Shown here: piece after piece, positions 1-64,000 of the stretch
Position numbering within the stretch: the stretch's first letter is position 1
Layout of the letters: each line of letters begins with the position of its first letter
Source of the DNA: Euglena gracilis
Taxonomy: Eukaryota
Assembly: GCA_039621445.1 (NCBI GenBank)
Contig: CP154954.1
Coordinates: 10,001,521-10,065,520 of the forward strand
Direction: 5' to 3'
Length of the DNA: 64,000 nucleotides
Made by a program: the position numbers and the translations under genes
Notes under the pieces: model-generated
Told to the model about the DNA's origin: nothing
What the model saw: the letters and a program-made list of their open reading frames with translations, nothing else
Database searches by the model: none

Positions 1-592
1 AGAACTTGTTGTCCTCAAACTTGAAAACTTGAAAGATAAGGCCCCAGTGGCCACAGTGGCCACAGCAAATGCCAAAACCAGCTTCAGCCAAAACTGCTCT
101 GCACGAAGTCGAGATTCCCCAGCAGCTGACGACTGTCGACAGCAGGTAGGATCGTAGTACTCCTCTTGCTACCAATGAAGCTTTTCTCCTTGAACTGGAA
201 CTTCTCCAAACAACTTGATAGTTCCAAACTTGAAATGTCCTACCTCTTGTTATAATCGTGTCCAAGACACAGCCACAGGCAAAGCACGTAATGTGCACTG
301 CCAAACAACGAGAAAACCAAAACTGTGAAGAGGAGGTGAGAGGAATGTACAATTACAGTAGCGAAACTGTCCGCGAAGCAGTTGATAGTGAATTCCTGAG
401 CAGCAGGGAGCTGCCAGGAAGGAGACATCGCAAAGCGACGCCTGGGTAAGAGGAAAGTGATCTGTGCACTGGTAAATCAGGCTACGGCGTTACATGGGTC
501 TTTTTGCATTTTTTTGGCAGATTTGTGATTCCTTGGCCTCTATATCAAGAACTGTGTTGCTAACCCAACCTCTTTCCTGAGGCCTGGGTTGC

Positions 593-1273
593 TTGGATCA
601 GGCCCAAAATCCAGCACGTCCACCCCCGGCAGACACTGTATTGTTTGGCGACACGTTTGCCGAACAAGCGGGACTCCCAACGGGAACGGAAAAGAACCAA
701 AAACTTTCCTTCCATGCGGCGATGGATTTTGCCAAAGTTCTGGCCCATCAAAATTGCGTTTTGTCCAATTTGGATGATTGGATGACCGCCTTTGCAAAAT
801 GGACTTTGTCTGTGGGCTGCCTTTTTGATGATGTCACTCAAAGAGATGTTGCCTTGGCGCAACGAAAAGATCTATGTGCCGCTGCTGGTGTTCCTGTTCG
901 ATATTGGAGTCCCCCAACACTGAAGACCAACGTGAATGCGTTGGCCCTCATGTACAAGCAAACAGGTCCGGCGTCTGGCATCGTCCCGAGTGCACAATTT
1001 CAGTTTCCGAATTTTTGTCGGTTTTTAAACGCAGCCTATGACCGTGCTCGGACAACTTCGGCCACCAAAGAGTCAGTCGCAGTGCTGACGGACGAAGAAA
1101 TGGTCACATTGCATGACAAAACAAATTTTCAGTCATGCTACGAGTTGCAACGCATGAGCTTGCTTCTCATCGCCTTCCAACTTGGCTACCGGCCCGATTC
1201 CTTAATTGACCTCCGTGTCCGCAATTTTCAACTACAGACACAGGACGTGTTGTGTTTGCTACTGCAATCTTAG
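593..1273 (+). pseudogene. Tyrosine-recombinase-like (Crypton-type) coding fragment: N-terminal region plus catalytic Arg box
   Basis: ORF ends ...YELQRMSLLLIAFQLGYRPDSLIDLRVRNF, a YR box-I-like LG-x-R motif. It aligns by eye with 43231-44270 (ADTVLF..LPxGxxKNQK; CxxAGVP..WxPxTLxTxVxxLAxMxK; QFPxFxRF; LGQRSESM). The downstream part is disrupted by repeats. Confidence 0.6.
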
Positions 1274-2329
1274 CCTGCAATGTCTATGCATCATATTTCA
1301 GTATTCTTCAATGTCTTTTTTCGTTGGTATGACGGAGGCTGTGTTAGCAACCCATGCCTCAGGACAAAGGCTGTGTTATATAACACAGCCTTTGTCAAGC
1401 CCTGAGGCCTGCGTTACTAACACAGCCTCTGTCCTGAGTCCTGGTGCTGGTAACACGGCCTCAACCATTTTGGTCAAATTTTGGTCAATTTCATGGTCAC
1501 CTTGCTTGTATCTGGAGTTCTAATGAGGACAAACAACTAATTCCAAGAGGGACAAACAAACCATTTTCTTGGCAGGGAATTTCCTTATTGTTCAAAATCA
1601 GTGAATGCGTAAACTCGGTGGTTTACATCTGCCAAGGGAGAAGGAACCTCATCGCGATTAAAACGGATTTTTTCCGACGAGTTAAATACCATACCGACTC
1701 CCCAGTATTTTGGTGTCCTAATTCCTAACTTTGAGTGACAAACACTACCATGCAGCATTGGGTATCTTTCGAAAGATTGGTGGAATATGTTGCCTTTCAG
1801 AACATTTCAGAAATATTTCAGAAATATTTCGAAAAAAGAAAAATATTTCCTTCAGTTTTTGCAACGATGAAGGATCCACCAGGACCTGGGGACCTTGGAA
1901 GATCAGCTAGCGGGAAAGGTTAAGCAAGGAAAATTTTTTTTGCAAGAGGCCAGAAACGGAATCAAACCAACGAGGTTTTGAATCAAAACGGAATTAAACC
2001 GCGCGCTTTTAATGCCCTTTTATTAACTAACTGCCTTGCACTTTTAAACGCCCCTCTGTAGGCAATTGCTCCTCAAAATTAGGAATGTTTTCATTAAGGA
2101 ATTTGCCAATCAATATTTGGCATTGGCACACCAGATTTGGGATTAGGCATTGCTGCACAAAATAAGATCAACAACATGAGCTGGTTTCCGTCACGCCGTC
2201 GGCCAGCCCTCTGCTCCCCCTTTCATGTTTTAGGCCTTGAAATAGAAACAAAATAAAAAGAAGGAACACTGATATTGGTTCCTCATGCTGAAATTCACCC
2301 CAAAATCACTTGTTGATGTGAGGTATTTT

Positions 2330-2545
2330 GAGATTTTGGGGCCCTTAGACAGTTGAGCTACAAAATATTTGCCCCCCCCAAAACGATTTGGTAACACAAG
2401 GGATTTTGTTATTTTGGGGCCCTCGAACAGTTTGGCAATAAATGGGATTTGCCCCCCAAAACGCTTTGGTAACACAAGGTATTTTGTTAATTTGGGTCCT
2501 CGAACAGGTTGAGCAACAAAAAGGGATTTTGTCATTTGGGGGGTG
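2330..2545 (-). repeat. About 2-3 diverged copies of the 78-bp satellite unit
   Basis: Reverse complement of the 53665-61006 unit (gccccccaaaacg..ggtaacacaagggattttgttattttggggccctcgaacag), next to a CCCTAGGGTCG-rich block like 61010-61330. Confidence 0.8.
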
Positions 2546-2895
2546 GTTGATATCGGCCTGGGGGGGGGGGCAGTGGGCCGACCCCAGGGTCGGCCCAACA
2601 TGACCCTAGGGTCGCTAGGGGCGGCCCACCCCACGACCTCGACCCCCCTCCAAATCCATGGGTCGGCCCACCACAGATCTTGGGGGGGGGTCGACCTTGG
2701 CGACTTTAGCAACCATAACGACCCCAGGGTCGTAGTGGCAAACCCTAGGGTTGGCACACTACCCCCCCAGGCTAGATCCGGGAGCCCTCTCTCACACTGT
2801 ATGCTTTTTTTTCTTGGCGTCTGGTCAATGGAGAGTATCCTTGGCACATGGGGATGAAGAAAGAAAAGCGAAGGGGTATGGGACACTATTGAGCG

Positions 2896-3267
2896 CATGG
2901 ATGGTGCATTTTTTAAAAAAAAACAACATCTTTTTTTTTTATTTAAAAAAACACCTAAAAACATCATCAAAAGAAACAAAAGGAAAATTTCATTGAAAAC
3001 CTCATTATGAAACACCCAAACCCCACTTCGAATCCTGCTAAAATTCAAATGCTGCAAAAAATGGACAAAAACTTCCAAAAAATGCAAAAAAATGCATTTT
3101 AGGACTTTTTTCGCAGGAATGGCGTGGAAGCTGCCAAAAATGATTGAAAACATGTGTTCAAATTTTTTTCGGTGCAAAACCTGGTGGGTGTCTTTTTTAA
3201 AAAAAAATGTGAAAATTTAAATAAACAAAAAACAGCGTCCAAAAAAAACAACAAGTTGCCAACTATG
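2896..3267 (-). mobile_element. hAT-like MITE, older copy of 39296-39704
   Basis: Ends in GTTGCCAACTATG (reverse complement of CATAGTTGGCAAC); internal similarity to 39296-39704; degenerate 8-bp flanks attgagcg/attaagag. Confidence 0.6.
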
Positions 3268-4007
3268 ATTAAGAGGGGGACACCATCGGGTGGGGGGTAC
3301 CTTGTTTGGCAACGGCACAAACACTGTGCGTAAGATTGGTACGACTAGTCAACTATTGATTATTTGTTCGTCCAACCATCATGTCGATAAAGGTTCACGG
3401 AGGGGATCCAGAATTGACATGTGGCGGTTGCCTGCCATCGCGGCGAAATGTGAGATTAAGATTGATTTTCTCAGTAAGACTTGCCAGGTTGAATTAAGGC
3501 TTGCCTTTTTGGGTTTGTTTTGACACACAGATCGAAGGGAAAAAATAGCCGATTATTCGTTCAAATACCCCCCCCCCCTTATTATCCCACCGACCTCCCC
3601 CCGGAAGGCCCGACCGGACAATAAGGGGAGGGGACAATAAGACCGTACCAAAAGAAATGTTCCCAAACGCGGGACACTTCTTCTTCCGGCAACGAAAAAG
3701 AAGCGATTAACCGGGGGGGTCACAAGCGATTAACCGTTTTTTGATTAACCATGGTTAATTGTACCCCCCCCCCCCAAACGAACGATTAACTGGGGGGTCA
3801 TAACCGATTAACCGTTTTTCGATTAACCATCCAACCTTGCCGTCCCCAGCCGTCCACTAGCCGTTTTTGGGACATTTTGGGGTCAAAAAGTCGAAAATTT
3901 GAAGCAGGCTTGTGCTTAGTCGGGTGCCTGCCCCACGGGGGGGTGCTAGGTGAGGAATTTATCACAACCCTGCCTCCCGAAGTCCAAATGGATGTGATGA
4001 TGAATGT

Positions 4008-4358
4008 GTGTATCGCCGAGTTACAGGGGCGAAGCAATTTCTGCCCAGCGACTACACCACCCGGGTGAACAACTTCAAAGCCTTGCTGCGTTCCATGTAC
4101 CTGGAGAAACGGTACACCGTGTTCATATGCGGGGAGTTTGAGGAAGTGACCCCCATGACAACGGCCCGCAAAAACTCCCGCAAAGTTACCATCAGAACAA
4201 CGGGGAAATACAAAAATATGTTGACGGTGTATCTTCTATCCAGTTCCGTACATTTGGATGAAGGCACCAAAATGATTAGGTGCCTCTGCTGTGGAATTTC
4301 GTTCCACAGTGGCTGCATGGCTGTGAGTTCTTTCGGTCAGTGCAGCTTCTGCCCTTAG
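4008..4358 (+). pseudogene. PHD-finger-like coding fragment, possibly the C-terminal exon of the 593-1273 YR locus
   Basis: C-terminal RCLCCGISFHSGC..QCSFCP matches the second half of a C4HC3 PHD finger; same order as YR to PHD at 43231-45030. Confidence 0.4.
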
Positions 4359-4644
4359 GCCACCATGACCTGGCGTGTGGTTTTTGCTGCCCCCTGTCTT
4401 ATTGTCCCTACCGTACCCCCTTATTGCCCCCCCCCTTATTGTTTGTTTGGGGTCCCAGTGGGAAGGTGGTTGGTACAATAAGGGGGGGGGGTACTTGTTC
4501 ATTTCTGGAAATAACCGAAAAACGGAACGACGGGCGAACACGACGGGCGAAAAAAGAGGTTCTTTCAAAAGAAAATCGGCGCTTTCGGCGCCATACCCCC
4601 CCCCCTCTCTGGGAAGTGAACATGTCCAGTTTAGTTCGGAAGTG

Positions 4645-5905
4645 AACTGCCGTGTGTTCCGTTGCATGCCATCCGTGGCAGACGGTGACGTCCAGCGCCG
4701 TCGGTCTCCCTTCGGACCAAAAGTCCAGGAGGAGGTCCGCTGGGCGAAGGTGGCTATCCCGGGCTGTTGGCAGGCAAACCTCCTTCTGCACCCGCTGCCC
4801 GCTGTTGGACAAGGTTTGAAATAGCGCGTCCTGAACAGCGTTGTGGCGGGTTGCGAAGTTATTCCTGCGGCAGCAAAGGAGGTGGTCACCTTCCTTGTCG
4901 AGGGGCTGGTTGCATCCCGTGCATGGCTGGCTGACGTCATTCAGCACCAGGAGACCCAGCCACCACTTCAGCCCCAAGGTATACTCCTCGCTGGAGAAGG
5001 TGGTGTGAGAGTTGTTGGAGGGAGTTGCCGCCATCCAGCCGTGTCCGAATCCCGTGGCCTGTTCAAGGAGGCGGTTCTGGTCCCGGGGCCGAGCTTGGTC
5101 CACCAGGTCATCCATCGTCTTCTTGACCAGCTCATGATTCCACCACTTTTGTTTCCGAGGCTCTGAGTCCACGGAGACAATTCGTTGTGGGTTGTTGAGG
5201 AAAGTGGTGACGGTGGCGTGGTTCGCTCCTAGCCTGCCCCTGAGGTCGTCCAAAACGGGCGTGATGAGGGAGAGCTGTGGTGAGGTGGCGTAGCCGGGTA
5301 CACCCACTCGTCGTGCCCCGTCCGAGTAGAAATCTGCAAGGCCGGAGATCCTCGCCGCCGGCTGTGTGAAGGTTGGGATGCGGAGGCCACATCCGCCGCT
5401 TGACAAAGGCAGGGAAGCCTGTGTCCGCTGTTGTGTGTTCAGCGCCGTGCCCAGTACGTCCTCAAAGGCGTTCATAATTACCTCAGAGCAGCTCCTCACC
5501 CGGTCCTGGCTGCCATATGAGTTGGATGCTCGCAGGAGGTGGTTCACCTTGCAGCCATCCAGACCGCTCCGGAGCAAATGATGCGCTACCTGAGCGTCGG
5601 TAAGGGACGTAATGGTGGATGAGGCCTTCTCAATCTTGGCGGCGGCTTCCTCCCACGCTGTCGGTGTGGTGTTTGTGGACGCTGGGTGATCCACTGGGAC
5701 GCCCAGGACGGTGATGCCTTCCCCTGGGGTCCAGGGAACCACTTGCATCCTGTTGCAGCTTGGCGTACTCCTGGCTCCCGGGCCCCACATGACGCACTTC
5801 TGCAGGTTGAGGCCGAGCCCCACACGATGGGATTCTTGCAACAAGAAACGTAGGCAGTGTTCAATCCGGTCAGGTGTCCCGACCAGCAGGCCGTCGTCCA
5901 GGTAC
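4645..5905 (-). mobile_element. 3' part of RLE non-LTR retrotransposon A (RT C-terminus, CCHC knuckle, restriction-like endonuclease), truncated near 4645
   Basis: ORF 4408..6006(-): YLDDG, GLGLNLQKC, QASLPLSSGGCGL, CTGCNQPLDKEGDHLLCC, RHNAVQD, RPADLLL..ALDVTV. Joins in frame with 26669+ once the LTR element is removed. Confidence 0.92.
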
Positions 5906-6447
5906 TGTTGGCGCAATGGGTCCGCCAAGGAGTTGGTAGGAACAGCCAAATAGCGCAACCCACAGCGGAACAAATTAGAACCCAATCCAAAGGTTTGATG
6001 AAACAAAAATCTTTCTCTTATCCACAGGGTCCTTCTGTTTTCTTTCTACCACTCTTATCCCTTCTACTACCATCACCACAACTTGTACTTCACATTGGTG
6101 TTCCCAATTGTATCAAAGTCATTCATTTTGCTGCATTTGATTCAAGACTTCTTCCCAAGGGTTTCCAAAGGGAATCATTGAATCTTTCCCAAGTATTTTT
6201 TCACCCATTGTCCAGGTTTGTTCTTTTTTTCCAAATCAAAGTCCCTCAATTTTCTCTTGCAAACTGTTTGGTGTGAGATAGGACCTGAGCTCATCCTAGT
6301 CCGCACAAGGAAACAAACTTTTGCACCAAAGGGAAAATGCCAGGGGGGAATTCAAAAGTGGATCCTACGCTTCCGGAAAAGGGCAAAACCCAAATCCGGG
6401 ACCCTGTCTCCTCCCCGGCACCAGGACACGGGGGGGAAGGGGAAACA
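5906..6447 (+). repeat. 5' LTR (542 bp)
   Basis: Starts TGTTGGCG, ends GGAAACA; near-identical to 26127-26668 (about 6 substitutions seen by eye). Confidence 0.96.
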
Positions 6448-8199
6448 TGGCTAGCAGAGGTTGTTTCTTTGGAGAATAATTCAGAAAGGGTGAATCAGTT
6501 TTTCCCAGAAGAGGGGGGGGAGGATGCCACATTGCTTTTGCAACCCCCACCAACCAAAAATGGCCTTCAAGTTGCAATGAGGCCGGAAATGGGGTTGGTG
6601 GAGGTTGGAGGGGAAGAACCCGAAAATGCATCATTTACCACTCTACAGGCAGGTGGAGACCCTTCAAGTCCAAAATTAAGCTTACAGCTCCATTTTGATA
6701 CCTTAATCCCATCTGCTTTGTGGGAACAATTCATTTCCCAAAATGTGGCAAGGTCTTCCACCCCCCCTCAAAGGCAAGAGGACGTTCAAATGACACAACA
6801 CAACACCCCCCTCATGATTGAGGACCAAATGGCACCAATGGAATACACCTCAGATGAAGGGGAGGAGGATTTGAAGGACCAGAGGTTGGCCCCCTCCACG
6901 GAAAGAAAACACACTTTGAGTGAAACCTCTTCCGAATCAACAAATCCACACAAAAAATTGGCATGTGAGCCGGAAAATGTGGAAAATTCTTCCCAGGACA
7001 CTCAGAAAACCGAGACTTTTGATAACCCCTTTTCAGGAATGGATGAAATGCCTATGGATGGGGAGGGGGAATTGGAACCCCCCACAGAATTTTCTCGGGA
7101 ACAATGGGACAGTTGGGCAAATGGAGTGGAATCAAGGTTGGGAGGCATTTCTTTATGGATCAGTGACCTGTCGGACCACGTACAACAAAATTTGCAAGAT
7201 TTGAAAAGAAATCAGGGGGCGGATCATGAAAGGTTTGAGGCCACCCTATTGGAATTTCGAAAGGAAGCAGAAAAAAGAATGGAGGGTTCAAGTTCGGCTT
7301 TGGAGGAATTGCGCAAGAATTTCATTGGTGAGGCAAATGATTTTGTGTCCAAAATTATGAGGGACCTCAAGGGAAATGTTATTAACGTCCAAGAGGAGAC
7401 CCTGAAACGGTTTTCGGGAATGGCCACCTTGGACGATGCACATATGAAACAATTGTGTTGTGAATTACAATTGAAAACAAAGGAAAGAGTTGATTTTGCG
7501 GTTGGGACACATTTTGAAAAGTTTCGGCAGGAGTTGGCCTCAAAGTTTCAGGATGTTTTGAAGGTGTGTGGCACACAAAAGAGGGAAATCCAAGAATTAC
7601 AAAAATTTGTTGGGGTGGTTGTTCCCAAAGTTGAATCAATGGAAAATGAAGCACGTGAGTTGAAAAGGGAGTTTCAGGTCCTTTCGGGTTATGTTCAGAA
7701 AACCCTGAGTGTTGTGGAGTCTTTGGACCAGAAACAAAAGCAGGGATTTCAAGATCCACGGGTGGATGTTTTGGCGCAACAAATACACAACTTTCACACA
7801 TCATCTCAAAAATGTGATCAGTTGGAGAATTCTTTTTTACAAATAATGCAAGGCTTCTCTTGCTTGGAAAGGAACATTTTGGCCGTTTCTGAAGGAAGAA
7901 CAAGGGATGTGCAAAATTTACAATCAAATGTTGGTGAAGAAATGAGAACAATGAAGGAGAAGTTTTTTCAATTACAAGAAACCCAAAACCAGCAAAAGGG
8001 GAAGAAAGGGGGGGAGAGCCCCCCCAGTAAATCGGTGTTGGAAGACTTGGAACCCATGATCAAAAGGGCCATGAAAAGTGTACTGGGGGACGGGAAAGAA
8101 ATTGTACCCCAAGCCCCCCAAAACACACCCCGTTTTGAAACATCATCTGTGTCATCAAATGCGAATATTTCACAAACAGTGGAGGTTGGTGAAGATTGA
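6337..8199 (+). CDS. gag: Gag N-terminal portion: acidic linker plus long coiled coil (true start probably downstream of the PBS)
   Basis: 620-aa ORF between 5' LTR and pol; heptad-like E/K/L/Q-rich region; continues in another frame at 8196. Confidence 0.7.
   Translation: MPGGNSKVDPTLPEKGKTQIRDPVSSPAPGHGGEGETWLAEVVSLENNSERVNQFFPEEGGEDATLLLQPPPTKNGLQVAMRPEMGLVEVGGEEPENASFTTLQAGGDPSSPKLSLQLHFDTLIPSALWEQFISQNVARSSTPPQRQEDVQMTQHNTPLMIEDQMAPMEYTSDEGEEDLKDQRLAPSTERKHTLSETSSESTNPHKKLACEPENVENSSQDTQKTETFDNPFSGMDEMPMDGEGELEPPTEFSREQWDSWANGVESRLGGISLWISDLSDHVQQNLQDLKRNQGADHERFEATLLEFRKEAEKRMEGSSSALEELRKNFIGEANDFVSKIMRDLKGNVINVQEETLKRFSGMATLDDAHMKQLCCELQLKTKERVDFAVGTHFEKFRQELASKFQDVLKVCGTQKREIQELQKFVGVVVPKVESMENEARELKREFQVLSGYVQKTLSVVESLDQKQKQGFQDPRVDVLAQQIHNFHTSSQKCDQLENSFLQIMQGFSCLERNILAVSEGRTRDVQNLQSNVGEEMRTMKEKFFQLQETQNQQKGKKGGESPPSKSVLEDLEPMIKRAMKSVLGDGKEIVPQAPQNTPRFETSSVSSNANISQTVEVGED
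6448..6467 (+). promoter_or_regulatory. Primer binding site, resembling the complement of the initiator tRNA-Met 3' end
   Basis: TGGCTAGCAGAGGTTGTTTC directly after the LTR; resembles the TGGTAGCAGAG iMet-type PBS with one extra base. Confidence 0.7.
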
Positions 8200-9373
8200 T
8201 TCCCCTTGATGGAAACCCATTGTTCCCTTTGGGGGGTGGTGCCATACCGGTCATAAATCCCCCCATCGGATCAGTAAATTGTGCACACATACGACCCGTG
8301 GGTTTACGAGCGAATCCCTCAGCCCCAGCACCCAACGTACCATTTGCTGGTCATCTTATGGTGAGTCCCATACAATCTATTTTGGCGGGGGGGCTCCAAA
8401 TTCCTCATTTCAAAGGTGTGAAAATAGAGTGGCAACAATATGAAAGGGATTTGGAGGCAATGTTTGCAACTGCTACAAGCATAAATGGGACCCCCCTCAC
8501 CGATGCACAAAAGCTTTCCTTGTTGGATCTTACATTGGATCCTATTTCCAAAAAGAAGTTAAGGCTGATGAGAAGTCAAGGACAATCAGTAACGTTTGCA
8601 TCATTTTGGGCGGGAATGAAAATTGAGTTTGAGTCATCGAGCACCAACTTCGCCCGAGCAAAATGGGAGGGGGTGGTTTGCAAAAACCTTGGGAATGTGT
8701 CTTTTGAGGATTGGAGGGAGTTCGAAACTGAATTTTTGTCAGCTCTGAATCACCCTTCTTGATGGTGTATTGCTTTCCTTTTCTTTGAAATCCCCTTTGA
8801 TCATTAGTGAAATTTGGTTGTCCCACCTTCCCCCATGTGTTTGAAAGTTTCTTTGCTTGAATTTTCAAGCGAATAAATTCCAGCACCTCCCGGGTGAGCA
8901 TGTGCCTTTCCAAAATTCTCGCCTCAATTACCCTCCTGGATTCGGCAGTGACTTGTTTGTCCAAACATGTCAGAATTTGGGCTTCTATCAAATTTTAAAC
9001 TTGGATATGATATGTCTCGGGTGCAATTTTTTCAACACGTGAGGGGGTGAAAGCTCCCTTGGTGAATCTTCTTATGGCCAATTTGGCTTCTTCTGGGGTG
9101 AAATCTCCAATATTGCAAATGTATACCAACGGTTTGGAATCAAAACGTTTCATATCATTCTGAAAAATTTCATCCCTGAAACGGTGGGGGAGTTTGAGCA
9201 CCAGCAGTTTGTATGCCTCCTCCTCTGTGGCATCATGGACGTCTGCCAACCTTGGGAAAGGTAAAGGATATGCCCCTAAGGGTGGAAAATCCCAGGGCAA
9301 GGGTGCTGTGAACCCCCCAATACAGGTGCGTCAAGTTTCACAATCAAGCCAAGAAGCTACGTCCCTTCAGTAG
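8196..9373 (+). pseudogene. gag: Gag capsid-like/C-terminal region with an internal inversion (about 8745-9249)
   Basis: IPHFKG..W..YERDLE..LTDAQKLSLL capsid-like text on +; continues on - (LADVHDATEEEAYKLLVLKLPHRFRDEI); resumes on + as GKGKGYAPKGGKSQGKG...SLQ-TAG. Confidence 0.7.
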
Positions 9374-9437
9374 GGCTGCCAACGCCTTGGGAAGGGGTCG
9401 GTCCCAAGGCGTGGCGCCTATTCTATTCATGCCCCCC
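9371..9437 (+). promoter_or_regulatory. Candidate gag-pol stop-codon readthrough signal (UAG + 8-nt spacer + stem/pseudoknot)
   Basis: TAG 9371-9373 is in frame with pol; 11-bp stem ACGCCTTGGGA(9382-9392)/TCCCAAGGCGT(9402-9412); loop GGGG could pair with the C run at 9432-9437. Confidence 0.65.
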
Positions 9438-9442
9438 AACGA

Positions 9443-12400
9443 TTGGCAATGTTGGACCTGTTTTCTGGGTCGGGTGTTGTTGGTGATTGTTTTCGAAAAC
9501 ACAACTTCTATGTTGTGAGTCTAGATTTGGATCCCAAAACAAACCCAACCATTTTGGTCGACATTTTGCAATGGAATTATAAGCAATGGAATCCTCATTC
9601 TTTTTATGTCATCACCGCGTCATGCCCCTGTGAGGCATATAGCACGGCGCGTTCTATTTTGCCAAGGGATTTTGAATTCGCCGATGCTATTGTTTTGCAA
9701 ACCCTCAAAATTATTCAATGGTTCGATCCTAATTTTTGGTGGATTGAGAATCCAAGGAGGGGTTTCCTGAGAACGAGACCTTTTATGGAAAATATCCCCT
9801 ATGTCGATTTTGACTATTGCCAATTTTCATCATGGGGATACCAAAAACCAACCCGATTCTGGATTTCAGAGTCTTTCAAAGGAATGCCAGAAAGGTTATG
9901 TAACTTTTTGACCTGCGAAAACTTGCTCCTGGGCACCAAAGGACACAAAGTGAGACTGGGGGGTCCAAAAGGTACCGTTTCACAAAAAATGAAAGGTCGA
10001 ATCCCCCATGCGTTGATTGAGTGCCTCATCAACTGGGCGATTCAGACCGATTCTTTGGTTGCTGAAACAAGTGGTTTAACGTTTGACCATGCAAATAATT
10101 CTGCTACCCAATCTGCTAACACATCACACTCAAAACCTACCCCCACTCCCCGAAGAAAAGAGGTGCGTTTCACAATGCCTACCGAAGATGGAGAAATGGA
10201 AAGTCAGGCATCACAAGTTGTGGACCATTTACCTTTTGCAGAATTGACACAAGAAGAGCTCAGGGAGTGGGTTGGTGAATCAAACTCATCCCCCCCAAGT
10301 TTTTTAATGGGTGAGAATGAGTCCGTTTCTATTTACATTCCAAACAGAATGATTGGAGAAAGACATGCTTTTGCCGTTGGAAAATGCAATTTTGTGCACC
10401 AGGAGGATGTTTGGCAATTGTTATTGAGGGTGCAGGTGGGCCTCCCAAACGGAGAACAAAAATGTTTCAGAATTCTTGTTGACACGGGGGCAGAAGTGAA
10501 TTTGGTGAAAAAATCACTCATTTCTCAGCATTCTTTCAGAATGTCCTCACGACCTTTGAAGTTAATAGTGGCTTCGGGACAGGAAATGGAGGGTGGAAAA
10601 AGGGAGGTGGAACTTTCATTGTTTTTCGACCAATTTGAGAATGGAATGCCAGTGGTCGAAATTTTTGAAGCAAAAGGAATTTTCTATGAGGCAAGAATCG
10701 ATGTGGATGCCATTATTTCTTTCAAATGGTTGTATGAACACCAGTTGGGTGTTTTCCCTCACTTACACGCCTTGGCACGAAATGGGGATCATCTCACACT
10801 TTTGAGGGGTGTGAACAAACGGCACCGGTCATTTCACCCTTCACACTTAAGACTGAATGACAAGGGGAAGAGGGGGAGGCAAGGAAAAGACAATGATGCT
10901 CTTGTAACGGAGGGGAGTTTTGATTACACCTTCCAGCAAATGACAAATTGGGGTTTTTGTCTTCCCCCGGAGGTGTTTGAAGTGGAACCCCAATATCTTA
11001 CACGGAAAGAAATTTGTTACATTGCACAAAGATTGTCAGGGGAGGTGGGGGTGAGCACACACGTGGATGGATACATTTGTACTCCTGAAGGTGCCAGGAT
11101 TGTCAATGAGAGGGTGGAGAAGTTGCGTGCCTCCATTATGAATGACTATGGGGATACGGTCCTAAACCCGGAAATCATTTTTGACCCCCCCGTGAGAGGT
11201 CCCTTTGGGTATGCTTATATTCCGTTGAAACCCGATGCAAAACCCGTTCGGCAAAAACCGTTTTCTTTACACGGGGAGCGACAAGAGGCTTACAGGAAAG
11301 TTGCCCAGGGTTGGTTGGACAAAAAATATGTAGAGTTTCCAGAAAGGGGAAAAGTGGAATGGCTTGTTCAAGGTTTTGTGGTTCCCAAGAAAAAACCAGG
11401 AGAATATAGAGGAATTGTCGACATGAGAGGCCCCAATAGCCAAACCCTCCGGGGACATTACGTGATGCCTTTAATATCCGATTTGCTCGTAAGGCAAGGG
11501 GCAAAACAAATTTTCTCCATTTTGGATTTGAGGGAGGCCTTCCACCAACAACCCTTACACCCCGAAAGTCGGCATATCACATGCACATACACACCTTTTG
11601 GGATTGTGCAGTGGAGAGTCAATGCAATGAGTTTAATGAATGCTTCGGGACAATTTCAGCAAATGATGAATGACCGTTTGAGATCTGTCCAACACATAGC
11701 GGACCCATACATAGACGATATTTTGGCGGGCACACGGATTGAAAAGGGGGGGTGGGAAGATTTGCTCACAAAACACGACAAAGAGTTAAGGGAAGTTTTG
11801 GATGTGATGAAAGATGACCGTTTTGGTTGTGATCCACGGAAATGTGAATTTTTTGTGGAGGAAGTTGAGTTTTGTGGACACAAATTAAGTAAGGGGACGA
11901 GAAAGCCCGCCCCTGGAAAATTAAGGGCTATTGAGAATTGGGAATTACCCCCCACCATTACAGCCATGAGAGCATTTCTCGGTTTCACAAATTATTACTC
12001 GGAATACGTGAAAAATTACGCAGAAATTGTGGCCCCCCTTCAGGAAAAGTTGAAAGTACCACGAGCTGAAGGAAAAAAGGGGAGCAAAAAACGGATTGAA
12101 TATTCAGAGGAGGACATCCGATGTTTTGGGGAAATCAAAAGAAAACTTTGTGAGAGTTTGATTCTTCAAAGGGTAAACCCCGATAAACCATTTGTTTTAA
12201 GGGTTGATTCAAGTGGACGAGCGGTAGGGGCGACCTTGGAACAAATGAAGGACATTGAAACTTGTCCCACCGAGGAGGAGGTTCGAAAAGGCAAAACCGT
12301 CCCCGTGGCTTTCCTTTCACGTAAATTAACCACCTCACAAAGAAATTGGATACCCCGGGAGGTGGAAACCTATGCTATCATTTTGGCGTTACAAAAATGG

Positions 12401-12919
12401 GCTTCTTGGATTGGGGTGCAACCAATTTTGGTTTTGACTGACCACCAATCCCTCAAGGATTGGTATACCGAACATGTGGACACCCCGTGTGGACCTATTA
12501 ATAGACGGGCACGGTGGCATCAAATGCTTTCCAAATTTGATTTGACTATTGGCTTTGTGCCGGGAAAAGAAAATTTTATTGCCGACATTTTAAGCCGATG
12601 GGCTTACCCGGCAAGTGAAGCATTTCTCGATGTATCAAAACATGGGAGTTTGAAGGATCTACAGGAAATGAGGGAAATTATCGAATCTGAAAAAGCGGAT
12701 GAAAAATTTTGCATGGTGATTCGACTTCATGCATATCCAGACTCCAAGGATATTTTTGGAGTACGCACCCCAAGTGGGTTGAAGACTTCCGAGGGACATG
12801 ATTTGATTCAAAAAACACGCACGGAGGAAAATTTGCAAGAATCACCACTCATGGAAGGGGGTGGCCCCACAAGCGAGGCGAACCCCCCCCGTGAGAAAAT
12901 TATCAAAAACTATGGGTGA
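9443..12919 (+). CDS. pol: Pol polyprotein: C5-cytosine DNA methyltransferase, aspartic protease, reverse transcriptase, RNase H
   Basis: LDLFSGSG (motif I, 9461-9475), ASCPCEAYS (catalytic PC, 9626-9631), WIENP (motif VI, 9746-9754), YQKPTRFW; ILVDTGA (10481); LDLREAFHQ, YIDDIL (11708); RNase H VDSSGRAVGA, E-TYAI, TDHQSL, NFIADILSR. Confidence 0.93.
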   Translation: MAMLDLFSGSGVVGDCFRKHNFYVVSLDLDPKTNPTILVDILQWNYKQWNPHSFYVITASCPCEAYSTARSILPRDFEFADAIVLQTLKIIQWFDPNFWWIENPRRGFLRTRPFMENIPYVDFDYCQFSSWGYQKPTRFWISESFKGMPERLCNFLTCENLLLGTKGHKVRLGGPKGTVSQKMKGRIPHALIECLINWAIQTDSLVAETSGLTFDHANNSATQSANTSHSKPTPTPRRKEVRFTMPTEDGEMESQASQVVDHLPFAELTQEELREWVGESNSSPPSFLMGENESVSIYIPNRMIGERHAFAVGKCNFVHQEDVWQLLLRVQVGLPNGEQKCFRILVDTGAEVNLVKKSLISQHSFRMSSRPLKLIVASGQEMEGGKREVELSLFFDQFENGMPVVEIFEAKGIFYEARIDVDAIISFKWLYEHQLGVFPHLHALARNGDHLTLLRGVNKRHRSFHPSHLRLNDKGKRGRQGKDNDALVTEGSFDYTFQQMTNWGFCLPPEVFEVEPQYLTRKEICYIAQRLSGEVGVSTHVDGYICTPEGARIVNERVEKLRASIMNDYGDTVLNPEIIFDPPVRGPFGYAYIPLKPDAKPVRQKPFSLHGERQEAYRKVAQGWLDKKYVEFPERGKVEWLVQGFVVPKKKPGEYRGIVDMRGPNSQTLRGHYVMPLISDLLVRQGAKQIFSILDLREAFHQQPLHPESRHITCTYTPFGIVQWRVNAMSLMNASGQFQQMMNDRLRSVQHIADPYIDDILAGTRIEKGGWEDLLTKHDKELREVLDVMKDDRFGCDPRKCEFFVEEVEFCGHKLSKGTRKPAPGKLRAIENWELPPTITAMRAFLGFTNYYSEYVKNYAEIVAPLQEKLKVPRAEGKKGSKKRIEYSEEDIRCFGEIKRKLCESLILQRVNPDKPFVLRVDSSGRAVGATLEQMKDIETCPTEEEVRKGKTVPVAFLSRKLTTSQRNWIPREVETYAIILALQKWASWIGVQPILVLTDHQSLKDWYTEHVDTPCGPINRRARWHQMLSKFDLTIGFVPGKENFIADILSRWAYPASEAFLDVSKHGSLKDLQEMREIIESEKADEKFCMVIRLHAYPDSKDIFGVRTPSGLKTSEGHDLIQKTRTEENLQESPLMEGGGPTSEANPPREKIIKNYG

Positions 12920-14587
12920 GGGCGGCCCTACAAGCGAGGCGAACCCCCCCATAGGAAATTCTGGTCAAAGTGTCGACACAACACCTCAAATTGATGCACC
13001 CCATGATTCGAGCCTTGCCAAACCAGATGTAAGTGGGAGCTCTGACAAGGGGGGGGAGGAGTGCACGCCACCTCTTCTTGTTTCCCATGAAAATCTTGGT
13101 TCAATATGGGATCGGGATTGGGGGGATGCATACGCGTCATGTCCCACGTGGGGGGAACCATGGAAAAGTATCTCAGAAAAATCGGGGGATTGGCCACAGA
13201 ACTTCAAACGTTTTGATTCCCTGATTTACCAAGGAGAAAGGTTGTGTGTTCCTTTGAGTCTACAGGAACACGTCATCCATTCACATCATGACTCCTTTGG
13301 CCATTTGGTTGGGGAAAAGTTATGGAGTCAAATTGGGCATCGATATGCATTTGCAGACATTGCTTGCGCAAAGAGTTTTTCTTTCACCGTGGGAACAATT
13401 TGTTACGTATGTCAAGCTTGCATTCGGCCAAAAACTCTCCATGGGCCCATGGAATATACGGAGATCCCCCCTAAATGCATGGTAAGTGTTGCTCTTGACA
13501 TGTTCAAAATGACTTTTGTCAAGTGGGGGGGAAGAGACTTCAATTTCATGGCGTTATGTGTTGATCGCCATTCGGGTTGGATTGTAGTATCCGCACATTT
13601 GGAAAAGGGATTGACGGGGGCAATGGTGGCCCAAACAATGCTTTTGCACGCTTGGAGGCCTTTTGGAATACCAACCATTATATCCAGTGATAGGGGTGCC
13701 CATTTTGTTGGGGCGTGGTGGAAAACAATGTGCACATTTTGGCATTCGGCAAGCATTTTCCCAAGCATACCATCGTCAAGCAAATGGGAGGGCTGAAATG
13801 GCCGGACAACAAGTCATGGAAATTTTGCGGAAATTATATGTGTACAAGAAAATTTGTTGGGTTGAGGCACTGCTTCAAGTTTTGGATACCATACACGACA
13901 CAATCGGGGAGTGTGGTTTGAGACCATACGAAATTCTTTTCGGAAGGCAACGACAAAGGGGGGGAATACCCTATACACCCACCCGAGAATGTGAGGATGC
14001 CACTGAATGTTTTGAAAGAATGGCCTTTATTGACAAACAAGTGGCAGAAACTTTGAATACCATCCATGAAAAACGACTTTTGACAATGAAGCCAAAAAAA
14101 ATTCACAGATGTGGAATACACAATTGGACAAAAGGTGTGGTATAGACGACCGCCGAACAGTGGAAACAAATTGGAAACACGTTGGTTGGGACCCGCCGTT
14201 ATTAAGGAAAGGCGGGGCACGAATAGGTACATGTTGGAAATCAAACCCGGGGTAGAAACGGGGGTACACAATTCTTTCCTCAAACCTTTTAAAGAGGACG
14301 ATTTGGTGGGTAGACCAATTCATCTTTTTTATCATCAAAGAACCGAACCAGATTTGGAAGCTGGGGTTGATGAATGGGAGGTGGATGAAATTTTGGATCA
14401 CAAAGTGGACAAAAGGGGGAATTTGCTTTTCTTAACCCATTGGAAGGGTTTTCCTATGAGTGAGAACACGTGGGAACCGGTTGGAAATTTCATACACCGA
14501 TACTCTTCAGATTTTGTGAAATATTGCAACCAAAGACAACTTCCCATAGACATCACCAAGTTTTTGTCGGAGGAACCAACCTTGTGA
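12861..14587 (+). pseudogene. Integrase plus chromodomain, split across three frames (12861-13796, 13663-14145, 14111-14587)
   Basis: HHCC (HDSFGH..CYVC), DDE core (VALDMF, SDRGAHF, QANGRAE), WLGP (GPY/F-like), chromodomain WEVDEILDHK..FLTHWKGFPMSENTWEP. Confidence 0.9.
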
Positions 14588-14951
14588 AAGCTTCCCCCCC
14601 ATTCCTCAAAATTTTCATTCAATGGGTTGCTTCCTTGCCCATTTGAGGTTTTTTTCACCCCTTTGTGTTCCTTGGTTTCAGTTTCTTTGCTTTCTATTTC
14701 CTTCAATTCAATGGCTGCTTAACAGCGCCAAGAGGCTGCCAATAAAGCGCCCAATGAGGCAGCTTAAAGCGCCCAATTTCCAAGGTATTTCCCTTGCTAT
14801 GTTTTCTTTGACCCATGAGAGCCATTGCTTTGTGACCATGGCATATATGTGCATTACCCGTTTTTAAATCCTCATTCCAATGTATTTTTGTTTTTCAATT
14901 CATTCTTGCCACTGGTAAATCACCACTTTGTGAAGCAGAAATACTCAAGGG

Positions 14952-15228
<277 letters not shown>

Positions 15229-15419
15229 ATTCATGCGTGCACAAATACATATTCAGGAGTGTTCATCGAACCCCGGCACGCCATTTCAGAAAAAGGGAGA
15301 AAGAGGTGACAAGATGAAGGTGTGCATCAATATCGTTGTTGTTTTGTGATCTCCCCAAGCCTTGAGAGCCCCAATCCGTGTAGCAATATGAGGAAGGCAT
15401 TCGGTTGTATGGACCCTGT

Positions 15420-24290
<8,871 letters not shown>

Positions 24291-24655
24291 GGGGGGGGAC
24301 GGATTAATATTCAGGCCCCCCCCGAGGGGGGGGTTTTTGGGAGACAAATTGAATTGGGCCAACAAAAGATATCGGAACGGGACACGGACCTTGATGCACA
24401 AGGGGTGGAAAAACAATTCAAAAATGGACGGACGTGCATGGACGAAATACCCACGTTTTAACACATGCACATAGATGCACAAATTGAAATAGAATGCACG
24501 GTATGATAACCGATGTAGTAGAAGCGTACGAGAGAGTGCGCGATTACACCCTTCCCACCTCCCCCTCATCCCGAATGCCGCCCGGAGGGAGGCTAACACT
24601 TTGGTGGAAGGGGTGAGGATAAACCATTCATGCGCGCGCACGAGAAACACCACAC

Positions 24656-25174
24656 GTGCAAGCAAGTGATGGCTGCATGGAGCGCCATGGAAGGGGGGGG
24701 GACCCACAAATTCCAATGGACGATTCTCTCACAATCGAAGGTCTTATTTCACAAGCCCCTCGCAATGTTTTGATGGAACGAATTTTGGAAGGAGCAACAA
24801 ATCACCCCCCAATTGGCACAACAACATACGCCCCCACACGCAATGTGCCTTTGGATGCGCCATTGGGCAGCTTGGGACAAATTAACACAACCTTGCCAAG
24901 ACACACACTTTTGGGTTGTGAATGCCCCGTCTTATGCCGACAACACGGGTTATGCATGCACAATGCGAAGGCGAGATGCAATAACGGTGAAATTATAAGC
25001 GGTTGTGACCAATGCTTAACGGTAAAGCAAGAAGTTTGCATTTGTTTGGCAATTGACCGTTGCAATCGGCACGACCATTGCCTTTGCACACGTAAGGGGT
25101 TAGCCAGAATAGCGTACACCCCAAAATGCCTGAAGTGTCGAGGCATTCAAGAAAAGGCACGTGCGATGGAATGA
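24656..25174 (+). CDS. Cys/His-rich extra ORF inside the LTR element, function unknown
   Basis: 172-aa ORF with a dense Cys cluster (CECPVLC..HGLC..C..CDQC..CIC..CNRHDHCLC..CLKC), followed by a Pro/Thr-rich frame at 25369-25803. Confidence 0.35.
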   Translation: MQASDGCMERHGRGGDPQIPMDDSLTIEGLISQAPRNVLMERILEGATNHPPIGTTTYAPTRNVPLDAPLGSLGQINTTLPRHTLLGCECPVLCRQHGLCMHNAKARCNNGEIISGCDQCLTVKQEVCICLAIDRCNRHDHCLCTRKGLARIAYTPKCLKCRGIQEKARAME

Positions 25175-26115
25175 ACGGGGGGGGGAGACGGATGGAGTGA
25201 TCGGTGAAAAGCGCCCATTTTGTTTTTACTACCTTCGTTTCAATGGTTATGGTGTTGGTGTGTGTGACTCTTACTCTTCCAATGAAAATTACATCACGGC
25301 TGCCAACGGCGCCTTTTTGAGAATTCAACGCTTTTCACACCCCAACCGCAAAGTGTTGTCACCTGCCGTTGGCGCCCCGCCGGCGAAGGCGGCCACGCCG
25401 CCGTTTGGCGGACATGATCGTCATTGCCGTGCGGGAGGCCATGGCCAACATCAACCCACCGACAACACCTACTCCTACACCACCAACTACTACTACTCCC
25501 CTATCTACTACACCAACCTCAACTCCATCTACCGCGACCCCGAACCGCACTACGCCAACAACCCCGCCCCCGAGACCAACACCTACTTCAACCCCTTCCA
25601 CACCGTCGACGGCTGTCGGGAGCGGCGGCGCGGGCGGCGGAGTCGGGCCCTGGTGGCCGCGCGGAGCCCGCGGCGGGCAATGGCGGCGCTTCGCCCCCTA
25701 CCAAGCCCCCTTCGCACCACCACAATACCCGCAGCCGCAATTCTACCCTTTCCCTCCCCCATACCCGTCCCTTCCTTACCCCCCGCCTTTCCCATATTAC
25801 TGATGAATCCATTGTGGCTCCATGGGAGCCATGGTGGTGGCATGCCCTGTGGATCTGAGAAGGAAAACCCCCTTTTTTTCTTTACATCATAAGGCTGTTC
25901 CATAAGACAAGAGCGGAATCCAACACAAATACTCCCAAGAAATTGCTTTTTTTTCCCCGATCACCGAATTTTTATCCTATGTTTTTTTTGTTTTTATTTG
26001 TTTCACATTCTGTGCCCAAGATGCCAAGACCAAGCTCGGAAAGAAATAAGAATGGGGGTGGGGTGTTTGAAAGCGCCCACAAGTGGCCGCAATGGTGCGA
26101 GCCGGGTTGGCTCGC

Positions 26116-26126
26116 AAGGGGGGGAG
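26116..26126 (+). promoter_or_regulatory. Polypurine tract
   Basis: AAGGGGGGGAG immediately before the 3' LTR. Confidence 0.9.
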
Positions 26127-26668
26127 TGTTGGCGGAATGGGTCCGCCAAGGGGTTGGTAGGAACAGCCAAATAGCGCAACCCACAGCGGAACAAATTAGA
26201 ACCCAATCCAAAGGTTTGATGAAACAAAAATCTTTCTCTTATCCACAGGGTCCTTCTGTTTTCTTTCTACCACTCTTATCCCTTCTACTACCATCACCAC
26301 AACTTGTACTTCACATTGGTGTTCCAAATTGTATCAAAGTCATTCATTTTGCTGCATTTGATTCAAGACTTCTTCCCAAGGGTTTCCAAAGGGAATCATT
26401 GAATCTTTCCCAAGTATTTTTTCACCCATTGTCCAGGTTTGTTCTTTTTTTCCAAATCAAAGTCCCTCAATTTTCTCTTGCAAACTGTTTGGTGTGAGAT
26501 AGGACCTGAGCCCATCCTAGTCCGCACAAGGAAACAAACTTTTGCACCAAAGGGAAAATGCCAGGGGGGAATTCAAAAGTGGATCCTACGCTTCCGGAAA
26601 AGGGTAAAACCCAAATCCGGGACCCTGTCTCCTCCCCGGCACCAGGACACGGGGAGGAAGGGGAAACA
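26127..26668 (+). repeat. 3' LTR (542 bp)
   Basis: TGTTGGCG...GGAAACA, followed by the GTAC target duplication. Confidence 0.96.
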
Positions 26669-27183
26669 GTACCAGCTGTTCCACAGCAGCTGGCCATCCC
26701 TGGTGATCTGCTCCAGCAGAGGCTGCAGCGCAAGGGCGAACCCTATGGGGCCCAACGGGCAGCCTTGGTGTGTGCCTTTCTGTGATGGGATAGAGCCACC
26801 ACCACAGAACAGGGGAACGTGCCCACTGTACGCAAATCTCAGGAAATTGAAAAGACTGGGGGTGCGCGTTTCAGCCTCCGTTAGGATCGCCCCGCGGTCC
26901 ACTGTGTTGAACGCGTTGGAGTAGTCCACCTGGAGGGAAACCCAGGGCGAGGTGTCCCCCAGCTGAGTGACCAGGTGTTGCATGCCCAGAGCGACGGCCT
27001 CTGCCGCGTTTCGCACCCCAACCCCGACCTGGGTAGGGGCGAGGGTCGCGACCTCAGATCTGGTGTTTGGTGTCTGGAGGCAGTCTTGGAGGTGGCTGGG
27101 TCGCAGCCCAGATGGCCCCGGTGCCGATCCCCGCGGGAAACGACGAATGGCCTCCTTCAGTCTGTCCTCCCAGTCAGGGGTGT

Positions 27184-27914
27184 GGAGGCGGACGGACGGA
27201 CGGACAGACGGCTGGTGAAAAAAGCGAAGGTCCGGACGGACGGCTGACCTTGTGGGCTTGGTCCAGACGGCTGAAGAAAATGCACTTGGTCCAGCTAGTC
27301 GGCTGGCCGGCCGGCCGGCTGGCCGGCCAGCCGGCCAGCCGGCCGGGTCTTTGGAAGCGCAGGCGAAGGGCAAGAAAGGTCGCGTAGATCTCCAACCGGA
27401 AGTAACGGTCCAGATCTCCACACAACATGTCAGATCTTTGTACGATGTCCGCTGAGCTGCCCCGTACTACAAGGTTCGTATCAGAGGTGATGCACGGGCC
27501 TATTTCTGTGGTATTTATCATTCAACCTCAAGATGATTATTTCCAACTTCCTGTTTTTTCTGAGGCGGGCACAATAATTTTCATAAAAGTACACGGATGA
27601 TAATGACATCGCCCCCCGTGGCATAGCGGTCGTGTGGTTAGCGTGTGAGCGGTAGGTCGCGGGTTCGAATCCCGCCGGAGGGGCAACTTCGCGTTTTTCC
27701 TGGTCTGACGTGATGAGAAGAGGGGAGCCGTGACTGCTTTTCGGAAGGAAGGAAAAATTTTTTTTGGTCCGGCCGGCTGGCAAGATAGTCATTGGTCCGG
27801 CTTGACGGACGGCTGGCGAAAAAATGCTTCGTCCGGACGGACGGCTGGGCGTCCAGCATTGGTCCGGCTGAAGAGGTCCGGACGGCTCGGACGGACGGAC
27901 GGCCAGCCGCCCCC
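27184..27914. mobile_element. 731-bp TIR insertion in the RT of element A, carrying a tRNA-like sequence
   Basis: Termini GGAGGCGG/CCGCCCCC, TGT duplicated on both sides, (CGGA)n subterminal repeats; removal restores the reading frame FPEKH-TPDWED. Confidence 0.8.
27611..27685 (+). ncRNA. tRNA-like sequence (pseudo-tRNA or SINE head) with Pol III A and B boxes
   Basis: A box TGGCATAGCGG (27619-27629); T-arm GCGGG-TTCGAAT-CCCGC; GCCCC..GGGGC-A acceptor-like stem; anticodon arm does not fold well. Confidence 0.65.
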
Positions 27915-28660
27915 TGTGTTTCTCGGGAAATGGGCGGACGTAACGCGGCAGGCGGTTGGTATCAACGTTCCTGCCGGCAGGGTGTAGCCTTTCCAGGGCA
28001 GCCCAGACTTCTGGGTCGTCAGGCTGGTGTGCGCCCTCGGACAGCAGGATTTGAACTGCCTTCGCGGATGCCCCTTCTGCGGTGAGGGTGCGAACGCGTC
28101 GCGTCATTGCTTCACTGAGGGCGGTGGGCTGTGTTCTAGAGCGCTTTTCCGCCCTAGTTTCTACAATGGAGTGTCGTGTCTGGGTGTCCTTCAGAGCCTC
28201 TGTCAATAGGGTAGCGTAACGCCCTTCGCGGAACAGCCTTGTTCGTCTCAGCAGGATGGATTCCAGCTCTGCTGGCGGCGGTGGTTTGGTTGTTGATGCG
28301 GGACGCAGGACAAGCTTTGGGAAACATAGCACGGCAAACAAAGCCGCGTCCGAGGGTGTGTGTGTATAGGCCGTGATGGCGTCTGCCAAGGTGTCGAAGA
28401 CAGGTTGTTGGCAGGCAGAGGGTAGGTGGATGAAGGTCGGGATTCTCTGTTGAAGGACGTGGGTGATCTCGCACGGGGGAGTGCCCACCACCAGGCTGTG
28501 CATTGGCTGTCCTCGAAGATTGGATTCCTGACCTACGTCGTTAATGACCATCGCCGCGTCGCGTTCCGGGTGAGCGAGGTCCAGGAAAAAGGTTGTCGTG
28601 TTCCCTGGCGTCCGTTTCGGTTGGTGCATTGCGGGGGGACGGCGGTGCCGGACGCTTGGC

Positions 28661-28714
28661 TGGTCCAGGGTTCTCTTCCACATCCCCGCAGGTGAGGAGG
28701 CTACCCCGCCCGCG
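28661..28714 (-). other. 2A ribosome-skipping peptide #3, RGRGSLLTCGDVEENPGP
   Basis: Full DVExNPGP consensus; last 17 residues identical to T2A (EGRGSLLTCGDVEENPGP). Confidence 0.93.
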
Positions 28715-29209
28715 GTTTGCCCCTCCCGTGTGGACGCCGCGCAGCCTCGGGCTACGGTGGCCGTTTTTTGAAAGGATTTGGGCGGACGTCGTCTCGGCCG
28801 GTGGGACCTGTACAGCGTGGAGGAGGGAGCGTGGGGTGGGGTTTAGCCTGAAGGCCGGGTGGCAAATTGGTGGTTTGGGTGCGGCGAAATGTTGGGGCAG
28901 TAGTGTGGGACAGTCCCAAGGCCATTGCCAAAGCCCACAGCGTTGGCACCAGTGAGGGGAGGTTCCCCGGATGTCCCAGAGGGCGTCCAGGTAGATGAGG
29001 AAAGTCCGGCCCGCGTAGTCCCCCAGGTGGAATATTTCGCCGCCATGGATGGTGGTTCGCTCTTTGATAAGGCGGTGCTGCCCCGGGGAGAGGAGGGGTG
29101 CAAGCGGGTATGGTGTGTACGTGGTGCGTGGCCGGCGATGCCGGATGCTAGCGTTGGGGGCGGGGCTTGCCGGCTGCGGGGCACTGCTGAGTGTCCTGCG
29201 GCCAGGGTG

Positions 29210-29605
29210 GCATATCCGCAGGGCCGTGAACGCCCAGGTGCGGGCCGGGAGGAGTGCCGTCCCCCTGGCGCGGTAGATAGGGCACCGCGGCAAGGTCAAG
29301 CTGCCCGAGGAGATGCTCCGTAGGGTAGGCAGCACAGTGGACCACTCTGGTGCAATGAGGATGATGTTGCCCCCATGGCAGAGGACGTGTTCAAGTACAC
29401 GGGGGAGCAAGGAAAAAGGCGGGTTGCACCATAAGGGGTTTGGCAGGTTCCAGTCCTGGAGGAAAGCATCCTCCCTGTGCGACCAAAAGTGGGCTAGTTG
29501 TGTGTTGTTCTGGTGGGCAAAGGCGTCGATGGTGGGCGGGTTATGGGGCGAAAGGGCCTGTACTACCGTGGCGAACCAGGGGGGTCCAGCATAAAGTCCT
29601 CACGT
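29210..29605 (-). CDS. Dam-like DNA N6-adenine methyltransferase domain (phage-Dam/DIRS-MT type)
   Basis: Manual translation: EDFMLDP/WFATVVQALSPHNPPTIDAFAHQNNTQLAHFWSHREDAFLQDWNLPNPLWCNPPFSLLPRVLEHVLCHGGNIILIAPEW; IDAFA 29516-29530, NPPF 29414-29425; 1-nt frameshift in a G6 run near 29580. Confidence 0.85.
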
Positions 29606-29649
29606 GGCGCTCGGCGGGGGAGGTCCTCAGAGAGCCCACCAGCGCCTAT

Positions 29650-29700
29650 GGGGCCGGGATTACTCTCCACGTCTCCGGCGGTGAGGATGGCGTCCCCCCT
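29650..29700 (-). other. 2A peptide #2, RGDAILTAGDVESNPGP
   Basis: Manual translation (not in the ORF track); full DVESNPGP consensus. Confidence 0.9.
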
Positions 29701-29768
29701 GCCATTCGATGCATGAGGGGAAATGGGAATTGGGCTGCCAGCATGTTCCCACCCATCAGAAGCCCTTT

Positions 29769-29959
29769 TGTTTCACAACGGCTTTTCAGCAAAACGGCGA
29801 AAAAGCCGTTCAGCCATTTAGCAAAACGGCAAAAAAGCCGTTTAGCCGTTGGCAAAACGGCAAAAAAGCCGTTTCGCCGTTAGCAAAACGGCGAAAAAGC
29901 CGTTTTGCCAGCCAAAGGTGAGAAAAATGGCAAAAAAGCCGAAAAGCCGAAATGAAACA
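29769..29959. repeat. Small insertion of tandem AAAACGGC(G/A)AAAAAGCCGTT palindromic units with imperfect TIRs
   Basis: TGTTTCA..CGGCTTTTC / GAAAAGCCG..TGAAACA ends; about 30-bp internal repeats. Confidence 0.6.
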
Positions 29960-30542
29960 CATACGGGTGTGAACACAGGTGTGGGTGCTGGCGCGAGGCT
30001 GCTGCTGGAGTCATCGACGATGACCTGCTTGTGGTCGCGTGAGAAGTCATCAGGCATGTCATCGTTTTCATCGTGTTCGTCGTCGCTACCAGAGTCGCTT
30101 TCCATGTCAGAGAGAGACGGCGGTGGACAGATTTGAAGGTGGCGGAGTAGGGGTGATGGGTAAGGGGTTTCGACCACCCGCATACCTTGCACCGCACTAG
30201 CCACCACTCGCCATTTGGCAGTGACTCCAGGTGGTGTACTTCCCAGCGCCAAGTATCCTCCCGTACGGTGGCGAGGGAGAAGATGTTGCCAAAAGGCTTT
30301 GCTGCCTGGCAGTGATGGGACTGCATTTCTCGGAGGGATGACAGGTTGATGTGCTGAGAGCACATGCGGCATCTTGCAAATTCGGTCCCTGGGCCGATCT
30401 GGGCCGGGGCCCCAGAGGATGGACCCGCTGTGGCCGGGGTGCGCAGACGTAGCCACCTCCAGCGCTGGCCATTCCAGTACAGTTCATCCCATACCTCGTC
30501 TGGTGTCAGGGGGGCTGTTTGGCTGGCTGGACCCCCCGAGGA

Positions 30543-30590
30543 AGGGCCCGGGTTTTCTTCGATATCCCCACAGCGCAGGATATCCCTGTG
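30543..30590 (-). other. 2A peptide #1, HRDILRCGDIEENPGP
   Basis: In ORF 29880..31277(-); full DIEENPGP consensus. Confidence 0.9.
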
Positions 30591-31919
30591 GCATTTTTGC
30601 CTTTGGTGGTTGAGCCACATGCCTGCTGGCCACATGGGGCCGCCGGCCGTGTGGGTGTCCACTATGCACCAGGTCCCCCGTGATTTGGCGAGGGGCAGCC
30701 ACCAGACCCCCCCCCCCTGGGGCATAGCACATGGGACGTACAGGAGGAGCTGGACCTCATCGTCTGCCAGGTCAGACCAGGTGCGTCCGGGGGGGTGAGG
30801 GGGAAGGGGGGCCGCATTGATATGGATGTTTTCCAGCCAGTGATCCACGAGGGCTTTTTTGTATTTTTTTCTTTGGCCGGTCCATACCCCCCAAATGGAG
30901 GCGTCCGTCGAGGACAGCACAGACCAGTCGTCTGCGGCTGTCACCGAGTTTGTTGGCAGCTTTGCTGGGGTTTGGGCTTTACCAGCCCTGGCTTGTGCAG
31001 CATTCAGTGGTGTTTTTCTTTCCTCCACTATCTCTGCCACTTGCTGTTTTTCCAGTGTGGACCTGGTCCTTAATTTTTCCAGGACTTTCCAATTAATTTT
31101 CCACACTTTTGCTTCCCCATGGATGCCTGGAAGGACCGCCCAGCCACAACAGCAGCAACAGCTGCAGCCCCAAATGGGGCCACAAATGGGCAGCCAAATA
31201 GGGACCCATGTGGGCAGCCTTCTGGGCAGCCCAGTGGGGAACATCCCCACTATGAGTGCCAGTGCAACAGCCAACAACCATCAAGGGCTGCAGCTCCCCA
31301 CCGACCTGCTGCGACAGCTGCTGTTGCAAATCATGTTGCTGCTGATTGGAAATGTTACAAATCAAAATGGCAGCAACATGCCCAATGCTGTCCCACAATT
31401 AATGGCCCCCCCAGCTGGAACTATTGGACCCTTTCCCCCACAAGTTCTCCCCCTTGTGCCCTGCCCTATGCCCTGCCCAAGCCAAAGGTGGGAAGGGGGG
31501 GGGAACAGGAAGTATTTGAGGTCCCAAAAGAGACAAGACCCCCCCCAAAAAATGCACCACAACACCCCAAATACAGGTGTGTGTGTGTGTGTGTGTGTGG
31601 TGGCCAGGGGTGCGGTAAGGGCTGCTAAGGCTGCTGCTGTGGCTGGTGGCGGAGGTGTCGAGGGATGTACTTGTGCTGGTGCTTTTGTCGTAGGTAGTCT
31701 TCGTAGGCTTCTTCTTCTCTTTTTCTTTTTCCGGTTCGTCCCTGCAGGTACTCCACCTTGTCGGCCAGGGCGTCGATCTTGCCAGCTAAGCTCTGCATGT
31801 TCTGAGCCACCAGGCTCACTTGGTCCAGCACCGTAGTCAATTTTTTGTTCAGGATGACGTTGTCCAGCGTCACCTCCAGCACGGCCGGTGGACCTTCTGG
31901 GGCTGCCGCCCCGACATGG

Positions 31920-31945
31920 CGAAAAAAAATAGACACTCAGAAAGT
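31920..31945 (-). other. Euglenid spliced-leader exon, followed by CC-ATG
   Basis: ACTTTCTGAGTGTCTATTTTTTTTCG matches the Euglena SL as I recall it; no GT donor follows. Confidence 0.9.
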
Positions 31946-32108
31946 AAGAACGGCTAGGCTGGTCTCAAAATCGCGAAAGTTCTAGCGTAGGCGACCACGC
32001 CAGGTATTTCCTAATTGTGTGTCAGAAAAGTGTTCACCTCCAACAATGTCTTCGGGCTTCAAAATATACCCCACCAGGGGCTTTTACTTGTCCGACATGA
32101 TATGCAGA

Positions 32109-32134
32109 CGAAAAAAAATAGACACTCAGAAAGT
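32109..32134 (-). other. Second euglenid spliced-leader exon copy
   Basis: Identical 26-mer, followed by TCTGCATATCATGTCGGAC. Confidence 0.9.
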
Positions 32135-32979
32135 GAAACAGATGAAATAGATGAAATACTACGGTGATAAAATCTGAGGTGTGAATTACTGGTCACTGTC
32201 AAGTGCAAGTTCAAGCAAGATTCAAGTTCAAGAAGCTCGAGCAGTCCAACTTGCTGTTGCAGATGCGTCAGTGGGCCAGCAAGCAGGAGGGGAAGCAGCA
32301 GCGGGAGCAGCGGGATGCACCGCCCCCGTAGCAGCACCCCTCCAGCAGCTCCCAGATATCCAGCAGCGGGTGCAAAGCCACAGGCGACTCCAGCTGCAAG
32401 GGCAGAGCCAGAGGCCGCCCCAGCAGCAGGAGTATAGCCACAGGCAGCCCCAGCAGCCAAGGTGTACTGTCAATGGCACCATGTCGATCATCGACCTTTG
32501 TTAAGACATTATTAAGACAGGGACTTCCATGCCACATCTTTGCCTTGTTGTTGTTGCTTTCCCCAGGGGAAATGAAAGCACATGGGACACTGGGTCTGTC
32601 AAAGTGGGGGATGTACCCCCTCCCCAGTCACATGTATCCCATTGCATCTTCCCCAGTGACTCACAATTGCCTGTACAATTCAAATCTGGTTGGGAAATCC
32701 CAACGACATTTGCGACCTGAAAAATCCCAGCAGAAGTGCATGTTTGCACTGTCAACTGGGAAATGCCAGTGACATCAACATGAACATCATTTGAAGGGGA
32801 AATCCCAGCAACATTTGCAGCAGGGAAATTACCATCAGTATTTGCTGCCTGAAAAGCCCCACCATCTGCTAGCAGAATGCCAGCACCACTTGCTGCAGGA
32901 AAAATCCCAGCAGCAGTTGCAACAGGAACAATCCCAACATGAGGTAAAGTCCCGCCGACAACTACCCCAACGGAAACCC

Positions 32980-33512
32980 CCAGGGGGTGTTCCCCCCGCG
33001 TCCCCCCCGCGTCCCCCCCCGCGTCCCCCCCGCGTCCCGGATTTTGGCCGGGCACGTTTTTTGCTCGACCAAAGGAAAATTACGTACAAATTTAGGTGAC
33101 GCCAAAGAAAACGTGTTGGGGTGGTTGGGCCACGGTTCCCCCCCGCGTCCCCCCCCGCGTCCCCCCCCGCGTCCCGAACCACCCCCCAGCGACCATTGCC
33201 CAAGGGTTTGCAGGAATTATTCCGACTCTGGCCCATCGCGCTTCACTGGAAGAGGAATCTGACGACCTCGTGTTGGAATCCCCGCCACCCACTCAGCAAA
33301 GGTCAGCGGAGGGGGTGTTCCCCCCGCGTCCCCCCCGCGTCCCCCCCGCGTCCCGGATTTTGGCCGTGCACTTTTTTGGTCGACCGAAGGAAAATTACAT
33401 GCAAATTTAGGTGACGCCAAAGAAAACGTGTGGTGGTGGTTGGGCCACGGTTCCCCCCCGCGTCCCCCCCGCGTCCCCCCCCGCGTCCCCCCCCCGCATC
33501 CCGAACCACCCC
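32980..33512 (+). repeat. About 330-bp-period direct duplication with (CCCCCCGCGT)n units
   Basis: 32980-33190 is repeated at 33310-33512. Confidence 0.8.
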
Positions 33513-35172
33513 CGGAGAAACAGAGGCTCCGCCGCTTCGCTCTGGCAAATTCCGGAGACAGCGCCGCCACCACTCTCCTTCCCAAAACAGATTTGCACTA
33601 AAAGACCGCATCGGAGCCAACAAAAGGCCCCTGCTCGAAGCTCAAAAATTCCTTCGCAGCCCGTGTCCATCCCCGGCGCGAGAGGGTCGACGACCTCTTC
33701 ACGCTTGGTGAGGTGGCGGCAAAGCAAGGCGGCAAAAAGCACAGCGCCGGCGGTCAGGTCACCGGCCCGCCATCCACGCAGTCGCCTGGCGGGGATGAGC
33801 CTGCCGTGCACCTTGAGGATGCTCCATAGCGGGTTGCCACCGGCGCCCAGGCCAAAAACCGCACCGGGATTTGGAAAGGGTGAAAGTGATGCAGCACGAA
33901 GAAAAGCTTTCGCCGTAAGTTACCACGGCCGGTCGGGCAGAGGTGATGACCTCCTGACGTCGGGCGACGTGGAGGCAAACCCGGGACCCACCCCCTTGGG
34001 AGATCCCGTGGCAGGAACCAAGGATATTGACTTGTCTACGGACCCCGCACGAGCGGTGGGATTCTTGTTGGCCGTGCCCCCTTCCGCTCTAGGCCCACCG
34101 GAGGAGACCTCGACGCAGGACGCCCGGGACCTCCAGCAACTTCTGCAGACCCTCCTCAGCCGACCACCACCGGAAGCCGCTCTCCCCATTGATGGTTCCA
34201 GAGCCACGACTCGCGGCCCAGCACAGCCTTGGGGAATTTCTGATCGAGGACCCAGACTGATGGGTAGAGGTGGGCTCCCTACTTGCGGTGATATTCAGGA
34301 AAACCCGGGCCCGAGAACGTGTGGCCGAAAAGAGGTCGAAAAAATAGCCGGCCGGCCCAAAACATTGATAACGGGGTTCGCCTGGGGCCAGAGATCTCGG
34401 TGGCCATTGACGTTGATGACCCGGCCCCGGCCCCAGCAGCGTCGTCCGCTCCTTTGCAGGCGGCGATGGACACCGATGGCCCCGCTTTGCCTTTTGTGCC
34501 CGGAGGCCGACGGGAAGGAACACCCCTTTCTTAGCCCTGCCCTTTGCTCGAGCCGACCTGGGACGCCATTTCGCATGACCTCAGGGGGACCATCGCTCAC
34601 ATCCCGCGGGGTGCGGTGCAGGCGGTGGCTCAAATATACGCAATTCGACTGAGAGACTACAACCAGCGCCCCTCCTGGGAGTCGTTGCACGCGCTGTGGT
34701 GTATGCCGAAGGCGGTGTTGGCACCCTTGGCACGCGCCGGCAGAAACCATTGGGCACAGCTAGGGAAAGCCATCGGAACCAGGGCACGCGCCTATCTCCT
34801 GCAACCAGTCGCAACCTCTTGGCAGCAGTCCCAAAAGCCGGCCGCAAACCCCGTCTCCTCGGTGTCCACACGCTCCGCCGCAAGCAGAGCGGAAGACGTC
34901 CAGACGGAACGCTTCATCCGCCGGATGGAAACGTTGGTGGCCAGAGGGGCTGTGGGGAAGGCCTGCCAGTTGCTCCTCTCCGAAGGAGTGCAGGACGCGG
35001 CTCATCCCGCCGTGCGTGAGAGATTACGCCGGATGCACCCAACAGAGGCGGAACCTGGAAGGGGACCTACTTTGAGGTGGAAACCACTATCACGTAGCGA
35101 CGATGTGGCAGACGACCGCCGTATGGTGAAACATGCAGTGCGTAGCTTCGGCCCGGAGTCTGCGGCAGGCCC

Positions 35173-35598
35173 CATAGCTGGCGTTTTTTTTGTTTTTTTA
35201 AAAAAACGTTTTTTTTTGTTTTTTATTAAAAAAAACAGGCAAAAAAAACGGCAAAAAAACAAAGGGGAAAATGATGGTCCAAATTTTGCCTTTGATCGCA
35301 AGGGTGAACCAATCTTAGCTCAAATGACTTGAAAACCAATACTTTTGGAGGTCTTCAACAAGAATGGTCAAAATAGGGCATTTTTCTGCCATTTTGGGAT
35401 GTGTCAACTTGAAACATCCCAAATTTGGTGTCTTTCTCTGCCTGCGGATGGGCAAAAAAAAGCTAAAATTAAAGGCAAAAAAATTTTTTGCCCTAGACCC
35501 TCAATGGCGTTTTTTTTGTTTTTTTTAAAAAAAAACATGTTTTTTTTTAAAAAAAACGTGTTTTTTTTGACTTCGTTTTAAACGAAGTGCCAGCTATG
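35173..35598. mobile_element. hAT-like MITE
   Basis: Perfect TIR CATAGCTGGC/GCCAGCTATG; 8-bp TSD GCAGGCCC; removal restores the RT frame. Confidence 0.9.
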
Positions 35599-36804
35599 GC
35601 AGGCCCCCCAGGACTTCGGCCTGAGCACCTGAAGTCCTTACTCAGCGACGAGGCCGGGGGCTCGGCAGAGGATGTCCTGGATGAGTTGACGGAGTTTGTC
35701 TTCGGGTGCATGCTTGGGGGAATCCCCAATGGGGCGGCACAGGTGATGTGTGCTGCACGCCTGACCCCCCTCCGAAAAACCAAAACCGGGACAGGGGCAC
35801 CCACAGACCCTGTGGGCAAGACATCCCCAGAAGAGGAGGGCACTCGGCCCATCGCAGCTGGGGAAACCCTGCACCGCCTGGTGGTGAAAGTGCTAATGCG
35901 CCACCCGGAGGTCCGTCGGTCCCTGGCCACAGCCCTACCTCAGCAACTGGGAGTGGGCGTACCTGATGCATGCGCTCTGATAGGAATGGGTATCCAGCAG
36001 CTAGTGGACGGCCTCTCTCACGTTGGAAAGGCAGACTGGGGACTGCTCCAGCTGGATTTTTCAAACGCATTCAACTGCATCTCGAGAGATAATTTGCTGG
36101 CAGAAGTCGCTGAGCGATGCCCTCCGCTGCTTCCTTGGTTGGAGAGTTGTTACGCCCGCCATTCTCAGTTGTATCTCGGAAAAACCTCACTCCGAAGCAA
36201 GTCCGGTGTGCAGCAAGGGGACCCGTGTGGGCCGGCTGCCTTTGCCCTCGGGATACAGTCCCTCTTGGACAAGCTGCAAGGTATCGTGGGCTGGCAAGCC
36301 TGGTACCTGGATGATGCCCACATCATGGGCACGCCGGAACAGCTCGAAAGGGCATTAAGGCTGATCCTGAACGAGGGGCCACAGATTGGTGTGGGACTCA
36401 ACCTGACGAAGTGCAAACTCTGGGGTCCCGCATTTGTTGCGCGTGGAGAAGGCCTGCTTCAGGGCATCCCAGTGGCATCCCACCTTTCACACCCGGTTCT
36501 GGCATCCGTGCGCTAGGAGTGCCCGTCTGCCACCCGGCAGGACGCCTGGACTTTGCCACTGTCCTTTGGGAGGAGCGCCTCTCGGGAGTCCGGAAAGCGT
36601 GCGACCTGCTGCAATTGCTGCCGTCGCCGCACCTACAGTTCACGGTGCTCAGGCAATGTCTTGATGCATGTAAAGTAAACGACCTGCTTCGAACCACACA
36701 CCTCTCGGGAGCCAAGGTGCCATGCCATTCCTTTGCCACTCTCCTTCGGGACACAATGTCCGTCATCACCGCTCGCCCACTGGATGATAAACAGTGGGCA
36801 CAAG

Positions 36805-37556
36805 CAGGGGTGTAGAAGTATTTTTTTCTCGGGGGGGGCGAGATTCTTGACAAGGCCCATTATGACCATTTTTTCCCCGCCGCCCAAAGGGCGGCGAGAC
36901 GGTAGCGCTCTTTTCCATAAAAGATGGCATTGGGGGCTAGGCGCACCGCTCAGGGGGGTCCTGGGACCCCCCCCCCCCGCACGGCCCCTGCGCGGCCGCC
37001 TTCGACCAGGCTTCTTTTTAAGACCCCCGGGGGGGAGGGGGGGTCCCCCCCACCCACCCAGGGTGGCGCGGGACCCCCCCGGGGGGGGGGGGGCGGGGAC
37101 ACCCCCAAAATTGAGCCCGTTAAAGGCAATTTTCAACCCCGGACCCACCCACCCACCCCCCCCTCCCCCGGGGGGCGGGGTCGGGTGACTTAAAAAGAAG
37201 CCTCCAAAAGGTTTCCGCAAAAAGAGCCAAATTTGTCAACAGGAATGGTGTGTTTATGAAAAAATGAATTTTTGAAGCCATGTCAAAACACATGCCGTTT
37301 GGTTCCGCCCCGTGGAAAAAGATTTTTGCCCCCTCCGACCCATGAGTTTTGGACTTGTTTTGCCGCCCGAAGGGCGGCGAGACGGTAGCGACATTCAACA
37401 GCAAAAACAGAATGAAAAGTTGCGACCTTTTGTGAGAAATTTAAAAGGCACAGAGAATGTGGTGAGTAAAATACACACTTTGCAAAAAAAAACTTATTTC
37501 CAAAATCTCGGGGGGGGGCAGCCGCCCCCCCCCGACCCCCCACTTCTACACCTATG
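36805..37556. mobile_element. hAT-like MITE
   Basis: TIR CAGGGGTGTAGAAGT/ACTTCTACACCTATG; 8-bp TSD GGCACAAG; removal restores QWAQASLP. Confidence 0.9.
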
Positions 37557-37706
37557 GGCACAAGCCTCTCTGCCAGTCCGCCTGGGGGGGCTTGGGATCC
37601 GAGACACAGAGGTATCCAGAGCACCGGCAAAAAATCTTCCTGCTTTGGCATAGTTTCAATCGGAGGGGTAAAAAGCAAGCGAGCTGTTTTCATGCGAACA
37701 CACATT

Positions 37707-38246
37707 AACCCCCCCCCCCCAAATAACCTGGCGGGGTGCTAGGTTGTCGGAACCAACTCTTGGCCCCCACCAAATTTTTTGGCCCCTTTTTTCAGCGTCG
37801 GAAAAGAATTTTGCCTTTAAAGGGGAGGAAATTACTGGAACCATTTTTTTTACCCCTCCCCCCGGGGGTGTTCTCCCCGTGACCCCCCGTGACCCCCCCC
37901 CCCCGTGACCCCCCCGTGACCCGAACAAGGACCCTTTTCGGCGAAATTTTGTCGGGAAAAATATTGGCTGGCGATGCCTAATTTGATAAAATTCTGGGGC
38001 AGATTCCTAATTTTGAGGCGTAAATTTTTCAAATTTGGGCTTGGCGATTCCTAATTTGGAGTCAAAATCCTAATTTTAGGTGTGGCGATTCCTAATTTGT
38101 GGATTTTTTCTCCAAAAATTCCGACTCGGTGATTCCTAATTCCGTGAACGCCCCCCCCCCTCCCCCCGCTCCCCCCCCCGTGACCCGAACCACCCCCCCC
38201 CCACCAAATCACTCGCCCACTGCCCCGCCAGGTTATTTGGGGGGTT
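37707..38246. mobile_element. TIR-bounded non-autonomous element
   Basis: CCCCAAATAACCTGGCGGGG ... CCCCGCCAGGTTATTTGGGG; internal ATTCCTAATTT repeats shared with about 47400-47960. Confidence 0.7.
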
Positions 38247-39148
38247 CAGAGCCCGCACAGATGCATCGTCGTCGAGATTAGCTCGCAGATTACGATGCAA
38301 CAATATTTGGTGTGAAAGATTTGGGGGTGTTGCCCCCGTGACCCCCCCGTGACTAGCAAAGGCTGTAATCTTTCACGTAAGTAATTTTCATGAAGTTTCA
38401 CGGCTTTTGTAAGTAATTTTGTGGACCATGAAAAGTTCGATTTTCATTGACTATTAATATTTCCGTCCTGCGAAAACCGAAATGCTTCATTACCCGTGAA
38501 TGGTAGCCCGGATGGTTAGGTTCCAAAAGGATACACTACAGTGTCGACTGCTGATGCCCACGGAGGAAATCCGTCCCTGAGAAAACCGGTTGCGTGCACC
38601 GAGTTTTGGCCTGCGTTCCAAAAAAAAAAAGACCGGGAAAACCTTTGGAATCCCGTGACACGCCAAAAAAAAAATGAACTACCAAAAGTAAATTCCCCTC
38701 AGTTTCTGAGTTTTGGGCTGGCGAACACAAGTGAAAGGACCGAAAAAACCTTGAATTGCTGTGCTTGATAGTTGGTGGTCATGCCACCGGTGGTCATGCC
38801 ACCGGTGGTCATGCCACTGGTATACAAGAAGGGAAAGGGGTTTTTTTAAGACGGGGGGGCTTGAGCTGCCTGCCTTGACACTACCGCGTCCGTGGAGCGG
38901 CTCTGGTCCATGCTGGGGAGGCACGTGAACAACCGCCCAAAGCTGAACCTCGCCCATGGAGTCGCGTGCCGAGTACGGCCCTGTGTACTTTTTCTTGTGA
39001 GTCGGGGGCAGTCTTCTTTTCAAGTCAGGAGTTTGGTGCCCCGGGCCACCCCCCTCCAGCTCACCAGCAACGCCAGGAGTTTTTTGCGGTGCCCCTTCAG
39101 GTACACTTTATCCAATAAAAAAGGAAACGCCAGGGAGTGATGTATTTG

Positions 39149-40583
39149 GCGCAAGGCGGTAGACTTGGGGGGGGGGGTAGTGGGTAGTCGGCCGACTAGT
39201 CGGCCGACTACCCAATTGGTCGGCCGACTAGGCCTGGTCGGTAGCTAGTCGGCGAGACAGGGGGGGGGGTAGTGGGTAGTCGGCCGACTACCCACCATAG
39301 TTGGCAACCTGTTTTTTTTTTGGACTTTGTTTTTTTTGTTTTTTTTAATTCTAACAATGTTTTTTTTTAAAAAAAACAAAAAAAAACGCCAACAAGGTTT
39401 TGCTCGGAAAATTTTTTGAATGCATATTTTCAATCATTTTTGGCAAGTTTTGGGGCATTTCTGCCAAATATTTCCTAAAACAAAACATGAAAAAAGTCCT
39501 AAAGTTGCATTTTTTGAATGTTTTTGACCATTTTTTTGGCATTTTTTGAACTTAGTAGGATTCGAAGTATGGTTTGGGTGTTTCATAACGAGTTTTTTCA
39601 ATGAAATTTTCCTTTTGTTTTTTTTGATGTTTTTTTGGCGTTTTTTTTAAAAAAAACATGTTGTTTTGTTTTTTTTAAAAAAAACAAAAAAAATGCCAAG
39701 TATGCTACCCACTCTAATGTACTAACGGGTCCAAACCGCCGACTTTTAAGCCCCCCCCCCATGAAGAAAATTCAATGCAAACTAGTCGGTGGCTAGTCGG
39801 CGGTCATAAAAATGGTCTGTGGCGGGCCCAAATCACCCGGAATTGGTCCGGATGGGTCCAAAAAAGTGTCTTACGCCTAAATGAACGGCCCCAGACGGAA
39901 ATATTTGGTCGGTGGGGGGTCGGTGGGCCCTTGATGGGGGTCCGGAGGTGTAAAAAACCAATGATGAAACAGGGATTACATGAAAATCCTTTAGAAATGC
40001 AAGCATTCTGCATCACGAGAGGCAGAAAACTCCCCCCTCCACCCCCATCCGAGCCTCAAATAACAAAATCCCTTCTGTGTTGGCAACATACTCGGGGGCT
40101 AAGTCGTTTTTGTGGCTCACTTTGGCATAGGCTGGGGGGGGGCCGCCCCCCCCCCCCCCCGCACCCCCCCCTCAAATAACAAAATCTCTTCTATGTTGGC
40201 AATAGACTTGGAGGGATAAGATTTTTTGTGCAAATTTTGATTTATATTGAAAATTTAATGGGGAGAGGTGTTCTTTTGTCAAAAGTGGCCCAAAATGGAC
40301 ATTTCCCCCCAATTTTTTTGCATATTCACCCCCGATTGGGGGGTTCCTGAGCCATTTGGGTGGGTTTTGACTGGTGTTGAGGTGATTTAGACAAAAGTTT
40401 TTTCCCAGGGGGGGGCTTAAAAGTCGGCGGTTTTGACCCGTTAGTACATTAGAGTGGGTAGTCGGCCGACTAGTCGGCCGACTACCCAGTTGGTCCGCCG
40501 ACTAGTCGGCCGACCAATTGGGTAGTCGGCCGACTAGTCGGCCGACTACCCACTACCCCCCCCCCCAGTCTACCGTTTGGCAC
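39149..40583 (+). mobile_element. Foldback/MITE-like element with TAGTCGGCCGACTA-rich terminal inverted blocks (copy 1)
   Basis: CGGTAGAC(T)GGGG..TAGTGGGTAGTCGGCCGACTAG at the left, reverse complement at the right; inverted copy at 47969-48882. Confidence 0.8.
39296..39704 (+). mobile_element. hAT-like MITE nested in the foldback element
   Basis: TIR CATAGTTGGCA/TGCCAAGTATG; 8-bp TSD CTACCCAC; absent from copy 2. Confidence 0.85.
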
Positions 40584-40699
40584 TAATGTATTTCAATCAT
40601 CAAGTAAACAAATGATTAATTGAACAGAATTTAAAACCCTGCCCCTGGCGAATTTGGCCAGGGGTTGGTCCATGAACATGCCCCACCAGCAATCGGGGT

Positions 40700-41099
40700 C
40701 ATGCTTGTGCTTACGTACGGGTGGGGGGGGGAGGGGCAGGGGTGGATGGGAAGCCTTGAGGGGGGGGGGGTCGGACCCCCCTCCCGATACGGAGAGGGGG
40801 GGGGTCGAATCCGGTCAAAAATCCCAGATCTTTCTTTGAAAATCGATCCAAAAATGCTCTAGTGCCTCGTTTTGGGCCGCCAACCCATTGACTTTGGGTC
40901 AAAACCGGGTCAAAAAAGTCAAAAAAATTGAAATTTTTTTTTGCCCGAAACGATGTTTTTTCGCCTCCCTGACCCGGAAAAACTGTTTTTGAGCCGAAAA
41001 CGAGCGGTTTTCGACGCGCTGGCCCGACACCTTCCCATCAAACCCTGGGGGGGGGGGGCAGCGATGCAGGTGGGTTTGACCCGACGAAGCACAAGCCTG
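40700..41099. mobile_element. hAT-like MITE
   Basis: TIR CATGCTTGTGCTT/AAGCACAAGCCTG; flanks ATCGGGGT/ATTGGGGT (7/8). Confidence 0.8.
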
Positions 41100-43096
41100 A
41101 TTGGGGTGCTGCAGGTTGGACAGCAACGGGACCCCTGCTGCGTAGACGTCTCAGCTCGAGGAAGTTCACGATGTTGGGTAATGTGGGAGGCTTTGTCCCG
41201 GCCGGCATGAGCGCGTTCCAGCCGTCCTCCATGACAAAGGCGACGGTGTCCCGTTTTCGTTGACTCCAGGACCTCGGGAGACCACACAAAACCAACTCCA
41301 GCCACAGCCCAGTCGGTATTCTGAACCAGTCTTATCGGGGAGGGGGGGGGGCAGAGCCACATCTCCAGGCACCCTGTGTGCCTACCCAACAGCTCACCTC
41401 TGAAGCGGGGGTCCAGCCAGGCTGTTTTTTTTATACCAAACCCGGGGGGGGGGGGAGGAGCATTCCTTTGAAAATAGGCCATTTTTGGGTCCCCGGCAGG
41501 CACCCCCCCCCCGGCGTGGGGTCGGCACCCGACTAAAATACAGCCTGGGTCCAGCAGGTAGCTGCTGCCCACGGGCGGAAGAAGAGGGGGTCCCGCAGGC
41601 ATACAATTTTTTACCGACCCCCGGGGGGGGGGTCACTCCACTTTTTGAAAAACCAGTCAGTCACTTTTTTTTTGGGAAGCCAGTCAGTCACTACCCTCCC
41701 CCCCCCCGGGGGGTCGGCCACTCAGAAAAACGGCCACTTTCTTAGTCACAGTGCTTAAAAAATTGTCTGCCCGCAGGTCGGCAGCGGCGACAACTTGCCG
41801 CGCCTGCTTTGCTTGTAGGTCACCTTGCAGCATCTCCAAACTGCCGCGCAGCATACCCAGAGCCCCTTCTGGTTCTGAGCCGGTTTTGGTTTAAAAAAAA
41901 ACACCGTGCACCAAGAAAATACCCTGATTTGTATGTACTTGTAGATGTCGAACCCGGAAGTCGTCTGCGGGGACTCTAGACTGTGGAGGAAGGCCGACGC
42001 GTGGCCTTTTTTCTTAAAAGGACCATCCGTGCTTTTTTTTTTGGACGACTCAAAGGGGGCACTTCTTCGGCAACAAACCATCCTGCTTGGAGTTCATTCC
42101 GCACACGTCACTACTCCATCCCACATTGATTTTCCGGCTGTCACTCGTACGGGTACGTATGACACAATTTGTTTTTCGTTTGACGTGGAACCTACGTTTG
42201 ACTGGGGTGGCTGTCAGTGACGATCCCGCTGTCCTAAAATGACGACTAATTTACCCTCACCCCCCCCCCTCAAAGTGTCCCCCCGGCCAAAGTGGCCAAA
42301 AAATTGGCAAATTTTGGTTTACCCCCCCCCCCCTCAAGTGGCCATTTTGCTTCGGCGCCAAAAGCGCCGAAGGCCAAAATTTGCCCCCCCCCCCCCAAGT
42401 GTCCCCCCTCCCAGAGTGGCCATTTTGGGGTCCCACAAAACCCAGAGGGTGGCCACTTTGAGGGGGGGGGTGAGGGTACAGTGGTCAAAATGACGATTCC
42501 ATTCCTGCTCCCCACAGTCATGAAGCGCGTTGTTAACCTGATGGAAGCTCAGATGCCGAAACCCCCACCGTTAAGGAGTTTGAGGCGGTTTTGCGCACGA
42601 CCATGTCTTTACCTTTTGGGCTCTCTTCTCTTCTTCCAAACCGTGGTGGTCAGAAGAGAAAAATTGCACCCAAGAAGCACGCTGCATTGAAGGCTTTTTT
42701 GGAATACATGGACATTTGCAAGCAGCACAGCGCAACTTACCCCCCCCCCCTCAAAGTGGCCACCCTCCTGGCACCGTGGGACCCCAAAATGGCCACCCTG
42801 GCAGGGGGGACACTTTGGGGGGGGGTCAGATTTTGGCCTTTGAGGGCATGCGTCGGACACTATATCAAGAAAGACCCCCCCTCCACCGGCTTTGTCCTGA
42901 GTCCGGGGGAGGGGGTCACCAGCTTTGTCCTTCGGACAAAGCCGGTGACCCCCTCCCCCGGACTCAGGACAAAGCCGGTGGAGGGGGGGTCTTGCTTTAA
43001 GTCGGTGACCCCCCCGCTGGACTCAGGACAAAGCCGGTGACCCCCAAATGAGGAAAATTATGTTTTTGTTGTGTGTGCCCTCTCTCCCACAGCCAA

Positions 43097-45030
43097 GATG
43101 ATGCCGGCACAGGCCGTTGTCGTTGCTGAGGCTGGCTTGGGACCCACGCCAACCCCAACTGCATTTTTGGCGAAATTAAAGGACTTCACGGAATCCACTC
43201 CAAAGAAGGAATCTGCGGACACAGTCCTTTTTGCCTGATGGTAGCGCCAAAAACCAGAAAGGAGGTTATGTAGCTCTTGTCAATTTCCAGAAAATTTGTG
43301 AGGTCAGAGGCCACAAAACCAATGACTTGGATGAGTATATGTGCGCTTTTGCGAAGCATGTCCTCTCGGTGCATGCCATGTTCGACACGGAAGCTGAAAA
43401 TATTGCCCACAAGGCCCAAAGACAGCTTCTATGTCAGCAGGCTGGTGTACCCATGTGTGAGTGGGCTCCGCAGACGTTGACAACTTATGTCGACACATTG
43501 GCTGTGATGCACAAATTGACGAAGCCTGAGCATGTAATCGTCCCAAAAGCAAAAACCCAGTTTCCAACTTTTGTCCGATTTGTGGACTCATGTTCATCAC
43601 GGCTGAAAAAGTTCAGAGCACGTCAGCCAGAGGTGCGGGTGCTGGATGATTCAGATGTGCTCAAGCTACATGCACAGACCAAGTGGGATCCTGGTTTGAG
43701 ACGCAACGCTACAACATCCTTGTGCTGTCATACATTTTGGGGCAAAGGTCGGAAAGCATGGAGCTTCTTCGTATTGGAAATTTTCACCCAGACACCGTTG
43801 ATGGCCAGCCAATTTTGAAAGTTAAATTCGGAAAGATGAAAAATTTGCAAAGCGGCTCTTCCAAAGAAGCTCACGAGCAAATTCTTTTTGCCCATGAAAA
43901 TGAAAAGTTATGTCCCCTAGCTGCATACCATCGCCAACTTGCCGTTGTGGAGTCTGATGACCGCAACGGGCCATTTTTCCTTGGTGGTGGAAACATGTCT
44001 GCAGCACGCGACAGCAAAAAAACGCAAGGAGCAAACAAGACCAGCAACAATGTCGACCTTGAAAGGAGCGGTTTTGTGGGCGCGTGGGGTCCTGGGTCGC
44101 CCAGTGACGTTTCGGGACTGTGCCAGGCGGCCTGTTTTCACCCGCTTGGTTAACTCCATGGGTGCGCACAATGCTGCTCGTGTTGTGGGTGTGGTACCAC
44201 GTACAATGGACCGCTACCACAGAGCCCTACCAAGTGATGTGCAACTACAAGCAGCTGCCGTTTTGGCCAAGGTGCCTCCCCCCACAATCGTTTTGCTTCA
44301 CAACTTCATTCATAGTCTACCCTCAAGGTGGAAAAGAAGGAGGATCCTGACGTGAAAAATGGAACACCGAAGAAAGAGGAGAGTGTGAAGATGGAGGTTT
44401 CGAAGTCTGAGGAGCCTGAGATTGTGTCTGTGAAACCAAAGGTCTTTGATGTGGATGCACCTCGCCAGGTAAAGAACACTTTTTCCTTCATAATTACCAA
44501 AATTTTCCGCTGCAACCTCGTGCAAAACGTCCTCGCACTGTTCTGTATCGTGGTGAACCCATCGTCGTCGATGAGAACTCCAGTGACGAGGTTATGTGTT
44601 CAACTTTTATGTGACTGCTAACCACCAACTTTCTCAGGAGCCGGTGATTTGCTCGCAGTATAGTTTGGAGCGCTACCTGGAGGCCAAGAAGGCCGAGTAC
44701 CGGGAGGCGGTCTTTGCTGCGCCGCCGGCACCGGAGGGAGCTGCCACCTCGGTCGTCATGGATAACCTTCCTAACCTCTTCCCGGTCCTGAAGACAGAAA
44801 CCACCGAGGAGCGCATACAAGGAAAGCCTTGTGCTCGGTGTTTTCTGCCTTTGGGCAAGCGAGGCTTGCTTCGCCCAATGGATTGCAATCTGTGCCACGA
44901 ATTTTGGCACCTTGACTGTGCTGGCCGCACCATGCCCCCTCCCCGCAACAGTTGGTGTTGTCCTCGGTGCGATGGCAGGGAGATGCCTCCCATGCCCGCT
45001 CGTGTTCTGAACGCGAAGCGCAAGCACTGA
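43097..45030 (+). pseudogene. Intron-containing tyrosine recombinase + PHD finger gene (Crypton-like), frameshifted
   Basis: LGQRSES (Arg box), KMKN, LCPLAAY, GPFFL, TFRDCARR, TMDRYH (Tyr); GT-AG introns 44272-44327 and 44591-44637 (CTAAC branch); PHD CARC..CNLCHEFWHLDC..WCCPRC. Confidence 0.7.
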
Positions 45031-45153
45031 GGATTACACCAACTGTCTGCCTCCGTTTTTTTTGTCCTGGAACAATCCATTGGCATGACGTTTGCCTGCA
45101 CCAGGTTTTTTCGGTGGCAGCTCCCATCCTCCCTGTGCTTTGACGGCTTTTTG

Positions 45154-45540
45154 CTACCACCCCCCCCCCCTTATTGTCCCACCCACCTCTCCCCGGGAGG
45201 CCCGACCGGACAATAAGGGGGGGGGGACAATAAGGGGGTACCAAAGGAATTTCATTGGCCGGGCCAAAAAATCCCCCGTCGGCCGGGGCCCAGGGACAAT
45301 AAGGGGGGGGGACAATAAGGGGGGGGGGGTGGTATTAATTTGGCCACTTATGGGTACCACCCCCCCCCCTTATTGTCCCACCGACCTCTCCCCGGGAGGC
45401 CCGACCGGACAATAAGGGGGGGGGGACAATAAGGGGGTACCAAAGGAATTTCATTGGCCGGGCCAAAAAATCCCCTGTCGGCCGGGGCCCAGGGACAATA
45501 AGGGGGGGGGACAATAAGGGGGGGGGGGGGTGGTATCTTG
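45154..45540. repeat. Tandem pair of palindromic CCCCTTATTGTCCC...GGACAATAAGGGG elements
   Basis: About 200-bp unit duplicated; related copies at about 3565-3650, 4390-4495, 50545-50600 and 50830-50930. Confidence 0.8.
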
Positions 45541-46572
45541 ACAACCATCCAACTGCTGTTTCAGTGTCCCAAATGTGGTTGCAACCATATCCATCGGCTG
45601 GTTGAAAATTTGGGGGGGGTCCACCGGACTCAAGACAAAGCCGGTGGACCCCCCTCCACCGGCTTTGTCACCCCTGAGTCCATCGTAGGGGGTCACCGGC
45701 TTTGTCCTGAGTCCGGCGGGGGGGGGGGTCACCGACTTAAAGCTTTGTAGATCCGTGCTACCGTGTTCACACATATGTCTTAAATGACGCAACCGGCATG
45801 GAGCGAATTCAGCCATTCTTTCCAACCTTGTCACGCTTTGCCTTCAGACGTGGGACCACGTCTTCCTTGCTGGGGTAAAGTTCCGCAGCATCGACCGTCC
45901 ACAGTGCCCAGCCCACAAAGAGGGTATACCCTCACCCCCCCTCAAAGTGTCCCCCCCCCTCAAAGTGGCCAAAAATTTTGGCAAAATTTGGCAAAAAAAC
46001 GACTGCAACCCATTTTTTCTCCAGAGGAAACATGTGGTGATCTTGGGGTACACCACGGGATACCGTGGAGAGGTGCTTCGCCGCATGGAGGTCAAATGGC
46101 TGAAACCAGGCTTTGCGGACGGGCGCAAAACTTATTCCATCGTGGTGGGGACAATGAAAAACCTTCCGGGTGATCTAAATCACATAGATGCCAAATTGTT
46201 CACATTGTTGATCACCCAGGGAGATGGTCCACGTATCTGTCCCGTCCCCCCCCCCAAAAGTGTTCACAGTTTCCCGTGAGAAAACGTGAACATTACACAA
46301 TTTCCCACAGGGAAACATTTAACGTTCACGGGCACCCAAGGTTGACGGCTTGTTTTTTTGAAACAAAAAAAAATGTTTTTTTAAAAAACATATGTCTTTT
46401 TTTAAAAAAAACAAAAAAAACGTCATGGAGGGTTTGGGGGAATTCTTTGCAATGTTTTTGGGGAAAAGTTCATTTTTATTTCTGCAGTATATATATTTTT
46501 GTTTTTTGGGGGGTTGAAAAAAAGATTTTTTGCACCAGAAAACACAGATTTGGAAATATTTTAACACACACA

Positions 46573-47347
46573 GGAGGCTAGGCACATGGGGGGGGGCTGA
46601 GGGGGGGCGAGCGGCCACGCAGGCGGCCGCGCGGGGGGGAGGGGGGGGAAGGGTGGTCCGAGGGCGGCCGCGCGGGCGGCGCGCATCCTAAAATCGGTGA
46701 TATTCGCGTCCAAAAAGTGGTCATTTTTTGCAAATTTTTGGGCCATTTTTGACCGAAAAAGTGCTTTTTTTGGCTGCGCGCAGAGCGCGCGGCCCCCAAT
46801 TTTGCCATTTTATGTCCGAAAATGGTCATTTTTGGTCATTTTTGGGCCTCAAAAAAGTCGCAATTTTTTCACAAATTTTTTTTCTTGGCCATGCTAGGCA
46901 CAGTGGGGGGGGTCCAGGGGGGGGGCGAGCGGCCGCGCGGGGCGGCCGCGCAAGGGCTGCGCAAAGGGGGGGGGAGGGGGGGGCTCGGACCCCCCGAGCG
47001 GCGCGCCTAGCCTCCATAACACACATAAAAAAACTTTGGAGGCTAGGCGCGCCGCTCGGGGGGGGGTCCGGGACCCCTCCCCCCCCGCGGCCCATGCCCG
47101 GCCGCCCGTGCGGCCGCTCGCCCCCCCTCGGTCTCCCCCTCACTGTGCCTAGCATAGCCAAGAAAAGGCATTCTTTGAGCAAAAATGGTCCAAAAATGGC
47201 CCAAAATGACCACTTTTTGGACCCGAAAATGGGCCGCGCGCCGCCCGCGCGGCCGCCCTTGGACCCCCCCCCCCCCCCCCCGCCGCGCGGCCGCCCGCGC
47301 GGCCGCTCGCCCCCCCCAGCCCCTCCCCCCCACTGTGCCTAGCCTCC
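46573..47347. repeat. GC-rich foldback repeat bounded by GGAGGCTAGGC/GCCTAGCCTCC
   Basis: Terminal and internal inverted GGAGGCTAGGC motifs; the arms are mutually reverse-complementary. Confidence 0.7.
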
Positions 47348-47968
47348 TTTAGAGCGGGTATTCCCCCGTGACCCCCCCCCCCCACCCGACCTAAGACCCT
47401 TTTCGGCCAATTTTTTTTCTGAAAAAAACTTGGCTAGTGATGCCTAATTTGACAAAATACCCTCACCCCCCCCCTATTTGGCCAGGGCTCCTTCAGACCC
47501 CCAAGACAAGACCAGCCAATTTCGGCAAGGCCGCAAAAAGGGCTCAGAAAACCTCCAAAAATGTCCGTTTCGAAAATTTTTAAAATTCGCCGGATAAGAA
47601 AAAGTCATGACCAATCCAACTGTGCTCAAAAAATCGACAAATTTTGCACAGGGAAAATTTTTGGGGGTGGGGGTCCTCGAGCCCCCCCCCCCCCGGAGGC
47701 CAATTAGCCAATTAGGGGGGGGGCAAATAAGGGGGGGGTGAGGGTATTCAGGTAAATTCCTGATTTTGAGGCATAAATTTTGCAAAATTTGGACTGGTGA
47801 TGCCTAATTTGGTGTCAAAATACTAATTTTAGGTTGGTGGATTCCTAATTTGGAGCCAAAAAGTATTTTCCCCAAAATTTCGTTTTCGGTGTTTCCTAAT
47901 TTGGCCACCGAAAATGTGGTGTTCCCCCATGACCCCTCCCCCCGTGAACCCCCCCCCCCCCCCCGTGG

Positions 47969-48882
47969 GTGCCAAACGGTAGACTGGGGGGGGGGTAGTG
48001 GGTAGTCGGCCGACTACCCAATTGGTCGGCCGACTAGTCGGCGGACCAATTGGGTAGTCGGCCGACTACCCACTCTCATGTACTAACGGGTCAAAACTGC
48101 CGACTTTTAAGCCCCCCCCCCCTGGGAAAAAAACTTTTTTCTAAATCACCTCAACACCAGTCAAAACCCACCCAAATGGCTCCAGAACCCCCCAATCGGG
48201 GGTGAATATGCAAAAAAAAATGGGGGAAAATGTCCATTTTGGGACACTTTTGACAAAAGAACACCTCTCCCCATTGGATTTTCAATATAAGTCAAAATTT
48301 GTCTTATCCCTCCAAGTCTATTGCCAACACAGAAGGGATTTTGTTATTTGAGGGGGGGGTGCGGGAGGGGGGCGGAGCCCCCCGCCTATGCCAAAGTGAG
48401 CCACAAAAACGACTTAGCCCCCGAGTATGTTGCATTTCTAAAGGATTTTCATGTAATCCCTGTTTCATCATTGGTTTTTTACACCTCCGGACCCCCATCA
48501 AGGGCCCACCGACCCCCCACCGACCAAAGATTTCCATCTGGGGGTGTTTATTTAGGCGTAAAACGGTTATTTGGACCCATCCGGACCATTTCCGGGTGAT
48601 TTGGGCCCGCCACAGACCATTTTTATGACCGCCGACTAGCCACCGACTAGTTGTATTGGATTTTCTTCATGGGGGGGGCTTAAAAGATGGCGGTTTGGAC
48701 CCGTTAGTACATTAGAGTGGGCAGTTGGCCGACTAGTCGGCCGACTACCCACTACCCCCCCCCCCCCCACTGTCTCGCCGACTAGCTGCCGACCAGGCCT
48801 AGCCGGCCGACCAATTGGGTAGTCGGCCGACTAGTCGGCCGACTACCCACTCCCCCCCCCCCCCCAGTCTCCCGCCATGCCC
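47969..48882 (-). mobile_element. Foldback/MITE-like element, copy 2 (inverted relative to 39149-40583)
   Basis: Shared internal text (frames with GRWGVGGPLMGVRRCKKPMMKQG on opposite strands) and matching termini. Confidence 0.85.
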
Positions 48883-49764
48883 CCCCCCCCCCGTGACCCG
48901 AACCACACCCGAAAATTTTTCCTCAAAAATGGCGATTTCGCAAGGAAAAAAGTCAATGTTTGCTTTTTCAAAAAAACGTGTTTTTTTGCGTTTTTTTTAA
49001 AAAAACATGTTTTTTTGTTGTTTTTTTATTAAAAAAAACAAAAAAAGCGTCAACCCTGCGGGTACCTCATGGGGTACCCGTGAACGTTACACAATTTTCT
49101 CACTTAGGGTAACCCATGACTGTTAAACGGTTTAAATCTTTAAAAAATGCTGTATCACTGCATTCCTTATCATTCAAATGGCTTGTTACCTGAAGTTAGA
49201 ATGAAGCCCATTCCCGAAAATTTACAGCCAACATATGCCGGGAATGTTTGTAAAAAGTGAGGTTGTTGTGATGGTGTTGGGCGGATCGTTTGGTTTTCTG
49301 GGCCACGCAACGGCACCAGGAGTGAGAGCACCCTGTAGAAAGGATATGGCCCCAAAGAATTTTAGGCCGCGAGGTTGGACTTGCGGATGGGGCCCACGGT
49401 GGAAATTACCGGCTCATTGCACCACTTCGGAAACCCCCAAGCAAACCCCTGCACACTCGAAAACAGCGTTACAACCAACTTTCACTCTTTTTTCCGTGCC
49501 AAGATTGAACAACCCAGGGTCACGGGGAGGGGTCACGGGGGAGGTTCGGCATGTCTGACGAGGACCCTCGGCCGCCAGGGGGAGGATGTGGTGGAAGGGG
49601 TGGCAGAGGTTGTGCGCGATGAAGATGATGATGAGGTGGGAGGTCTGGCAATTCTCCCCTTTCTGTTGGGTTGATAGGGGGGTGGGGGCTGCAAGAGCAG
49701 CAGCTTGTTGGAGCAACTGGTTGTGGTGGATGTCCTCCAGCATGTCCATGACCTTGTGATCACT

Positions 49765-50030
49765 CATCCTCCTGGGGCTTCTCCATGGTCCTGCTTGGTC
49801 CCTCCTGGACTCTCCCCTGCTGTGCGGGGGGTCTCTCCAGGGATGTGCTTCAGCTTCCCTCCTCCTAGGCTCTCCCCTTTGGGGGTCTCTCCAGGGCTGT
49901 GCTGCAACTTCCTCCCTCCTGGGCTCTCCCCTCTTGTACAGGAGGTCTCTCCAGCGCTGTGCTTTAGCTTCTCACCTCCTATCAGGTTCTCCCCTCCTGG
50001 GTTCTCCCCTTCCAGGCTGGGGTGCAAAAT
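49765..50030. repeat. Imperfect tandem repeat, about 60-bp unit (CCTCCTGGGCTCTCCCC...)
   Basis: 4-5 diverged units; minus frame repeats GESPGG.KL.H.PGE. Confidence 0.6.
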
Positions 50031-50048
50031 TTGTTAGGATACATTTTG

Positions 50049-50125
50049 ACACTTTCTGAGTAGCTTTTTTTTGTTCGCATATCATGTCGGACAAATGAAA
50101 GCCCCTGGTGGGGTATATTTTGAAG
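50049..50125 (+). other. Degenerate spliced leader plus the same downstream motif as 32056-32134
   Basis: ACACTTTCTGAGTAGCTTTTTTTTGTTCG-CATATCATGTCGGACAA..AAAGCCCCTGGTGGGGTATATTTTGAAG. Confidence 0.75.
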
Positions 50126-53045
50126 TTCCGAAGTTCGACATCACACATTCTGAAATTGCGAAGCACTTCATTACATTGCAGATTGGTTGACATTGGAACC
50201 CGTTCTCAACATGAGTGAGCGAGAGAGACGTGGATTCCAGGTATAAGAGGGCGCTGAAGCGCCGCTGGGAGAAAGATACATGTCCCCGGGCGAGAGGCGA
50301 CGCGCCAGAGCACTGAGCCGCCAGATGAAAGCCAGGAGGAAAGCAGACAAAACAAGACACCAGGTCTGCAGGAGAAGCAGCCCCAGGAGACACAGCAGCC
50401 CTGGGAGATCTATGGAAAAGCAAGCTGCCAGAAGTTCCAGGAGCCCTCCTGAAGAAGAAGCCCATCCTTTCTTCAGTCTGACACCAAAGTCACCAGAACC
50501 ACAAAGCCAACAAATGGCCCTCATGCCCATGGAGTACCATGCCCCCCCCCTTTACTGTCCCCCCCCCTTACTGTTCCCATTGGGGGGACGGGAACAGTAC
50601 AGTGTCATAGCACTTTTTGTAAAGGATTCTTGGAACACAATTCAAAAAAGGGGATTTTTTGGTCAGTTTTTAGGTGCTTTCCATCCCACCAAAATCCAAC
50701 CTAATGCCAAAATGGATGTTGTGGAGGTGCAATTTTCAAGCATGTAAACCAAAAAAGCTTCATTTTGGCATTTTAGGTCGCCTTTTGGGTCTAACTTGGT
50801 TGGTTGGTTCATGGCCCATGGGAGCAGCAGGGGGGGGGGAGCTCGTCCCCCCCCTTACTGTTCCCCCCCTTACTGTTCCCATGGACCCAAAAGGGGGCCA
50901 CGGGACGGGAACAGTAAGGGGGGGGCATGGTAACAAAGCTCAAGCTCCGGGCACGTTCTGGGTGAAGCTGTGCTACCCGCCGTGAGAGGAGTGTCCGACT
51001 TCCTTTCTTTTTGGAATGCCAGAAGTACCGATGAGGAAGCTTTTTGAAAATCTCTGCATACGTCAACACTCCAAACCACCAGTTTTTTTATTTCCCTTGC
51101 GAGTGTGAGCGACAGCCCCTGCCACACATGGTAGTCTCCTCCCATTGACTATGCTCTCCATAAATTCCATTGCGCAACCTCCACCTCCAAAACATGCTGA
51201 ACTGTTTGGCTGTTGGGCCCATGAAAAAACCTTCTCGTCTGTTGGTCATGGACCATTCACCATTCATGGAACAAATGGGACACAAACCTGCTAAAAAACA
51301 CCACGAATGGCACACCCACACACACCAATGTGTGCCAACCACAGCCAAGTTTAATAACTGGCTTGACAAGGAAGTAACGTTTGACAACACCAGCGGATGA
51401 AGAGCGCACCTTGCGCGTACATTTGACCTTCAAAACAATATAACAACCTGTACACAATGTTTTTCAGTTGCACCATCAGCGTACCTCACCTTTGTTCAAT
51501 CACACTCGCATTGCGCCTTGTGCGCACGACGTTGTACAGTTAGCACCACAATCACGCTGTAGATGTTGTACATAGAACGCCCCACCGAGTCCCCTTTTAC
51601 AACTAACACGTGAAAACGATGGCCACGTAGCCTAGAATGATGGCCACCTCAAAAAAAAGGTTTTCCACATTCCCCAGAATGATGGTCACCTAACCCAAAA
51701 CTCTGGCCACCGAACGTGCCCTCCTTAGCCACTGGACCTGTAAACGTTGGCCACTTTTTCTGGAACTTGAAAATGTTGGCTTTTTTTTGTTGTGTCGTAT
51801 GTTGAATGATCCTGTGCTGCCCGGCTTCTTTTTTTCACTCTTCCCTCAGTTTTTTTTCTCAATGCCCGTTTGAAGGCATTTTGGTTGGCGTCGTGGGCGC
51901 CGTCAGGCCCATCAAATTCTGTCCCGAGAGAAGCTGGATGACATTTTTGGTGCATTGAGCGCCGATGAGCACTGAGACCCCGAGCTCAGTACTGCGCAAT
52001 TGGCACGCCGGTTCAACATTCCCCGTCGAAGTGTCTGGCGATTGTACGAGGAATGGCAGGACCATAGCTTTGCTCAGGCTCATTTTCCGTGTCTCCTCGC
52101 GTGAAAGGATGAGCGGTTTTATTTCAGAAAACACATCCCCATGTTGTCTGTCACCACAATTTTCCTTCCTTTTTTTTGCAAGAAAAAAATTATAACAAAT
52201 GATGTCTTTTGGTTGTCAGTTTGTTCCTTTTCTTTTCTCAACACGATTTCGTTCCCAATCCACGTGTTCTGAAAAGTTTACTACACAGTAAGAAAATAAA
52301 TTGACCTGTAAAACGTTCAGCCCTCTTTGCAAATGGCAGGTAAGAAGCAGATAACCAAAAATTTTCATTGCTTGTTGCACACATGAATTAAAAAAGACGA
52401 AATTCCGTTGCATTGGTGTCAGGGAAGTTACTGCAATGTCAATGCTTTCGTTTGACAACTCTTTTGTCAAATCTCCATTCCGCAATCAGACTGGCACCAC
52501 TTCAAGCATTGTATAGCCTCAATGAAGACATTTGTTTTCAATGAGGCGGGCACTGTCCGATCGTTGAACCCAGTTGTCTCAGGACCTGTGCATGGGTGTA
52601 GATGAAAGTTGTAGAGTTATTTTTGACATTAAATGTGAAAACTACATGCATTCGTTCTTGTACGACAAGGCAAGGATGAGGATGTTTTAAAAAAAAATCT
52701 GGTACAACACGTCACTAAAAATTTTTTGCTTAGAAACATAATTTTGTTTTATGAATGGAGGACTCTTCAGTAGGTCCGACAAGGTTTCTTTGCATTATTT
52801 TTTTGAAACTTTTTTTTTATTATCCTGGTGACGATGTTACATATGACATATTCAAATGTTGTTGCTCCTTTCACAACATTACAATTGCCATTACCCCCCC
52901 CTAAATGACACCCCCTTTGGTCTCAGCCAGGGGCCAAAATTGCAATCAGGGGGGGTCAATTAGGGGGGGGGGGTCCCGGAGCCGAAAATTCAGGGGGGTC
53001 GGTTAAGAACCCCCCCGGGGCGTTGGCAGGGGGGGGGGTCCCGAG

Positions 53046-53258
53046 CAGGCTTGTGCTTAGTCGGGTGCCTACCCCACGGGGGGGGGGTGCTAGGGGCAGT
53101 CACCCCATAGCACCTGATCCGACCCCCCCCAGGGGGGGGGGTAGGGTTTTGACCCCGGCGCCGAAGGCGCCGGGGGCCCGGAAAAGGCCATTTTCAATGA
53201 AAATTTTCTGGGTCCCCCCCGGACCCCTATCCCCCCCCGGTTGGTAAGCACAAGCATG
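53046..53258. mobile_element. hAT-like MITE
   Basis: TIR CAGGCTTGTGCTTA/TAAGCACAAGCATG; perfect 8-bp TSD GTCCCGAG. Confidence 0.9.
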
Positions 53259-53664
53259 GTCCCGAGGTCTGATTTTTTTTGCATTTTTTGGCACTTTTTG
53301 CTGTACTCTCTCAACACTGGGCGGGGTCCTGGGGTCCCAAACTGTACTGCCAACCCCCCCTCAAAAATCGGCCAAAAACCGGCGCCGAAGGCGCTGTAAA
53401 AAATTTTAAGGCCTTTTTTTGGTCTAAAAAGGCCATTTTTGGTGTCAAAAATATCATTTGTCTCGGGGGGTCGGCACTAGGGGGGGGGATCCGGAAAATC
53501 CTAACTGTACAGGGGGGGAGGGGGGCTCCCCCAAAACCCCAACTGTACTGCCGTCGCCCCACCATCCAAAAGGGGCATGTTTCCCCGTGTCCCCCCCCGT
53601 GTCCCACCCCCCGTGCCAAAGGAACAAAGCACAGTGTGGTCTGTTTAATGAGGCGATCTGCGTT

Positions 53665-56600
53665 GTTTGAGGGCCCCAAAATAACAAAATCCCTTGTGTT
53701 ACCCACCCGTTTTGGGGGGCAAATCCCTTTTGTTGCCCAACTGTTCGAGGGCCCCAAAATAACAAAATCCCTTGTGTTACCCACCCGTTTTGGGGGGCAA
53801 ATTCCTTTTGTTGCCCAACTGTTCGAGGGCCCCTAAATAACAAAATCCCTTGTGTTACCCACCCGTTTTGGGGGGCAAATCCTTTTTGTTGCCCAACTGT
53901 TCGAGGGCCCCAAAATAACAAAATCCCTTGTGTTACCCACCCGTTTTGGGGGGCAAATCCCTTGTGTAACCCAACTGATTTGGGGGGCAAATCCCTTTTG
54001 TTGCCCAACTGTTCGAGGGCCCCTAAATAACAAAATCCCTTGTGTTACCCACCCGTTTTGGGGGGCAAATCCCTTTTGTTGCCCTACTTTTCCAGGGCCC
54101 CAAAATAACACAATACCTTGTGTTACCCACCCGTTTTGGGGGGCAAATCCCTTGTTTAACCCAACTGATCTGGGGGGCAAATCCCTTTTGTTGCCCAACT
54201 GTTCGAGGGCCCCTAAATAACAAAATCCCTTGTGTTACCCACCCGTTTTGGGGGGCAAATCCCTTGATTCACCCAACTGATTTGGGGGGTAAATCCCTTT
54301 TGTTGCCCAACTGTTCGAGGTCCCCTAAATAACAAAATCCCTTGTGTTACCCACCCGTTTTGGGGGGCAAATCCCTTGTGCAACCCAACTGATTTGGGGG
54401 GCAAATCCCTTTTGTTGCCCAACTGTTCGAGGGCCCCAAAATAACAAAATCCCTTGTGTTACCCACCCGTTTTGGGGGGCATATCCCTTTTGTTGCCCAA
54501 CTGTTCGAGGGCCCCAAAATAACAAAATCCCTTGTGTTACCCACCCGTTTTGGGGGGCAAATCCCTTTTGTTGCCCAACTGTTCGAGGGCCCCAAAATAA
54601 CAAAATCCCTTGTGTTACCCACCCGTTTTGGGGGGCAAATTCCTTTTGTTGCCCAACTGTTCGAGGCCCCCAAAATAACAAAATCCCTTGTGTTACCCAC
54701 CCGTTTTGGGGGGCAAATCCCTTTTGTTGCCCAACTGTTCGAGGGCCCCAAAATAACAAAATCCCTTGTGTTACCCACCCGTTTTGGGGGGCAAATCCCT
54801 TTTGTTGCCCAACTGTTCGAGGGCCCCAAAATAACAAAATCCCTTGTGTTACCCACCCGTTTTGCGGGGCAAATCCCTTTTGTTGCCCAACTGTTCGAGG
54901 GCCCCAAAATAACAAAATCCCTTGTGTTACCCACCCGTTTTGGGGGGCAAATCCCTTTTGTTGCCCAACTGTTCGAGGGCCCCAAAATAACAAAATCCCT
55001 TGCGTTACCCACCCGTTTTGGGGGGCAAATCCCTTGTGTAACCCAACTGATTTGGGGGGCAAATCCCTTTTGTTGCCCAACTGTTGAGGGCCCCTAAATA
55101 ACAAAATCCCTTGTGTTACCCACCCGTTTTGCGGGGCAAATCCCATGTGTAACCCAACTGTTTTGGGGGGCAAATCCCTTTTGTTGCCCAACTGTTCGAG
55201 GGCCCCAAAATAACAAAATCCCTTGTGTTACCCATCCGTTTTGGGGGGCAAATCCCTTTTGTTGCCCAACTGTTCGAGGGCTCCTCCCTTGTGTTACCCA
55301 CCCGTTTTGGGGGGCAAATCCCTTTTGTTGCCCAACTGTTCGAGGGCCCCAAAATAACAAAATCCCTTGTGTTACCCATCCGTTTTGGGGGGCAAATCCC
55401 TTTTGTTGCCCAACTGTTCGAGGGCTCCTCCCTTGTGTTACCCACCCGTTTTGGGGGGCAAATCCCTTTTGTTGCCCAACTGTTCGAGGGCCCCAAAATA
55501 ACACAATCCCTTGTGTTACCCACCCGTTTTGGGGGGCAAATCCCTTGTTTAACCCAACTGATCTGGGGGGCAAATCCCTTTTGTTGCCCAACTGTTCGAG
55601 GGCCCCTAAATAACAAAATCCCTTGTGTTACCCACCCGTTTTGGGGGGCAAATCCCTTGATTCACCCAACTGATTTGGGGGGTAAATCCCTTTTGTTGCC
55701 CAACTGTTCGAGGGCCCCTAAATAACAAAATCCCTTGTGTTACCCACCCGTTTTGGGGGGCAAATCCCTTTTGTTGCCCAACTGTTCGAGGGCCCCAAAA
55801 TAACAAAATCCCTTGTGTTACCCACCCGTTTTGGGGGGCAAATTCCTTTTGTTGCCCAACTGTTCGAGGGCCCCAAAATAACAAAATCCCTTGTGTTACC
55901 CACCCGTTTTGGGGGGCAAATCCCTTTTGTTGCCCAACTGTTCGAGGGCCCCAAAATAACAAAATCCCTTGTTTTCCCACCCGTTTTGGGGGGCAAATCC
56001 CTTTTGTTGCCCAACTGTTCGAGGGCCCCTAAATAACAAAATCCCTTGTGTTACCCACCCGTTTTGGGGGGCAAATCCTTTTTGTTGCCCAACTGTTCGA
56101 GGGCCCCAAAATAACAAAATCCCTTGTGTTACCCACCCGTTTTGGGGGGCAAATCCCTTGTGTAACCCAACTGATTTGGGGGGCAAATCCCTTTTGTTGC
56201 CCAACTGTTCGAGGGCCCCTAAATAACAAAATCCCTTGTGTTACCCACCCGTTTTGGGGGGCAAATCCCTTTTGTTGCCCTACTTTTCCAGGGCCCCAAA
56301 ATAACACAATACCTTGTGTTACCCACCCGTTTTGGGGGGCAAATCCCTTGTTTAACCCAACTGATCTGGGGGGCAAATCCCTTTTGTTGCCCAACTGTTC
56401 GAGGGCCCCTAAATAACAAAATCCCTTGTGTTACCCACCCGTTTTGGGGGGCAAATCCCTTGATTCACCCAACTGATTTGGGGGGTAAATCCCTTTTGTT
56501 GCCCAACTGTTCGAGGCCCCTAAATAACAAAATCCCTTGTGTTACCCACCCGTTTTGGGGGGCAAATCCCTTGTGCAACCCAACTGATTTGGGGGGCAAA

Positions 56601-59600
56601 TCCCTTTTGTTGCCCAACTGTTCGAGGGCCCCAAAATAACAAAATCCCTTGTGTTACCCACCCGTTTTGGGGGGCATATCCCTTTTGTTGCCCAACTGTT
56701 CGAGGGCCCCAAAATAACAAAATCCCTTGTGTTACCCACCCGTTTTGGGGGGCAAATCCCTTTTGTTGCCCAACTGTTCGAGGGCCCCAAAATAACAAAA
56801 TCCCTTGTGTTACCCACCCGTTTTGGGGGGCAAATTCCTTTTGTTGCCCAACTGTTCGAGGCCCCCAAAATAACAAAATCCCTTGTGTTACCCACCCGTT
56901 TTGGGGGGCAAATCCCTTTTGTTGCCCAACTGTTCGAGGGCCCCAAAATAACAAAATCCCTTGTGTTACCCACCCGTTTTGCGGGGCAAATCCCTTTTGT
57001 TGCCCAACTGTTCGAGGGCCCCAAAATAACAAAATCCCTTGTGTTACCCACCCGTTTTGGGGGGTAAATCCCTTTTGTTGCCCAACTGTTCGAGGGCCCC
57101 AAAATAACAAAATCCCTTGCGTTACCCACCCGTTTTGGGGGGCAAATCCCTTGTGTAACCCAACTGATTTGGGGGGCAAATCCCTTTTGTTGCCCAACTG
57201 TTGAGGGCCCCTAAATAACAAAATCCCTTGTGTTACCCACCCGTTTTGCGGGGCAAATCCCATGTGTAACCCAACTGTTTTGGGGGGCAAATCCCTTTTG
57301 TTGCCCAACTGTTCGAGGGCCCCAAAATAACAAAATCCCTTGTGTTACCCATCCGTTTTGGGGGGCAAATCCCTTTTGTTGCCCAACTGTTCGAGGGCTC
57401 CTCCCTTGTGTTACCCACCCGTTTTGGGGGGCAAATCCCTTTTGTTGCCCAACTGTTCGAGGGCCCCAAAATAACAAAATCCCTTGTGTTACCCACCCGT
57501 TTTGGGGGGCAAATCCCTTTTGTTGCCCTACTTTTCCAGGGCCCCAAAATAACACAATCCCTTGTGTTACCCACCCGTTTTGGGGGGCAAATCCCTTGTT
57601 TAACCCAACTGATCTGGGGGGCAAATCCCTTTTGTTGCCCAACTGTTCGAGGGCCCCTAAATAACAAAATCCCTTGTGTTACCCACCCGTTTTGGGGGGC
57701 AAATCCCTTGATTCACCCAACTGATTTGGGGGGTAAATCCCTTTTGTTGCCCAACTGTTCGAGGGCCCCTAAATAACAAAATCCCTTGTGTTACCCACCC
57801 GTTTTGGGGGGCAAATCCCTTTTGTTGCCCAACTGTTCGAGGGCCCCAAAATAACAAAATCCCTTGTGTTACCCACCCGTTTTGGGGGGCAAATTCCTTT
57901 TGTTGCCCAACTGTTCGAGGGCCCCAAAATAACAAAATCCCTTGTGTTACCCACCCGTTTTGGGGGGCAAATCCCTTTTGTTGCCCAACTGTTCGAGGGC
58001 CCCAAAATAACAAAATCCCTTGTGTTACCCACCCGTTTTGGGGGGCAAATCCCTTTTGTTGCCCAACTGTTCGAGGGCCCCTAAATAACAAAATCCCTTG
58101 TGTTACCCACCCGTTTTGGGGGGCAAATCCCTTGATTCACCCAACTGATTTGGGGGGTAAATCCCTTTTGTTGCCCAACTGTTCGAGGGCCCCAAAATAA
58201 CAAAATCCCTTGTGTTACCCACCCGTTTTGGGGGGCAAATTCCTTTTGTTGCCCAACTGTTCGAGGGCCCCAAAATAACAAAATCCCTTGTGTTACCCAC
58301 CCGTTTTGGGGGGCAAATCCCTTTTGTTGCCCAACTGTTCGAGGGCCCCAAAATAACAAAATCCCTTGTGTTACCCACCCGTTTTGGGGGGCAAATCCCT
58401 TTTGTTGCCCAACTGTTCGAGGGCCCCAAAATAACAAAATCCCTTGCGTTACCCACCCGTTTTGGGGGGCAAATCCCTTGTGTAACCCAACTGATTTGGC
58501 GGGCAAATCCCTTTTGTTGCCCAACTGTTGAGGGCCCCTAAATAACAAAATCCCTTGTGTTACCCACCCGTTTTGCGGGGCAAATCCCATGTGTAACCCA
58601 ACTGTTTTGGGGGGCAAATCCCTTTTGTTGCCCAACTGTTCGAGGGCCCCAAAATAACAAAATCCCTTGTGTTACCCATCCGTTTTGGGGGGCAAATCCC
58701 TTTTGTTGCCCAACTGTTCGAGGGCTCCTCCCTTGTGTTACCCACCCGTTTTGGGGGGCAAATCCCTTTTGTTGCCCAACTGTTCGAGGGCCCCAAAATA
58801 ACAAAATCCCTTGTGTTACCCACCCGTTTTGGGGGGCAAATCCCTTTTGTTGCCCTACTTTTCCAGGGCCCCAAAATAACACAATCCCTTGTGTTACCCA
58901 CCCGTTTTGGGGGGCAAATCCCTTGTTTAACCCAACTGATCTGGGGGGCAAATCCCTTTTGTTGCCCAACTGTTCGAGGGCCCCTAAATAACAAAATCCC
59001 TTGTGTTACCCACCCGTTTTGGGGGGCAAATCCCTTGATTCACCCAACTGATTTGGGGGGTAAATCCCTTTTGTTGCCCAACTGTTCGAGGTCCCCTAAA
59101 TAACAAAATCCCTTGTGTTACCCACCCGTTTTGGGGGGCAAATCCCTTGTGCAACCCAACTGATTTGGGGGGCAAATCCCTTTTGTTGCCCAACTGTTCG
59201 AGGGCCCCAAAATAACAAAATCCCTTGTGTTACCCACCCGTTTTGGGGGGCAAATCCCTTTTGTTGCCCAACTGTTCGAGGGCCCCAAAATAACAAAATC
59301 CCTTGTGTTACCCACCCGTTTTGGGGGGCAAATCCCTTTTGTTGCCCAACTGTTCGAGGGCCCCAAAATAACAAAATCCCTTGTGTTACCCACCCGTTTT
59401 GGGGGGCAAATCCCTTTTGTTGCCCAACTGTTCGAGGGCCCCAAAATAACAAAATCCCTTGTGTTACCCACCCGTTTTGGGGGGCAAATTCCTTTTGTTG
59501 CCCAACTGTTCGAGGGCCCCAAAATAACAAAATCCCTTGTGTTACCCACCCGTTTTGGGGGGCAAATCCCTTTTGTTGCCCAACTGTTCGAGGGCCCCAA

Positions 59601-61006
59601 AATAACAAAATCCCTTGTGTTACCCACCCGTTTTGGGGGGCAAATTCCTTTTGTTGCCCAACTGTTCGAGGGCCCCAAAATAACAAAATCCCTTGTGTTA
59701 CCCACCCGTTTTGGGGGGCAAATTCCTTTTGTTGCCCAACTGTTCGAGGGCCCCAAAATAACAAAATCCCTTGTGTTACCCACCCGTTTTGCGGGGCAAA
59801 TCCCTTTTGTTGCCCAACTGTTCGAGGGCCCCAAAATAACAAAATCCCTTGTGTTACCCACCCGTTTTGGGGGGCAAATCCCTTTTGTTGCCCAACTGTT
59901 CGAGGGCCCCAAAATAACAAAATCCCTTGCGTTACCCACCCGTTTTGGGGGGCAAATCCCTTGTGTAACCCAACTGATTTGGGGGGCAAATCCCTTTTTT
60001 TGCCCAACTGTTGAGGGCCCCTAAGTAACAAAATCCCTTGTGTTCCCCACCCGTTTTGCGGGGCAAATCCCATGTGTAACCCAACTGATTTCGGGCGCAA
60101 CTCCCTTTTGTTCCCCAACTGTTCGAGGGCCCCAAAATAACAAAATCCCTTGTGTTACCCACCCGTTTTGGGGGGCAAATTCCTTTTGTTGCCCAACTGT
60201 TCGAGGGCCCCAAAATAACAAAATCCCTTGTGTTACCCACCCGTTTTGGGGGGCAAATCCCTTTTGTTGCCCAACTGTTCGAGGGCTCCTCCCTTGTGTT
60301 ACCCACCCGTTTTGGGGGGCAAATCCCTTTTGTTGCCCAACTGTTCGAGGGCCCCAAAATAACAAAATCCCTTGCGTTACCCACCCGTTTTGGGGGGCAA
60401 ATCCCTTGTGTAACCCAACTGATTTGGGGGGCAAATCCCTTTTGTTGCCCAACTGTTGAGGGCCCCTAAATAACAAAATCCCTTGTGTTACCCACCCGTT
60501 TTGCGGGGCAAATCCCATGTGTAACCCAACTGTTTTGGGGGGCAAATCCCTTTTGTTGCCCAACTGTTCGAGGGCCCCAAAATAACAAAATCCCTTGTGT
60601 TACCCATCCGTTTTGGGGGGCAAATCCCTTTTGTTGCCCAACTGTTCGAGGGCTCCTCCCTTGTGTTACCCACCCGTTTTGGGGGGCAAATCCCTTTTGT
60701 TTCCCAACTGTTCGAGGGCCCCAAAATAACAAAATCCCTTGCGTTACCCACCCGTTTTGGGGGGCAAATCCCTTGTGTAACCCTACTGATTTGGGGAGCA
60801 AATCCCTTTTGTTGCACAACTGTTGAGGGCCCCTAAATAACAAAATCCCTTGTGTTACCCACCCGTTTTGCGGGGCAAATCCCATGTGTAACCCAACTGT
60901 TTTGGGGGGCAAATCCCTTTTGTTGCCCAACTGTTCGAGGGCCCCAAAATAACAAAATCCCTTGTGTTACTCACCCGTTTTGGGGGGCAAATCCCTTTTG
61001 TTGCCC
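53665..61006. repeat. 78-bp satellite (about 7.3 kb) with 112-bp and 66-bp variants and higher-order structure
   Basis: Unit GAGGGCCCCAAAATAACAAAATCCCTTGTGTTACCCACCCGTTTTGGGGGGCAAATCCCTTTTGTTGCCCAACTGTTC; identical variant blocks 2196 bp apart (53833-54198 vs 56029-56394). Confidence 0.98.
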
Positions 61007-61344
61007 AGCCTAGGGTTGCAGGGGGGGGAGGTCGTGGGGTGGGCCGACCCTAAGTCGACCCTAGGGTTGCAGGGGGGGGGGGGAGGTTGTGGGGTGGGCC
61101 GACCTAAGTCGACCCTAGGGTTGTAGGGGGGGGGGAGGTCGTGGGGTGGGCCGACCCTAAGTCGACCCTAGGGTCGGCCCACGACCCTAAGTCGACCCTA
61201 AGCCGGCGACCCCAGGGTCGGCCCACTAGGGGGGTCTCCCGGACGGCTCCTTGGGTGACCTTTGGCGACCTTCGGCGACCGTGGGCCGACCCTAGGGTCG
61301 GCCCACAACCCCCCCTCCCAGGCCAGATCTACCCCCCCCAAAGG

Positions 61345-62169
61345 GGTGGCGCCTGTGGGTGACCTCCTAACGGACCCAAGCAAAGTGAGTTCCTTGTCTC
61401 CCACGATGGTGAAACAAAAGTGGTGGACAGATGAGGTCGTCAAGGTCCGGGCAGACCTGCTTTTGGCTGGCCTTGTTGGAAATGACGCGGTCCGTTTCGC
61501 ATGCCAGCGGAGGCCGCACGCCATGGCGTGGGCAGCGGTCAACCCCTCTGCCCCCCCTAAAAACCCTCATCCCACCGGCAGAATTCAGAGCCCTGACTCA
61601 GTGGTCCTTGGGGTGCCAAGTTTGCCCCACAACGACAGATGGCCCCTTGCCGGAATGCCCCCGCTGCCACCAACAAATGGATGTTGGAGAAAATCACCTT
61701 GTCTGCTGCCCCAAAAACAACACTTTGCGGCGACATGGTGCCCTCCAGACGTTCGTTTTGGACCTTGCGAGAAGGGCCGGATTCGTGGGTGGCAGACAAC
61801 CGGACGAGACTTGGAGATGTCTTCATCACGAGATTCGACGCGGACGGACCTGCTGCAGTGGATGTCACGGTCCGCCACCCGTTGCAACCAGCAAACCCGG
61901 TCTCCTCAATGGATGCCTTGGCACGGTGGCACGAATTACAAGAGGGAGACAAAGAACGCAAGTATGCAGCCACCTGCGAACGGCTGGGATGGACGTTCAT
62001 CCCGTTTGTGGTGGATTGCTTCGGAGGGATGGGGGAGCGAGCGGCAGGATTCATATCCAAGTGCCTCCGTACTGTGTTGGCGCAGACCGATGTTCCCCAA
62101 CGACGATCGTCAGAGGCCACGGTGTGGCAAGCGCTGAGTCTAACGTTGGCAAGAGAATTGGCTCGCTAG
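61345..62169 (+). mobile_element. 3' end of an RLE non-LTR element (CCHC knuckle + restriction-like endonuclease), probably the rest of element B
   Basis: KQKWW, AMAW, EFRALTQWSLG, CPRCHQQMDVGENHLVCC, RRHGALQ, RLGDVFI..AVDVTV, EGDKERKY, FIPFVVDCFGG; frameshifted. Confidence 0.9.
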
Positions 62170-63039
62170 GCGCACACAGGAACACGGCGACCGCGAGAGC
62201 AGCATGCCAGAAGACTCCCGACAGGGAACACACCGGCATAGGGCAAGCCCGACACCGCTGCACCGGCATACACCACAACGCCTCACCGGGCCACCACCCA
62301 CCACGCCCCACGCCACACGCACACCGCGAGGTGACACACCAGGACGGCGCACCATGCCTCCCACCCCAACGAACCCCTCCCTCCAACCACCCACCGCCCC
62401 CCCCCCCCACGCAGCTGTAAATACTTAACCCTTGTGTACATAGCCCCTCACCGCAGGTACAAAAAATACAGTAGGTTGCGCCACTGGTCGGTGGAATCGG
62501 TTCGCCCCACCACCGTTTTCTCTTTTTTCTTTTTTCCCACACCGGATGGTGGCTGCCGTATTATGACTGTTTCTCCATTCAGAGAAATCCTACGAGGAAC
62601 GTGAGGTCAATTTTGTAACACGGTGAGACAGTGGTTTAGAGTATGAACTTGATCCTCTTCCTATGCATTCCCCCCCACATTTCAGAAGAAGTTGCAACAA
62701 GTCAACGGTTATAAGGTCTGAACAGTCCACAACACAACACAAAAGAGGCCGCCCACAACGGAGGCCAGTTACATGGGGAGGGGCTTCAGGGTTGTTCGTG
62801 TTAAAAACACGTTGTTTTAAAACACTCCTTTAAATGGGTTTGAATCAACCGAGCCCCGGGAACGCATAAAACCGCCGGTGTGCGTAGTGAACATGCGTGA
62901 CAAACGGGGGCAAAGTGGTTCGCAGAAATGAAAGCAAGGGTTTCTTAACCATAATAACTCCCAAAACCGGCCACCAGCTGTGGCCCCAAACTTTCCACCA
63001 CCGGCCCGAAAGTGGTCATCATTTGTGGCAAAAAAAATT

Positions 63040-63632
63040 CCCGCTAGCTGTGGCCCAAAAGCTGGCCGCCAGCTGTGGCCCAAAAGCGGCCACGACCCGT
63101 GGCACAAAAGTGGCCACCACCTGTGGCCCAAAGGTGGCCACCACCCGTGGCCCAAAACTGGCCACCACCTGTGGCCCAAAACTGGCCACCACCTACGGCC
63201 CAAAACTGGCCACCACCTACGGCCCAAAACTGGCCACCATCTGTGGGGCAACACTGGCCACCATCTGTGGCACAAAACTGGCCAGCACCTATGGCCCAAA
63301 ACTGGCCACCATCTGTGGCCCAAAACGGGCCACCATCTGTGGCCCAAAACTAGCCACCATCTGTGGCCCAAAACTGGCCACAATCTGTGGAACAAAACTG
63401 GCCACCATCTGTGGCACAAAACTGGCCACAATCTGTGGCCCAAAACTGGCCACCATCTGTGGCCCAAAACTGGCCACAATCTGTGGAACAAAACTGGCCA
63501 CCATCTGTGGCACAAAACTGGCCACAATCTGTGGCACAAAACTGGCCACCATCTGTTGCACAAAACTGGCCACCAATAATGGGAACCTCGTGTGGCCTAA
63601 AACTAGCCACCATTTGTGGGGCAAAACTGGCC
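63040..63632. repeat. 24-bp minisatellite TGTGGCCCAAAACTGGCCACCATC
   Basis: About 24 tandem units. Confidence 0.97.
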
Positions 63633-64000
63633 ATCATCTTCAAAATCCCTTTCACATTTGGCACACTGGCACAATCTGAACAGGAGTTTTGCATAACTGA
63701 CCCAAGTTCCTCGGTTTCCTTTGTTCCGGGGCTATTTTGTATGCAGAAACAAAAGGAAAAGGCAACAAACCGACTTACAATCAATTCTGAAGCGACCAGC
63801 AGCGGCTAAGAAGCCCTAGCACTACGGCTAGAAGCCCTATCCGCCAGCGAATACTCCTGCAAACAGCACTTCACTTCGCCTTGTCCTTGGACTTGGCTTA
63901 TAAGTTGTACTTGAACTTGAAACTTGACAAATTGTACTTTATAAACCCAGCTTGTAACTAGAACCCCACCAGGGGTTCTCACTTCTCAACCATGTGACAT

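Follow-up and report, generated by a model that had tools for sequence, protein, structure and literature searches.

In the 64,000-nt stretch of Euglena gracilis DNA analysed here (the window), the minus strand from 31945 to 26669 together with 5905-4597 is a dead, decayed copy of one element. The element's 5' end is an exact copy of the 26-nt E. gracilis spliced leader (SL; 31920-31945, minus strand, 0.00 matches expected by chance), the sequence of which is quoted in PMC6242988, and because of this start the host of the element is a euglenid. The SL is followed by CC and then by an ATG at 31915-31917, and RNA reads part from the window sequence beyond 31945. The two parts of the copy are separated by a foreign LTR retrotransposon of 20,763 bp (5906-26668, plus strand) that splits the reverse transcriptase (RT); its LTRs (5906-6447 and 26127-26668) share 98.9% identity, its ends are TG..CA, GTAC is duplicated at 5902-5905 and 26669-26672, and its pol ORF shows RVT_1 and RNase H. 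This insertion has displaced the RLE endonuclease, along with the remaining RT sequence, to 4597-5905. Further damage to the copy comprises four or more frame breaks or small insertions, a composite insertion of about 733 nt and a deletion in the RT. An initial annotation of the locus mentioned neither the nested LTR element, nor the internal repeat insertions, nor the 5' spliced leader.

A six-frame scan for DxExNPGP detected three 2A motifs upstream of the RT, all on the minus strand and at the coordinates first proposed: GDIEENPGP at 30543-30566 (site 1, 30543-30602, ..HRDILRCGDIEENPGP), GDVESNPGP at 29650-29673 (site 2, 29650-29709, ..GRGDAILTAGDVESNPGP) and GDVEENPGP at 28661-28684 (site 3, 28661-28720, RGRGSLLTCGDVEENPGP). 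The mean chance expectation for this pattern was 0.0 in 100 order-1 Markov simulations of the 64-kb window, while bare NPGP was observed 12 times in the window vs 6.2 expected in such simulations. All three sites match the full class-A consensus, with its C-terminal D(V/I)ExNPGP, and the reported agreement of site 3 with T2A was reproduced, as 17 of 18 residues are identical to a literature 18-mer, which we take to be T2A. On the other hand, the claim of one continuous ORF does not hold for this copy: the three motifs use three different frames (ORFs 29880-31280, 29563-29772 and 28541-29599), and no continuous ORF across the 2A sites was found in the ORF list. A 2A in frame inside one continuous ORF does occur in a second element of the window (ORF 33411-34652) and in the relatives P0001, P0010, P0013 and P0015. 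A degenerate 2A-type site, GDIQENPGP, was also observed at 34305-34331 of the window.

The first module, initially described as coiled coil and Q-rich, could be upheld in part. Module 1a (31625-31936, minus strand) is a long, coiled-coil-like helix in a single-sequence AF2 model (residues 17-87, pLDDT up to 96) with at most weak coiled-coil-type matches in Pfam, and in this copy the ATG stands in a different frame from it. Module 1b (30603-31280, minus strand), the region ahead of the first 2A within ORF 29880-31280, gave no Pfam match and no family was found for it. The whole module is broken over three frames here, homologues of it were not detected, and it may be partly untranslated.

The second module, proposed to be Zn-finger-like and acidic, is indeed a C2HC zinc-finger cassette (30171-30542, minus strand) with the pattern Cx2Cx14HHC at 30309-30371, followed by an acidic tail (29976-30168, minus strand). 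It is matched by tblastn to positions 197-293 of P0010 and 350-476 of P0015 and aligns with 12 inter-2A cassettes; the tail is one frame off the zinc finger in this copy, and other copies carry 4 extra nt at 30169 (contig depth 893/1568).

The assignment of the third module to a methyltransferase (MTase) was likewise confirmed. Module 3a (29195-29599, minus strand) scored 33.2-33.6 bits against PF05869, with a cut-off of 28.1, the match covering only profile positions 26-71 of 169. Its AF2 model exceeds pLDDT 90 over residues 11-110 and resembles PCIF1 (Z 10.2), ErmE (8.8), T4 Dam (8.6) and E. coli Dam (8.2), with a Foldseek E of 3.4e-4 and further fold matches to Erm and KsgA. The motifs IDAFA (29516-29530) and NPPF (29414-29425) are present, the latter nearly invariant among 51 sequences, so that an N-P-P-aromatic catalytic motif is combined with a class-I MTase fold, as in Dam-like N6-adenine methyltransferases. 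Since an RNA cap m6Am enzyme ranks first among the fold matches, the predicted substrate may be DNA, RNA or a hybrid; the available part of a preprint reports that eukaryotic Dam domains expressed heterologously produced no 6mA in E. coli (10.64898/2026.05.21.726589). Module 3b (28721-29194, minus strand) consists of a linker and a small beta-rich part with CQRCGLWQWPWDC (28910-28948) and is conserved in P0001, P0004 and P0041.

The fourth module, annotated as RT-RLE, lies only partly within 26669-31945. This range holds the N-terminal domain of the RT protein (27919-28660, minus strand; tblastn to positions 1174-1360 of P0001), with a frame shift near 28586, and the fingers and palm (26669-27185, minus strand; Pfam and tblastn), which end at the Y of YLDDG and have lost about 66 aa internally near 27079, where loose ends were seen. 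RVT_1 is weak in this range (29.5 bits vs a cut-off of 29.6), compared with 49 bits in P0001. Half of the RT, and the RLE with it, lie outside, at 4597-5905 (minus strand), a segment that encodes the remainder of the RT, the thumb, a CCHC and the RLE (tblastn to P0001 1564-2030, 49.7% identity), with YLDDG at 5890-5904, CCHC at 4870-4923 (CTGC..GDHLLCC), RPADLL at 4729-4746 and LDVTV at 4681-4695. The YxDD palm motif is thus restored as YLDDG across the nested element at 26669/5904. Likeness to the relatives stops near 4597, and the 3' end of the element is lost beyond this point.

When the RT/RLE profile was compared with PDB, the best matches were R2 proteins (E 2.4e-16), and a second aligned stretch covered the CCHC/RLE part (R2 residues 985-1096; conditional E 5e-6, independent E 0.95). 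Self-BLAST of the window revealed no terminal repeats of the element, and its ORFs gave no match to a recombinase or RNase H. We assign the element, by these profile matches, to the RLE-type, R2-like non-LTR retrotransposons, which agrees with the earlier proposal of an RLE element; the description as virus-like was not supported, as this is a retrotransposon and not a virus. We also considered a DIRS1-like retrotransposon and rejected it, given an MTase upstream of the RT, a CCHC-RLE C-terminus and ORFs matching neither recombinase nor RNase H.

The relatives of the element are proteins from environmental assemblies, not from this genome. P0001 (2111 aa) carries in one ORF the order seen in the window, 2A, C2HC zinc finger (735), 2A, Dam-like MTase (887), 2A and RT-CCHC-RLE, with the 2A sites at 651, 827 and 1116, YLDDG at 1597 and the RLE at 1982; a like series occupies a single uninterrupted ORF in P0010 (1601 aa). 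Intact forms such as these show the segments to be parts of a single element, as had been supposed, rather than pieces from unrelated sources. The zinc finger precedes the MTase in the window, P0001 and P0010, and follows it in P0015, P0056, P0060, P0062, P0071 and P0073; other relatives lack the MTase or have up to five 2A sites. Tandem sites are present in P0008, P0013 and P0060. The idea of 2A sites as sockets for accessory cargo draws comparative support from these arrangements, in which zinc-finger and MTase cassettes, each bounded by 2A, may be missing and otherwise stand in either order.

Among the best 15 matches (E <= 1.3e-64), ten have at least one 2A-type ..NPGP site, and all ten have a strict D[VI]ExNPGP; P0010 and P0015 show a near-variant besides the strict site (GVEANPGP in P0015). 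The remaining five are forms of 977-1042 aa that start 455-513 aa before YLDDG, and the distance from the last 2A to YLDDG is 481-603 aa among the best-15 members having 2A. Strict sites were present in 42 of the best 150 MTase-module representatives, with at least two in 19 and five in one. In 226 family proteins (100,024 residues) we counted 103 NPGP sites, every 20-mer being different. Of these sites, 82 match D[VI]ExNPGP, in which G-8, D-7, E-5 and NPGP are invariant (82/82) by the selecting pattern; upstream of the motif, L-12 is found in 65 and L-11 in 51, and the flanks diverge. The consensus, GRGxSLL(S/T)CGDVExNPGP, has ahead of the motif a Leu-rich tract of the kind suited to a class-A 2A, for which about 10-14 residues are expected, and the motif is kept across proteins with 35-50% identity.

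Together, these results lead us to propose, with a probability of about 0.75, that the window holds a decayed R2-like RLE euglenid element whose intact kin produce one SL-capped mRNA with a single ORF, of approximately 1,600-2,100 codons, split by 2A into four proteins. At each class-A 2A (StopGo) the nascent chain would be released after ..NPG and the ribosome would resume at P. The products would be a fast-evolving N-terminal protein (helical in the window copy), a small C2HC zinc-finger protein, a Dam-like N6-adenine methyltransferase and an RT-CCHC-RLE enzyme. Cassettes flanked by 2A would be exchangeable; they vary in order and number among relatives. The serial sites may also grade product amounts, with the RT lowest.

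The 2A-like sites could instead be translational attenuators, at which stalling or drop-off cuts the downstream RT yield, the main product being a fused multidomain protein. According to the accessible portion of a 2026 preprint, most retrotransposon 2A-like peptides assayed lowered protein abundance instead of skipping cleanly, with 70% of the ORF1p and 59% of the ORF2p peptides in the 'reduction' class (10.64898/2026.06.17.732966), and some family sites are degenerate, such as GDIQENPGP in the window and GVEANPGP in P0015. Nevertheless, we consider attenuation unlikely: each of the window's three sites conforms to the whole class-A consensus, site 3 nearly equals a widely used 18-mer, and the shuffling of 2A-flanked cassettes is easier explained if the cassettes function as free proteins.

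With respect to the 5' end, SL genes serve as insertion targets of RLE-type elements in other Euglenozoa. The leader might reflect site-specific insertion into SL RNA genes, as for CRE/SLACS/CZAR and NeSL, and not a reverse-transcribed trans-spliced mRNA; two SL copies 189 nt apart on the element's strand would be compatible with such targeting. However, the SL ahead of the element is complete, with all 26 nt and not just a portion of them, and Rfam detected neither an SL RNA gene nor a 5S rRNA gene in the window. Moreover, the upstream flanks of the two copies are unlike, and a P0003 contig has the SL core behind yet another flank. Insertion into SL genes appears improbable. The CRE clade is named in Odon 2013 (PMC3708506).

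It is at its breaks that the window departs from other genomic copies. A high-copy repeat of 234 nt with 31-nt tandem units (TRF; 29742-29975, minus strand) is missing from them: DNA runs X1 and X16 join 29741 directly to 29976, and in DNA-run contigs the repeat reaches 10-30 times the depth of its neighbours. The composite repeat insertion (27186-27918, minus strand) includes a tRNA-like sequence (27612-27684, plus strand), and the loose ends at 27185 run into RT-protein sequence in other copies. One extra nt at 29578 is found at contig depths of 997/997 in X1 and 39/39 in X16. At 28586, one nt fewer was seen at a depth of 1974/16471 (~12%), in two X1 contigs and none in X16, and many copies therefore share this break. 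By frame arithmetic, each contig difference from the window at its breaks brings the flanking pieces into one frame. Two RNA runs gave 18 and 46 reads only, nearly all partial or on the inserted repeats. The locus is heavily nested and its pieces lie in different frames, yet it is highly implausible that the series arose by joining of nested but unrelated elements or by faulty assembly, with the 2A motifs as neutral relics. This idea is already contradicted by the same order in single ORFs on independent contigs, by the motif kept at 35-50% identity and by break-bridging contigs from DNA runs that carry the labels of two different organisms.

Returning to the proposed 2A-split element, a wider scenario can be put forward tentatively. 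A euglenid lineage might copy its own SL-capped mRNA, the SL becoming the 5' terminus, and a string of StopGo sites might overcome the limit of one cap and one ORF, with zinc-finger and methylase cassettes plugged in, swapped or lost. The free methylase could then mark the cDNA or RNA, placing new copies in permissive chromatin of 6mA type. The SL at the element's 5' end would tie retrotransposition to trans-splicing.

Earlier work has described 2A sequences for non-LTR elements of the APE type, and Dam MTases for elements of the DIRS and LTR kinds. In cellular elements, the consulted part of Odon 2013 (PMC3708506) places single N-terminal 2A sites in APE-type non-LTR retrotransposons. L1Tc/ingi, which are also from Euglenozoa, and other APE-type non-LTR retrotransposons (Heras 2006; Odon 2013, PMC3708506) share with our family an in-frame class-A D(V/I)ExNPGP in a single-ORF non-LTR element, and the role proposed there is release of N-terminal functions as a separate product; as far as these sources go, they belong to the APE type and contain a single site, located N-terminally in ORF2p, whereas the Euglena family is RLE-type and R2-like, with 2-5 sites bracketing entire accessory domains. 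The family would extend 2A to the older RLE/R2-like type of non-LTR element, and its at least 82 natural class-A variants would provide material for sequence-activity rules. R2 and other RLE-type elements (9nl3, 9dou; CRE/SLACS/CZAR) similarly carry a CCHC and a PD..D-type endonuclease behind the RT, and a zinc finger upstream of it; in R2 this finger lies within the RT polypeptide, whereas in the Euglena family it is a 2A-bounded cassette and an MTase is added. Neither an rDNA nor an SL-gene target was seen for the Euglena element in the window.

DIRS1-like and DAM-LTR elements, in the available text of 10.64898/2026.05.21.726589, also bear a Dam-like domain that is short and has an N-P-P-aromatic pocket, but there the MTase is in the Pol of LTR or DIRS elements, whereas the carrier here is a non-LTR RLE element, in which the MTase precedes the RT and is flanked by 2A at either end. 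The retrotransposons among which Dam-like methylases have recently been described to spread would gain a non-LTR member. The same preprint finds that the RT of the Euglena DAM elements branches with LINE/L1-like RTs; our family offers a concrete reading of this odd 'DAM-LTR with LINE-like RT', and the window shows that an LTR-like context can arise through nesting. SymbioLINE-DNMT of dinoflagellates (PMC5890265, as far as consulted) is likewise a LINE-type element of a trans-splicing protist with a DNA methyltransferase upstream of the RT, although that enzyme is of the C5-cytosine type and encoded by a separate ORF1, whereas ours is N6-adenine-type, in the same ORF and behind a 2A. Finally, in picornavirus- and iflavirus-like polyproteins, as presented in the portions seen of PMC11512398 and 10.64898/2026.09.24.754024, several StopGo sites, tandem ones included, partition one polyprotein. 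Those are RNA viruses, whereas the Euglena element is a cellular retrotransposon with RT-RLE and no capsid or RdRp; it would nonetheless show the use of 2A known from RNA-virus polyproteins, with several sites per ORF, each bounding a whole domain, and a variable order of cassettes.

The pattern DxExNPGP occurred four times in a six-frame scan of the window, three times on the minus strand, whereas on average 0.0 were obtained in 100 simulations under an order-1 Markov model. The three minus-strand motifs lie in series as GDIEENPGP (site 1, ending at 30543), GDVESNPGP (site 2, ending at 29650) and GDVEENPGP (site 3, ending at 28661). The initial annotation had described a LINE-type element in which three 2A peptides at these positions partition a single ORF; the serial motifs were confirmed, and the interpretation built on them was supported only in part. 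In this copy there is no single ORF, as the sites occupy three stop-to-stop ORFs in three frames (29880-31280, 29563-29772 and 28541-29599). Site 3 agrees in 17 of 18 residues with a common laboratory 18-mer, which we take to be T2A and whose string occurs in 61 papers. Contamination by a synthetic construct was ruled out as the origin of this site by the 82 different natural variants found in the family, which makes its likeness to the 18-mer a trait of the family.

At the frame breaks of the window, further host copies have a different sequence. Contigs of two DNA runs (X1 and X16) aligned to 26669-31964 as 6422 and 1468 pieces, filling all 30 bins with identities of 90-100%, which indicates that the element belongs to a repeated family. 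In both runs a joint from 29741 to 29976 skips 234 nt of the window; other copies carry 4 extra nt behind 30169 (depth 893/1568 in X1) and 1 extra nt behind 29578 (997/997 in X1, 39/39 in X16), and a minority have 1 nt fewer at 28586 (depth 1974/16471). According to coordinate arithmetic, each of these differences brings the flanking pieces into a common frame. Contig loose ends at 27185 and 27079 run on into RT-protein sequence, implying that 27186-27918 is an inserted repeat. The RT fingers of the window copy have lost about 66 aa.

The 234-nt segment at 29742-29975 is a high-copy mobile insert; it consists of 31-nt units with internal inverted symmetry, has TG..TG ends on the strand of the element, is missing from other copies and shows a contig depth 10-30 times that of the element. 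The insert at 27186-27918 is composite, with two GC-rich arms of GTCC/GGCC repeats that reach the top depth of the stretch (~540,000 in X1). Between the arms lies a tRNA-like sequence at 27612-27684 on the plus strand (Rfam tRNA, 33.6 bits), to which ARAGORN assigned an odd 4-base anticodon. The 18 and 46 reads of two RNA runs, 18 and 42 of them partial on the stretch, fell mostly over inserted repeats and were uninformative on expression.

A larger interruption separates the RT into two distant parts. Self-comparison revealed a direct repeat of 542 bp (5906-6447 and 26127-26668, 98.9% identical) with TG..CA termini and GTAC duplicated at 5902-5905 and 26669-26672. These are the LTRs of a plus-strand LTR retrotransposon of 20,763 bp (5906-26668), whose pol contains RVT_1 and RNase H and which is nested within the RT of the 2A element. 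Across this insertion the minus strand reads ..WNSW-Y|LDDG.. in frame by coordinate arithmetic, so that the RT of the element resumes at 5904. Its 3' continuation includes, on the minus strand, a CCHC motif (4870-4923) followed by an RLE motif (4729-4746 and 4681-4695). Similarity to relatives stops near 4597, and the 3' end of the element was not found. In the interval 4400-4606 (minus strand), the resemblance of the RLE protein to relatives halts at a G-run near 4606, and the repeat-like CGCCCGTCGT units beyond it indicate that the last ~80 codons and the 3' end are missing or displaced.

The pol ORF of the nested element (9374-12919) starts with a stretch resembling a C5-cytosine methylase (PF00145, E = 0.0086; 16 bits vs a cut-off of 22), followed by RT, RNase H and weak integrase matches. 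Tandem repeat fills about 9 kb of the interior of the element, at about 15.4-24 kb. This element may be related to the DNMT-bearing LTR elements of Euglena described in a 2026 preprint on DAM elements (10.64898/2026.05.21.726589). An MTase HMM run over the window detected neither a second MTase nor a Dam domain in the nested element.

Regarding the protein modules, a Dam-like MTase of the PF05869 type was identified between sites 2 and 3, above the Pfam cut-off (33.2 bits vs 28.1), bearing out the MTase module of the initial annotation, while RVT_1 downstream of site 3 was borderline (29.5 bits vs a cut-off of 29.6). A profile of 13 relatives matched R2 proteins (9nl3_A, 2.4e-16; 9dou_A, 4e-16), with a second stretch over the CCHC/RLE region at a conditional E of 5e-6 and an independent E of 0.95. 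The structural model of the MTase had pLDDT >90 across residues 11-110 and resembled PCIF1/CAPAM (Foldseek E = 3.4e-4; Z 10.2 over 125 aligned residues, rmsd 3.0), ErmE (Z 8.8), T4 Dam (Z 8.6) and E. coli Dam (Z 8.2); on this model the cassette is a predicted N6-adenine-type enzyme. The N-terminal module gave no Pfam match, and blastp against 251 proteins recovered only its zinc-finger part (P0044, 2e-5). The segment 31625-31936 was predicted to fold as a single long helix, and no homologues of 30171-31280 were found among 5315 database candidates of 203-648 aa.

The RT-RLE piece matched 40 longer proteins from environmental assemblies, the best being P0001 (E = 2.8e-139, 51% identity), a protein of 2111 aa encoded by one uninterrupted ORF on a 6766-nt contig. 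Its 2A sites fall at residues 651, 827 and 1116, with a C2HC finger (735) between the first two, the MTase (887) between the second and third, and YLDDG (1597) and the RLE (1982) behind the last; this module order, shared by P0010, is that of the window. The search also gave 63 near-length matches; these, and the best 27 of the 40 longer ones (every one with E <= 6.6e-13), derive from jgi, ena or lgn. At least one 2A was present in 10 of the 15 closest matches, the remaining five being short forms whose start falls near the expected position of the last 2A, and in none of the 25 more distant ones. The MTase module retrieved 474 representatives at E <= 1e-3; among the best 150 of these, 42 had at least one strict 2A, 19 at least two and one had five. 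In 226 family proteins we counted 103 NPGP sites, every 20-mer different, of which 82 fit D[VI]ExNPGP (consensus GRGxSLL(S/T)CGDVExNPGP).

The zinc-finger cassette, of ~100 aa (PxxGPSS..GPSS..Cx2Cx12-14Hx1-4C in an alignment of 13 sequences), has a 2A at either boundary in every sequence that retains its two ends. In the window, P0001 and P0010 the finger comes before the MTase, and in P0015, P0056, P0060, P0062, P0071 and P0073 it comes after; P0009 and P0013 have no MTase, and P0008, P0013 and P0060 contain back-to-back 2A sites. This variable order and content constitutes the main support for the proposal that 2A sites serve as sockets for accessory cargo, an interpretation that the data sustain in part. 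In 80 distant metagenome loci (26-36% identity) a strict 2A was found in only 2 and the core of the spliced leader (SL) in none; the scarcity of 2A there indicates that the multi-2A architecture is restricted to the subgroup of closer relatives.

At its 5' end, position 31945, the element opens with ACTTTCTGAGTGTCTATTTTTTTTCG, after which come CC and an ATG. The opening sequence is quoted as the E. gracilis SL in PMC6242988, and P0003 encodes the SL core at residues 8-15. Two exact copies occur in the window (0.00 expected), the second (26 nt) at 32109-32134 on the minus strand, 189 nt upstream of the first. RNA reads part from the window just past 31945. Targeting of SL genes could place an SL at the 5' end; however, the flanks of the two copies are unlike and Rfam detected no SL RNA or 5S gene in the window, which favours an origin by reverse transcription of a trans-spliced mRNA. 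The 163-nt stub after the second SL likewise contains ATGTCGG and no ORF, and this SL may represent the 5' terminus of a separate SL-headed retrocopy that served as the insertion site of the element. A dinoflagellate host, which the DNMT-like LTR element had first suggested, was rejected: the 21-nt dinoflagellate SL motif matched nowhere in the window with as many as 3 mismatches allowed, against two exact matches of the Euglena SL.

Another non-LTR element (33411-36812 and 61244-62166, plus strand), from a different subfamily, is arranged head-to-head with the 2A element described above and shares no nucleotide similarity with it. It carries GDVEANPGP (ending at 33989) and GDIQENPGP (ending at 34331) in one intact 413-aa ORF, lacks the MTase and has an RT at 35551-36516 (RVT_1, 1e-13). 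Its matching RLE pieces are 24 kb away, at 61.2-62.2 kb, suggesting that further large insertions split it. Within the long satellite arrays at 53600-61000 the offset between copies is a multiple of 78 bp. A 210-bp piece related to them, at 2321-2529, is inverted relative to the arrays.

We consider it most likely that the intact element would be expressed as one SL-capped mRNA carrying one ORF. StopGo at each 2A site would then release four separate proteins; this activity, the product ratios and the target of the methylase are inferred. In a trans-splicing host, such an arrangement would keep every gene on the RNA that is copied.

In Odon 2013 (PMC3708506), 2A sequences were reported in APE-type elements, with one N-terminal site. 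Two 2A surveys from 2025-26 describe, in their searchable text, cases in dinoflagellates and algae as well as 580 contigs that combine an RT with 2A, and mention there neither Euglena, RLE elements nor MTases; the searchable text of three 2A papers contains no mention of Euglena. The DAM preprint (10.64898/2026.05.21.726589) presents LTR and DIRS elements as carriers of Dam-type MTases and regards Euglena DAM elements with LINE-like RTs as possibly nested or artefactual. The literature that could be searched contained no 2A in RLE-type elements, in Euglena or beside a Dam MTase, although supplementary tables may list some. Compared with these systems, the kinds of components are already known, and what appears to be new is their combination: 2A in an RLE-type element, several per ORF and beside a Dam MTase.

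Follow-up and report, generated by a model that had tools for sequence, protein, structure and literature searches.

The minus strand of the window (the whole stretch of 64,000 nucleotides of Euglena gracilis DNA that was analysed) carries a dead non-LTR retrotransposon of the R2 type, which possesses an RT with a C-terminal restriction-like endonuclease (RLE) and no APE domain, and a Dam/DIRS-type methyltransferase (MT) cassette that is a native part of the element rather than a secondary insertion. In this element family, MT and RT-RLE are very probably delimited by 2A motifs. An earlier note on this DNA had proposed that a Dam-like methyltransferase is carried here in an RT-RLE non-LTR element, and this was borne out: the metagenome protein P0004 is collinear with the window copy, and the RT-RLE is R2-like.

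The N-terminal region of the RT-RLE protein (27928..28620, minus strand, as for all parts of the element given below) aligns with residues 297-538 of P0004 (38% identity) and residues 325-557 of P0006 (44%). The N-terminal half of RT, up to ...WNSWY (26669..27079), corresponds to residues 643-779 of P0004 (55% identity), and the C-terminal half (LDDG...), the linker and RLE (4669..5904) to residues 779-1190 (47% identity, E=4.6e-111). Pfam RVT_1 scores 29.5 bits on the N-terminal half, marginally below its cut-off of 29.6. RLE is represented by the motif CCHC...RPAD (4923-4735); C1106, C1109, H1119, C1123, D1183 and K1214 are invariant in 36 sequences. The RT-RLE profile matches R2 proteins in a single stretch through RLE (E=3.6e-35, profile positions 293-1004) and L1 ORF2p in the RT portion only (1e-13), and this profile comparison demonstrates the kinship of the element to R2-type RLE retrotransposons. 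A PDB sequence search with P0004 alone gave no match. The named RT-RLE relatives are all distant, i.e., Effrenium voratum (28% identity), Diplonema papillatum and one EukProt entry. Pfam revealed RVT_1, Dam and, in two of the five, SLBP_RNA_bind in the long relatives P0156, P0200, P0201, P0004 and P0016, and nothing else, thus no APE domain. The element has no LTRs or integrase of its own, the LTRs in the window being those of a nested element. An assignment of the element to DIRS was rejected, as its RT is of the R2 type and neither tyrosine recombinase nor RNase H is found near MT in its window ORFs or in the long relatives, nor are there inverted or split terminal repeats.

Six long metagenome proteins contain MT, 2A, RT and RLE in one open frame. 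P0004 (1294 aa, one ORF) has the order of the window, MT, 2A #3, RT and RLE, whereas P0016 and P0023 are variants of the plan. The remaining three, P0156 (2111 aa), P0200 (1736 aa) and P0201 (1849 aa), are single ORFs with three 2A motifs each and show the full plan of the window copy, X-2A-Y-2A-[MT + Cys/WPW module]-2A-[RT-RLE]; in all of them, NPPF and WPW are located between 2A #2 and 2A #3 and are followed by YLDD and RLE.

The pattern D[VI][EQ]xNPGP has five matches in the six frames of the window and none in 300 block shuffles; three of the matches are on the element and two on a neighbouring one. Those on the element are 2A #1 (KCHRDILRCGDIEENPGP, 30543..30596, a motif match), 2A #2 (GRGDAILTAGDVESNPGP, 29650..29703, in the ORF 29563-29772) and 2A #3 (RGRGSLLTCGDVEENPGP, 28661..28714, in frame with the MT ORF), the latter two where the earlier note had located them (29703-29650 and 28714-28661, minus strand). 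2A #3 is very similar to the 2A peptide of insect viruses that serves in biotechnology. In the window copy the frame is broken on one side of each 2A, i.e., downstream of #1, #2 and #3, and for #2 also upstream; the frame upstream of 2A #1 is open, with no relative or domain supporting that it is coding. In P0156, P0200 and P0201, the coding frame continues through the 2A motifs in both directions. Judging from the motifs and reading frames, the cassettes are probably separated by 2A.

The window copy has decayed: its frame is interrupted twice within homopolymer runs, repeats and an LTR element have inserted into it, and its 3' end is truncated, being lost beyond about 4660. At the first break, in a C-run (29578..29579), the frames of 2A #2 and MT differ by one base, and the tblastn alignment changes frame at 29581/29584; one extra letter at 29578 is present in one contig of run X1 (457.7/601.3 depth) and one of run X5 (39.3/39.3). 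MT had been described as a 2A-flanked cassette, and it does lie between 2A #2 and 2A #3; 2A #3 shares the MT frame, whereas 2A #2 is out of that frame in the window copy owing to the C-run near 29578. The second break is in a T-run (28586..28590) that follows 2A #3 and precedes the RT protein, and here the alignment with P0004 is in frame -1 until 28652 and in frame -2 from 28620; one X1 contig (963/9306 depth) has one letter less at 28586. Programmed frameshifting at this T-run was rejected, as there is no standard slippery heptamer and the relatives are single-frame; simple decay or a homopolymer error is preferred.

A high-copy repeat is inserted in cassette 2 (29740..30000): 234-261 bases at this place are absent from contigs of runs X1 and X5, the word depth in X1 is 250,970 versus thousands alongside, and tandem units are visible. 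A disrupted stretch between the N-terminal region of RT-RLE and RT (27080..27927) contains extra high-copy repeat DNA (word depths of 356,663 and 368,417 in X1) and a tRNA-like sequence (27612-27684, plus strand, ARAGORN); it spans 849 nt, corresponding to residues 538-643 of P0004 (about 315 nt). Finally, RT is split at its YLDD box by an LTR retrotransposon of 20.7 kb on the plus strand (5906..26668) with RT, RNase H and integrase domains, ends TG...CA and a GTAC duplication, whose LTRs (5906-6447 and 26127-26668, 542 bp each) are 98.9% identical.

The MT domain is located at 29195..29584 on the minus strand, as identified by Pfam Dam, AF2 fold and homologues, and comprises 130 residues by the query and about 135 by the fold. 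The residues quoted in the earlier note are present within the ORF 28541-29599 (352 aa, no stop): DAFA at 29527-29516, WCNPPF at 29431-29414 (LWCNPPF with the preceding codon) and IAPEW downstream. The suggested profile search against Dam (PF05869) returned 33.2 bits, above the Pfam gathering cut-off of 28.1 (E=5.2e-8), with the match spanning profile positions 26-71 of 169 only; the same family is also matched by 129 of the 150 best MT homologues. In a set of 1.84 billion proteins, the 130-residue query retrieved 608 with E<=1e-3, of which 63 reached E<=1e-10, and D[VI]ExNPGP is present in 37 of the 150 best matches (26 of the top 50). The preprint on retrotransposon DAM domains gives the pocket logo as hydrophobic-aromatic-x-NPP-aromatic, which LWCNPPF fits (10.64898/2026.05.21.726589). 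The motif points to adenine-N6 methylation. Furthermore, mean pairwise identity across seven cassettes is 0.49 for MT, 0.45 for the WPW module and 0.76 for 2A, versus 0.20 for the linker and 0.29 for the tail. As far as such comparisons of residues reach, they demonstrate that the MT cassette is under constraint in the element family.

The same cassette contains a beta-rich Cys module (28850..29092, with CxxC...WPWxC at 28948-28910), in which C49, C52, W57, P58, W59 and C61 are invariant in 10 sequences. Its model has a pLDDT of 69; the best structural match in the fold search reached Z 2.6, and ESM Atlas gave no usable match. Upstream of it, cassette 2 (30001..30542), between 2A #1 and 2A #2, encodes a small Cys/His-rich (zinc-finger-like) protein with no Pfam family above threshold; in tblastn, residues 9-52 of P0001 align with 30317-30180 (39% identity, E=2.8e-5), and residues 617-725 of P0156 match 30650-30303 (E=0.003). 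Cassette 1 is the open frame upstream of 2A #1 (30597..31280, in the ORF 29880-31280); it has no Pfam family at E<=10, and the alignments with relatives are confined to positions below about 30650. P0201 has an SLBP-type RNA-binding domain (50.6 bits) as its first cassette.

Thus, intact relatives possess one long frame with three 2A motifs, which predicts four products: an N-terminal protein, a small zinc-finger-like protein, an MT + Cys/WPW protein and the RT-RLE enzyme. We suggest that ribosome skipping at 2A would free the MT + WPW protein from the mRNA encoding RT-RLE, and that this protein may act as a SAM-dependent adenine-N6 methyltransferase on the element's own replication intermediates. 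Its substrate may well be the RNA:DNA hybrid or the DNA newly made where the element integrates, and new copies would thereby be marked with 6mA. Taken as a whole, this explanation (a native cassette, release by 2A and SAM-dependent adenine-N6 marking of new copies) is put forward tentatively, its chances being somewhat short of even. That MT has any catalytic activity at all is about as probable as that it has none.

The cassette might be native while MT no longer methylates, serving instead as a nucleic-acid- or protein-binding module, e.g., for holding the transcript or for mimicry of PCIF1 at RNA polymerase II. Such mimicry has been proposed for DIRS1, whose MT domain was placed in the PCIF1 clade and whose copies were described as "likely inactive" (Iyer et al., PMC4738411). 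According to the preprint, DAMs of DIRS, LTR elements and adintovirus caused no rise of 6mA in dam-deficient E. coli, and the domain is shorter than prokaryotic Dam, lacking CD-1 and TR-1 (10.64898/2026.05.21.726589). The PDB profile search with MT is in line with a binding module as well, having yielded no significant match (the best was an endoglucanase, E=0.19). However, the argument of Iyer et al. for inactivity was based on substitutions in DIRS1 that are absent from MT here. Moreover, D25, F27, A28, W50, W57, N59, P60, P61, F62, P84 and W86 are kept in at least 90% of 82 aligned sequences diverged to 25-52% identity; NPPF and DxFA are thus conserved as a catalytic pocket predicts. We regard a pure binding function as unlikely.

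The preferred reading, a methyltransferase marking new copies, agrees with the predicted structure of MT in the type of enzyme. The AF2 model (pLDDT >90 across residues 1-135) folds as a class I (Rossmann) adenine-N6 methyltransferase core. In the VIA structure comparison 12 chains were found at Z>=8, all 12 being methyltransferases, and the fold neighbours in Foldseek and VIA are adenine-N6 methyltransferases. The Dam/DIRS-type identity that had been proposed from the letters stands, with Pfam PF05869 above threshold and a class I fold; the lack of any profile or fold match, which would have spoken against it, was not encountered, as both matches were obtained.

The fold neighbours do raise a different possibility, namely that the released protein is a PCIF1-like RNA adenosine-N6 methyltransferase acting on the element's transcript (cap-proximally or internally) and altering its stability, translation or recognition. 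PCIF1 (6irx) is the closest solved fold (VIA: Z 10.0, 126 residues, rmsd 3.1, 17% identity) and the top neighbour in Foldseek (E=1.1e-4), the RNA adenine methyltransferases Erm and KsgA come next in the fold ranking, and PCIF1 was the sole methyltransferase in the PDB profile search, at a far from significant E=0.4. Non-LTR elements act as RNPs on their own mRNA, and the SLBP-type domain of P0201 fits with this as well. Nevertheless, the Z of PCIF1 exceeds those of ErmE and T4 Dam by just 1.2-1.4, and T4 Dam (Z 8.6, rmsd 2.5), EcoDam (8.2) and DpnM (7.1) are all within about 1-3 Z units. The sole family above the sequence threshold is the phage-type DNA Dam, and fold neighbours do not fix the substrate. 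We consider methylation of RNA by a PCIF1-like enzyme improbable. Note that PCIF1 shares the NPPF catalytic motif with MT and has a WW domain. PCIF1/CAPAM, the cap-specific mRNA adenosine-N6 methyltransferase, differs from MT in being cellular and having 480-700 residues and a helical domain, compared with the 135-residue core here.

It is hardly credible that MT was left by a separate DIRS or LTR element that landed in a non-LTR copy. The window copy does bear other insertions, namely an LTR element, repeats and a tRNA-like sequence, and a related element in the window has no MT, but the order 2A-MT-WPW-2A-RT-RLE recurs within one ORF in each of six proteins, the RT-RLE portions of which are 32-52% identical to that of P0004, MT is not surrounded by a tyrosine recombinase, RNase H or any boundary of repeats (in contradiction to the DIRS-type insertion that the earlier note had named as fatal to its proposal), and in the MT tree the window belongs to a 43-row clade (99*) with 2A in 29 of 43 rows, versus 0 of 38 in the clade with LTR/DIRS-type rows.

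The related element in question, a second member of the family at 33.4-36.9 kb, has no MT cassette, whereas P0200 and P0201, the proteins closest to it, carry one; the cassette can therefore be lost. In the RT tree, MT-bearing rows fall into three separate parts of a 16-row clade (100*); note that the comparison of MT and RT trees for cassette exchange was made with an element set chosen post hoc. A bolder picture would be that of a widespread R2-type lineage, probably of marine protists, with a proteome of 2A modules swapped between lineages, including a functional adenine-N6 methyltransferase that is equipped with a small targeting domain and writes m6A on element RNA or on the hybrid/DNA of target-primed reverse transcription; this picture is speculative and rather doubtful. 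Besides the six proteins, 17 metagenome DNA loci (25-46% identity) were considered as relatives of the element and rejected: none of them has a 2A or matches the RT-RLE of P0004, and 15 match P0004 in the MT part alone, being other Dam-type elements.

R2 (9nl3, 9dou, 8gh6) has RT, linker and the C-terminal CCHC and PD-(D/E)xK endonuclease in the same order as the element described here. It is a single protein with N-terminal zinc-finger/Myb domains, and is not known to contain 2A or a methyltransferase. Among RLE non-LTR elements, NeSL/Utopia also have an acquired accessory enzyme N-terminal to RT, but this is a Ulp1-like cysteine protease fused in a polyprotein rather than a 2A-bounded methyltransferase (PMC4640811). 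SymbioLINE-Dnmt is likewise a non-LTR element with its own nucleic-acid methyltransferase upstream of RT (de Mendoza et al. 2018, PMC5890265); it differs in that a separate ORF1 encodes the methyltransferase, which acts on C5 of cytosine, and in that the endonuclease is APE, and no mention of self-cleavage, thus of 2A, was found in that paper. Known 2A non-LTR elements (L1Tc, the APE-type clades of Odon et al. 2013, elements with a DUB-domain ORF2p) share D(V/I)ExNPGP in the LINE frame, sometimes bounding an accessory domain, but those described are APE-type or Dualen and usually have one 2A near the N-terminus (PMC13405545). The family in the window has RLE only, and its methyltransferase cassette comes with three 2A motifs; neither of two surveys of 2A elements mentions a methyltransferase.

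DAM domains are already known in DIRS (tyrosine recombinase) and, through the 2026 preprint, in Ty3-type LTR elements, where they share Pfam PF05869, the NPP pocket motif, the short fold and the position within a retrotransposon polyprotein with MT; in those elements, however, DAM is part of Pol and presumably freed by protease or fused, whereas the window element is an RLE-type non-LTR host with MT bounded by 2A. The sections of the preprint considered here describe no non-LTR class of DAM elements, and its supplements could list one (10.64898/2026.05.21.726589). Searches of the full text of papers returned no Dam- or PCIF1-type methyltransferase described from RLE elements or any other non-LTR class, and none bounded by 2A. 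The earlier note knew of no RLE element described with this design; this agrees with the literature insofar as no RLE element with a 2A-bounded MT was found, but DAMs in retrotransposons are less unusual than had been assumed (10.64898/2026.05.21.726589).

The finding extends the DAM domain to a third, mechanistically different class of retrotransposons, the RLE-type non-LTR elements. As elements of this class perform reverse transcription on the chromosome, the methyltransferase could work right where integration takes place. From its bounding by 2A, a free enzyme of roughly 300 residues is predicted that would be expressible and assayable alone, and the free MT may escape the dependence on context that was put forward to explain why DAMs embedded in polyproteins tested negative in E. 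coli. If it is indeed a working writer, this would be the first LINE-like element known to write adenine methylation with an enzyme of its own, and an example from nature of 2A serving multi-cistronic expression outside viruses. The three-2A layout would represent an unusually elaborate cellular use of ribosome skipping, and element-borne DNA/RNA modifiers show how mobile elements handle host epigenetic control.

A 21-nt dinoflagellate spliced-leader motif has no match in the window at <=3 mismatches. In two RNA runs, of each of which 5-6% was read, 9 and 48 reads aligned, nearly all of them on high-copy repeats, with a depth across MT of 0.14-0.16 in one run. In run X1, 5056 contigs map to the element at 88-100% identity, and the depth of the MT region is of the same order as that of RT.

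The window DNA is eukaryotic and holds many transposable elements. The Dam-like methyltransferase (MT) domain is encoded on the minus strand by an ORF at 28541-29599 (352 aa, standard code; reading ...PPTIDAFAHQNNTQLAHFWSHREDAFLQDWNLPNPLWCNPPFSLLPRVLEHVLCHGGNIILIAPEW...), and three 2A motifs are found on the same strand at 30596-30543 (2A #1, KCHRDILRCGDIEENPGP), 29703-29650 (2A #2, GRGDAILTAGDVESNPGP) and 28714-28661 (2A #3, RGRGSLLTCGDVEENPGP), the last of which we take to be closely similar to the widely used insect-virus 2A. The pattern D[VI][EQ]xNPGP has five matches in the six frames of the window and none in 300 block shuffles. As the ORF residues and 2A motifs stand where the earlier note had placed them, its observation was correct to the base. 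One amendment is that, in the window copy, 2A #3 shares one frame with the MT, whereas 2A #2 lies in another.

The MT domain is a class I adenine-N6 methyltransferase consisting of a short core, and its fold is not diagnostic of a DNA versus an RNA substrate. The Pfam Dam profile (PF05869) matches it, as had been predicted, with E=5.2e-8 and 33.2 bits (curated threshold 28.1), the alignment covering only profile positions 26-71 of 169. With a 130-residue MT query, 608 of 1.84 billion representative proteins matched at E<=1e-3 (63 at E<=1e-10, 2 at E<=1e-30); among the best 150 of these 608, 129 also match Pfam Dam. Across 82 aligned sequences, which are 25-52% identical to the window, W50 never varies, and at least 90% of them retain P22, D25, F27, A28, N32, W39, A45, W57, N59, P60, P61, F62, P84 and W86. 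The window L-W-C-N-P-P-F agrees with the pocket logo of transposon DAMs (hydrophobic, aromatic, x, Asn-Pro-Pro, aromatic; bioRxiv 10.64898/2026.05.21.726589). The PDB sequence search with the MT gave nothing significant. The entire cassette (312 aa) was modelled with AlphaFold2 on the 82-row alignment, with pLDDT >90 over residues 1-135. With Foldseek, the best match of this model was PCIF1/CAPAM (E=1.1e-4), with TrmI, KsgA and Erm next, and an independent structure search gave PCIF1 (Z 10.0, 126 residues, rmsd 3.1), ErmE (8.8), T4 Dam (8.6, 104 residues, rmsd 2.5), EcoDam (8.2) and DpnM (7.1). The protein P0003 (483 aa) carries a tandem pair of MT domains, with NPPH in the first and NPPF in the second, and the WPW module (see below) comes after them.

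The MT cassette belongs to the retrotransposon, as had been claimed for a 2A-flanked cassette of a non-LTR element. Indeed, P0004, a single 1294-aa ORF from a metagenome assembly, is collinear with the minus strand of the window: its residues 4-285 (MT, Cys module, 2A) align at 29584-28652, 297-538 at 28620-27928, 643-779 (RT) at 27079-26669, and 779-1190 (RT, linker and the restriction-like endonuclease, RLE) at 5904-4669. Furthermore, three metagenomic proteins, P0156 (2111 aa), P0200 (1736 aa) and P0201 (1849 aa), contain the full window plan in one frame, each with three 2A motifs, NPPF and CxxC...WPWxC between the second and third of them, and then YLDD and a CCHC...RPAD endonuclease. Variant orders are MT-2A-2A-RT-RLE (P0016) and N-terminal region, MT, three 2A-like motifs, RT-RLE (P0023). 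A strict 2A motif is present in the same predicted protein in 37 of the best 150 MT matches (26 in ranks 1-50, 7 in 51-100, 4 in 101-150), many of the others being short fragments. In a FastTree tree of the 102 MT rows matching over at least 95 profile positions (51 of 153 left out), the window falls inside a 43-row clade (support 99) with 2A in 29 rows, and a separate 38-row clade (support 96) has 2A in none; the latter includes rows whose RTs reach 80-116 bits on RVT_1, like LTR/DIRS-type RTs. The 2A label changes 18 times on this tree (shuffled mean 31.4; 0 of 500 shuffles as low). A separate insertion of the MT with DIRS flanks, which the earlier note had named as refuting its claim, is thus unsupported, being contradicted by the collinear P0004, the single-frame relatives and the division of the MT tree by 2A.

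The element is an RLE-type non-LTR retrotransposon of the R2 group, an assignment to the group rather than to one of the RLE clades CRE, R2, R4, NeSL and HERO (listed in PMC4640811). The best matches of an RT-RLE profile built from 36 sequences are R2 proteins (9nl3, E=3.6e-35, in one stretch over profile positions 293-1004, i.e., RT, linker and endonuclease), whereas L1 ORF2p matches with 1e-13 and in the RT alone; a PDB search with a single sequence of the family gave no match. The CCHC cysteines and histidine and the nuclease D and K are invariant in the RT-RLE alignment, and Pfam found no APE, integrase or RNase H in five long relatives. Named RT-RLE relatives are only distant (Effrenium voratum, 28% identity; Diplonema papillatum; one EukProt entry). 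A 21-nt dinoflagellate spliced-leader motif has no match within the window at up to 3 mismatches.

The MT is followed by a variable linker and then by the WPW module, a beta-rich stretch of ~65 residues in which ten sequences share R29, F31, W39, D40, C49, C52, W57, P58, W59, C61, L64 and L65 without exception. The structure search gave no fold match for it (best Z 2.6), nor did the Atlas search. Averaged over all pairs of seven cassettes, identity is 0.49 in the MT domain, 0.20 in the linker, 0.45 in the WPW module, 0.29 in the tail and 0.76 in the 2A, which is the pattern expected from, and appears to fit, selection on two folded domains and the 2A. 2A #1 and #2 enclose cassette 2, a small protein rich in Cys and His that is shared with P0156 and P0001. 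The first cassette of P0201 is an SLBP-type RNA-binding domain (PF15247, residues 40-101, 50.6 bits), with a weak match in P0200 (residues 153-189, 20.1 bits) and none by Pfam in cassette 1 of the window; such a histone-hairpin RNA-binding cassette could be the counterpart of LINE ORF1p.

On the plus strand, the window has a second member of the family (33411-36851 and 61373-62163; RT 34490-36851, RLE piece 61373-62163), with only ~100 residues and no MT between its two 2A motifs (33936-33989 and 34260-34313). Its RLE part is ~25 kb distant from its RT, the element probably having been split by other insertions. As its RT is 52-55% identical to those of the cassette-bearing P0200 and P0201, the cassette can be lost. 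The author selected 22 rows for an RT-RLE tree, in which P0200 and P0201 are sisters (support 100) and MT-bearing rows occupy three separate places of a 16-row clade (support 100). A 30-row MT tree is worse by 53.9 log-likelihood units (AU p=8.9e-5) when these two are forced together, this pair having been picked post hoc after the first tree, with P0201 on a long branch. The pairing joined by one tree and rejected by the other suggests, as a lead only, that the 2A-bounded cassette may have moved between element lineages.

The window copy is dead. A one-base frame break lies in a C-run at ~29578, between 2A #2 and the MT, where one contig from each of two public DNA sequencing runs has one letter more (X1, 457.7/601.3 depth; X5, 39.3/39.3 depth), and a second in a T-run at ~28586-28590, separating 2A #3 from the RT protein, where one X1 contig (963/9306 depth) has one letter fewer; either could be an assembly error. 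Besides these, a high-copy repeat (~235-261 bp) at 29740-30000 is skipped by other contigs, 27080-27927 contains ~530 extra bases including a tRNA-like sequence, a 20.7-kb LTR element is inserted in the RT, and the 3' end is missing past ~4660. The tRNA-like sequence (27612-27684, plus strand), with an odd four-base anticodon call, sits in very high-copy repeat DNA inserted in the element, possibly a SINE. The element family is abundant: 5056 X1 contigs fall on 26669-31400 (1226 at >=99% identity, 1606 at 95-99%, 1838 at 90-95%, 386 at <90%), and word depth, a summed depth not equal to copy number, is of about the same order in the MT and RT regions.

Dam-type MT domains are known in DIRS and, since May 2026, in Ty3-type LTR elements (10.64898/2026.05.21.726589); here the domain is 2A-bounded and in an RLE-type non-LTR element. 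An APE-type LINE of Symbiodiniaceae has its own methyltransferase, of C5 type (PMC5890265), in contrast to the Dam-type MT of this RLE-type element. 2A is known in APE-type and Dualen LINEs, sometimes beside accessory domains such as DUBs (PMC13405545, citing Odon et al. 2013 and Heras et al. 2006), and accessory proteases in NeSL/Utopia (PMC4640811). A full-text literature search, confined to main texts, found no Dam- or PCIF1-type methyltransferase that is 2A-bounded or in an RLE or other non-LTR element, and the combination is apparently undescribed in the literature searched. In 10.64898/2026.05.21.726589, the closest remark concerns some Euglena 'DAM-LTRs' that branch with LINE/L1-like RTs, regarded by the authors as possible chimeras.

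Part order, conservation and fold type are direct results, and of the architecture alone we are highly confident. As to its working, one mRNA would be translated into four products via skipping at the 2A sites, one of them a free ~300-residue protein with MT and WPW module. This protein would be made alongside the RT-RLE and would work on nucleic acid of the element itself, the favoured step being N6 methylation of adenines in the hybrid or the new DNA while target-primed reverse transcription proceeds. DNA methylation is favoured because phage-type DNA Dam is the only sequence family past threshold and because DAM domains have been linked to raised 6mA on LTR copies (10.64898/2026.05.21.726589). 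Overall, we hold this DNA-marking reading tentatively, at slightly under an even chance, since three points count substantially against it: DIRS, LTR and adintovirus DAMs gave no 6mA gain in dam-deficient E. coli (same source), Iyer et al. (PMC4738411) assign the DIRS1 MT to the PCIF1 clade, and the fold searches return PCIF1 first. That the MT is an inactive binding module is rather unlikely; for DIRS1, whose copies are probably inactive in their view, Iyer et al. propose binding of transcripts or mimicry of PCIF1. An RNA methyltransferase appears a little less probable still, with PCIF1 leading by fold and DNA Dam by sequence.

The jump from 26669 to 5904 in the P0004 alignment corresponds to the nested LTR retrotransposon (5906-26668, plus strand), which has 542-bp LTRs at 5906-6447 and 26127-26668 (98.9% identical), TG...CA ends and a 4-bp GTAC duplication exactly in the W-Y|L-D-D codons of the interrupted RT. 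It encodes gag (6289-8199), RT-RNase H (9374-12919) and integrase (12807-13796), all on the plus strand. The N-terminus of its pol (9374-10273) has C5 cytosine-methyltransferase-like motifs (DLFSGSG, PCEAYS, ENP); Pfam DNA_methylase scores only 16.1 bits (E=0.008) there, short of the 22-bit cut-off, and a PDB search with this region matched no methyltransferase. If this is real, a Ty3-type element that encodes its own 5mC writer would be nested in one with an adenine-methyltransferase cassette. Inside the LTR element, 14876-23960 consists of ~9 kb of tandem arrays (periods ~8, 52 and 70 bp), in part very G-rich on the plus strand (GC 0.65, GC skew 0.52 at 20-22 kb). Elsewhere in the window, two paralogous plus-strand ORFs (581-1273 and 43180-43818), for which no Pfam family was found, are probably pieces of another repeated element, and a 26-codon (78-nt) tandem repeat at 54325-60154 forms three blocks with several frames open on both strands.

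What the first reader, a model, noticed from the sequence alone, without database searches (positions are those of the whole stretch)
31625..32134. Spliced-leader exons cap the 5' end of the 2A/MTase retroelement
Seen: a perfect 26-nt SL at 31920-31945(-) is followed by CC-ATG. Adding one G in the following G run gives MSGAAAPEGPPAVLEVTLDNVILNKKLTTVLDQVSLVAQNMQSLAGKIDALADKVEYL, a coiled coil like an ORF1. A second SL lies 189 bp upstream. Neither has a GT donor, so they are not SL RNA genes. Known: CRE/SLACS/CZAR elements of trypanosomatids target SL RNA genes, and genomic SL relics mark retroposed trans-spliced mRNA. Inference: either the element's RNA is trans-spliced and copied full length, or it targets SL sequence.
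Basis: partly seen in the sequence, partly recalled or inferred. Interest (0 to 1): 0.75.

Follow-up and report, generated by a model that had tools for sequence, protein, structure and literature searches.

The report
Spliced-leader tags heading a Euglena retrotransposon
Two exact DNA copies of the Euglena gracilis spliced leader, which is normally added to mRNAs only by trans-splicing, sit at the head of a decayed R2-like retrotransposon, most likely because a trans-spliced RNA was copied back into the genome.

Summary
Confirmed: two perfect 26-nt E. gracilis spliced leaders (SL) lie on the minus strand at 31945-31920 and 32134-32109, 189 bp apart (0 expected by chance).

- **Not SL RNA genes.** 7 of 7 real euglenid SL RNA genes fetched from metagenomes continue GTAT after the SL. 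Here the SLs continue CCATG and TCTGCAT.
- **SL#2.** It ends exactly at the exon boundary, 2 nt before an ATG. A 1-nt frameshift then leads into a helical ORF1-like frame.
- **The element.** Downstream lies a decayed non-LTR retrotransposon with three 2A peptides, a Dam-like methyltransferase, RT, a CCHC motif and a restriction-like endonuclease. A close relative folds like R2.
- **Damage.** A nested 20.8-kb LTR element splits the RT, and the 3' end is lost, so 3' junction and target duplication cannot be read.
- **SL#1.** It heads a separate, very high-copy sequence, with a third decayed copy at 50051. It is not SL-RNA-like when scored against controls.

Best reading (about 0.45): a trans-spliced element RNA was reverse-transcribed to its capped end, and the upstream SL#1 and 89-nt pieces were stacked on by template switching or nesting.

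Rivals:
- SL#2-ORF1 is another RNA's 5' fragment (0.25).
- SL-directed integration, as in CRE/SLACS/NeSL (0.15).

Only one copy could be examined, so this rates as a new variant of a known kind, of moderate interest.

The parts
32109..32134 (-). SL#1: perfect 26-nt E. gracilis spliced-leader exon encoded in DNA, followed by TCTGCAT (no GT donor)
   Evidence: SL identity from a passage of PMC6242988
32035..32108 (-). Leader that follows SL#1. It is very high-copy in DNA runs. 32105-32057 is 96% identical to 50077-50125(+). It is not SL-RNA-intron-like when scored against controls.
   Evidence: summed depth about 2e5 in bin 32020-32170 against 1-4e4 in neighbouring bins; R1 23.6 bits against 52.2 for a held-out real gene and 18.9 for an exon-only relic; intron-only model at most 0.8 bits on this strand
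31946..32034 (-). 89-nt spacer ('module 2'), a fragment of a third repeat. In other genomic copies it is preceded by a different sequence.
   Evidence: depth about 15-22k at 31980 and 31988; loose ends at 32034 in 5 (X1) and 9 (X9) contigs
31920..31945 (-). SL#2: perfect 26-nt SL exon ending exactly at the exon boundary, followed by CC-ATG
   Evidence: R1 matches the exon only, 13.9 bits
31625..31936 (-). ORF1-like frame (103 aa, stop at 31625). ATG at 31917-31915 is one base out of frame with it. Predicted as one long helix. No relatives found.
   Evidence: 4 unrelated repeat-protein hits among 1.84 billion representatives
31281..31624 (-). Non-coding stretch with a (CA)n run and G/C runs between ORF1 and the 2A polyprotein frame. 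No poly(A) run.
30543..30584 (-). 2A peptide 1 (DILRCGDIEENPGP)
29650..29691 (-). 2A peptide 2 (AILTAGDVESNPGP)
28541..29599 (-). Dam-like N6-adenine DNA methyltransferase frame (WCNPPF at 29431-29402), ending in 2A peptide 3 (SLLTCGDVEENPGP, 28702-28661)
   Evidence: Pfam PF05869, E 5.2e-08, 33.2 bits, cut-off 28.1
26669..28485 (-). Pre-RT region and N-terminal half of the RT. A tRNA-like sequence lies at 27612-27684(+), within about 550 nt of extra sequence between 27979 and 27112.
   Evidence: Pfam RVT_1 29.5 bits, just under its 29.6 cut-off; tblastn to P0027 aa 321-493 and 597-753
5906..26668 (.). Nested LTR retrotransposon that splits the RT next to the YLDD motif. It is not part of the element. 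LTRs of 542 bp at 5906-6447 and 26127-26668 are 98.9% identical, run TG...CA, and are flanked by GTAC on both sides.
4648..5904 (-). C-terminal half of the RT (YLDD), linker, CCHC motif (4923-4870) and the RPAD...D start of the restriction-like endonuclease (4746-4723). Homology stops at about 4648, at aa 1178 of 1273 of P0027, so the 3' end is missing.
50051..50133 (+). Third, decayed copy of SL plus the SL#1-type leader

Best explanation
Element A (31945 down to about 4648, minus strand) is a dead copy of an R2-superfamily non-LTR retrotransposon of Euglena gracilis. It carries RT, CCHC and a restriction-like endonuclease. Its polyprotein is cut by three 2A peptides and includes a Dam-like methyltransferase.

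Proposed mechanism:
1. The element's RNA was SL trans-spliced like a host mRNA, just upstream of its first ATG. This gave it the capped 26-nt leader. (Inferred.)
2. Target-primed reverse transcription ran to the very 5' end of that RNA, so the leader became DNA. This is shown only as the end product: a complete SL exon, no intron, then CC-ATG.
3. The 189 bp upstream consist of the 5' end of another, much more abundant SL-headed RNA (SL#1 plus leader) and an 89-nt piece of a third repeat. They were added by template switching of the RT at the end of the RNA, or were already at the insertion site. (Inferred.)
4. The copy then decayed through frameshifts, a SINE-like insert and a 20.8-kb LTR element in the RT, and it lost its 3' end. 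(Shown.)
For: Both SLs are exact and not due to chance.

Junction:
- Real SL RNA genes continue GTAT in 7 of 7 matches in 6 metagenome contigs. Here the SL stops exactly at the exon end and is followed by CC-ATG, as in a mature trans-spliced mRNA.
- A covariance model of real SL RNAs gives SL#2 13.9 bits, exon only. A real SL RNA gene left out of the model (L004) scores 52.2, and another donor-less genomic SL (L007) scores 18.9.
- The bases just upstream of SL#1, SL#2 and the 50051 copy differ from each other. None shows the TAC that precedes AC-TTTCTG in the real genes whose SL begins AC.

The element is real and retrotransposon-like:
- Pfam finds Dam and RVT_1.
- There are three 2A motifs, plus CCHC and RPAD motifs.
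- It is collinear with the full polyproteins P0001, P0002, P0027 and P0032.
- The model of relative P0030 (pLDDT 91.5) has R2 proteins as its top 7 PDB matches, E 1e-20 to 2.5e-16, ahead of LINE-1 ORF2p at 2.8e-13.

ORF1 linked to the element: near-identical unitigs have depth 925-1750 at 31733 and 31744 and 900-1340 at 29150-30020 in both DNA runs. ORF1 folds as one long helix.

DNA-encoded, donor-less SLs recur: SL#1, the 50051 copy, and L007 in an unrelated public contig, where the SL is followed 67 nt later by an ATG frame.

The SL#1 piece keeps an intact RNA 5' end but lacks the family's 3' continuation. Loose ends at 32057 show that continuation in 4 DNA contigs and 5 RNA reads. This is what a template switch would give. 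That R2 reverse transcriptases jump between templates is recalled knowledge, not from a call.
Against: - Only one copy of the 5' junction could be read. No assembly of the organism is held, and Logan contigs are too short to span SL junctions.
- ORF1 is out of frame with its ATG and has no relatives. The N-terminal parts of related polyproteins are different; P0002, for example, has an SLBP-type RNA-binding domain.
- About 345 nt of non-coding sequence separates ORF1 from the 2A frame. Unitig depths in 30200-31500 are 5-66k, far above the roughly 1k of the core. The 5' third may therefore be a mosaic.
- The second family member in the window (B, plus strand, 33411 onward) has no SL with up to 6 errors, though it looks 5'-truncated or disrupted.
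- A daughter copy that begins with the SL has no AG acceptor in front of CCATG, so such copies could not be re-spliced at the same site. This reading needs master copies without the SL, and none was seen.
Confidence: 0.45

Rival explanations
1. SL#2 plus ORF1 (31625-31945, perhaps down to about 31281) is the 5' fragment of a different trans-spliced RNA, from another repeat or a retrogene. It lies next to a 5'-truncated element A, either stacked on by template switching like the SL#1 piece or as a nested insertion. The SL would then be a retroposition relic but not the element's own cap.
For: - ORF1 has no homology to the N-terminal parts of 8 related 2A polyproteins or to anything else.
- A frameshift follows the ATG.
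- About 345 nt of non-coding sequence separates ORF1 from the 2A frame.
- Unitig depth is uneven along 30200-31900.
- The SL#1 piece shows that SL-headed fragments of other RNAs do pile up at this very spot.
Against: - Unitig depth at ORF1 (925-1750) matches the MTase region (900-1340) in two runs. It is far above what a single-copy gene should give.
- There is no poly(A) run or other 3'-end mark between 31625 and 31281.
Confidence: 0.25
2. The element integrates into SL sequence by the sequence specificity of its restriction-like endonuclease, as CRE1/SLACS/CZAR and NeSL-1 do. Here the cut would fall at the exon-intron boundary of an SL RNA gene or SL-headed repeat. SL#2 would then be target DNA, and the host SL promoter would supply an SL-capped transcript.
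For: - The endonuclease is of the R2 type. CCHC, RPxD, D and K are invariant in 30 relatives, and the top 7 PDB matches to the relative's model are R2 proteins. That this class is mostly site-specific and includes the SL-gene-specific elements of kinetoplastids and nematodes is recalled, not from a call.
- Two SLs lie within 189 bp. SL-headed sequence is very abundant in the genome (summed depth about 2e5), so it would be a plentiful target.
Against: - Nothing around SL#2 looks like an SL RNA gene: no GT intron, no shared upstream flank, and an exon-only model score.
- No SL-RNA-like or leader-like sequence was found elsewhere in the window, including the 3' flank of element B and the region below 4640.
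- As recalled (no call checked this), the known SL-specific elements cut inside the exon and leave SL parts on both sides. Here the whole exon sits on one side.
- A's own 3' junction is lost, so this is not a direct test.
Confidence: 0.15
3. One or both SLs belong to working or decayed SL RNA genes that merely lie next to the element.
For: Dispersed SL RNA genes exist in E. gracilis (passage of PMC2784804). The full SL RNA model aligns SL#1 end to end at 23.6 bits, E 3.5e-4, with a GCCCC/GGGGU stem and an AUAUUUUGA site.
Against: - There is no GT donor, against 7 of 7 real genes.
- 23.6 bits is close to the 18.9 of an exon-only relic and far from the 52.2 of a held-out real gene.
- An intron-only model gives the leader at most 0.8 bits.
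- No 5S rRNA gene is in the window, although passages of PMC2784804 say most E. gracilis SL RNA genes are linked to one.
- RNA reads over SL#1 run on upstream of the SL.
Confidence: 0.04

Closest known systems
DinoSL relics on dinoflagellate retrogenes (abstracts and passages of PMC6050394, PMC5585692, PMC12014239, PMC3942190)
   Same: A leader that is added only by trans-splicing is found encoded in DNA at the 5' end of a sequence. This marks reverse transcription of a mature RNA.
   Different: Here the tagged RNA appears to be a retrotransposon's own mRNA rather than a host gene. The organism is a euglenid. The two leaders are complete and 189 bp apart, heading different sequences, not nested truncated relics from repeated re-splicing.
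CRE1/CRE2, SLACS, CZAR (trypanosomatids) and NeSL-1 (C. elegans): non-LTR elements specific for SL RNA genes (recalled, not from a call)
   Same: A non-LTR element with RT followed by CCHC and a restriction-like endonuclease, found joined to SL sequence in an organism that trans-splices, in the case of the CRE group within the same phylum, Euglenozoa.
   Different: No SL-gene context was found here: no intron, no gene-like flank, whole exon on one side. The element also carries 2A peptides and a Dam-like methyltransferase. Its position in an RT tree was not tested, and the 3' junction is missing.
R2 elements (PDB 9nl3, 9dou, 8gh6, 8iby, 9nl2, 8ibw, 8ibz)
   Same: The RT, linker and C-terminal endonuclease of the close relative P0030 give their best structural matches to R2 proteins. 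The CCHC and RPxD...D...K motifs are conserved.
   Different: Only 15-16% sequence identity, and no sequence-level PDB hit. No rDNA target is involved. The upstream 2A/MTase modules are extra.
DAM-carrying retrotransposons of eukaryotes, including E. gracilis (bioRxiv 10.64898/2026.05.21.726589; abstract and passages read)
   Same: A prokaryote-like Dam domain inside a Euglena retroelement. The preprint notes Euglena DAM elements whose RTs branch with LINE/L1-like RTs.
   Different: The preprint treats them as LTR or DIRS elements or possible chimeras. Its main text holds no occurrence of 'spliced leader', 'NeSL' or 'endonuclease'. Its supplements could not be read. Here the MTase lies upstream of an R2-type RT-endonuclease in one 2A-cut polyprotein.
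2A peptides in non-LTR retrotransposons such as L1Tc/ingi of trypanosomes and APE-type elements of animals (recalled, not from a call)
   Same: The GD(V/I)ExNPGP motif sits in frame between protein modules.
   Different: There are three sites in one element, combined with an R2-type endonuclease and a Dam domain. Skipping activity was not tested.
U6/L1 and other 5' chimeric retrocopies made by RT template switching (recalled, not from a call)
   Same: A complete 5' end of another abundant RNA is fused upstream of the 5' end of a LINE copy.
   Different: Here two extra pieces are stacked and both RNAs are SL-headed. The switch is inferred from the anatomy only.

Membership tests
R2-superfamily (restriction-like-endonuclease) non-LTR retrotransposons | Reverse transcriptase domain | tested here: met
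   In element A, RVT_1 scores E 7.4e-07 but 29.5 bits, just under the 29.6 cut-off, because the domain is split. In element B it scores E 9.8e-14, 52 bits. YLDD is at the 5904 junction.
R2-superfamily (restriction-like-endonuclease) non-LTR retrotransposons | C-terminal CCHC motif followed by a PD-(D/E)xK-type endonuclease, with no N-terminal APE endonuclease | tested here: met
   A has CTGCNQPLDKEGDHLLCC (4923-4870) and RPADLLLD (4746-4723). C, C, H, C, RPxD, D and K are invariant in 30 relatives. The top 7 PDB matches of the relative's model are R2 proteins. No APE family appears among Pfam hits. A's own domain is cut before the final K, and the fold is that of relative P0030, not of A.
R2-superfamily (restriction-like-endonuclease) non-LTR retrotransposons | RT branches with R2/R4/NeSL/CRE/Hero references in a tree | not tested
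SL-RNA-gene-specific elements (CRE/SLACS/CZAR, NeSL-1) | 5' flank is SL RNA gene sequence (promoter-proximal flank and part of the exon) | tested here: not met
   The upstream flank of SL#2 is an 89-nt piece of another repeat. It does not resemble the flanks of 7 real genes or of SL#1. The true E. gracilis SL-gene flank itself was not available.
SL-RNA-gene-specific elements (CRE/SLACS/CZAR, NeSL-1) | 3' junction continues with the rest of the SL RNA gene, or with an SL-containing target duplication | not testable with these tools
   Element A's homology ends at about 4648 and no remainder was found in 1-4640. No assembly is held.
SL-RNA-gene-specific elements (CRE/SLACS/CZAR, NeSL-1) | All or most copies sit in the same target | tested here: inconclusive
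   Element B has no SL or SL-RNA-like sequence at either end within the window, but its ends are disrupted. Other copies could not be read.
SL-tagged retrocopies (DinoSL-relic type) | Leader exon encoded in DNA, ending at the exon boundary, without the SL RNA intron | tested here: met
SL-tagged retrocopies (DinoSL-relic type) | Retrocopy hallmarks at the other end (3' tail, target duplication) | not testable with these tools
   The 3' end is lost.
SL-tagged retrocopies (DinoSL-relic type) | Same leader tag on independent copies with unrelated flanks | tested here: inconclusive
   Hints only. Three RNA reads carry a different sequence upstream of 31945, and one DNA contig joins the SL 5' end to a distant repeat. 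988 further loose-end rows were not shown.
SL RNA genes | GT(AT) donor directly after the exon, then stem-loop, Sm site, stem-loop | tested here: not met
   0 of the 2 perfect window SLs have GT, against 7 of 7 real genes. R1 scores are 23.6 and 13.9, against 52.2 for a held-out real gene. The intron-only model scores at most 0.8 bits.
DAM-carrying retrotransposons | Dam (PF05869) domain with the NPPF motif in the same element as an RT | tested here: met
   PF05869 scores 33.2 bits against a 28.1 cut-off. WCNPPF is at 29431-29402. The order 2A-MTase-2A-RT matches P0001, P0002, P0027 and P0032.
2A 'ribosome-skipping' peptides | GD(V/I)ExNPGP motif in frame between modules | tested here: met
   Three sites in A and two in B. 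8 of 125 stored proteins carry the motif. Skipping itself was not tested.

The most novel reading that the evidence does not exclude
Euglena R2-type retrotransposons have no promoter or ribozyme of their own. They obtain their capped, translatable 5' end by SL trans-splicing of read-through transcripts. Every full-length daughter copy therefore carries a DNA-encoded spliced leader. The same reverse transcriptase stacks 5' ends of other SL-capped RNAs by template switching. SL-headed retrocopies, possibly tens to hundreds of thousands to judge by summed unitig depth, would then be a major building block of the very large, repeat-rich E. gracilis genome, parallel to but independent of the DinoSL story in dinoflagellates.
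Probability: 0.3. Interest if true: 0.75.

Novelty: new variant of a known kind. Interest (0 to 1): 0.55.

Why it matters
A genome-encoded spliced leader is a built-in mark that a sequence passed through a mature, trans-spliced RNA.

- **If it heads this family in general**, a selfish element uses the host's trans-splicing to make its 5' end.
- **If the element instead aims at SL sequence**, SL-targeting by restriction-like-endonuclease elements would extend from kinetoplastids to euglenids and point to an old association within Euglenozoa.

Either way, the locus joins three modules in one R2-like element: 2A peptides, a Dam methyltransferase and an R2-type RT-endonuclease. That bears on the recent report of DAM-carrying retrotransposons whose Euglena members were left unresolved.

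Tried and rejected
**Sources that were not available**
- The window's own genome is not held.
- Keller 1992 and Tessier 1991, which hold the E. gracilis SL RNA gene sequence, are not held. The real SL RNA genes used here therefore come from unnamed euglenids in metagenomes.
- Earlier findings of this scan: nothing.

**Searches that found nothing**
- Rfam: no SL RNA, 5S or ribozyme family. Only a tRNA-like hit at gathering level, and miRNA-type noise in 31700-32400.
- Viral-contig scans for the SL and for relatives of P0027: nothing.
- ORF1 relatives: 4 hits, all unrelated repeat proteins. No match to the stored polyproteins.
- PDB by sequence with P0027: 0 hits.
- Remainder of element A's C-terminus in 1-6500: no hit beyond aa 1178.
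- Literature searches for an SL on a Euglena retroelement or for Euglena SL relics: none found in the held library. The dinoflagellate cases were found.

**Ideas tested and dropped**
- *The SL#1 leader is an SL RNA intron or SL-RNA-derived head.* The full model gave 23.6 bits, but controls gave 52.2 (real, held out) and 18.9 (exon-only relic). The intron-only model did not list the leader in the window search with default filters (E up to 10). With filters off it gave the leader at most 0.8 bits. Single-strand folds were not unusual, z -1.05 and -1.54.
- *The SL-like words in the 89-nt spacer, and the CATGTCGG shared after both SLs, are meaningful.* Shuffle tests gave p = 0.14 and 0.07.

**Sequencing runs**
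- No RNA holder was listed.
- In the lay, only 5-6% of the two RNA runs was read. 59 reads were laid per run, nearly all only partly on the stretch. No conclusion on expression of the element is drawn.
- DNA contigs are mostly very short and break at the 26-nt SL, so the 5' junctions of other copies could not be read.
Full report
**Observation**

The minus strand of 31400-32400 holds the string ACTTTCTGAGTGTCTATTTTTTTTCG twice, at 31945-31920 (SL#2) and 32134-32109 (SL#1). A search allowing 3 mismatches finds only these two, both perfect. None of 100 dinucleotide shuffles gives a match. A passage of PMC6242988 gives this exact string as the spliced leader of Euglena gracilis, so the window is euglenid nuclear DNA.

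SL#2 is followed by CC-ATG-TCG-GGG-CGG. The ATG frame closes after 15 codons. The adjacent frame reads AAAPEGPPAVLEVTLDNVILNKKLTTVLDQVSLVAQNMQSLAGKIDALADKVEYL... to a stop at 31625. AlphaFold on the single sequence predicts one long helix, residues 24-86, with pLDDT 81-97 over residues 21-80.

A looser scan finds a third, decayed SL at 50051(+). It is followed by the same leader as SL#1: 32105-32057 matches 50077-50125 at 96%.

**Are they SL RNA genes?**

No Rfam family covers the euglenid SL RNA, and the two original papers are not held. I therefore scanned public contigs for the SL.

- The metagenome collection gave 7 matches in 6 contigs. All 7 continue GTAT, followed by a stem-loop, an AATTTTTGG-type Sm site and a second stem-loop. 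One contig holds two copies 782 bp apart. These are true SL RNA genes.
- The window's SLs continue TCTGCAT and CCATG.
- I built a covariance model from six of the real genes. It scores a real gene left out of the model at 52.2 bits and a donor-less SL in another public contig (L007) at 18.9 bits.
- The same model scores SL#1 at 23.6 bits, the 50051 copy at 14.8 and SL#2 at 13.9, exon only.
- An intron-only model gives the SL#1 leader at most 0.8 bits.

None of the window's SLs is therefore an SL RNA gene. My passing idea that the SL#1 leader derives from the SL RNA does not survive these controls.

**The element behind SL#2**

Stop-to-stop frames on the minus strand below 31945 carry these features:

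| Feature | Position | Evidence |
|---|---|---|
| 2A peptide 1 | 30584-30543 | motif |
| 2A peptide 2 | 29691-29650 | motif |
| Dam-like methyltransferase (WCNPPF) | within 29599-28541 | PF05869, 33.2 bits, cut-off 28.1 |
| 2A peptide 3 | 28702-28661 | motif |
| Reverse transcriptase | 27466-26669 | RVT_1, E 7.4e-07, 29.5 bits (cut-off 29.6) |

A database search with the RT of a second copy (element B) found full polyproteins with the same order of parts: several 2A sites, Dam, RT and a conserved C-terminal domain (P0001, P0002, P0027, P0032).

Mapping these polyproteins back onto the window gave two results:
- Element A's RT stops at 26669 and resumes at 5904, running to 4648.
- Element B runs on the plus strand from about 33411 to 37632 and resumes at 61373-62163.

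The gap in A is a nested LTR retrotransposon. Its 542-bp LTRs at 5906-6447 and 26127-26668 are 98.9% identical, run TG...CA, and are flanked by GTAC on both sides.

A's C-terminal part has YLDD, CTGCNQPLDKEGDHLLCC and RPADLLLD...ALDVTV. In an alignment of 30 relatives, C, C, H, C, RPxD, D and K are invariant. A model of relative P0030 (pLDDT 91.5) finds seven R2 retrotransposon structures as its best PDB matches, E 1e-20 to 2.5e-16 over about 780-800 columns, ahead of LINE-1 ORF2p at 2.8e-13.

The family is therefore an R2-type non-LTR retrotransposon with a restriction-like endonuclease and extra 2A and Dam modules. A 2026 preprint reports DAM-carrying retrotransposons, including unresolved Euglena cases with LINE-like RTs. 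Its main text does not contain 'spliced leader', 'NeSL' or 'endonuclease' (abstract and passages read; supplements closed).

**What limits the test**

- A's homology ends at about 4648, at aa 1178 of 1273 of P0027. No remainder lies in 1-4640, so the 3' junction and any target duplication are lost.
- No assembly is held.
- Element B has no SL, but its 5' region is disrupted by a high-copy tandem repeat.

**Evidence from sequencing runs**

One lay of two DNA runs (Logan contigs) and two RNA runs (raw reads, 5-6% read) on 29000-33500 gave the following.

- *Everything here is repetitive, at different levels.* Near-identical unitigs have depth 900-1340 at 29150-30020 (MTase region) and 925-1750 at 31733 and 31744 (ORF1). 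Depth is 15-22k at 31980 and 31988 (the 89-nt spacer) and 2.6-5e5 at 32085-32106 (the SL#1 leader).
- *Equal depth at ORF1 and the core.* This holds in both runs. It is the only positive evidence that ORF1 belongs to the element family. Depths of 5-66k in 30200-31500 warn that the 5' third may be a mosaic.
- *The leader family continues differently after 32057.* This is seen in 4 DNA contigs and 5 RNA reads.
- *The spacer is preceded by another sequence in other copies.* This is seen at 32034 in 5 and 9 contigs.
- *The 189 bp upstream of SL#2 are therefore two juxtaposed fragments.* One is the intact 5' end (about 100 nt) of an abundant SL-headed sequence. The other is an internal 89-nt piece of another repeat.
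- *RNA.* Reads over SL#1 extend upstream of the SL, so there it is internal to transcripts. The element itself had almost no reads in the fraction sampled, and I draw nothing from that.

**Weighing the mechanisms**

The exact stop of SL#2 at the exon boundary, the missing intron, the ATG two bases later and the non-gene flanks match a mature trans-spliced RNA copied to its 5' end. L007 shows the same kind of relic in an unrelated contig: SL, 67 nt, then an ATG frame. I give 0.45 to the reading that the copied RNA was the element's own. I give 0.25 to the reading that SL#2-ORF1 is another RNA's 5' fragment stacked or nested there, as the SL#1 piece is. A relic of retroposition of some kind therefore totals about 0.7.

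The stack of fragments that ends in an intact RNA 5' end fits template switching. That R2 reverse transcriptases do this is recalled knowledge, and the switch itself is inferred.

SL-directed integration gets 0.15. It is raised by the R2-type endonuclease and by the recalled precedent of CRE/SLACS/CZAR/NeSL. It is lowered by the lack of any SL-gene context and by the whole exon lying on one side. A working or decayed SL RNA gene gets 0.04. The rest is left for DNA-level rearrangement.

**Novelty**

SL relics on retrocopies are established in dinoflagellates (abstracts and passages). SL-gene-specific elements with a restriction-like endonuclease are established in kinetoplastids and nematodes (recalled). 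My searches of the held library found no report of an SL on a Euglena retroelement or of SL relics in Euglena DNA. With one readable copy, this is a new variant of a known kind and of moderate interest. The assembly-wide alignment of 5' and 3' junctions would decide it.

Noticed in passing
window 5906-26668: A 20.8-kb LTR retrotransposon is nested in element A's RT next to the YLDD motif. Its 542-bp LTRs (5906-6447 and 26127-26668) differ at 6 positions, run TG...CA, and are flanked by GTAC on both sides. Its interior holds long G-rich short-period repeat arrays at about 15400-24300, with strong GC skew. No RT or integrase was looked for inside it.
   Followed up: partly
window 33411-37632 and 61373-62163 (+): A second, diverged family member (element B) lies head-to-head with A. 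It has two 2A sites (33948-33989, 34272-34313), no Dam domain, an RT with YLDD (36301-36324), and CCHC at 61656-61709. It is split by about 23.7 kb of inserted DNA.
   Followed up: partly
window 50051-50133 (+): A decayed SL plus the same leader as SL#1 lies inside the DNA that splits element B. It is followed by an arginine/serine-rich frame at 50247-50747. What this family is, and how long it is, remains unknown. Its summed depth in DNA runs is about 2-5e5.
   Followed up: partly
window 27612-27684 (+): A tRNA-like sequence (Rfam tRNA 33.6 bits; ARAGORN reports an odd 4-base anticodon) lies between 27979 and 27112, where element A has about 550 nt more than its relatives. It looks like a tRNA-derived SINE.
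   Followed up: no
window 29755-30056: A short stretch inside element A has summed depth of about 2.5-3e5 in both DNA runs, with many joints and loose ends. It is probably a very abundant small insert or MITE.
   Followed up: no
window 53000-60500: A long tandem array shows up as repeating translations in all frames. A further tandem repeat of about 140-320 bp at 32990-33500 has depth 1-3e5.
   Followed up: no
window 14950-15230 and 31576-31604: Long CA/TG dinucleotide runs.
   Followed up: no
protein P0002 residues 40-101 (relative, not in the window): The first 2A-delimited module of a related polyprotein is a histone stem-loop-binding-protein RNA-binding domain (PF15247, E 2e-13; weaker in P0001). 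This suggests the family swaps different RNA-binding 'ORF1' modules at its N-terminus.
   Followed up: no
L007:791-816 (+): A 988-bp contig filed under a bacterial MAG holds a perfect Euglena SL without a donor. An ATG frame follows 67 nt later. It looks like a euglenid contaminant and an independent DNA-encoded SL relic.
   Followed up: partly
L006:16-39 and 798-821 on its minus strand; L001-L005: True euglenid SL RNA genes in metagenome contigs, one as a 782-bp tandem repeat. L004 lacks a clear Sm site yet scores 52 bits.
   Followed up: partly
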